Shown here: positions 1-40,166 of the stretch, piece after piece
Position numbering within the stretch: the stretch's first letter is position 1
How the letters are laid out: every line of letters starts with the position of its first letter
Origin: Malassezia furfur
Lineage: Eukaryota
Assembly (NCBI GenBank): GCA_052055015.1
Contig: JBQJIT010000054.1
Reading direction: 5' to 3' (one strand)
Length of the DNA stretch: 40,166 nt
The notes under the pieces: generated by a model
Seen by the model: only the letters and a program-made list of their open reading frames with translations
What the model was told of the DNA's origin: nothing
The model's database searches: none
Translations under genes and position numbers: made by a program

Positions 1-1210
1 CGCGCGTCGACGGCGCGTCCGGCACCGACGACGGGCCGAGCGCGAGCGGCGACATGGCGAGGTCGCCGCCGCCGAGCGCGCGGCTCGGGGACGCGGGCGA
101 GTCGTACGTCGTCGCGAGCGAGTCGAACGACATCGTCGACGCGTTGCTGTGCCGCGTGAGCATGCCGGGGCTCGGGTGCGCAAAGTAGCTATAGCTCTGC
201 ACGTCGGCGCTGTTGGCGTCGGCGCCCGGCGCGTCCGGGCTGCTCGGCGTGGCGCCCGGCGCATCGGGACTGCTCGGCGTGGCGCCCGGCGCATCGGGGC
301 TGCTGGGCATGGCGCCCGGCGGGCCGCGCAGGCGCCGTCGTCGTGGCCGGTGCGATGCGGTCATGATGTGGTTCTCGATGCCGCGCCCAAAGCCCTTGGT
401 GGTCGGCGCACGCAGGTCGCCCTGCTCGAGCACGGTGCGCATCACATCGAGCGGCACCTCGTGCAGCTCGCGCATGCGCCGCGCGACCCACTGCGCGGTG
501 CCCTCGGTGGTGGGCGTCCCCAAATCGCGGACGCCGTCGATGCCGATCGTGTCGCACTGGAAGAACTCCTCGACGCGCCCGTTGGCAAACGTGCCCATGA
601 TGTGCGGCCCAATCTCGTACAGACTCGAGAGCGTGTGCAAGATGAGCAGCTCGGTGCGCCGCGAGAGCAGCGACTCACTTCCCACGCCATACACACGCAG
701 CAGCACCGTCGGTGGGCTGCACACGTACGGCCCGCCGGGCGGGCGGTAGCTCACGAAGAACACGGCGTTGGTGAGTGCGCCGCTGATGCGCTTCAGGTTC
801 ACGTAGTCGGGCCGCAGCGGGCGCAGCGCCTCGTCCACCTGGTCGTCCGTCCAGCCGGGGAGGGTCAGCACGTCGCGGAACATGTCGAGCACCTTGGCGC
901 GGAACGCCTCGGTCTTGGCCTTGCGCGCGTCCAGGTACCACCCCCGCGCAGCAGGGATGCCAGACGCGTGCATGTCCTCTTCGTCGTCGTCGAGGCGCTC
1001 CATGTCCTCGTCGTCCGACGCCGCTTCGGCCGCTTCGGTCACCGGCCCGCCGGGCGACCACGTCGCGGCAACGGGCATGTCCTCGAGCTCGTCGAGCTCA
1101 TCGAGCGTGAGGTTGTCAAGGTCCTCGCCAAAGGATTCGACAAACTCGGGCGACGGCGGGCGGTACCACGCCGACGGCGCGCGCCCCGCACCCTCACTCG
1201 TGGGGGACAT
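1..1210 (-). CDS. Choline/ethanolamine kinase, N-terminal part (runs off the window start)
   Basis: Manual translation from ATG at 1210 is open toward position 1 and reads LKRISGALTNAVFFVSY...PTVLLRVYG...LLSRRTELLILHTLSSLYEIGPHIMGTFANGRVEEFF...WVARRMRELHEVP, typical of the Cki1/Eki1 family N-lobe. Absent from the ORF track because no stop falls inside the window. Confidence 0.88.
   Translation of the reverse strand, partial: MSPTSEGAGRAPSAWYRPPSPEFVESFGEDLDNLTLDELDELEDMPVAATWSPGGPVTEAAEAASDDEDMERLDDDEEDMHASGIPAARGWYLDARKAKTEAFRAKVLDMFRDVLTLPGWTDDQVDEALRPLRPDYVNLKRISGALTNAVFFVSYRPPGGPYVCSPPTVLLRVYGVGSESLLSRRTELLILHTLSSLYEIGPHIMGTFANGRVEEFFQCDTIGIDGVRDLGTPTTEGTAQWVARRMRELHEVPLDVMRTVLEQGDLRAPTTKGFGRGIENHIMTASHRPRRRRLRGPPGAMPSSPDAPGATPSSPDAPGATPSSPDAPGADANSADVQSYSYFAHPSPGMLTRHSNASTMSFDSLATTYDSPASPSRALGGGDLAMSPLALGPSSVPDAPSTR
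221..320. repeat. 30-bp coding tandem repeat, about 3.3 copies, encoding (TPSSPDAPGA)n inside the kinase
   Basis: ggcgcccggcgc(g/a)tc(c/g)gg(g/a)ctgct(c/g)ggc(g/a)t recurs at 221, 251 and 281, with a partial copy at 311. Confidence 0.9.
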
Positions 1211-1266
1211 GCGGTCGATAAGCCGGAAGAAATCGGGAAATCGGGCTCTATGAACGCGCGGCGTTA

Positions 1267-3808
1267 CTACAACAGCGTCTCCTCGAGCCAGCCGTGGTGC
1301 CGGCGCGGGCGCGGCGTCTGCGCCTTGCTGAGCGCCGGCTGCTTGGCGCGCGGGCGGCCGAGGCGCGCATCGAGGCCCACAAGCACCGCGTCGAGCACCT
1401 GGTCGACGAGCGCCGCGTCCTCAAACTTGGCCCATGCGTCGCTCTGCTGCTCGCCGAGGCGCGCGTGGAAGAGCGGCGCCTCGTACAGCGCATGACCGAC
1501 GCGCTCGCCCAGCAGCAGCGCCTGCGTGAGCCAGTGGCTCGTCTCGAGCACAAACGCAAGCATCGTGCTCAGCGTAATCGAGCGGTTCGGCGGCGAGCCG
1601 CCGGCGTAGGCGCCGGTCACCGCCTGCAGCTCGTCCGGCGACGCACGCGCGTGCAGGTTGCGCACCACCACGCCCGCGTACACGGCCGCCTCGACCTCGG
1701 CGCGCGTCCAGTTGTGCCGCGTGCGCAGCTGACCGAGACGCTCGTGGTTCGCGACGATCGCATACCGCAGCGCCGCCGCAAACGCCCACAGGTCCTGCGG
1801 CAGCGCACGCAGCTGGGGCAGCAGCGCGTGGTGCGCGTACAACCACAGGTCCACACGCGTCTCCTCGGGGAGCTCGGGCACAAACAGCGGCTTGGCCTCG
1901 TCGCCCTCGCCGCGGTGCGCAGCCAGGACGTCCGAGAGCGCCTTGGACAGCGGCGCTTCGGTGCGCTGCGCCACGCTGTCGAGCAGGTCGACGAGCGGGG
2001 GCACAGGCACCTCGTCCTTGCGCAGCGAGTACTCGGTGCGCGTGTATTCGGTGATCTTGGGCAGCGACGCAAGGTACGCATCCTGCTCGGTCTGCTCGAT
2101 GACGCGCTGCACGAGGTTTTCGTCCTCGAGCTCCTCGTCGTCCTCACCCTCCTCTTCGTCGTCCTCGTCGTCGTCCTCGTCGTCGTCCTCGTCGTCGTCC
2201 TCGTCGTCGTCCTCGCCCTTCTCGGGCGCCTCGTCCTCCTCAATCGTGGCCTTCTCGAGCTCCTCGACGAGCTCCGGCTCGGGGTCCTTGGCGTCAGGGT
2301 GCGCCGCCAACCACACGCCGAGCAGCGCCGACCACACAAACGTGCGCAGGCCGCGCACGACGACGCGCTGGCTCGGCGGCTCCTCGGGCTCCTCGAGGAA
2401 CACGCGCGCAATGTAGATGCGCTCGAGCAGCACCGACACCAGCACCTGGTCGAGCTGGCGCTTCCAGTAGGCGTCCTGGTACGGCTGCAGCGCGCCGACC
2501 TCGGTCTTCTCCATGAACCGGTCGATCGCCTCGTCGCGGTTGCCCGGCATGAACGCGAGCGCGACAGTGTGCATGTTGAGCACGATCGCCTTGCGCATCT
2601 CCCACGACACGGTGATCTGTGCGCCGCGGCGCTTGCGGCCGTACTCGACGAGCGCGTCAAAGGTCTGCGCCAGCAGCCGCAGCACCGGGTCGCGCAGGTC
2701 GATCGCGTGCTCGCCCGCCTCTGTGTCGGTGGGCGTGGCATCGCTCTGCTCTTTGATCGCAGTGTACTGCTGCGCAAGCACCTGCGCAATCACCGGCATG
2801 CGGTTGTTCACGCCGTGGAACACGGTGTTGAACAGCTCGACGTGCTCCGTCGAGCGCTGCTCGGTGCCAACGAGCGCCGCAAACACAGGCAGCAGGTTCA
2901 TCGGGATCTTGAGCTGCGCCGCCGCGCGCCCGGACGAGAAGCAGCGGAAGCGCACCGACTCCTCGCGCAGCGCCTCGCGCTCCGCCGGCAGCACCGGCTT
3001 GCGCAGCACGTGGGGGAGGTTGGCGAGCTTTGCGGCGGCCTGCTGCTTCTTGCCGCGCTTGCTCTTTGCCGTGCTCACGGTCGTGAAGCCGTCGTCGTCG
3101 TCGGCAGGCGCCTCTTCCTGCACACCGGCGCCCGTCTCCTTGGCAATGAACTCGATCGAGCCGAGCGGCACGTAGCCCTTGCACTGCGGCGCGTTGCCGC
3201 ACAGCACAAGGAAGTCCGAGTCACGGCTCAGCACGTAGCCCGAACGCTCGTCAGCAAGCTGCGCAATCGCCACGTCGACCTCCTCGGCGCCGACCTGCGT
3301 CTCGACATCGTACTTGTCGAGCACGCTGAACAGGCACTCGCTCAGGCCGGGCGGCAGAATGCGGCCGTGCTCAAACTCGGGGTCCGTGCGCAGCTTCGTG
3401 CCCGCGCGCATCAGCTTCGCGTTGAGGCGCACATAGTTCTGCGTGCGCGACAGCGTCGCGCCGAGCTTTTGGTGCAGGCGGGGGCCGTCGATCACCACGA
3501 CCAGGTGGAAGCCGGCGGCGCTGCGTGAGTCGTGCACAAACGTACCGCAGCGTGTCAATCCACGTGCCGAGCAGCAGCTCAAACGCGACCGTCGAGCCGC
3601 CCTGATACACGTTGGTGTTCATCGAGTGCCAGACGTAGTGCACCCATGCCCACGCATCGATCACGAGCCAGTCGCCCTTGGCCTCGAGCTGCGCGGGCTC
3701 GCCATCGACGAGCGCCGAGCCGCTCCCGTGCGGCACTGGCAGCGTCAGCTCACTCGAGATGAGACGCTCCGTTTCGTTCGCCCAGCGCGTCAGTCCGAGC
3801 ACACCCAT
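1267..3808 (-). CDS. Asteroid/FAM120-like XPG/PIN-domain protein; 2 exons (3808-3546, 3520-1267)
   Basis: N-terminus MGVLGLTRW...WLVIDAWAWVH, then VVVIDG and EEVDVAIAQLADERSGYVLSRDSDFLV match PIN/XPG-I acidic motifs. A 25-nt intron GTACG...CTCAC.GCAG (3545-3521) joins the two ORFs in frame. Confidence 0.8.
2156..2215. repeat. 12-bp coding tandem repeat encoding an acidic (DDDE)n tract
   Basis: About 5 copies of tcgtcgtcctcg inside the Asteroid-like CDS. Confidence 0.85.
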
Positions 3809-3927
3809 GATGTCTACGAAGAAGGAAGTGAGGCGCACGTGATGCCCGTGCGGGCCGGGGGCGAGGTGGAGGGACAGAGCGGTGCGGGGCGTCCGGCGGC
3901 GCCGCACGGGGCACAAGGCGCCGCTCG

Positions 3928-4705
3928 TTACTCGTCGTCGTCAAATTCGTCGTCGTCGTCGTCGTCGTCCTCGGCATCCTCCTCGTCAAACACGTCGCTC
4001 GACTCGTCGTCGCTGTCCCCGTAGTCCTCCTCCTCATCGCTCCCATCGTCCTCGGCGTCGTCCTCGGCGTCGTCTGCATCCTCCTCAGCCTTGACACGCC
4101 GCTTCTTTTTGGGCGACGGCGCATAACGCACAGGCGTCTTGCGCGTGCGCTTCGCTGGCAGGTCCTCGGGCGGCGGCTTGAGGTCGTCGTCGTCGTCGCT
4201 CTCGTCCTTCGCCGCTTTCTTCGAGGGCGCCTTCCGCTTCGGAGGCTTGGCCTCGTCCGCCTTGTCCGCGTCCTCTTCGGCCGCCTTCTCGCGCTCACGC
4301 TCGCGCCAATGCTCCTCCTTCTCGCGCAGGCACGGCGTGATGTCCTCCTCACGAAGCCGGCCGAGTTTAAAGGCTGTGGTGACCGACTCTTGGTCGCTCG
4401 GCTCGAGGTCCTCAAACCCATCCTGCGTGAGTGCGCCACGTACGAGCTCTTTGGGGTCGTCTTCAACCTCGTTCTTGACGTGCGCCAGGACGCGGTCGGT
4501 CGTGCTGCGTGAGTGTCGTGTGCCGTACCATCCCCAATGCCGCCAAATCATCGACTGCGTTAACGTCGTCACGTACCGTGTGCCCCTGGATCTCGGTCAA
4601 AACCCCAAGCCGCAGCTGGCCCTTCTCGATCTTGGTGCCCGCACACGGCTGCGGGCCGTGGCACGACGCGCGCCCCGTCGACGCGTACTCAATCCGGTAG
4701 GGCAT
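3928..4705 (-). CDS. Stand-alone PARP-type zinc-finger protein with an acidic/basic tail; 3 exons
   Basis: YRIEYASTGRASC...C..TKIEKGQLRLG. Removing introns 4576-4555 (22 nt) and 4528-4505 (24 nt) restores WRHWGC, the zf-PARP His/Cys motif. Confidence 0.85.
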
Positions 4706-4731
4706 GGCGCGACGCGAAGCTGACTAAGCAT

Positions 4732-5558
4732 CTATGTCGGTGCGGCCGCCTCGTCGAGCAGGACATACTCGCGGCGGCTGGCGCCAAACTGGCAGGTGTC
4801 GCCGGAACGTAGCTCGTAGTAGCGCGACGCGGGTACCTCTTCGCCGTTGACAGTGCTCCCGTTGGCTGACTCCAAGTCGATCAAAAAGGGTCTAGGTCAG
4901 CGGCCGTACGTACTGGACATAGCGCTGCTCGTCGCCAAACTCGTTGCGTTTCGTGACGAGGCGGAACTGGATCACAGCATGTTGCTTTGAGCATGACGGG
5001 TGCTCCACAGGGATATCGGCGACCGTGCGGTCGCGGCCGAGCAGGTAGCACGACTGGCGCCCAAGCACGAGCATGTCAGGGTAAGCGAAGACCATACGTA
5101 CCGACTTCCTTGCCGTCCTTGAATACAAATAGGCGCCAGTTTGTGGCTGGACGCCGCGCCTCCGGTGGTTCGTGGTACTTGAGAGCGACACCATTGAGGC
5201 TGTTGCTCTCCTTAGCCAAGAGTCCAGAGGGCGCAAAGTTGGGCGCATACGATGCGCCTGGCCGCTCGCTCGGGCGCTCGCTCGGCGAACGCGAGCGGCG
5301 TGCATCGCGCTCGCGGCGCTCGTGCCGGTCCGAGCGGCTGTGCCGCGCCGTGGTATCGTCGTCATCGCGCCGCGGACGCTCGGACCGCGAACGCTCAGAC
5401 CGCTCGCGGTCGCGGCGGTCGTGGCGTGCGCCGTCGTCGTCGTCGCGCCGCGACCTGTGTGATCGCCGTTCGTCGTCGTAGCGCGACCGCCGTTCGGCGC
5501 GGTCGCGGTCGTCGTCAGACCGCCGCGCGGCACGTTCCCTGCGCTCGGCGTCGGACAT
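4732..5558 (-). CDS. PML1: FHA-domain RES-complex subunit, SNIP1/Pml1 homolog; 3 exons
   Basis: RD/RS-rich N-terminus, PNFAPSGLLAKESN, LKYHEPPEARRP..NWRLFVFK, FHA motifs YLLGRD, HPSCSKQHAVIQFR and PFLIDLESANGSTVNG. Introns 5101-5077 (25 nt, ends TG) and 4913-4892 (22 nt). TAG at 4734-4732. Confidence 0.88.
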
Positions 5559-5630
5559 GACGCAAAGGTGAGTCAGCTCCACATGTCCTTTTTTTTGGCT
5601 TCCCACTGCCACTTTCGAAGAACGCACAGC

Positions 5631-8345
5631 ATGGGGACGGTGCGTGGCGCCGATGCAGGTGTAGACGCGTTTGTGGCGTCGCTGCACGCCACGGCCCAGG
5701 CCGAGTCATCGAAGCCGTTGATGCGCGCGACGCTATACACAGTGGATGCGGCCGACGGGCCACATTCGCTGCTGTCCTGGCGGACGCAGGAGTATGCGTA
5801 CCGCCAGTTTAGCCAAGACAAGGACGAGCTGCCGACGCTGGCGCGCGGCCTGTTTACGGAGCGGTTCGAGACGCCCGACGGCCCACACGAGCGCATCGTC
5901 GTGCGTGGATACGACAAATTTTTCAACGTCGGCGAGCTGGGCTGGACGCGACCCGAGGCGATTGCCGCGGCCTCTGAGGGCCCCTACACGGTGTCGTACA
6001 AGGAGAACGGGTGCATCATTTTTGTCGCAGCACTCACGCCCACCGAGCTCGTCATCACCTCGAAACACGCCATTGCCGGGCGCGACGACGACGAAGAGCG
6101 CGTAAGCCACTCGGCGATGGGCCGCACCTGGCTCGAACGGCACCTGGAGCGCAGCGGCAAGACGCAGGCGGACCTCGCCGCGGACTTGTGGCACCGCAAC
6201 GAGACCGCGGTGCTCGAGCTGTGTGACGATGCGTTCGAGGAGCACGTCCTGGCGTATACCCCAGAGCGTTCGGGACTGCACATGCACGGCCTGAACGCCA
6301 ACACCAAGGACTTTGCGACGCGTCCCATGGACGAGGTGCGCGCGTTTGCTGAGACGTACGGCTTCCTGCCTGTGCGCTTCCACACGTTCGAGACGCTTGC
6401 GGACGTCGACGCCTTTGCCGCCGAGGTCGGCAAGACGGGCTCGCTGCACGGCGAGCCGATCGAGGGGTTTGTGGTGCGGACGACCATGCCGCAGACGTAC
6501 GCGAGCGATGCACCGCGTCCGCCGTATGCGCCTGGCCAGGTTTGGTTCTACAAGATCAAGTTCGACGAGCCCTACCTCATGTACCGCGACTGGCGCGAGC
6601 TGACGCGCACCATGCTCAAGGAGCACGATGCGTGGCGCGCGCAAAACCCGCTCGCGGACGCGATGGAGCGCGCGACGCTCGAAGAGGCGCCCGCGCAGGA
6701 CAGCACGCCCGACCCGGCGGTCGTGCAGGCGCAGCAAGACTTTGCCGCGGGGCGCATCAGCAAGAGCGAGCTGAAGCGCGTGCAGGCAAAGACAAAGCGC
6801 AAGCAGCAGGCGAAGAACAAGGCGGACCGTGCCGCAGGAAACGCGCGGCCGACGCCGCCGACGCCGCGCTCCCTGCGGAAAGAGACGTGGCTGTACGCGC
6901 AGTGGTGCTTTGACCTGCTCTACGGCAACCCCGAGAAGCAGGTCACGGCGCAGCCCGAGCTGTTTGCCGCCTTTGCGCAGGGCCACGGGATCATTGCGCT
7001 CCGCGAAAAGTTCCTCGCGTACCTCGCGACGCCGGAGGGTCAGGCGGCGCTTGCGGCGACCGGCGGGCGCGGCGGTCCTGCGCGCGACCTGCGCGCCGAC
7101 GACCGCCCGTTCACCAAGACGCTGATTGTCCCGATCGCCGTGCCTGGGTGCGGCAAGACGGCGCTGGGCGTCGCGCTCGCACAGCTGTTTGGCTGGGCGC
7201 ACGTGCAGAGCGACGACGTGACGACGAAGCGCACGGGTCCCGCATTCTTGAGCAACGTGCAAAAGGCGCTTGAGACGCACGACGTGGTAATTGCCGACCG
7301 CAACAACCACCTGCGCAAGCACCGCGACGAGATCGTCGACCTGGTGCGCCGCGTCAGTGGCCCGCAAAAGAACGGGCAGCAGGGCCCGCGCGTGCGTCTT
7401 GTGGCGCTCGCGTGGCGCCTCGATGGCCTGTCGCACGCCGCCATCCAGCACGTGTGTGCCGCACGCATCGTCGACCGCGGCGATCGGCACCAGTGTCTGC
7501 GCGTCGAGGACCGCAACGCGCCGTTCCAGTACGACGCGATTCTCACGCGCTTCCTCAAGGAGATCCAGACCTTCCAAGGGCAGACGAGCGGTGAGGGCTC
7601 CGTCGGCGCGTCCGACGAGCAGTTCGCCGAGGCTATCTGGATGGAGCTGGACACGCCGCTCGATGCGGCGCTCCAGCACGTGCTCGAGGTGCTGTGCCCC
7701 ATGCTCGGGCTGCCGATGCCGAGTGACGCAGAGCGCGTGCGTGCGCTGGAAGCCGCACGCACGTACGCGCCCACGACGAAAAAGGCGCTGCCGGACGTCG
7801 CGCGCGAGGACCCCACCAAGGTGCATCCCACGTCGTACATTGGCGTGTTTGTTCACGTGAACGTCCTCGACTTAGTGCTGCAGCAGCTCGCGATGCTCCC
7901 GGAGGAGGTACGCGCGCAGGCCATGCCGCTGATTGAGGCGATGCGGCAAAATGGGCGCGTTATGAACCGGCAGCACGTCACACTCGTGCACCGCAGCGAC
8001 CAGGACGCCGAGGCTGCCGCGCTGTGGGACGAGCTGTACCCGATTTCGATCCGCAATGCGGCCGATCGGCCTGCGTTCACGCTGCACGCCGCGGCGCTCT
8101 GCTGGAACGACGACGTGATGGCGCTCGAGATCGACCGCATGCGCTCCGATGCACTGCCGGACGTGACCGAAGACGTGCTGCGCCGGCGGCAGCGCACAGC
8201 GCACATCACCGTCGGCACGCGCGACGCAAGTGTACAGGCCTACGAGGCACGTCGCATATTTACCGGCGACCCCGGCGTGCACCGCGCCGAGCTGCATGCG
8301 CGCGACCTGCCCGGCGTGCTGGGCTTCCATAGCAACCCCAAGTAG
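5631..8345 (+). CDS. TRL1: Fungal trifunctional tRNA ligase (ligase-kinase-cyclic phosphodiesterase)
   Basis: ARGLF, RGYDKFFN, motif I KENG, EGFVVR, FYKIKFDEPYLMYRDWRE, P-loop GCGKT, ADRNNH, and 2H motifs HVT and HITVGT. An alternative in-frame ATG lies at 5583. Confidence 0.95.
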   Translation: MGTVRGADAGVDAFVASLHATAQAESSKPLMRATLYTVDAADGPHSLLSWRTQEYAYRQFSQDKDELPTLARGLFTERFETPDGPHERIVVRGYDKFFNVGELGWTRPEAIAAASEGPYTVSYKENGCIIFVAALTPTELVITSKHAIAGRDDDEERVSHSAMGRTWLERHLERSGKTQADLAADLWHRNETAVLELCDDAFEEHVLAYTPERSGLHMHGLNANTKDFATRPMDEVRAFAETYGFLPVRFHTFETLADVDAFAAEVGKTGSLHGEPIEGFVVRTTMPQTYASDAPRPPYAPGQVWFYKIKFDEPYLMYRDWRELTRTMLKEHDAWRAQNPLADAMERATLEEAPAQDSTPDPAVVQAQQDFAAGRISKSELKRVQAKTKRKQQAKNKADRAAGNARPTPPTPRSLRKETWLYAQWCFDLLYGNPEKQVTAQPELFAAFAQGHGIIALREKFLAYLATPEGQAALAATGGRGGPARDLRADDRPFTKTLIVPIAVPGCGKTALGVALAQLFGWAHVQSDDVTTKRTGPAFLSNVQKALETHDVVIADRNNHLRKHRDEIVDLVRRVSGPQKNGQQGPRVRLVALAWRLDGLSHAAIQHVCAARIVDRGDRHQCLRVEDRNAPFQYDAILTRFLKEIQTFQGQTSGEGSVGASDEQFAEAIWMELDTPLDAALQHVLEVLCPMLGLPMPSDAERVRALEAARTYAPTTKKALPDVAREDPTKVHPTSYIGVFVHVNVLDLVLQQLAMLPEEVRAQAMPLIEAMRQNGRVMNRQHVTLVHRSDQDAEAAALWDELYPISIRNAADRPAFTLHAAALCWNDDVMALEIDRMRSDALPDVTEDVLRRRQRTAHITVGTRDASVQAYEARRIFTGDPGVHRAELHARDLPGVLGFHSNPK

Positions 8346-8484
8346 CTCGTTGCACCGCTGCGCACGGACCGCATGGGTGGAGGTGGGGCAGAGCAGATAG
8401 GCCAGGAGGCCGATTAATTGCCCCAAGGTGCAGGGCTCCACCTTATCAGGCGCGTCGCTGCGCGTCGCTGCGTGTCTCGATACC

Positions 8485-10018
8485 ATGTCGTCGGACCTTG
8501 CATTCCCCGACAAAGCATCCGTGAGCGTTTCCGACGCCTCGCCGGAGCTCGAGCACCACACTGTGCACACGGGCGCTGCTGCACTCGTCCCTGAAGAGGT
8601 CAGCGAGGCCGAGCGCCGGCATGTACTGCACAAACTCGACTGGCTCCTGCTCCCGCTCGCAAGCGGGTGCGTGCTCCTCCAAATGCTCGACAAGACGCTC
8701 ATTAACTATGCAAATCTGATGAATTTCCGTGCGGATCTCGGCCTCGAGAAGCAGGAGTACTCATGGCTGGGCAGCATTTTCTATTTCGGCTACCTCGCCG
8801 GCACGCCGCTCCACGCCATTGCCCTGCAGAAATTCACGCTCAGCCCATACATCTCGTTGGTGGTGATCATCTGGGGCGCGGTGCTTGCATGCCATGCGGC
8901 TGCGCTCAGCTGCGGCTCGTTTCTCACTGTGCGCTTTTTCCTGGGCTTTTTTGAGGCAGCCATCAACCCGGGCTTCATCCTCCTGACCGGCCGCTTTTAC
9001 ACACGCGCGGAGCAGGTAATCCGCGTGGCCATCTGGTACTCGATGAACGGCTTTGCAATGATCGTGGGCGGCGCAATGACCTACGGCATCCTTATCCACC
9101 CGGCGCCGACGCTCAACCGCTGGCAGGAGATGTTTGTGGGCGTCGGCGTCATTACCGTGTCGTTTGGCATCCTGTGCTTGTACGTGCGCACACTCACCCA
9201 GCTTCATTATGCCCTCCTCCCCCGAGACGACCAAATACCTCACCGAGCGCCAGCGCGGCGTCGCTGTCCTCCGTGTCGCGTCCAACAAGTCGGGCATCCA
9301 CGACACGCGCATCAAGAAGTACCAGGTGATCGAGGCCCTGACCGATATCCGGCTGTACATCTTCTTCCTCGCGTTTTGTACCGTGAACATCACCAACGGC
9401 GGGATCAGCATCTTTGCATCGCAGATCATTACCGCCTTTCACTTCTCCAACCCCAAGGCCGCGCTCCTTGGTATGTGCCAGGGCGCCGGCGAAGTTGTGG
9501 CCGTGGTGATTGGTACAGCGCTGTTCCTATGGCTCGGCCGCCGCGACGTTCCGTGCCTGTTTGGCTACGCGGTGGCCATTGCCGGTGGCGTGATGATGAC
9601 TGCGTTGGATTCGAGCCAGTCGGTGTCGCGCATGGCCGGCCTGACCCTGCTCTACTTTTTCCCGGTGTCCTACCCCATGTTTTACAGCTGGATGAGCGGC
9701 GCCGTGTCGGGCACGACGAAGCGGATCATCTTCAATGCCGTGCTCCAGATTGCCTATTGTGTAGGCAACATCATCGGGCCTCAGGTGTACCAGAGCAAAT
9801 ACGCGCCGCAATACACCGTCGCCAAGACGATCGACTTTGTGATGTTTGCTGTGTCGGCAGGTTTTGTGATGTGCCTCACAGCCGTGCATTTTACGTGGAA
9901 TCGGCAGCGTGATCGGCAAGCGTCGTACGCGGACAAGCTTGACCAGGAGGAGCAGCTCGATGTGGACCTGTCCGACCTCACCGACAAGGAGCGCCCCTCC
10001 TATAGATACCCGTATTGA
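8485..10018 (+). CDS. MFS transporter, allantoate permease (Dal5/ACS) family, copy A; 2 exons
   Basis: LHKLDWLLLP, QMLDK, WLGSIFYFGYL, RFFLGFFEA, GNIIGPQ, C-terminal DLTDKE..YRY. A 22-nt intron at 9180-9201 (gtacgt...ctcacccag) joins the two frames. Confidence 0.9.
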
Positions 10019-10094
10019 CGTTCCGTTGTATTGTTGTAGTGGAAAATGTACCCATATTTCCGACGTGGAGGGATGTGGTCCGTGCCGCACCATC

Positions 10095-10886
10095 ATGGCC
10101 GGCACTCATTATACGCACGGCTACGGCGATACGGTGCTAGCAAACCACCGCGGACGCACCGCGCACAACTCGGCTGGGTACCTGCTTCCTTATCTCAACA
10201 AACAGCAGCACTTGCTGGACATTGGGTCTGGCGCGGGGACCATCACCGTGGGCTTTGTCGAATTGGTCCAGCATGTGACCGCATTAGAGGTGAGCGACGA
10301 GGCGCTCGATGTGACACGCAAAGAAGCACAGCGGAAAAACGTATCGATGGATTTTGCCGTGGGCGACATACACCGCTTACCGTTTCCGGATAACACATTC
10401 GACGTTGTCCATGTGCACCAAGTCTTGCAGCATGTGGGCGAGCGAGTCGAGGCGATGAAAGAAATGCGCCGCGTCGTCAAGCCAGGCGGCATTGTGGCAT
10501 GCCGTGAAAGTGTCTACTCTGCATTTACGGGGTACCCTTCTAGCCAGGGCCTCGAGTTGTGGAAGAAGCTGTACATCGATACGGTTAGGTCGAACGGCGG
10601 AGAGCCTGACGCGGGGGCCATGCTGCTCGATTGGGCCCTGCAGGCAGGCTTCACGGACATCACGCCCGGGATCTATACGTGGTGCTTTGCGACACCCGAG
10701 ACCCGGCAGCACTGGGGCGGCATGTGGGAAAAGCGCATCTTGCACTCTGCTTTGGCTGACCAGGCACGGTCGCAAGGTACTACCGATGAGGAACTTGAGC
10801 GCATTTCGCGCGCTTGGGCTACGTGGAAAGAGACTCCCTGCGGCTGGTACATGGTTCCGCACCCGCATATCCTTGCACGCAAGTGA
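10095..10886 (+). CDS. Class I SAM-dependent methyltransferase (UbiE-like), copy 1
   Basis: YTHGY...RTAHNSAGYLLP, LLDIGSGAG, GDIHRLPFPDNTFDVV, RVVKPGG. Intronless. Confidence 0.88.
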   Translation: MAGTHYTHGYGDTVLANHRGRTAHNSAGYLLPYLNKQQHLLDIGSGAGTITVGFVELVQHVTALEVSDEALDVTRKEAQRKNVSMDFAVGDIHRLPFPDNTFDVVHVHQVLQHVGERVEAMKEMRRVVKPGGIVACRESVYSAFTGYPSSQGLELWKKLYIDTVRSNGGEPDAGAMLLDWALQAGFTDITPGIYTWCFATPETRQHWGGMWEKRILHSALADQARSQGTTDEELERISRAWATWKETPCGWYMVPHPHILARK

Positions 10887-11027
10887 CTCGCCCCGGGGCC
10901 CACGCCGGCGGGTCAGCCTCGGCCCTTTCTCCGAGACATTCGGCACGACTCGGACACCGCCACACCTGGAGAGTTATATAAGCAGCATAATCTGCCCCGC
11001 CCGTACCCCCACCATATTCTGGCAAAA

Positions 11028-11825
11028 ATGTCGCAGGTCCGTTACACGCACGGCTACAACAGCTCTGTCCTCGCTAGCCACCAGTGGCGCACGGCGCAGA
11101 ACTCTGCCGAGTACTTGCTCCCCTACTTGAAGAAAGGGCAGCACTTGCTCGACGTGGGTTCGGGCGCTGGCACCATCACGTGCGACTTTGTTCATCTCGT
11201 GGACAAGGTCACTGCTCTCGAGATGGACGAGGAGGCGATTGGTGTTACCCGAGCCGAGGCTGAGCGTCGCGGAGTGCAGTTAGAATACAGCATCGGTGAT
11301 ATCCACTCGTTGCCGTTTGCCGATAATACATTTGATGTAGTTCATGCTCACCAAGTCCTCCAACACGTGGGCGACCCTATTCAGGCACTGAAGGAGCTGC
11401 GGCGCGTGGTCAAACCGGGTGGCATTGTCGCTGCGCGTGACAGTGACTACTCGGCTTACACGTGGTACCCAAGCGACCCGAAGCTGGACGAGTGGAGAGA
11501 TTTGTATCTGAGTATCACCCGCTCGAACGGCGGCGAGCCAGACGCTGGGCGCAGGCTGCTAGACTGGGCCCAGCAGGCCGGATTCACGCAAATCGAGCCG
11601 GGCGCATTTGCATGGTGCTTCGCGACGCCGGAGGGTCGGAACTACTGGGGTGGAATGTGGGAGAAGCGCGTCCTGACCGGAAACATCTACAAACAAGCCA
11701 AGGAACACGGCGCCTCGGAAGAGCAAATGCAAGAGATCTCGGCGGCATTCGGCCGCTGGAAAGACGCTCCAAATGGCTGGTATATGGTGCCCCATGGCAA
11801 CATTATCGCCACCAAAACCACCTAG
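11028..11825 (+). CDS. Class I SAM-dependent methyltransferase (UbiE-like), copy 2
   Basis: Colinear paralog of 10095-10886: LLDVGSGAG, LPFADNTFDVVHAHQVLQHV, RVVKPGG, SNGGEPDAG. Confidence 0.9.
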   Translation: MSQVRYTHGYNSSVLASHQWRTAQNSAEYLLPYLKKGQHLLDVGSGAGTITCDFVHLVDKVTALEMDEEAIGVTRAEAERRGVQLEYSIGDIHSLPFADNTFDVVHAHQVLQHVGDPIQALKELRRVVKPGGIVAARDSDYSAYTWYPSDPKLDEWRDLYLSITRSNGGEPDAGRRLLDWAQQAGFTQIEPGAFAWCFATPEGRNYWGGMWEKRVLTGNIYKQAKEHGASEEQMQEISAAFGRWKDAPNGWYMVPHGNIIATKTT

Positions 11826-12161
11826 TGTAGTCCCTCTTATCTCGGCCAACCTCGGATTAAGTTCGTCGCAACCATCGCGAAGGCTTGGCAAGCCGTAATG
11901 ATTACTGATATCGAGTCATCGTGGACCCTCATCGACTTTATATCGCTTGCTCGCTTAATCTGACGTGTCTGTGCGTCCATGTCATAGGCCCTTGCGTTCC
12001 GTTTAATATCTTAATATCAATATATGCTTATCTCCCCCCAATATCCAGGCTTCTGCGTGATCCCTCACGAGACCCTTATCGCTTGGCATGCACATGTGAA
12101 TTACGATCGTTCCTTTAAATGAGTAACCTTGGGATCACAAGTCATCACACGCTTGCTCGTT

Positions 12162-13733
12162 ATGTCTTCAGCCAAAGACCTAGAGGCTGAGAAATACGGG
12201 GTAGAAGTGCCTTGCAAAGACCAGCCAGAAAAGCAGGCCGATGTCGTGGATCTTGTCCCTGACTGGCAACCATCCAAAGAACAACAAAAGCGTGTTCTTC
12301 GGAAGATTGACCTGCTCCTTATACCACTGATGTGCGGCTGTGTTCTATGTATGTATGGTCTTCAGTCTGACTCCTAGTTCAAATGCTAGACAAAATTCTG
12401 TTGAACTCAGCCGTTCTCTTGAATATCAAAGAGGAGACACATCTGAAATCAAGCTGGGAGTTCACCTGGATCAACAGTATTTTCTATTTTGGATACCTTA
12501 CAGGGACACCAATCCATGTATACTTCCTACAACACGTTCCACTGAGCTATTACGTCTCTGGGATCGTTACCGTATGGGGCGTTGTGGTCGCATTGCATGC
12601 GGCATGCCATGATTACGGAGGTCTATTGACTGTGCGATTCTTCCTGGGTCTTTTCGAGGCTGCCATCACCCCAGGCTTGATTCTCATGACAGGGCGATTC
12701 TATACTCGCAGGGAACAGATGATTCGCACAGTTATCTGGTTCTCGTTCAACGGTTGGGCTTTTATTTTTGCTGGAATAATTACCTATGGTATTCTACGCC
12801 AAGGCGAACCAGCTCACATTAAGAAATGGGAAGAACTGTACATCATATTAGGTGTACTGACTTTTTCCTGGGGGCTTTTGTGCTTTTTCGTTATGCCAAC
12901 ATCTCCAGATACCACCAAATACTTCAACGAAGAAGAGAGCGGCATCGCGATCTCCCGCGTGGCCGAGAATCAATCCGGCATCCATGATTCTCACTTCAAA
13001 TGGTCCCAGTTCAAGGAAGCCTTGTTGGATATCCGGCTCTACATGTTCTTCTTGGGATATGCCTGCATTTGCGTGACAAATGGCGGAATCACCTCTTACA
13101 GCAGCCAAATTATCAAGGAGTTTGATTTCTCGAACGAGAACACATCCCTATTGCAGATGGCACAAGGCTTGTCCGAAGTTGTTGCAGTATTTATGGGTGC
13201 TGGAATGTTTGCATATTGTAATCGCCGCGATATTCCTTCGATGGTTGGACTGGTTATTGCTATGGTTGGCAGCATTATGATGGTGGCTCTGGGACCTGAC
13301 AAGAACTCTTCTCGAATGGCTGGTACGTTTCATCGTGATATGAATATCTTACATCCAAGGTCTTTGCCTCGTCCTCTTTTTTGCCATCCCACTGCCGATG
13401 TTCTACAACTGGCAGAGCGTTTCTGTTTCAGGGACCACAAAGCGGCTGATCTTTAATGCAACTCTGCAGCTTGCCTATGGCGCTGGAAACATTGTTGGGC
13501 CTATGACCTACAGCGTTTCTGCTAATCCCAAGACTCCGATGATTGCAATGATTGTTCTGTTTGGTGTGAACGGTCTTTTTGTCATGCTTATCTCTGCTAT
13601 CCATAAGTTATGGAACCGCCAAAGGGACGCAAAAATGGCGTCTTTAGATGGGCTGGACTCGGATCATCAATTACAAGTCGATCTTTCAGACTTGACTGAC
13701 AAAGAGAGACCAACTTTCCGATACCCTCGTTGA
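12162..13733 (+). CDS. Dal5-family MFS permease, copy B; 3 exons
   Basis: GT-AG introns 12349-12377 (29 nt) and 13323-13359 (37 nt) join three ORF fragments into a protein colinear with copy A. Confidence 0.9.
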
Positions 13734-14010
13734 GATCTTCCCACTGTAAGGCTATCCGGGCTATTATGTTCTACGTTATCGGACAAGTCGCCCGAACATA
13801 ACGATTTGTCGTGGAATTAATGCTAGCTTAAATCAATTCTAGTGATTAGGCACGATGTCCTTCAGTGTTGGGAGATAAGAGTCATCTTACCCTCGCCCTC
13901 CCAATAACTATCTTATCATGTACGATAGGGCTATTGCGTATTGGCCCGGGGAATAAATTTATATTTAAAAAAGCGAAACTCGTACGTATGTCGAAATCGA
14001 AGCATTCATC

Positions 14011-15583
14011 ATGCTCGAAACAAAGGATCCAGAGCAGCTTGGAGACGACAAATACCTCAAAACCAAAGATGATCTGCCTACGAAAGAGGTCGCGCTTGCC
14101 GACTTCGTTCCTGAATGGGAGCCTACGCTTAAGCAGAAAAAGCAGGTGCTTCGAAAAATTGATTGTCTACTCATTCCGTTAATGTGCGGTTGTGTGCTAT
14201 GTAAGTGTTTATCAATCTAACTCTTTTACAGTCCAAATGCTTGACAAGATCCTGCTGAATTCAGCAGTACTGCTTGACATTAAAAAGGAAACACACTTGA
14301 CTTCAAGCTGGCAATTCACCTGGATTAACAGCATTTTCTATTTCGGCTACCTCACCGGAACTCCCATTCACGTGTACTTTCTTCAGCATGTTCCTTTGAA
14401 TTACTATGTGTCTGGAATTGTTACCTTTTGGGGTGTTGTTGTTGGACTTCACGCTGCATGTGAAGACTACTCGAAGCTATTGACTATTCGATATTTCCTG
14501 GGACTGTTTGAATCAGCTATTACGCCTGGTCTGATTCTTATGACAGGTCGTTTCTACACTCGGCGAGAACAAATGGTCAGAACGGCGATCTGGTTCTCAT
14601 TCAATGGATGGGCATTTGTCCTTGGAGGTCTCATCACGTACGGGATCTTACGTCAAGGCGAACCAGCGCACATCAAGAAGTGGCAAGAGCTTTACATCAT
14701 CTTGGGAGTGGTCACATTCGTCTGGGGTATACTTTGCTTTTGTGCAATGCCATCAGCTCCCACTTCTACAAGGTACTTGAATGAAGAAGAGAAGAAAATT
14801 GCGGTATACCGCGTTGCCGAGAATCAGTCATCCATCCATGATAAAAAGTTCAAATGGGCCCAGTTCAAGGAAGCTCTCTTGGATGTACGGCTGTATACCT
14901 TTTTCTTCGGATATGCCTGCATTTGTGTCACAAACGGAGGGATTACATCTTACAGCAGTCAAATTATTAAGGAGTTCGATTTCTCCAACGAGAACGCATC
15001 GTTGCTTCAGCTTGCGCAGGGGTTGGCTGAGATTGTTTCTGTTTTGATGGGTGCTGCTATTTTTGCTTGGTGCAATCGCCGCGATATTCCATCTCTATTT
15101 GGATTGATCATTGCTTTGATTGGCAGCATCATGATGGTTGCTTTGGGAGCAGATAAAAACTCATCTCGAATGGCTGGTACGTGATGGCTAAAAGTTTCTC
15201 ACATATCAGGTCTTTGTCTCGTCACATTCTTCTCGATCGCCCCGCCAATGTATTACAACTGGCAGAGTGTTTCGGTTTCCGGGACGACGAAACGGTTAAT
15301 TTTCAACGCCAGTTTGCAACTTGCCTATGGTGCTGGCAACATCATCGGGCCAATAACCTACAGCGTCTCTGCTAATCCCAAGACTCCAATGATTGTTATG
15401 ATCGTGCTCTATGGGCTGAACTGTTTGTTTGTTGGGCTTATTTCTCTCATCCATAAGAGGTGGAATCTGCGAAACGAGGCAAGAATGCCTGCTTTGGAGG
15501 GCGCTGTCGCCGATGAACAGCTGCAAATTGACCTTTCTGATTTGACCGACAAAGAAAGACCCAATTTCCACTACCCTCGCTAA
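14011..15583 (+). CDS. Dal5-family MFS permease, copy C; 3 exons
   Basis: Introns 14201-14231 (31 nt) and 15177-15209 (33 nt) sit at the same codon positions as in copy B. Confidence 0.9.
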
Positions 15584-15820
15584 GAATGCAAAATCTTTAG
15601 CACGGGGTGAGGCATATTCGGTATCAAGCACCTCTTCACTATCAAGATTATGCAGTCTGTGTGGCATCGAAATCAAAGTGTACATACCTATCACCAGCTT
15701 CATTGGTGGAAAATTTGCTCATTTCTTATCAATAGGTATATATGCTTATATGTGAATATATTTATGGGGAAGGCTCGTACCTTAAATACGGAAAGCCAGT
15801 GTTCAAGGAACTCACCCGCT

Positions 15821-17384
15821 ATGTCCTCGATGAAAGATGTGGGTTTAGAGAAGAGCGTCATTTTTAAAGATGGATTACCAGAGAAAGAGGTAGAAGTAGT
15901 TGACCTCGTTCCGGACTGGCAGCCCTCAAAAGAGCAGCAAAAGAAGGTTCTCAGAAAAATCGATTTACTTCTGATTCCGCTACTGTGCGGTTGCGTTCTT
16001 TGTATGTCAATAACTTCATCTGACAGGAAGTCCAAATGCTTGATAAAATACTGCTCAACTCTGCCGTTCTTCTGAATATAAAACAAGAGGCACATTTGAA
16101 GTCAAGCTGGGAGTTCACATGGATCAACAGTATCTTTTATTTTGGATACCTGACAGGAACGCCTATTCATGTGTACTTCCTACAACATGTTCCGCTGAAC
16201 TATTATGTCTCTGGGATAGTTGCGGTTTGGGGAATTGTGGTATCGCTGCATGCAACCTGCCACGACTACGCAGGACTACTTGCCGTTCGATATTTCCTGG
16301 GTCTCTTTGAGTCTGCCATCACCCCTGGCCTGATTCTCATGACAGGCCGCTTTTATACCCGCAAAGAGCAAATGATCCGAACGGCTATTTGGTTCTCATT
16401 CAATGGATGGGCACAGGTCTTTGCTGGGTTTATCACATACGGGATCTTGCGGCAGGGGCAGCCGGCTCATATTAAGAAATGGCAAGAATTGTACATCGTA
16501 TTGGGTGCTCTTACCTTTACATGGGGTGTTCTGTGCTTCATCATTATGCCTACATCTCCTGACACAACGAGATATTTGAATCAAGAGCAAAAAGGTATTG
16601 CAATTTACCGTGTGGCTGAAAACAAGTCGGGAATTCACGATTCTAGATTCAAATGGTCACAATTCAAAGAAGCTCTATTGGACGTTCGTTTGTACATGTT
16701 CTTCCTTGGTTATGCAAGCATCTGCGTCACAAATGGAGGGATTACATCTTACAGCAGCCAAATCATCAAAGAGTTTAACTTTTCTAATGAAGATGCTGCA
16801 CTTCTTGGAATGGCCCAGGGTTTTGCTGAAGTTGTCGCCATATTTATGGGCGCTGCTATTTTTGCCTGGTGCAATCGACGCGATATTCCATCAATGCTCG
16901 GACTGATCATTGCTGTGGTCGGCAGTATCATGATGGTCTCTCTTGGTGCAGACAAAAACCCATCACGCATGGCTGGTACGTATTTGTCACAATCATTTCT
17001 AACGACACAGGCCTTTGTCTCGTCTCCTTCTTTTCTATACCAATGCCCATTTTCTACAACTGGCAAAGTGTGTCCGTATCAGGAACAACAAAACGACTCA
17101 TATTCAATGCAACGCTTCAACTAGCGTATGGATCCGGTAATATCGTCGGCCCTATTACTTACAGTGTTTCATCAAATCCTAAAGTACCAATGATTGCAAT
17201 GATCGTCCTTTTTGGAGTAAATGGCCTGTTCATTTTAATGATCTCGGCGATCCACAAAGTATGGAACATGAGCCGTGACAAGCGAATGACTAGTTTTGAG
17301 GGCATTGATTCCGACAACCAGCTACAAATTGACCTTTCTGACTTGACGGATAAGGAAAGACCTACCTTCAGGTACCCGCGCTAA
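15821..17384 (+). CDS. Dal5-family MFS permease, copy D; 3 exons
   Basis: Introns 16002-16030 (29 nt) and 16976-17010 (35 nt) sit at the same positions as in copies B and C. Confidence 0.9.
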
Positions 17385-17561
17385 TGTTACCATGCACAGT
17401 TCAGTTTCACGGTGTTATTGTTATTATTTTATTTTATTTTCTCGTTTTCATGAATGCCTTCATCATTTAGGATATACCGAATCACTATACATGGTCAACG
17501 CTACACTTTGATGCGCCACTTTCCCCAAATCCTATACTTTACAAACAGTTTGAACTAAATT

Positions 17562-18226
17562 CTAGACTGCCAGTGAACGACGAAGGACACGTTCTGCCAT
17601 GGGCTTATAGTGTTGCAATGGCGGCGTTTCCAGTCCGACTACTTTTGCACGATCGTCCCATAGCCTAAGCTTCACCATTTCCTCATGGTCGGGGTCTTTC
17701 TTGAACTCTTCGACTTCCTCGGGTGTGAATGGTCCTCCCTGCATTCGGAGTGACGCCTGCGATGCGCTCGACAAAGATGCCAAATAGTCGGGTCGAGTTG
17801 CCGTAAGGAAGCTGTTGGTTAGTAGTCCGTGTGCACATACCGCTTTGATGTCACATGTGCACCAACCAAGCTTGCGACTTTTCTGGGCCAACCATGCAGA
17901 AGCAGCCATCGCTGTCCAATGACGTCATGCCCGTGCCGGCCAACATTAGCACCCATTTCTTCATCGATCATGGTTCCTCCCGCCTTGCAGTTGCGAATCT
18001 CTGATAATGGAAGGAATTGACCAATGTCATGAAGAAGTGCCGCAATAATTGCATCCTCGTCGTTGACTTCTTGTTCAGCGAAGTAAGCCGCTTGCAAGCA
18101 ATGTTCAAGCTGTGAGATAGATTCTCCTAGATAATCACCTTTGCCTTGATCCTCAAGTAGTTGAAATATATAGGCAATATGTTCTTCTGGCGAAGAACTG
18201 TTCATTGTAGTTGAAGGTTCTGTCAT
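17562..18226 (-). CDS. phnZ: PhnZ-like HD-domain mixed-valent diiron oxygenase (C-P bond cleavage); 2 exons
   Basis: YLGESISQLEHCLQAA, AALLHDIG, H(DVIG), LVGAHVTSKR|FL, YLASLSSASQASLRMQGG, LRLWDDRAK: the PhnZ-family YxxE, H, HD, H, H, D layout. Intron 17840-17812 (29 nt, CTAAC branch point). Confidence 0.85.
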
Positions 18227-18310
18227 TGCAATCAATACAGCGAACGTCGTGCATGATAGGCTCCTAGTATATAAAGTTAACCCCGTGATAATTGCAATTG
18301 TTTTTTTACC

Positions 18311-18352
18311 CGGACAGATATCCGATCCGGAGAGTTCACCGAAATGCACGTG
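18311..18352. promoter_or_regulatory. Two tandem CGG-N8-CCG sites plus a CACGTG E-box upstream of the phnZ-like gene
   Basis: cggacagatatccg (18311-18324), cggagagttcaccg (18328-18341), CACGTG (18347-18352). Confidence 0.6.
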
Positions 18353-18700
18353 TACCTAGGAGATTTAGCCGAAGCGCATGTGCACTTCGGAGTTCAATTA
18401 ATTTTTAATGGAGTTTATCTGTTCGACGTTGACAATATCAAGTCGTGACGAAGCTGCGGAAAAGATACGAAAAGCGGTACTAGTAACATACTGGGCTCGA
18501 CTTACGCTGAACAAAAATAAAAGTGTTCAATTGTTTCCCTTGTATACTTCTACAATACTCAGACCCATCGTGGTAGTAGTGAGCTGATCGTATAGGTAAC
18601 GTTTTCCCTTCTCATTCCCTGTATATATGGCTGGGAGATTTACACCCAGAAGCTATGTAAACATCATGATTCTCATTATGCGTAGAAAAAAACCGAAGAC

Positions 18701-20254
18701 TCAAACGTTAACCACTGGCTTGTCGTCCAAGAAGTCATCAAAAGAGCTTGCTCGATAAGCATCCGGCTCATCAAACGATTCACTTGAAACCCCATGCATC
18801 ATCAGGAACTCACGGAAACGAATATCTTCGTTTTGTAAGTTACGATCATGGTCACCGGGGATGAACATGAAGGTAATAAGTGCGCCAAGGAGCGAAAGAC
18901 CGGCACCAACGAAAACAACCACACGGAGACCTTGAGTAGTCGTGTCCTCCTCAGGTGTAGCATAGTGGGCAAGAATTCGGTTGAAGACAACAGTACCAAC
19001 AGCGGCACCAGCCTTAGCGACAGATGCGGCCAGACCGACAAAATGGCCTCGGAAAGCAGTTGGGAAGCACTCACTGCTGACAAGCAACGTTGTAACACCT
19101 GGCCCAAATTCACCGCAGCTGAGCATTATTCCGTAAAGAATAATGAAAAGTGGCATTACCGTCTGAATTGGTGCCAGTGCGCCCGCAAGCACAAATGCAA
19201 TCATGCTCTGGGAAACAAACCCAAGGAGCATTGTATTACGGCGCCCAATCCTGTCCAGTGCAAAGTAGCCAAGGATACACCCAGGGATGTTGAACGAGTT
19301 GATCAGAGCACTGTAGCCAATCGAGACGATCAGGTTTTTGCTGTTTCCAGGAAGTCCGTCGATAATATTGGGGGTGAAAAGTCCAAATGGGTAAGCAACA
19401 AAGTCGTAAAGGAACCAGGTCAAACATGTACCAATAATTTGACGCCAGTATCGCTTTACCACAAGCATATACACCCTCAAACTCATACCCTTAGTCATAG
19501 AATGGTTCTTGAAAGCTGTACTGCTTGCCATTCTGTAACGGAAGAAGAATACAGTGGCAGGAATGATGCATCCCAAACCAAGAGTGATGCGCCATGCAGC
19601 TTTCAGGTGCATAGTCTCGTCAGCGGGGGTTGAGCTGTTGTAGCCAAAACCAGCCAGGATGCAAAGAGGAAGAAGACCGCCAAAGACAATACCAAAATCA
19701 ACAGCCGTGCATCCAACCAGACCAACAATAAGGCCACGATGCTTGCGAACCGCATTTGTCTCGTCACCAGCTTCAGTTGAACCTGTGCTGCATACAGGGT
19801 ATTCACCACCTGCACCAAAACCAAGAATGCCACGCGACACAGTAAGCATCCAGAACATCATGTGGGGGCTTGGTCCATACGATCCAGTGCAAAGTGCAAC
19901 ACCGATGATCATCAGAGCAGTTGCGAAAACAACTCCCGTTTTCCTTGAGAAATGGTCGATGAGCAAACCAAAGGCGAAAGAACCGAGACAGAGACCAACG
20001 TAGTATGCGCTGGAGACCCGGCCTTTCATTTCACCAGAGTATTCATCACCATAAAGTTTCTTGAACATGGCATTGACTGATCCGAGTGCCTGAGAGTTGT
20101 ATCCATCAGATGCCAAAGCGATGCCCGACCAAACAACCATCAGTACTGAGCTAACATTGAGTTTGTCGACCCCAGCGCGAACAGGCTGGTCCAAAGGCTG
20201 GGGCTCCTTCGATTCAGGAACTTCTTCTTGTCAATGTTCAGGTTGAGCAGACAT
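18701..20254 (-). CDS. MFS transporter, Git1/Pho84-like (glycerophosphodiester/phosphate:H+ symporter family); in-frame TGA at codon 8
   Basis: GIALASDGYN, FGLLIDHFSRK, RGILGFGAGGEYP, WRITLGLG, TWFLYDFVAYPFG, EFGPG, FPTAFRG. The ATG at 20254 is in frame but is followed by TGA at 20233-20231. The next in-frame ATG is at the start of TM1 (near 20141). Confidence 0.82.
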
Positions 20255-20477
20255 GATGACGATTGCATTGCCCTTTGCCAAAGCCTATTAAATATCCCCC
20301 GCTGCAGCTCATTTCAAAAATTCAGCTTGTCTTGAATTTTGGAACGTGCACAGGATAAGCTTAGTTGATTAAAAATTGCGCTTATCCATTGGTCAAAGAT
20401 TACCACATGCTCGCGTGCAAGATCTCACAAAGCCACGCGCCTCGGAACGGCCCCGAGGCCGCTTCGCACGTTCGGCG

Positions 20478-22878
20478 ATGGAGACCGGAGCTGAGACCGG
20501 AGGCCCGTCGCTCGTTGTGAGCCGCAGAGTGACAGCTTGTGATCCATGCAGAAAACACAAGGTAAGTGAAAGTTTTCTGATAGGTCCAGCTGAGATGCGA
20601 TATGCATGAGAATGATGAGGCGTGCCGCCGTTGTATCCAAAAGGGGATAGAATGCGTGCGCCGCAAGAAAGACCTCCAAAGCCTACTTGATGAGCAAAGT
20701 GATTGGCGCACGGACATGGAGAGAGAAATGCGAGCGCTTCGATCTTCCCTAGATCAAGTGTCTACGACATTGGCTCAACTTGCAAGACAGCGACCTGCAC
20801 CTGAAGAGCCCCCGCGCAAACGCCAAGCCGTACAAGCAGAAAACATTCGAAATGCTCCAGATGATTCCGACTTGGCCACAGAGGGGCTATTGGGGCTTGC
20901 AGGGCAATGGCCGACACCAAGTCAAGGAAGTTCTAGGATTGAACGGAACATCGTGAACGAACCTCGGTCACGCGCCGATATAAGTTTGAATAACCCACTT
21001 GCGGAGCCTACTCTGCTTACCTCTCCAGAGCGGAGCGAATCACCAGGAGTTACGTCATCTTCAATTCGCGGTGATGTCCTTCACCAAGGTATCCTCACTC
21101 TCGATGAGGCAGTTGAACTGTTTTACCTCTACTTCCGAATGCTCGACCCTCACATTTGTCATCTTATCGGACCAATTCATGGCATCCAAGACCTCCCAGA
21201 AAAGGACAGTACGTACGGTCTTGCTGTAAGTTCTCCCCTTCAACGCATGCTTCTTCTTGCGATCGAGAGTGTTCGCAATTCATCCAAACTCCTTTTCGTC
21301 TCAATACTTTGTGTTTCTGCTTTGCACATGAAACAAAACTCAAACAATCATCATCTTTTCCCATCATTGTATCGCGAATTCATTCGATTGGCAGCCATCC
21401 AGGCTTTTAGTCGACATCAAACTCTTGATGATATTCGCGCTCTTGTGGTCGGTTCATTTTGGCTTAACGATGTGAGCTGGACTTTGGTGGGGACAGCTGT
21501 ACGTATTGTTACGGAAAGACACATGCACGAGAGCTATTCCCATTGGGTTCCAAGTGCTCCTCTTTTACGACGTAAACGTCAAAACCAATCTATTCCATCT
21601 GGACGCAGCGCATCCGATACTACAGGGCGCACTCCGCCAAACAAAAACGACTCTCCCATGCACATTGCTTATGAAGAGGCACGGTTATACTACTTGATCT
21701 ACATTGCAGATCACCAAAGCTCCATTCCATATCGACGGCCGCCAATGACTCGGCAACATGAGGTGGTTCGTCGTGCAGTGGAATGGCTTAACAACTGCCC
21801 ATGGGCAGAAAACCGAAGCGACACGCGTCTTGTTGCTTTGGTAAAGATGTGGGAGATTTTACATGATGCTATTGATGAAATTGGCTCTGACCTTCATGCT
21901 CCACCTGATGAACTGGGACTTGCATTTCATGCACGGTTTCAAGGTCAGATCGAAGCATGGTATCAAACTTGGTCTCGGGAATTCTCCGTTGTGGACACTT
22001 ACGAAAAGAACGATATTAACCGGCAGCGCCTGTATGCCGAACTTTTCCTACACTCAATGGCGTTCCGAACGGATAAAAATGCCCTGCCCGTTTTTTTCCC
22101 AGCACAAGTAACGAATGAGATGATGGGCGAGTCAAATTCAGCCGTGAAGCATGCATGTTTTCAAGCAGACCGCAGACGTGTCATTGCAGAAAATGCTGTG
22201 GATTCAGCGCATCGTATTTTGGAGCTGCTGGGGGCTGATATGGCCCATCTGGACATTTTGACAGGAAGCACTTCTTATTCACACACAATGACTACGTTTG
22301 CAATTGTACTGCTTGTCAAGGCGCTCAAGCAGTTCGGGAACGAAGAAAACCCGCATCATTTGCGCGGGGCAGATTTGCGTTCAGTTTTGCGCAGTATTGA
22401 TCCTGCTCTGCGAGCACTTGTCATGGGGGCACAATGTGTTGCAAAAGAGAATATGTTGGTCAATATCACAGCTGGCGCGAAGCAGTCTATCGAACAAATC
22501 CGCGTTGCCTATGCATCTCTACTCCCAGAGTCCCATGTCCCTATTTCTCAACCCCACAGAAGGATGGAATATTATCAAAGGCAACCCCCGCTTGACCCAA
22601 TACCTCGTCTTAGTACGCCGCGCGTCATCCAGGCGCAAAACCTTCCTGCGTGGACTCCGCCTATACGTACACCACCAGTGAATGTTCAATCATCTGGAGC
22701 TCCGAATTCAGAACAGCAACAACAAGAATTGGGCGCAATCAACTCTTTGGAAGGCTTTGATCTCCTCTCTGGACAAATTCCTCTTTCAGGAATTGATCTA
22801 TTCCAAGACACCACACTGGGAACCGGCGTCGATGTATCTGACTTGTCATCCATGTTTGCTGCAGCAACGAGTCCTTAA
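20478..22878 (+). CDS. Zn(II)2Cys6 fungal transcription factor; 2 exons
   Basis: Removing the intron at 20562-20589 (28 nt, GTAAGT...CAG) gives ACDPCRKHK|LRCDMHENDEACRRCIQKGIEC, followed by a coiled coil and a middle-homology-like region (ARLYYLIYIADHQSSIPYRRPP). Confidence 0.92.
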
Positions 22879-22922
22879 TCCTAGTCCTAGCTCTATTGTA
22901 AAATACGAGAAAAAATGGTTCT

Positions 22923-23822
22923 TCACGCAGCACCCGTTTGTCCAAGACGCTGGGTTTGAAGGCGGCTGAGGTCCGTCGCGCCCCACATCGGCGACCCGAA
23001 GCCATACTGCTTTGCACCGTATGAGTAGTCCTGACCTTGCACGCGCTCAGCCGTCGGTGGCCACTCCTTGCGGCGCTTGATATAGTATGCCTTGTGACGG
23101 TCTCCACAATCCGAATACGCGTTGAAAGTCGCGTAAAGAGCGGCACGGCGGTTGTTCGACTTGTTCGAGCCACTGCGGTGCGCAAGGAACGACCCGAAGA
23201 TAAGAGTGTCGCCCGGCTGGAGAGGAACAGGCACCCACTCTTGCTGGGATTCCCACTCGTGTTTGATGCAGTTGTCATCACCGATAGGCACGCCCATCTT
23301 GTGACTTCCAGGGACAACCTCAAGACAGCCGTTTTCAGGTGTCGCTGCATCGATCGCCAAGTTGATGGTCAGGTGCTTGAGTGCGCCGGCGTGCTGGTAA
23401 GCAGGTGCATCGGTGTGGGCATCAAACCCACCCGCACCAGGGTGCTTGTAGTTGATCTTTTCCTTGAAAAGGACCATGGGCTCCTTGTTGATCTGTTCAA
23501 GAATGCCCAGAAGACGCTGGCCGCGGAAAAGCTTGTCGAAGCCATCGTGGAAGTCGGCAAAGTTCTCTGTACGGCAAAGGACACGGGTACCATCTTCGCG
23601 CTGCTCTTCATACGGCATCCACTTGCCTGGCTCGTAAGGCCAATCATGGACATTCTGCGACCATTGTTGGATCTCTTTGGTGGTCGGCTCGTCGAGAAGG
23701 TCACGGAGAATCAGGAAGCCGTCGCGATCGAACGAGGCCAGCTGCTCTTCCTAGAGGGTGTAAGGCTTGAGAAGGGTTTCAGCCATTGCTTCAGAGATCT
23801 TTACTTGCTGTTCCGACGCCAT
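22923..23822 (-). CDS. phnY: PhnY-like Fe(II)/2-oxoglutarate dioxygenase (PhyH family); in-frame TAG at 23753-23751, or a 54-nt intron
   Basis: EEQLASFDRDGFL...W...PGKWMPYEE...LCRTENF...VLFKEKINYKHPGAGGFDAHTDAPAY (HxD), ENGCL, PGD, H-RSGSNKSNNRR, KRRKEWPPTAERVQGQDYS. This resembles bacterial 2-aminoethylphosphonate dioxygenase PhnY along its length (recalled, not aligned). The reading frame extends upstream of the track ORF to ATGs at 23786 and 23822. Confidence 0.82.
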
Positions 23823-23875
23823 GGTCGTAGTTTCTTTTATCCCTTCGAAGTTCCGAGTCTAATCGTCTCGAACTT

Positions 23876-23940
23876 CGGGAGCCACTCCGGGCTCGGTTTT
23901 CTCTCCGGCGCACGGACACCAAATTTAAAGTGTGCACGTG
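23876..23940. promoter_or_regulatory. Two tandem CGG-N8-CCG sites plus a CACGTG E-box upstream of the phnY-like gene
   Basis: cgggagccactccg (23876-23889), cggttttctctccg (23894-23907), CACGTG (23935-23940). Confidence 0.6.
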
Positions 23941-24035
23941 CCCCAAGGACCAATTAGCGTGTTGCTATTGTAGCGCGTGGTGGTTCAGTTTCTCAGCAGG
24001 GTTCCGGAGCATTGCCGGGGTACGGGTTGTGCCCG

Positions 24036-26102
24036 ATGCATCGTCAGCTGTCTATCATACGCATCTTCTCGGTAACAGTTGTGGTAGCAGCGCTACTGGT
24101 ATCTGCTTGGTGGATCAATACTGATACCGGACGACAATTTGCACACAGCAAATATGCATTCCCATTAGTGCCCAGTCACTGGCCGCGACTGTCGGTCAAT
24201 GAGGGTCCTCTCTCGATGGACCCCGCTTTTGCTAGAAAGGCTCCTTCGCAAGAGCGCCTTTACAACTGGACCATATCTAGGGACGTGAGAGCACCCGATG
24301 GAATACCGCGTCTTATGTACACCATCAATGGACTCTTTCCTGGTCCTATAATCGAAGCGAATGAGGGTGACGTTCTAGCAATCCAGGTACACAACGCCAT
24401 CTTCGACAACGAAACTCTTCCTAACCCTCCAATGTCTTCCCAGATTGATTCAGTGTTTCGAAAGGGCACTGAACGTAGCATCGCTATGCATTGGCATGGT
24501 CTCTCCATGCGGGGTACTCAAGAAATGGATGGTGCAGTTGGATTCTCTTCTTGTGTCCTCCGTCCTGGCGAAACGTTCACTTACCGGTTTGCTTTACATG
24601 CGGAGGATGTGGGAACCCATTGGTATCATTCACACATTGGTACATCACGAGCTGATGGGCTCTGGGGTATGCTTATTGTTCATTCCCGACACAACGAAGC
24701 GGCTCTTTTACGAAAGTACAGCACAAATGCAACCGAGGCACTTGTGTGGGACGAAGATGTGGCAGTTGCTTTAGGGGATCATTTCCATGAGCAAGGGCCA
24801 GTGTTTTTGGCACGCTATGTTTCACGGTGGATGCAGAAGGCAGAGCCTGTGCCGGCGAGCGGCCTAATCAACGGAAAGCATCGCTTTAGCTGCGAGCATA
24901 GTCGTCTCACGCAAGTACCATGCCCAGCGGATCCTCTCGGGAAAGAGATTGTCGGGGAGTACTCAACATTTTCGTTAGACCCTTCAAAACGGTATCGGCT
25001 ACGTCTAGTCAACGTCGGCTCCCTCGCTGAGCAGACTTTCTCAGTTGACGGGCATTCTTTGACTGTAATCGAAGCAGATGGCGTCCTTGTTGATCCATTT
25101 ACAGTTCATCGGCTTCCAATTGCGACAGGACAGCGGTATTCTGTGCTTCTTAACCGTCTTGACGACCAGCAACAAGTATGGATGCGTTCAAAGATGTCTG
25201 CCGAATGTTTTCAGTATATGAACCCTGTTCTGGATTTGGTAACAAAAGCTATTGTGGAATATCAAGACTCAGGACCAAAGGGAAGCTGGCTTTCACCTCT
25301 TCGTCGAGCTGTGAAAGGCCGCAGGGATCTTGCTCAGTTTACATCTTCTCGGCGTCGGAATCGAGCTTTACAAAGCAAGCTCCCATCCTCGCGCGGTTGG
25401 GGCGACAACGTGGAGGATCCCAAAGTTCCCAGTGAGCCTTGTCATGACCTCGACAACGCAGCGTTGACGCCATTGATTTCAGACCCTGCACCTGAACTAA
25501 ATTTTGAACGAGGAGACGTGCGTGAGACTGTGTTAATAACGGTCCAAACACGAGAGAAATATGGAATTGTACCAATGGGGTACATGAACCACACTACGTG
25601 GCGAGCTGGTGGAAGCGGCAAGGTGCCGCGTCCACCTTTGCTTCATCGTATTTCACACTCGAATTCCACTGACCCTAATGTATGGGTGGACGATGGGCTA
25701 ATCGATTATGACCATGAATTAGTGGTTTCTCCCCATCCCAACAGCTCCGTTGTTATTGAGCTTGTGATCAACAATCATGACGATTCTGAGCACCCGTTTC
25801 ATTTGCATGGGCACAAGTTTTGGGTTATGGAGACAGGCGAAATTGACCCAATGTGGGGTGGCTACAATGACTATGTTGATCGAGGACAAAGATACGATTT
25901 GAACCGCGTTATGAAGCGTGACACTTTTGTCATACCAATGATGGGTTATGCCGTCATCCGATGGATTGCGGACAACCCTGGTGTTTGGCCTTTTCATTGC
26001 CATATGCTGGTGCATCTCGAGAGTGGAATGGCAATGGCAATTGCAGAGCAACCCGCTTTGCTTCAGGCGTCTCCTCCAGTACCAAAGGTTTGTGCTACGT
26101 AA
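24036..26102 (+). CDS. Multicopper oxidase (laccase-like, AA1) with an N-terminal membrane anchor or signal
   Basis: Copper motifs HWHG, WYHSH, HPFHLHG and HCHMLVHLESGM. Hydrophobic N-terminal segment IFSVTVVVAALLVSAWW. Confidence 0.93.
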   Translation: MHRQLSIIRIFSVTVVVAALLVSAWWINTDTGRQFAHSKYAFPLVPSHWPRLSVNEGPLSMDPAFARKAPSQERLYNWTISRDVRAPDGIPRLMYTINGLFPGPIIEANEGDVLAIQVHNAIFDNETLPNPPMSSQIDSVFRKGTERSIAMHWHGLSMRGTQEMDGAVGFSSCVLRPGETFTYRFALHAEDVGTHWYHSHIGTSRADGLWGMLIVHSRHNEAALLRKYSTNATEALVWDEDVAVALGDHFHEQGPVFLARYVSRWMQKAEPVPASGLINGKHRFSCEHSRLTQVPCPADPLGKEIVGEYSTFSLDPSKRYRLRLVNVGSLAEQTFSVDGHSLTVIEADGVLVDPFTVHRLPIATGQRYSVLLNRLDDQQQVWMRSKMSAECFQYMNPVLDLVTKAIVEYQDSGPKGSWLSPLRRAVKGRRDLAQFTSSRRRNRALQSKLPSSRGWGDNVEDPKVPSEPCHDLDNAALTPLISDPAPELNFERGDVRETVLITVQTREKYGIVPMGYMNHTTWRAGGSGKVPRPPLLHRISHSNSTDPNVWVDDGLIDYDHELVVSPHPNSSVVIELVINNHDDSEHPFHLHGHKFWVMETGEIDPMWGGYNDYVDRGQRYDLNRVMKRDTFVIPMMGYAVIRWIADNPGVWPFHCHMLVHLESGMAMAIAEQPALLQASPPVPKVCAT

Positions 26103-26520
26103 TAGTATGCGTTTTTCAATCTTTCTAATGCCCTCAAACAGCAGCAATAAGTTTAGATACTAGCCTCCATATCACAATTCAGTTGCATTTTCTGTACATA
26201 TTTCGCCAGTAATGGAATGACTGTTGTCCAATGCTAAAATGTGCTGGAGATCCTGCGGTTGTGTATTCTCGAACTCGACTGTAATGGGCTAGTCTCGCTG
26301 CATTACTGGTCATTTTTTGGCGTGTAGACCAACCCAGCCAATCCGGTAAGTGGAATTAATCACGCGCCATAAAGTGACCTTACCCCGCATCGCTTTAGAT
26401 CGCACGTGTCCACTCCTGCAGCAACACTCCGTAGCAAACTTGTCCCGATATAATGTGGGAGTTAGCAGTCTTCCAAGGAGTCCACGCTGGACTTACCAGC
26501 TGGACAAGATTTGTGCAGAT

Positions 26521-28452
26521 ATGGCACTCACATTGGCCCGGTATGCTGCCTTTGGCTTTATGGGCCTTAGTACTTTGGCAGGAACGGCCGCCATGAACCA
26601 TCACGACTTGCGGGACATCAAACATATTGTTCTTTTCATGCAGGAGAATCGCGCATTTGACCACTACTTTGGTACTATGGAAGGTGTGCGTGGATTCCAA
26701 GACCCAAACGTGCATATTTCGAAGAACACAGGGAAAAGCATTTTTCATCAGCCGGTCGATCAAACGATCGAGGACGATGCACCTCCTGAAGGTGTTTCCG
26801 AGCTCATGCCTTGGTATTTAAACTGGCAAGGAGGAGACTGGTCTCAACGCACACAATGTATGGTTGCCGGAACGAATGACTGGCGTGAAAACCACGCGGC
26901 ATGGAACAATGGAGAGGTCGATCAATGGGCCATTGCGAACACACCGTACTCCATCGGTTATTACCGCCGCGAGGACATTCCCATTCAGTTTGGCTTGGCC
27001 GGGAATTTTACTGTCGGTGATGCCTATTATGAGTCTATTATTTCATCGACGGACCCTAACAGAGTGTCATGGTTTTCCGGCACGATCAACGTTAATGGAA
27101 CAGCAACGAACGGCGTCAACAAGAAAAAAGGTGGCCCTGTAATTGACAACAATACTGATCCTAAGTGCCTGAAGGCCGATGATGGTACACCTTTTTCGTG
27201 TCGACCATTGACTTGGAAGACAGTTCCAGAGTATTTGGAAGAATCCGGCATCAGCTTCCGGGTTTACCAAGATTTCGACAACTTCGGTGATGATACACTA
27301 GTTGAATGGTCACAATATCAAGAGGCCGCCAAACGTCGTGAAGATTTTGCTGCAAGGAGCGTTGGGTTTCCTGGACTTGCACGATTCTACAAGGATGCAA
27401 GGGAAGGAAATCTACCCGAGATTTCGTACATCGTCGCACCTCAAGATCTTTCGGAACATCCGCCATATACTCCGCACGATGGAGCATGGCTTCAACGAAA
27501 GGTCGCTGAAGCCGTCATGCATGGGAAGGACTGGAACAGCACAGCATTAATTGTGTCTTTTGATGAGACTGGAGGTTGGGCAGACCATGTTATTGCTCCT
27601 CTCCCCCCCAAAGATGCAAAAGGAGAGTGGATGGTCGATCCCTACAACAAGTCAATCGGATTGACACCGACAGGCCCAGGATTCAGATTGCCGTTCTACA
27701 TTATTTCCCCATGGACGCGCAAAGGTGGCGTTTTCACGGAACATTCATCCCATGAGAGCCAAATCCTCTTCTTGGAGGAATGGTCTAAAGCGCATGGGAA
27801 ACCGTGGAAGACGCAGCAAATGAATCCTTGGAGGAGGCAGCATATGAGCAACTTGGTCAAGGCATTTGATTTTTCCAGCCCCGACTACAGTACCATTGAA
27901 CTTGAGCAAGTTCCAGAAGCCTCCAAAGACCCTATCACTGGACAATACAACGGTGCATGGGTGTGCCAACTTCGATTCTTCAGCAAGGTGCAACCCAAGG
28001 TGCCCTATGGAAAGCAAACTGAGAAAGAGGCGCTTCGTGTTGAAGCTGGCTATAAACCGGTTCGCGGAGATTTGAGCGAGGGTCGCTATCTCACCTTCGA
28101 GGCTAATGGTCATGCCCTGAGCCACTCTTCCCAACGCTTGAGCGCCAGTAAAGCTCACCCAGACCACAACCACGATGACCAGCTCTTTGTCATTCACTGG
28201 CAAGGCTCAGAACCACGCGATAATCGCTTCAAGATTGCAAGTCCTGGACGACACCCTCGCTACATTACGTCTAACTTGAAGTTGACCAAGAGTGTGAAGA
28301 AAGCCGCAATCTTCGAGATCGCGGATCTGGGGAATGGCAAAGGATATACGATTACCGAACATGGGTCAAAGAAACAACTGTCTATCTCTAAAGATGGTGC
28401 TGTGGCACATACAAACCATGCTACGTTCAAGGTGTTTAGTGTTACGAAATAA
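26521..28452 (+). CDS. Secreted phospholipase C, phosphoesterase (PlcH/PlcN/AcpA) family
   Basis: Signal peptide, IKHIVLFMQENRAFDHYFGTM.GVRGF.D, STDPNR, SEHPP, DETGGWADHV, GPGFRLPFYIISPW. Confidence 0.92.
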   Translation: MALTLARYAAFGFMGLSTLAGTAAMNHHDLRDIKHIVLFMQENRAFDHYFGTMEGVRGFQDPNVHISKNTGKSIFHQPVDQTIEDDAPPEGVSELMPWYLNWQGGDWSQRTQCMVAGTNDWRENHAAWNNGEVDQWAIANTPYSIGYYRREDIPIQFGLAGNFTVGDAYYESIISSTDPNRVSWFSGTINVNGTATNGVNKKKGGPVIDNNTDPKCLKADDGTPFSCRPLTWKTVPEYLEESGISFRVYQDFDNFGDDTLVEWSQYQEAAKRREDFAARSVGFPGLARFYKDAREGNLPEISYIVAPQDLSEHPPYTPHDGAWLQRKVAEAVMHGKDWNSTALIVSFDETGGWADHVIAPLPPKDAKGEWMVDPYNKSIGLTPTGPGFRLPFYIISPWTRKGGVFTEHSSHESQILFLEEWSKAHGKPWKTQQMNPWRRQHMSNLVKAFDFSSPDYSTIELEQVPEASKDPITGQYNGAWVCQLRFFSKVQPKVPYGKQTEKEALRVEAGYKPVRGDLSEGRYLTFEANGHALSHSSQRLSASKAHPDHNHDDQLFVIHWQGSEPRDNRFKIASPGRHPRYITSNLKLTKSVKKAAIFEIADLGNGKGYTITEHGSKKQLSISKDGAVAHTNHATFKVFSVTK

Positions 28453-28572
28453 GTAGAAGATAGTGTCCGAATGTTGTCGTTCGTTGTGGCTCCGGCTCTT
28501 ACATAAACTGAATCTTGAATTTGACGTAGCTTCTAGTGTAACACTCTTATCCTATGGCAATTACATTGTTAC

Positions 28573-29604
28573 TTAAAGCTCGAGCGTAGAGGCGAGATGT
28601 GCATTGTAGCGATACCCAGTCACCTTTGCGTTGACTTCGTCCGCCAGCGCGTCGAACTTTTTCAGAACATCAGGTGAAACCGTGATGTTGGCACTGTCCA
28701 AGTTCTGAACCAGATTGTTCATCTTTGTAGTCCCGGGGATCGGAATAAGTTTCTCATAACGGTGAAGCTCCCAGGCCAACGTCAATTGTGTAGGAGCGAC
28801 GTTAATGGACTTGGCAAGCTCGGTAATCTTATCAGTCAATTGCACATTAGAATCAAAGTTCTCTTCGTTGAAACGGTCAAACATAAGCCGCATATCTCCT
28901 TCCGGAATATCACTGCGCTTGCGCAGGGTACCCGTAAAGAAACCACGAGAAAGTGGGGAATAGGCAAGGATGGCGACATTATTATCCTTGCAAGCCTGAA
29001 GCACACCATTCGTCTCCATGTCCATAGAGAAAGGGCTAAATTCCACTTCCACAGTCGCAATGGGGTGTACTCTCGCTGCAGCACGAATCGAATCCGCACT
29101 AACCTCGCTCAACCCAATGTGGGAGAAAAGGCCCTCCTTGCAGAGCTTTGCCAGACTTGCTGTACTCGTTTCAATCGTGACATTAGGGTCCCGTCGCGCC
29201 GGACCATAAATGTCAATTTTCTTCTTCCCAAGGAGGCCCTTCAACTCTGTTAGCTCGCGGCGCAGATTCTCTTCACTAGAATCCGGACTGGCCAGGTTGC
29301 CTGTCGGGTTAAAGCCTCCTTTAATGCCAAGGGTAATCTTGTCGATGTGCTCTGGATACTTTTCAAAGAAGCGAGAAATCAACTTGATGTTCGCCCAGGG
29401 ATCATTTGAGCCATAAAACGTGGCAGAGTTCCAGTAAGTGACACCACTTTCGATCGCCTTAAGAAGAAGGGGAAAGGCTTGCTCGTCGGGGACCACACGC
29501 TCAGGTGGAACCCAGGTCAGCGACATGAGGCCGAACCCGATAGCACCAACTGAGATACTCGAGGCATCACCGCCGAGAACGCGCGTTGGAATAGAAGAGG
29601 TCAT
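28573..29604 (-). CDS. Aldo-keto reductase, pyridoxal-reductase-like
   Basis: IGFGLMSLTW, NSATFYG, IKGG, IGLSEVSA, VEVEFSPF, AYSPLSRGFFTG, PIPGTT. Confidence 0.88.
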   Translation of the reverse strand: MTSSIPTRVLGGDASSISVGAIGFGLMSLTWVPPERVVPDEQAFPLLLKAIESGVTYWNSATFYGSNDPWANIKLISRFFEKYPEHIDKITLGIKGGFNPTGNLASPDSSEENLRRELTELKGLLGKKKIDIYGPARRDPNVTIETSTASLAKLCKEGLFSHIGLSEVSADSIRAAARVHPIATVEVEFSPFSMDMETNGVLQACKDNNVAILAYSPLSRGFFTGTLRKRSDIPEGDMRLMFDRFNEENFDSNVQLTDKITELAKSINVAPTQLTLAWELHRYEKLIPIPGTTKMNNLVQNLDSANITVSPDVLKKFDALADEVNAKVTGYRYNAHLASTLEL

Positions 29605-29858
29605 GGTAGTGAGGGAATATGTGAGCGAAATTTCCCGTCATCTACGAATAGTGGACGACCGCCATGTGGCACAGATCATTTACAACGGGTTTTTCCGTGG
29701 AGGTTGATCGAGTCACGCAGGTCCGTGCGCAAATTCAGTGGATGGCATCTTATCTTTGAGCCCAGGCTATACTTCATAGATAGCAGAAAGGCGATGCGGC
29801 ATCCCGAGGCGGGGAAAATGAGCAATCGATTGAACAGATTCAACTTAATCATACCAAC

Positions 29859-31007
29859 ATGCTAACCCTTTGGTTTATACTGTTTGCCTGTGTTGTTTTT
29901 GCACATGTAGACACATCTCAAACAGCATTCTATTCTTCTGACAATACATACCTAGAGGAAGCGTCCGGCCACGCCTTAAAAAAGGACCCTACATACGGTC
30001 CCATTTATGCTGGTATTGCATCCTTCGGCTTTGTCCCTACGGTTGATTGCTTCACGACCCTAACACCATTTGATATTGGTTTCCTAGGCCTTCCGATTGA
30101 TACAGCAACGACTTATCGGCCAGGGGCACGTTTTGGCCCCAATGGCATCCGGCAAGGGTCGAGAAGACTAAGGATCCTTGGCGGGTACAATGTTCCTATG
30201 GATGTGAACCCTTTCTTTGATTGGGCCAAGGTGGTGGATTGTGGTGACGTACTGGCTACGCCATATGATACAGCACTCGCTTTACGTCAAATTGAAGACG
30301 GACACAAAAAGGCGCTTCACCGAAGTGCAGCAACTCCTTCACAACAGTCCAGCTCTCAAGGTCGTAATACACACCCTAGGATCATCTCAATGGGTGGTGA
30401 CCATTCAGTAACACTGCCCATCCTTCGTTCCATGGCAAGTGTGCATGGTCCGCTGAGTGTGATTCATTTTGACAGCCATCTTGACACCTGGAAGCCTAAA
30501 GGAAGCAAAGGCGAAGATTCTGCAACAGCTGCACTAAATCATGGAACTTATTTCTACCATGCGTCGAAAGAGGGTCTGATCCGTAACGGTACATCAATCC
30601 ATGCTGGGATTAGGACAACCCTATATGACATCGACGATTACAAGAATGATGCTGACTGCGGCTTCAAGCTTATTGAAGCTTGGGAAATTGATACACTTGG
30701 CGTCAAGGGGATTATCGATGCTATCAAAGAAACAGTTAAAGATACACCCACTTACTTGTCGATTGATATCGACGTCATCGACCCATCTGCAGCCCCAGCA
30801 ACAGGCACACCTGAGACGGGAGGATGGACAACTCGAGAGCTCCGTACTATTGTGCGCGGTTTGAAAGGCATAAACCTAGTTGGCGCTGATCTTGTCGAGG
30901 TTGCCCCTGCCTATGACACTGCGGCTGAGATCACACAAATTGCAGCAGCGGATGTTCTGTTCGAAGTCCTTAGTCTGATGGTTAAAAAAGGGCCGTTAAC
31001 TTCGTAG
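29859..31007 (+). CDS. Ureohydrolase (agmatinase/guanidinobutyrase-like) with a predicted signal peptide
   Basis: RPGARFGP..IR.GS, GGDHS, HFDSHLD, NHGT, YLSIDIDVIDP, APATGTPETGG, DLVEVAPAYD. Hydrophobic N-terminus MLTLWFILFACVVFA. Confidence 0.92.
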   Translation: MLTLWFILFACVVFAHVDTSQTAFYSSDNTYLEEASGHALKKDPTYGPIYAGIASFGFVPTVDCFTTLTPFDIGFLGLPIDTATTYRPGARFGPNGIRQGSRRLRILGGYNVPMDVNPFFDWAKVVDCGDVLATPYDTALALRQIEDGHKKALHRSAATPSQQSSSQGRNTHPRIISMGGDHSVTLPILRSMASVHGPLSVIHFDSHLDTWKPKGSKGEDSATAALNHGTYFYHASKEGLIRNGTSIHAGIRTTLYDIDDYKNDADCGFKLIEAWEIDTLGVKGIIDAIKETVKDTPTYLSIDIDVIDPSAAPATGTPETGGWTTRELRTIVRGLKGINLVGADLVEVAPAYDTAAEITQIAAADVLFEVLSLMVKKGPLTS

Positions 31008-31060
31008 CTCAATTGAAATACAAATTGCTGTATCTTGCCACACCTTGATAGTAGTACAAA

Positions 31061-32677
31061 CTATTGCGAATCAAAAACAAAATCGGAAAGTTCCACTTCG
31101 GGCTTGCTCTTATCCTTGTCGATGACGTCCATCCCTGTTTGTTCCGTTGGTTCCACATAATCCGGGTCAACTTCATGAATAGGTCCTTTGAACCAGTGCC
31201 TAGCCGAAACAACCCATGCAAAGGAGGCCCCAAGGAACACCACGCCCAAAATCAGCACTGCCCAGTTCATTACTGATACGTCGGGATTGGGATTGGCAGG
31301 AAACAAGAGAATCACAACAATGAAAGCAACATATAGGCAGGAAATTGTACCAAGGGGCACAGCGGCAAATCCAAGCTTCCAAGGTCCGGGTTTAAAAGTT
31401 TTTCGCCCTGACGTGATGCGTAGAAAGATCGGCACAATGTAGCTGATGTATAATCCAATGACAGATGTTCCGGCCAAGGCTGTCAGTGCCGTAGACTGAA
31501 GCATAAGAAGACCAACAATGGCAGCGAGAGCGACCATAGTCCAGGTAGCATTCAAGGGCGTTGACGTGTATTTATTCATTGTGGAAAGTTGCCGGGAGAA
31601 GGGAACGGCACCATCGCGGGCGAACGCGTAGAGGGCTCTTGCAGCGTCTAATGTCTGCGCTGTTCCAGATGTAAACTGCACAAAGATTGTAATGGACCAC
31701 ATTGCGAGGAATCCATGCTTTCCCATAATGTCGTATTACAGCATGGCTGCGGGGAGTTTTAAATTGGTCGAAAGAAGCCTTGCTGGGTCTGGCATCACGA
31801 ATGAATGAACGATGCTGAGAATGAATCCTGAAATGGCTGTGCCCATAACGGCAGAAAGCATTGCAATAGGGCCTGCATGTGCAGCGTTTGTCGTCTCTTC
31901 TGCAACATGAGCCACAGAATCATAGCCGGTCAGTGTCCACATGCCTGCCGTCAACGAGAGGATCCAGACAATTCCTTTGTTGCTCCACTCGCTGTTGTTC
32001 TCGAATTGTGTGAAAGCGACTGATGCAGATGTCTTGGGTCCCAGCACTGCTAGGATAATGATCAGAGCAATCACGCCACCAATGTTGACGGCCATATAAA
32101 AATAATTCAGCCTAGCCATAATCCTGGTGGAGCATGAACAAACAAAACCGTTTCCAAGCAGAACAGCGAGCACAATTCCGTAGAGCGTCCCAGAGCCGTA
32201 ATATACTTTGAAGTCAGAAGCCACAGTCACAGCATCGGAAATCTCATCGGAGACAGCGGAGAAGATTGAGCAAATAAGTGCCACTTGGCCCACTAAATTA
32301 GCCCAACCTGTGATCCATGCCGCCAATGCCGACCATTTCCGAGGCGCGAGATGTGCAGACCAGTAGTAAATACCGCCCACAGTTGGCATAGCACTGCAGA
32401 GTTCGGCTAGAGAGAGTGAGACACATATTGCAAAGCAGGATGCTGTAAACCAGCCCCATACAATACCAATGTTTCCACCATATGTGATCGGAAACGTTAA
32501 TGTAGTAGAGAAAGAGCCCAGAATAGCCATGATCGAGAAGCAGAATGCCATGGTACTCCAAAGGTTCATCTCTCGTTTAAAATGTTGCTTGTATCCGAGA
32601 TGTGCCAGCACATCTTCGTCTTTGTTGGCCGGGTGTCCCCCGCCCTCTAACGTTGCAATGCTTTCAGCCACCGTCAT
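31061..32677 (-). pseudogene. APC-family amino acid/GABA/polyamine permease (Uga4/Hnm1/Tpo5-like) interrupted by an in-frame TAA
   Basis: LGYKQHFKR, SLAELCSAMPTVGGIYYW, WITGW, WTLTGYDSVAHVAEET, R.LYAFARDGAVPFS. The two track ORFs share one frame: ...AAML*YDIMGKHG, with TAA at 31738-31736. Confidence 0.75.
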
Positions 32678-33072
32678 GGTGTTCGTTCGAAAACGCAATT
32701 GTTGTATGCCTATCGAAGTACTTATCCGTGCATTATCATCGCCTTTTGAATCAAGATTGCCGCGCGCTTTGAGATAACCGAATCTCTGTACTCCGCACTG
32801 GCCTCAAACATGGTTACGTAAGTCAGATGCGGCTTGGGAGACAAAGTAGTTGGGATTGAAGCACGGCTATGATAGCGTATCAGGCTCGGCACTAGCTCGA
32901 CGCATCGCCATGCCCAAAGCTCCTCGCCTTTTTTTAACTCGTGACCATGTAATTTTCTGTACCTCACTATCAGAAAGTTTTAGACGTGCTTTAGTTTGCC
33001 GCCAACTTGGCAAGCGAAACCAGGTATCTTGTCTGTTCTTATAACCCGAGCTGAAACCTTTGAATCCATACT

Positions 33073-34002
33073 TTATGCGACGCTGTCGTTCTTCTGCTCG
33101 AACCACTGCTTCCGCCCCCTCTCGGTCCAAGGGAAGTAAATGACAGGAATAAGCAAGAACGAGTTCGACTCGTCGGCAAGACCGGCGTAGGCATTGTACC
33201 ATGCCACAAACGCCGTTACAATGCCAAAGGAGCCACCCGCACGAAGACATCCCGTGTGCGGCGCTGTTCCATCGTTCCGAATGTAAGCAATGCCCAGAAG
33301 CAGGAACGTCCAGTCCAGAAGGAAAAAGAGTAGACAGAATGCGACGGTCGACTTCAGTGTGCAGAGAAGAAGAATAAATGTGAAGATGAACCAGCCAAAG
33401 AGGTACAAGCCAATGTTGTCAAGAAGGCCACGAGCACCCTCGGTCCTCTCGAGTGTCGATTCAATACCAAAGCCACCCGGCGTAAGCAGGATAGCAAACG
33501 AGATCCAAAAGCCGCCGTACGAGGACAATGCAGTCGCACCGAACGTATTCCCAATGGCCATTTCCCACATTCCCGCGAGAAGCTGAACCAGTCCACCATA
33601 GGCAAAACCAAGCGAGATGATGATCGAAGAGTTGGAGAGGTTAAGCGTACCCATGTTGATCAACGAAAGCACAAACGTCGTCAACGCGAAAGCGGAGAGA
33701 CCAAGTGGAGCAGGATTGGCAAACTTGCGTTCTTCCACACCCTTGTACAGACCGGGCTGCATTTCACCACCGAAGGCCGGAAGCATCTTGGCACGCTCGG
33801 CTGGGGAGGTGTATGCAAGCGGTCCATAGCCGAAGCGCGCCGCGCGAATGGCAGTTTGGCGCTCTTCATGAGACATATGGCGCGTCAGGGGGTGGTCGTC
33901 CGCAACGGCTGGCATGGCCGTAGTTCCAATGTGAACTGTGTCTCCAGACTTTTGGTCGGCACCTTGAGGCGATTGCCAGGTAGTGTTGGTTGCCTCAGAC
34001 AT
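33073..34002 (-). CDS. GPR1/FUN34/YaaH (Ady2/Ato) acetate/ammonium transporter
   Basis: AFGGEMQPG, FANPAPLGLSAFALTTFVLS, YGGLVQLLAGMWE, NTFGATALSSYGGFW. Confidence 0.93.
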   Translation of the reverse strand: MSEATNTTWQSPQGADQKSGDTVHIGTTAMPAVADDHPLTRHMSHEERQTAIRAARFGYGPLAYTSPAERAKMLPAFGGEMQPGLYKGVEERKFANPAPLGLSAFALTTFVLSLINMGTLNLSNSSIIISLGFAYGGLVQLLAGMWEMAIGNTFGATALSSYGGFWISFAILLTPGGFGIESTLERTEGARGLLDNIGLYLFGWFIFTFILLLCTLKSTVAFCLLFFLLDWTFLLLGIAYIRNDGTAPHTGCLRAGGSFGIVTAFVAWYNAYAGLADESNSFLLIPVIYFPWTERGRKQWFEQKNDSVA

Positions 34003-34902
34003 GGAGGAAGGCTTGCATTGCTAGGTGCAGTCGCGTCCTTTTTAAAGCCTGTCAAATGAAAATGCGGGGTTCCGCATATTTTTTTGCATGCATGGGGCCT
34101 GGGGTAAGCGAGGGGCACGAATCTGGCGTTGTGACGTCGGCCTCCACAACCCCACTTGCTAGCCGTGGCCAATCAAAACAGACGAATTACGCCCGAGCCT
34201 ATCGGAGACGTGCTCGGTGCATTCACGAGCCCGACGCAGGTCAACGGACGCCATCCCCAGTCTAGCCGCAGCAGCCTTCTCATGCTGGGCAGCCTATGTC
34301 GATCTCCTCTGAATAAGCGCAATGACCAGAGACAGACATGACTAAAAGGCTTCTTAGGCCAAGATGTCTTCCCCAAGACATGGTGGTGTGGGTCTAGTGA
34401 CCAAGTTTATTTGGGTGGTTGAGTGCCAAGACAAGATAGTGGTAGCGCCCAACTCGCCAAGGCGCAGCTACACACTGTCACATGTGCATCCTTACAAACG
34501 TATCTAACTTTGCACGATCTTCATTTGTGGGTCTATTAAGACTCGGGACTACCCGCATATGTATGTGGGGAACCTGTCCTTGTTTCAAGAGTGCCATCCA
34601 TGGGTTCGAATGTACTTGTCGACTAAAAGAAAAAACGAAATGGAGTCTGTGCTTAGGAAAGTCGACCTTGGCTTAATTGCCATGTCCGAGAGTATAATTC
34701 CCATTACGGCGACATTGCCGAAGCAGGTTAAATTTTCCTAGTCACCTGTTGATGTGATTGCTAAGCATTCTATTCCATCTCCAAGCGTGCCGCAACAAGT
34801 CAATTCTTGGTAAAAACTGTGAATATCTAAACGAATAGCACCTGGATTCTCTGGTACCAGCCGCTTTATATGTCTTGCGTAAAGATAAAAAGGTGAGCTT
34901 CA

Positions 34903-36567
34903 ATGTCCGAGTTTTTCCACGACACTGCGTTTGGAGATCTTGTGCATTTTGTCTCAAGAGGACGTTGCTTCAGATCCCACACAGAGAAGGCTGATATCTC
35001 CGATTTTAAGCACTACTTTACTACGGATGAGAATACAGGAGAAATATTGGTTGGATGGTATGGCGATGATGACCCCGAAAACCCATACAACTGGTCGTTT
35101 GCGTATAAGCTTTACGTGACATGGTTGATGTTTCTCATGACGATGACTGTATATATGGGGAGCAGCATTGTTTCGCCAGCAATCCCACAAATGGCCGAGT
35201 ACTTCCACGTTTCGGAAGTTGTCACGGCCCTTTCTCTATCGTTGTTCGTTTGTGGATACGGAGTTGGGCCATGCCTTCTTTCCCCCATCACTGAAATATC
35301 GTGGGTGGGCCGCAATGGGCCTTACATTTTCGGTCTCGGTCTTTTCAGCGTGCTCCAGATCCCTAATGCGCTGGTCGACAACATTGCAGGCTACATGATT
35401 CTTCGCTTTATTTCTGGCTTTCTCGGCGGACCTGTCCTGACAACCGGTGGCGCAAGTATTGGCGACATGTGGCGCATAGAAGGTGGCTTCATGAACGCGC
35501 TTGCATTCTGGGACCTTGGTGCTTGTGGTGGACCTACATTGGGTCCTATTGTATCCAGTTATGCCGTTCAAGAACTGGGATGGCGCTGGTCAATTTGGCC
35601 GTTGCTTTGCATGAATGGGATTACGTGGCTTGTTCTGTTCTTCACCCTCCCTGAAACAAGCGGCGAAACTATCTTGACACGGCGAGCCCGTCAGATTCGG
35701 AAAAAGACAGGTTCTGACAAGTACCGATCGCGGGGCGAACTGAAGGATCGACGTTTCAGAGTTTCTGACTTAGTCGTTGAGACCCTATATCGTCCCTTTG
35801 AGCTCACGTTCACGGAACCTGTGCTTCTTTGTACCAATATCTACCTCGCGTACATTTATGGGATTATGTATTGCTTCTTTGAAGCATTCCCCCTGACATT
35901 CCAGGGCAAACATGGCTTTTCTTTGGGCGCTTTGGGCATCGCTTATGTGGGAGGTTACATTGGCTGCGTCATTGTATTCCTCGGGTACTGCGTTTACAAC
36001 CAGAAGGTTGTCTTACCGCGCTTTAAAGCGGGGAAGTGGAGGCCTGAATATCGCATGGAACCTGGTTTCGTTGGTGGTTTGCTTTTCCCGACATCTGTGT
36101 TCTGGTTTGGATGGACTACATTCACCTCAGTGCATTGGATTTCACCATTGCTTGCCTATGCTGTGTTCATGGGCAGCACTTACTTGATCTTTCAGGCATT
36201 TTATGCGTATCTGGGTGAAAACTTTCCCCGGTTTTTGGCGTCTGCCTATACTAGCAACGGATTATTCCGCTCTGGATTTGGTGGCGCTTTTCCCTTGTTT
36301 TCCACTGCGATGTTTAATCGTCTCACATTGCAGGGGGGTTGCAGCTTGCTAGGCGGTCTTGCCGCACTTATGATACCAATCACCGTCGCATTCTACATCT
36401 TTGGCGATAAACTCCGGGCCATGTCCAAGCGTACGGGCGAGGAACCACCAGAGGTGAAAGCTGTCATTGACCCGAACGACCCCACGACTAAGGAGGAACT
36501 CGATGGTCCCTGTACAGACTGGGGTCAAAGCCACGTAGAGGACGAAGAAAAAGGGCGTCAAGCCTAG
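34903..36567 (+). CDS. MFS drug:H+ antiporter, DHA1 family (Flr1/Mdr1-like)
   Basis: WYGDDDPENPYNWS, SPITEISWVGR, GPTLGP, LGWRW, LPETS, EP..L, FEAFP, PEYRM. Confidence 0.92.
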   Translation: MSEFFHDTAFGDLVHFVSRGRCFRSHTEKADISDFKHYFTTDENTGEILVGWYGDDDPENPYNWSFAYKLYVTWLMFLMTMTVYMGSSIVSPAIPQMAEYFHVSEVVTALSLSLFVCGYGVGPCLLSPITEISWVGRNGPYIFGLGLFSVLQIPNALVDNIAGYMILRFISGFLGGPVLTTGGASIGDMWRIEGGFMNALAFWDLGACGGPTLGPIVSSYAVQELGWRWSIWPLLCMNGITWLVLFFTLPETSGETILTRRARQIRKKTGSDKYRSRGELKDRRFRVSDLVVETLYRPFELTFTEPVLLCTNIYLAYIYGIMYCFFEAFPLTFQGKHGFSLGALGIAYVGGYIGCVIVFLGYCVYNQKVVLPRFKAGKWRPEYRMEPGFVGGLLFPTSVFWFGWTTFTSVHWISPLLAYAVFMGSTYLIFQAFYAYLGENFPRFLASAYTSNGLFRSGFGGAFPLFSTAMFNRLTLQGGCSLLGGLAALMIPITVAFYIFGDKLRAMSKRTGEEPPEVKAVIDPNDPTTKEELDGPCTDWGQSHVEDEEKGRQA

Positions 36568-36764
36568 CCTTTCATTGAGTTATATCCATAAACCCCAGTT
36601 GCTTGGCACAGCTATGTCCAGAGTTAGAGATGAGATGCATAAAATTCTGAAGGTACATTTGCAATGATAGTTAAGTCTTTCACAATAATCTTTCGTTAAT
36701 CGTCTGTCGGAGTACCGGCGAGGTATTATATGAATAGAAAGTTAAAGACTTGCGGTATTGACAA

Positions 36765-37967
36765 CTAAGAGGAGTTGGGGTGGAATCCATGCGGCTCCTG
36801 GCTAATCGACACAGGCTTATAGTGTGCAGAGGGTTTCGTCTTGATCTGCGTGCCAGTTGGCAGCGACTGGTAGTTGAGGTTGCCAGAAGTATATTCGGAG
36901 AAGTTGGGGTACGTAATGTTTTCCTTGTAAGGATGCCGCACATTCAAGCAAGCACTCAGAGGAGAAACATGCTGGTATGCTTTCTTGATCTCAGGGTACA
37001 TCTTCATGAATTCGTTCATCGTATGAGAGGAGAGCTCGTGGGTCAGCACGACGGGGGATTCCGAGCCTGCCTTGTTGATGATCTTGCGGTAATTCCCGTC
37101 AATCGTGGCCACCGAGTCACTTCCATCGGGCTGGATGTTCCAGTCGTTCGTGTCCTCCTTCCAAAGGATTGTGCGCATGCCGAGTGCCGAAGCAATGTAG
37201 CGCACACGGTCATCCACGTCGCCTTGAGGGGGCCGCCAGCACAGCGGCGTCACACCAACGACTTTCTTGATCACCTTCCCAGCATAGTAAAGCTCAGCAA
37301 ACACTTGCTCGTTCGTGAGCGTAGTCATCAGCCGATGCGACCAGGTGTGATGGCAGATATCATGCCCGTCCACAAGACCCCGCTGAGCTTGGTAGGGGTT
37401 GTTGAGCACATTGGAACCAATATAGAACAAAGTCGCACGGACCTTCTCACTTTGCAAAAAGTTGTAAAGCTTGTTGTGCGCACAGTACGGTCCGTCGTCA
37501 AACGTAAGACCCCAGGTACTTTGTTCCTTGCACTGTGTAATGTCTGGGAGGATGTTGGGGTGCTTGGGCTTGTGACATCCCGTCCAAGACCACCAACAGT
37601 CGGGGTCCGACGATGGGTAGTTGTTCGTCCCAAAGCTTGTGTGATCAGAAGATGCTTGGCGCACATCAATGTTGGGAATGCCGTCCTTGATCTCGTTGTA
37701 CAATGCTCTGGCTTCTTGGTCATTGTCAAGGATACTAGCAATCTGATCGGGCGTGGGGAATTCGTTCTGTTGTTTCATCTGTGTCACCCCTTGGTCTTCA
37801 TAATAGGCACATTGCTGTTTAGCGCTTTTTACTTGTGCGAGATCGGCTGCGTTGGATGGAGTTGCCCGTCGGGCTACCACGACCCTGTGGTCGTGATGAG
37901 GAAGCCGCAAGATCGTGGCGGATGCGCCGGCTGCAAAAACTAGAACGCTAACTTTTGGAAGCAGCAT
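36765..37967 (-). CDS. Secreted chitin/polysaccharide deacetylase (CE4)
   Basis: Signal peptide, PDCWWSWTGC, WGLTFDDGP, HTWSH, WRPPQGDVDDRVR, DTNDW, VLTHE. Confidence 0.92.
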   Translation of the reverse strand: MLLPKVSVLVFAAGASATILRLPHHDHRVVVARRATPSNAADLAQVKSAKQQCAYYEDQGVTQMKQQNEFPTPDQIASILDNDQEARALYNEIKDGIPNIDVRQASSDHTSFGTNNYPSSDPDCWWSWTGCHKPKHPNILPDITQCKEQSTWGLTFDDGPYCAHNKLYNFLQSEKVRATLFYIGSNVLNNPYQAQRGLVDGHDICHHTWSHRLMTTLTNEQVFAELYYAGKVIKKVVGVTPLCWRPPQGDVDDRVRYIASALGMRTILWKEDTNDWNIQPDGSDSVATIDGNYRKIINKAGSESPVVLTHELSSHTMNEFMKMYPEIKKAYQHVSPLSACLNVRHPYKENITYPNFSEYTSGNLNYQSLPTGTQIKTKPSAHYKPVSISQEPHGFHPNSS

Positions 37968-38311
37968 AGTTCAATGCGACCAGGTATAGGGAAAGAGTCT
38001 GTCTTCCCGGTGTTTTATAAGAAGAGTTTGCCCTGTAACTGGTAGCATCTTAATGCAAGGTAGAAGTTCATTGTCTCCTTGGCACCTGGATAGAACATTT
38101 TCGACATGTGGAGGTACGCTCGTTACTACCGCGTTAGCCCAGAGTCGTCCATGTAAACCCTGCCTATGCCGCCTATCGATAGTTTGGGCAGTTCATGTGT
38201 GATAAAAAAATATATCTGTAGTACTCAAAGCCGTTGAGAAGAGATCTAATATGTTGATGCGCCCTCAAAAGATATGTGACTAAGTTTAACTCTGTCCGCC
38301 AGCGGCCTTAT

Positions 38312-39118
38312 TTACACAGGCCAATTTCTTTGTAGGTGTCGAACCATGTCAGCACTGATGTCAAGGTCCAATGATTTTAAGACTTGATCAATATTTGCCG
38401 CCTGGACATCCTCGCAATCGTCTTCCTTTCCGGGACTCACGGTATAAAGCTTGTTTCCAACCAGTTTGCGCAGCACGCCTCCTTTGATTCGTATGACAAC
38501 CGGTCGGCCAAAGAACGGCGATTTAGGAAACGTAGCAGTATAATGATTTAAGACAACAAAATCGACCTTTCGGACCGGAAGCTCACTCCATTCGTGCTGG
38601 GCAACCCAGTGGTCCGAGTCCCTCTTTTCCAGGCGCCAGAAAGGGCCATTGCGCATAATTCTATGCGGGAATCCGAGTTGTTCAACCATTGCCCCGGATC
38701 TAACGGGCATAGGATGTAGAATTCCCCCGCCAAAACCGACATCTGCCATCCATTTTCCGTCGTGGTCCTCTGTAACCACTTCAACTAGGACATGGGTGGT
38801 TGTTCCAGGTTTGTCCGGAAAAACACGGGAGATCCGTCGCTCAATTTTGTATCCAATCCTTTCCAGTGCCGCAGAAAACAGCATGATATGCTCAAAACAG
38901 TATCCTCCACGACGTTGGTATACGATCTTATTTTGTACGTCCTTCATGTCAAGGGACGGTTCAACGCCACATGCTGGGTCTAGATTCTCGAAAGGAATGT
39001 TTAGAACGTGAGATTTGCACAAGGACAAAAGATTGGCTGTAGTGGCACCCTCGATTGGAGGATGGTTAATACGTCGCAAGTATGCGCTCAGATCAAGCTC
39101 ATTAACCTCCCATTCCAT
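38312..39118 (-). CDS. Arylamine N-acetyltransferase (NAT)
   Basis: LDLSAYLRRI, IPFENLD, RRGGYCFE (catalytic Cys), THV (His), WMADVGFG (Asp). First ATG at 39118; the track start is TTG. Confidence 0.92.
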   Translation of the reverse strand: MEWEVNELDLSAYLRRINHPPIEGATTANLLSLCKSHVLNIPFENLDPACGVEPSLDMKDVQNKIVYQRRGGYCFEHIMLFSAALERIGYKIERRISRVFPDKPGTTTHVLVEVVTEDHDGKWMADVGFGGGILHPMPVRSGAMVEQLGFPHRIMRNGPFWRLEKRDSDHWVAQHEWSELPVRKVDFVVLNHYTATFPKSPFFGRPVVIRIKGGVLRKLVGNKLYTVSPGKEDDCEDVQAANIDQVLKSLDLDISADMVRHLQRNWPV

Positions 39119-39502
39119 ACCGGTAATGTCCAAGCGGAGATGAAGGCTCGGCCGACCTTCTATCAGTATTGATGGTCCGTGCGCGGTGATCGGTCACATA
39201 TCCACTGGCTCGTGCGTCCGGACTCGAAGACGCTTCAGCAATACGAGATCGACTGGGCGAAATTCTGCATGGTTTATATGTCCATAAAAATGAAGAACGA
39301 GGTAGTGCATCAGTGTACAAGTTCTTAAACGTTTCACAAAACTTACAAGCCGTCTGACTAGCACAGTGCACGAGCCAACTTCCTTCGGCGAATTCTCCGA
39401 CTGGCTGCGTGCGTCACATCCAGACCTACAGAAATCCATATCATATCCGTTTACAACCAGGTAGCTATATTGTAGTATTAACTTAGCGATGTGATCGAAC
39501 TT

Positions 39503-40166
39503 TCAATCACGGGGAATCATGTGGATCTAACGGTTAGCCACCCCTCAATACATACCTTAACTCGCCTTGGCGTACTTGCCAACGCCCAAGGATCCGTCGC
39601 ATTCGTCAACGGATCCAGCGGTTGGCCCGGCTCATCTTCCGACAAAGCAAAATGGTGGATAATTGCTGCCACTAGCAATGACAACTGCTTCTGCGCAACA
39701 AACTGCCCCGGACAATTACGCCTTCCCAATCCAAAAGCATAATGCGTCTTATTCTTGTGATCTTCTCCCAGGAATCGGTATGGGTCAAATTCCTCTGCAC
39801 GCTCCCATGCATCTGGGTCCCTGTTGAGCGACCAGGAGTTCATGATAAGCATAGTTCCTTCTGGGATGTATGAGTTGCCAATACGGATTGGCTGGTGCGT
39901 AACTCTTGGCAGAGACAACCGATTCACGGTAAAGTACCGCAACGACTCCTTCACGATTGATTCTAACAGCTCCGGAGGTTCGGCATCGTCCTCTTTCAGC
40001 GGTGTGTAATGCGCATCGACCATAGCCTGCCGAATTTCTGCTTGCAGTTCGGGGTGCTGCGCAAGGTACAACAGTAGCCAGTACACACTCCACGTTATTG
40101 CATCCAAGCCTGCACTCAGCAGGGACACCAGCACTGAGCTCCGATCGACTCTTGCAAGTTCGTACC
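39503..40166 (-). CDS. Cytochrome P450, C-terminal part (possibly CYP504/phenylacetate-hydroxylase-like); 5' end outside the window
   Basis: I-helix LLSAGLDA, KESLR (ExxR), FDPYRF, heme motif FGLGRRNCPG. A 29-nt intron at 39555-39527 (GTATGT...GCTAAC...TAG) gives the typical C-terminus PRRVK|IHMIPRD*. Confidence 0.9.

Follow-up and report, generated by a model that had tools for sequence, protein, structure and literature searches.

The promoters of both enzyme genes in a fungal phosphonate-catabolism cluster carry a PHO box of the form GCACGTG together with a tandem pair of CGG-N8-CCG sites. The best explanation overall, to which we give slightly less than an even chance, is that the two genes have dual-input promoters. 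Matching architecture at the two ends of the cluster, and control by phosphate starvation and by substrate through a local Zn2Cys6 factor, had been put forward in the original prediction from the sequence. The phosphate-starvation input is strongly supported by comparison with other fungi; the second input is supported too, though short of proof.

The phosphonate cluster and its local factor

The window (the whole stretch of DNA analysed, 40,166 nucleotides) is fungal DNA closest to Malassezia and holds an oxidative phosphonate-catabolism cluster of four genes, coding for a PhnZ-like HD-domain protein, a PHS/Git1-like transporter, a Zn2Cys6 transcription factor and a PhnY-like PhyH protein. 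The HD gene (17562–18226, minus strand, Pfam HD domain) starts at ATG 18226 and has an intron after ...VTSKR; it is matched by the database ORFs P0002 and P0142, and the ORFs of relatives terminate at KR. The MFS transporter gene (18701–20254, minus strand, Pfam Sugar_tr and MFS_1, ATG 20254) is syntenic with PhyH in relatives and has an in-frame TGA as codon 8. The PhyH gene (22923–23822, minus strand, Pfam PhyH), which is 2-aminoethylphosphonate dioxygenase-like, may start at ATG 23822 or 23786; its best named match is a “2-aminoethylphosphonate dioxygenase” of Malassezia yamatoensis (82% identity), and an in-frame TAG lies at 23751–23753, where all of P0022–P0031 have a serine. Because of these early in-frame stops in the PhyH and transporter genes, decay of the cluster in this assembly is a possibility. 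Adjoining the four genes are a multicopper oxidase (MCO) gene divergent from PhyH (24036–26102, plus strand, three Pfam Cu-oxidase domains, ATG 24036), syntenic in the relatives L001, L003, L005, L008 and L009, and a PF04185 phosphoesterase gene (26521–28452, plus strand, Pfam Phosphoesterase, ATG 26521), syntenic in L003 and L009.

The pair of a PhyH-type dioxygenase gene and an HD-domain gene recurs in fungal metagenome loci, often with a PHS transporter. The same two enzyme types, a PhyH-type dioxygenase and an HD-domain oxygenase, make up the oxidative phosphonate pathway of Fonsecaea (the PhoF fusion) and Penicillium (phnY*/phnZ pairs), which the available excerpts of these papers describe for its enzymes and gene presence, not for promoters or regulators (PMC10574752, PMC12422055). 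Our literature search (PhnZ/PhnY in fungi, phosphonate in Malassezia, Pho4/CACGTG in Cryptococcus) found no published regulation of fungal oxidative phosphonate catabolism.

The factor gene (20478–22878, plus strand, Pfam Fungal_trans) has its first in-frame ATG at 20478 and a 28-nt intron at 20562–20589. The spliced product of 790 aa carries a canonical C-X2-C-X6-C-X8-C-X2-C-X6-C cluster at residues 21–50, followed by a putative dimerising coiled coil, judged by eye. Only seven homologues were found at an identity of at least 49%, and an Atlas search with the factor returned generic Zn2Cys6 clusters only. In four cases, homologues of the factor and of PhyH lie on contigs of exactly equal size (10552, 98260, 6747 and 84779), and HD homologues share two of these sizes (10552 and 84779), although the factor relative at 84779 (P0015) is only 33% identical. 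The equal contig sizes suggest that linkage of the factor to both enzyme genes has been maintained in its lineage.

PHO boxes upstream of phosphonate genes

The PHO box of the HD promoter (GCACGTG, 18346–18352, core CACGTG at 18347–18352) lies 121 bp upstream of ATG 18226, while that of the divergent PhyH/MCO promoter is the palindromic GCACGTGC (23934–23941, core at 23935–23940). Both CACGTG cores had been noted before, at 18347 and 23935; they are where they were said to be, and a G precedes each. A third GCACGTG (26402–26408, plus strand), which had been overlooked, lies 113 bp upstream of the phosphoesterase ATG 26521 with no N8 site alongside. These are the only three places with GCACGTG in the low-GC 28 kb of the window, and they lie 113–121 bp upstream of the first ATG of HD, PhyH and the phosphoesterase. 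For the shorter CACGTG by itself, the window count is at the chance level (14 versus 14.2 expected). The weaker box reported on the minus strand, CACGTT at 20343–20348, was found as described (AACGTG on the plus strand); it belongs to a GCACGTT (20343–20349) placed 89 bp upstream of the transporter ATG, within TGTGCACGTTCC, which is common to the PhyH promoter. Another GCACGTT, also overlooked, is found at 20466–20472 on the plus strand, just upstream of the factor ATG.

Comparison with distant relatives gave a consistent picture. Of 16 non-redundant loci from distant fungi, 14 have CACGTG upstream of PhyH, and 5 of 7 have it upstream of HD, at a density in those upstream regions of 1.71 per kb versus 0.32 per kb elsewhere (P = 1.5e-8). 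In an unbiased 7-mer scan of the relatives, CACGTGG ranked top (P = 1e-11) and AACGTGC was the second most enriched. Moreover, the window's GCACGTG, upstream of phosphorus-scavenging genes, is identical to the DAP-seq consensus of Neurospora NUC-1 (PMC12506109), and as in Pho4/NUC-1 systems the low-affinity CACGTT variant lies nearby. The likeness has its bounds: the distant relatives favour CACGTGG flanks, the host is a Malassezia-like basidiomycete, and the NUC-1 paper makes no mention of phosphonate or of genes for its catabolism (PMC12506109). We regard the PHO box as functional with good confidence, and on sequence comparison it appears to have belonged to the cluster for a long time, being retained in fungi on both sides of the ascomycete–basidiomycete divide. 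Its retention upstream of these genes would make the pathway part of the phosphate-starvation regulon.

CACGTG is a general bHLH core, and the boxes could be bound by another bHLH protein, a Cbf1-type factor or a NUC-3-type repressor, rather than by a starvation activator. Cbf1 prefers T flanks, whereas the flanks in the window are of the G/C type, and among the relatives' PhyH-promoter boxes CACGTGG is found in 14 of 18, with T/A-type half-site flanks in 2 of 36. NUC-3 binds GGCACGTGA, which has the same core (PMC12506109). The target genes, being phosphorus-scavenging, also argue for a starvation activator, and binding by another bHLH protein is the least probable of all the alternatives that we weighed.

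Tandem CGG-N8-CCG sites

The HD promoter has two CGG-N8-CCG sites, CGGACAGATATCCG at 18311–18324, whose extended form is CCGGACAG-N4-CCGA, and CGGAGAGTTCACCG at 18328–18341, as read from the sequence. The two sites of the PhyH promoter are at 23876–23889 and 23894–23907 and read CGGAGTGGCTCCCG and CGGAGAGAAAACCG, respectively, on the minus strand. All four positions given by the original prediction (18311, 18328, 23876 and 23894) were recovered, as was its remark that CGGA can be read on one strand of every site and CGGAGAG in two of them, at 18328 (plus strand) and 23901–23907 (minus strand). A fifth site had been named at 20486–20499; it is there, 232 bp from the transporter ATG 20254, but it is intragenic, spanning codons 3–8 of the Zn2Cys6 coding sequence, and is therefore weak evidence. 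All five are inverted triplets, CGG...CCG. A further CGG-N8-CCG, overlooked earlier, lies 17 bp upstream of the factor ATG (20448–20461) and is without the extended consensus. Two CGG-N7-CCG sites, likewise overlooked, lie just upstream of the MCO ATG 24036 (24005–24017 and 24023–24035). The window also has a single N8 site (14344) with a CACGTG after it (14369), both within a coding sequence.

Beyond the triplets, the four promoter sites have in common a longer asymmetric form, CCGGA[GC][AT]G-N4-CCGA (also written CCGGAsWG-N4-CCGA), whose orientation towards the gene in the HD promoter is the reverse of that in the PhyH promoter. The tandem sites are spaced 17–18 bp, and CGGA-N7-CCGA has 6 matches in the window, 4 of which are the promoter sites. 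A TATA-like element, TATATAAAG, putative and recognised by its letters only, lies between the CGG pair and the HD start codon (18269–18277). The PhyH-promoter sites are only 54–85 bp from the first ATG and a TTTAAAT element lies upstream of them, which may put them near or inside the transcribed region.

The frequency of CGG-N8-CCG relative to background was assessed within the window and is above chance. The whole-window count of 23 versus 12.35 expected, reached in none of 100 shuffles, is inflated because the first 11.9 kb is GC-rich; in the low-GC part (11901–40166) there are 10 sites versus 4.2 expected (P = 0.0065). Two tandem N8 pairs never arose in 2000 dinucleotide shuffles of this low-GC 28 kb, and one pair arose in 1% of them. 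When each promoter was shuffled separately, 20,000 times each, the composite of at least two N8 sites and at least one CACGTG was reached with a probability of 5e-5 (HD promoter) or 6e-4 (PhyH/MCO promoter). When 63 CGG-type spacings and orientations were compared, two pairs are given only by the N8-inverted and the overlapping N9-direct forms, and in a test of cluster-promoter enrichment CGG-N8-CCG ranked 2nd of 33,280 gapped motifs, the top one, CGG-N7-TCC, covering the same sites. The two promoters show no alignment to each other outside the motifs, so recent duplication does not explain their likeness.

As to conservation in orthologous promoters, the outcome was divided. In the 16 distant loci CGG-N8-CCG is not enriched (0.52 versus 0.29 per kb, P = 0.13), no tandem N8 pair was found, and there is no orthologue of the local factor within ~6 kb. 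The N7 spacing even outscores N8 in these relatives (P = 1.9e-5 before correction for 42 tests). The spacer is N8 in all four promoter sites of the window, yet the PhyH/MCO promoter also has its two N7 sites and the distant relatives have N7, N8, N9 and N10. Two closer relatives, P0023 (88% identity) and P0025 (83%), appear to retain triplets. Their promoters were read as N-terminal extensions pseudo-translated by the ORF caller, in which third codon positions are invisible and a compatible pair is expected in 4.4% of random pseudo-peptides. Both extensions align to the window promoter (P = 0.008 for P0023, P = 0.001 for P0025). In P0023 no readable CGG/CCG position of either site has changed (8 of 8 identical, versus 29 of 71, 41%, elsewhere; Fisher P = 0.0015), and its CACGTG has turned into RACNTG under this reading. 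The pseudo-translation of P0025 keeps one site (23894–23907) at 4 of 4 readable positions with most of the spacer, the other PhyH-promoter site being out of register. The pairs appear, from these comparisons, to be confined to the Malassezia-like lineage in which the factor is found.

It may be asked whether the PHO box works alone, the N8 pairs being chance or neutral and the local factor acting elsewhere or via other sites. Several of the above observations agree with this: the failure of N8 to be enriched in the 16 distant relatives, the choice of the N8 spacing post hoc, the N7 sites in the same PhyH/MCO promoter, the lone N8 site and CACGTG inside a coding sequence, and the indirectness of a conservation test that depends on pseudo-translation. 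Against it are the shuffles, both of the tandem pairs and of the local composites, the rank of the N8 motif, the extra positions common to all four sites and the triplet positions kept in P0023. We consider this reading unlikely, though it is the foremost of the rivals, and the N8 pairs are probably functional elements.

A different objection concerns the half-sites, since CCGGAG fits SYGGRG, the target of the CreA/Mig1-type C2H2 carbon-catabolite repressor, and CreA prefers adjacent sites (PMC7985698). The PhyH/MCO promoter indeed has 4 SYGGRG in 213 bp, versus a background of 3.3 per kb; the HD promoter, with 1 in 474 bp, is not enriched. A repressor of this type would leave unexplained why every one of the four sites has a CCG at a distance of exactly 8 bp, and the same study found SYGGAG not to be enriched among CreA targets (PMC7985698). 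We find it highly improbable.

In their inverted triplets the sites resemble those of Gal4-class factors. ClrB/CLR-2 also uses inverted CGG...CCG with an 8-bp spacer, and binding of ClrB to CGGN8CCG is abolished by loss of either triplet (PMC13267753); a CGGN8CCG site has been proposed for GliZ at gliA (PMC4006717). The ClrB regulon is that of cellulase and mannanase, whereas the window targets are phosphonate genes, for which we do not claim membership, and the window sites differ in being tandem pairs with an asymmetric inner consensus. The use of N8 sites by ClrB-type factors leaves room for the pairs to be real and to serve a Zn2Cys6 factor whose gene lies in another part of the genome, with other targets for the cluster factor. 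In fact, five distant loci without such a factor nearby keep an N8 site with a common inner sequence, CGGyCTTCrCACCG, upstream of PhyH. That sequence differs from the window's, whose sites match it no better than background, and tandem pairs were seen only alongside the factor gene, which probably stays with PhyH and HD in its own lineage. A factor from elsewhere comes second among the rivals and is likewise unlikely, while binding of the pairs by the local factor would, on what the sequences offer, be an even bet.

The Zn2Cys6 input is accordingly supported, though short of proof: the window statistics, the six-cysteine factor in the cluster, its inferred linkage and the triplets of the two closer relatives speak for it, and the distant relatives, with neither N8 enrichment, tandem pair nor factor orthologue, speak against it.

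A dual-input model for phosphonate genes

Taken as a mechanism, a dual-input promoter is plausible as a real entity. GCACGTG would be bound by a Pho4/NUC-1-type bHLH factor upon phosphate starvation, and the tandem CGG-N8-CCG sites most likely by dimers of the cluster-encoded Zn2Cys6 factor. Since the neighbouring phosphoesterase gene has a PHO box alone, the phosphonate genes would depend on, or be adjusted by, a further signal specific to the cluster, for which the phosphonate substrate is a candidate. The assignment of proteins to sites, the direction of control (activation and not repression) and the identity of the second signal are all inferred, and substrate as the second input is a doubtful proposition.

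Perhaps both elements report phosphorus status and not substrate, the local factor being a phosphate-starvation regulator like Pho7, the Zn2Cys6 factor that acts on phosphate-responsive promoters and drives the starvation response of Schizosaccharomyces pombe (PMC5559640). The GCACGTT boxes that flank the factor gene would agree with this, as the factor may then be starvation-induced. Pho7, however, is a master regulator that is not cluster-encoded and recognises a 12-nt site, TCG(G/C)(A/T)xxTTxAA, not an inverted CGG pair with N8 (PMC5559640). The window factor has few relatives, unlike a master regulator, and the phosphoesterase promoter has its PHO box without N8 sites. We rank a Pho7-like role third among the alternatives and regard it as improbable.

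The dual-input reading offers a concrete cis-regulatory model, with a conserved PHO input and a second, lineage-specific input tied to a cluster-encoded factor. A pathway-specific Zn2Cys6 factor alongside a wide-domain regulator is the textbook fungal pattern, and because the model follows it and also mirrors a dual control seen in Pseudomonas, it is useful, not surprising. In Pseudomonas putida the 2-aminoethylphosphonate genes are controlled by PhoBR and by the LysR-type AepR (PMC9311074), that is, by a global phosphorus-stress regulator and a cluster-linked substrate-specific one, which is the logic proposed here. The likeness is functional only, as the two systems differ in their proteins, their DNA sites and their pathway (PhnWX versus PhnY/PhnZ).

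It is a more speculative and rather unlikely idea that a dedicated Zn2Cys6 factor was brought into an ancient PHO-controlled PhnY/PhnZ cluster in the Malassezia-like lineage and, with the tandem sites, came to form an AND gate of phosphate starvation and phosphonate presence. If this is true, no phosphonate-sensing transcription factor would have been described in a eukaryote before it, and other fungi would run the same enzymes via the PHO box alone. For a Malassezia-type skin yeast, the cluster and its promoters point to a nutrient-scavenging trait.

Gene set and integrity of the cluster

In the window, a Pfam scan of stop-to-stop open reading frames (ORFs) places an HD-domain, PhnZ-like gene (HD) at 17562-18226, a PHS/Git1-like MFS transporter gene at 18701-20254 and a PhyH, PhnY-like dioxygenase gene (PhyH) at 22923-23822, all on the minus strand. 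On the plus strand lie the Zn2Cys6 factor gene (20478-22878, a gene model with an intron), a multicopper oxidase (MCO) gene at 24036-26102 and a PF04185 phosphoesterase gene at 26521-28452, the ATGs of the last two being located. The closest named PhyH relative is a “2-aminoethylphosphonate dioxygenase” of Malassezia yamatoensis (82% identity), followed among the named matches by Violaceomyces (67%) and then Tilletiaria (65%), while the HD protein matches a Malassezia pachydermatis protein at 61% identity; from these matches the source is taken to be a basidiomycete yeast akin to Malassezia. Single proteins of 450-475 aa in which HD and PhyH are fused occur in the basidiomycetes Cutaneotrichosporon, Vanrija, Naematelia and Marasmius (P0038, P0043, P0051, P0111), and they resemble the published PhoF fusion. 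In the window, as in the distant fungal loci L001, L003, L005, L008 and L009, the PhyH/HD genes have the MCO gene as a neighbour, and in the window, L003 and L009 the phosphoesterase gene as well; given these neighbours, the conserved gene unit may be larger than the cluster of the original prediction.

A sharp break in base composition divides the window, with 57-71% GC and a CpG observed/expected ratio of 1.07-1.44 at 1-11900, and 43-55% GC (about 48%) with a ratio mostly below 1 at 11901-40166. Fungal genes are found across both parts by the Pfam scan of stop-to-stop ORFs (e.g. a fungal tRNA ligase at 5463-8345), and the low-GC part is perhaps accessory or acquired DNA. Three tandem MFS_1 transporter paralogues at 12371-17384 (plus strand) immediately precede the cluster; each is broken into two or three ORFs, probably by short introns.

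Two genes of the cluster carry in-frame stops. Codon 24 of PhyH is TAG (23751-23753, minus strand), where the homologue P0022, otherwise identical to the window protein, has Ser, as do eight other PhyH relatives (P0023-P0028, P0030, P0031). Codon 8 of the transporter gene is TGA (20231-20233, minus strand), seven codons after the first ATG (20254); since the alignments of its relatives begin at the first residues directly after this stop, the region near it looks coding. A 54-nt PhyH intron excising the TAG was rejected, as the relatives’ proteins run straight through the segment, and so was stop-codon reassignment, as TAG, TGA and TAA are all in frame and TAG terminates other genes too. The two stops may reflect errors in sequencing or a genuine loss of function; in the latter case, this strain may carry the promoter elements as relics.

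Promoter motifs in the window

All motifs sit at the coordinates originally reported, with tandem CGG-N8-CCG (N8) sites at 18311-18324 and 18328-18341 in the HD promoter, and at 23876-23889 and 23894-23907 in the PhyH promoter. The two promoters had been described as matching in architecture, and the order of elements relative to the gene is indeed the same, but the asymmetric site is flipped between them. A fifth N8 site placed upstream of the transporter is present at 20486-20499, but it lies inside the factor coding sequence (codons 3-8). Aligning the HD and PhyH promoters gave no similarity outside the motifs, so that their match is not a recent duplication; the best local alignments are exactly the E-box and the CCGG pair, the latter in opposite orientation. 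Common to the four promoter sites is CCGGA[GC][AT]G-N4-CCGA, and they make up 4 of the 6 matches to CGGA-N7-CCGA in the window. A fifth match, CGGAGAATTCGCCGA, lies at 39385-39399 (minus strand) between an N-acetyltransferase gene (38312-39193) and a P450 gene. An N8 site at 20448-20461 had gone unreported, and two CGG-N7-CCG sites are found just upstream of the MCO start.

One rival reading holds that the N8 pairs arose by chance and that the PHO box (GCACGTG) alone is functional. Over the whole window, 23 N8 sites were counted against 12.35 expected, an excess that is misleading because 13 of them lie in the GC-rich first 11.9 kb. The low-GC part taken by itself holds 10 sites against 4.2 expected (P=0.0065), six of them between 18311 and 23907, and two tandem pairs appeared in 0 of 2000 dinucleotide-preserving shuffles of this part, one pair in 1%. 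When each promoter was shuffled alone 20,000 times, the probability of at least two N8 sites together with at least one CACGTG was 5e-5 in the HD promoter (474 bp) and 6e-4 in that of PhyH/MCO (216 bp). Moreover, when 33,280 strand-collapsed 3-Nk-3 motifs (k=0-15) were ranked without bias by their enrichment in the three cluster promoters, CGG-N8-CCG came second (p=7.7e-6). By itself this is not significant after Bonferroni correction over all motifs, but it is when only the 63 CGG-type motifs warranted by a Zn2Cys6 prior are considered; the top-ranked CGG-N7-TCC falls on the same sites, with one base more in the reading. The N8 spacing is a known type of Zn2Cys6 site, as described for ClrB (PMC13267753). 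An alternative assignment of the promoters to CreA/Mig1, through its SYGGRG sites (PMC7985698), fails for the HD promoter, where a single such site occurs in 474 bp.

Coding DNA offers its own example of the motif: CGGCTACCTC[A/G]CCG occurs within the coding sequence of two MFS paralogues (14344-14374 and 8787-8800), and at 14344 a CACGTG follows 11 bp further on, so a composite of a single N8 site and an E-box can arise in coding DNA. In the PhyH promoter, a TTTAAAT element lies upstream of the sites, which are only 54-85 bp away from the first ATG; this position near the ATG, together with the flipped asymmetric site, counts against a simple activator model.

Window-wide, CACGTG is not enriched (14 against 14.2 expected). 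The longer GCACGTG has just three occurrences in the 28 kb of low GC: before the first ATG of HD (121 bp upstream), of PhyH and of the phosphoesterase gene (113 bp each). These distances are soft, as PhyH may actually start at its second ATG (23786). The third of these boxes, at 26402-26408, was missed in the original prediction. Between the transporter and factor genes, the low-affinity variant GCACGTT is found both at 20343-20349 (minus strand) and at 20466-20472 (plus strand). The E-box might be bound by another bHLH factor; the consensus obtained by DAP-seq for Neurospora NUC-1 is GCACGTG (PMC12506109).

Conservation in distant and closer relatives

Metagenome contigs scanned with the PhyH protein gave 80 loci, those at 44-58% PhyH identity being taken as fungal from their split alignments and from neighbours such as ATG9 and hydrophobin. 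In the fungal-like loci, PhyH lies repeatedly beside HD and the PHS transporter and often beside MCO and the phosphoesterase. Upstream regions fell into 19 blastn groups, of which 16 fungal-like representatives were used, leaving out L012 and L040 (with bacteria-like rows in the PhyH tree) and L026 (35% GC). When conservation in orthologous promoters was checked as the original prediction had proposed, the PHO box and the N8 site parted ways. CACGTG occurs in 14 of the 16 loci in the 700 bp preceding PhyH and in 5 of 7 upstream of HD, at 1.71 per kb in promoters against 0.32 per kb elsewhere in the loci (binomial P=1.5e-8). The two PhyH exceptions are L032, with 340 bp upstream only, and L011, with boxes further out (4906 and 5031). 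Locus L008, in the L009 group, has a box upstream of HD as well. An unbiased k-mer scan ranked CACGTGG first (14/16 loci, P=1e-11) and AACGTGC second (8/16, P=3e-6). Thus, PHO-box control of the cluster appears to be old and widely kept.

The N8 site was found in 6 of the 16 PhyH and 1 of the 7 HD promoters, without enrichment (0.52 against 0.29 per kb, P=0.13), and none of the 16 loci has a tandem pair in its promoters. CGG palindromes of any spacing were not enriched either (promoters about 3.9 per kb, elsewhere 4.5 per kb). N7 sites are nominally enriched (8/16 loci, P=1.9e-5 over 42 tests), which is suggestive only, as the enrichment shrinks when clade-shared sites are counted once. A 14-bp N8 element, CGGyCTTCrCACCG, recurs 205-276 bp upstream of PhyH in five loci (L007:349, L009:5758, L038:5711, L042:1434, L045:5713) that are spread over at least three branches of the PhyH tree, and its flanks are not conserved; it lies 137-170 bp downstream of CACGTG in four of them, while in L038 the box is 35 bp downstream of the element. 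Scored with a position weight matrix of these five sites, the window N8 sites were not above background. The clade of L010, L032 and L062 carries instead, upstream of PhyH, CGGCGATwTTsTTCCG (N10) and CGGArCAnnnCCGAGAA (N7) in regions otherwise unalignable.

Closer relatives could be read through ORF-called PhyH proteins whose N-terminal extensions are translated upstream DNA, namely P0023 (88% identity, 40 extra residues) and P0025 (83%, 37 extra). Both extensions align to the window upstream region in the ATG frame, with scores reached by 0.77% and 0.13% of shuffled extensions, respectively. In P0023, 8 of 8 readable defining bases of both N8 sites are kept against 29 of 71 other readable bases (Fisher P=0.0015), the remaining four defining bases being compatible on third codon positions and the second-site spacer being changed. 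Its CACGTG reads as RACNTG, which allows AACGTG, i.e. the CACGTT variant. In P0025, all 4 readable defining bases of the first site are intact and its spacer largely so (PCAGEK, encoding ...CCGGAGAGAAA), and the second site is lost in register, with a compatible site one base away. Such pseudo-translations are blind to third positions, and a compatible pair 14-22 nt apart occurs in 4.4% of random pseudo-peptides; read in this way, they lend moderate support to retention of the N8 triplets in closer relatives.

The local factor and the proposed two-input control

The factor gene contains an intron of only 28 nt (20562-20589), bounded by GTAAGT and CAG and with a branch-like site (CTGAT), and splicing yields a canonical C-X2-C-X6-C-X8-C-X2-C-X6-C at residues 21-50. 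Because of an in-frame stop upstream, the ATG at 20478 is the first possible start. Only 7 homologues reach at least 49% identity. Database homologues with equal longest contigs pair the factor with the enzymes: 10552 for factor homologue P0006, PhyH P0023 and HD P0144; 98260 for P0008 and PhyH P0024, and 6747 for P0011 and PhyH P0031, both with no HD listed; and 84779 for P0015 (33% identity), PhyH P0036 and HD P0163. From these exact longest-contig matches, and not from DNA seen, we infer that the factor remains linked to the enzyme genes within its lineage.

Among the 80 metagenome loci, no tblastn match to the factor was found at E<=1e-3. Of 116 unannotated ORFs that are 120 aa or longer, 100 were scanned against Pfam, from 11 of 17 loci (L010, L001, L012 and L040 left out; L006 and L026 without such an ORF), and the sole factor among them was an unrelated PF11951 protein in L028. 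A six-frame search of the relatives for an uninterrupted Zn2Cys6 motif found nothing, and it missed the window’s own factor too, since the intron splits the motif. The N8 pairs could serve a Zn2Cys6 factor encoded elsewhere; tandem pairs and local factor are both in the window and both absent in distant relatives, which fits a link between them, in one lineage only. Perhaps the local factor is itself a starvation regulator like Pho7 (PMC5559640); an Atlas search with it gave generic Zn2Cys6 clusters only.

Fungal PhnY/PhnZ enzymes have already been published (PMC10574752, PMC12422055). On their regulation nothing was found in the literature searched, and Datasets S1 and S2 of the NUC-1 paper may list PhyH/HD homologues as targets. 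The two-input logic proposed here mirrors that of PhoBR and AepR described in Pseudomonas putida (PMC9311074). Under phosphate starvation, a Pho4/NUC-1-type factor would bind GCACGTG or GCACGTT and so control the enzyme, transporter and phosphoesterase genes, and perhaps that of the local factor as well. The tandem N8 sites would be bound, only at the two enzyme promoters, by dimers of the local Zn2Cys6 factor, which would bring in a second signal specific to the cluster, perhaps the substrate. Pathway-specific Zn2Cys6 factors combined with a wide-domain regulator are a standard pattern in fungi, and the two-input control of this cluster would therefore be another case of it.
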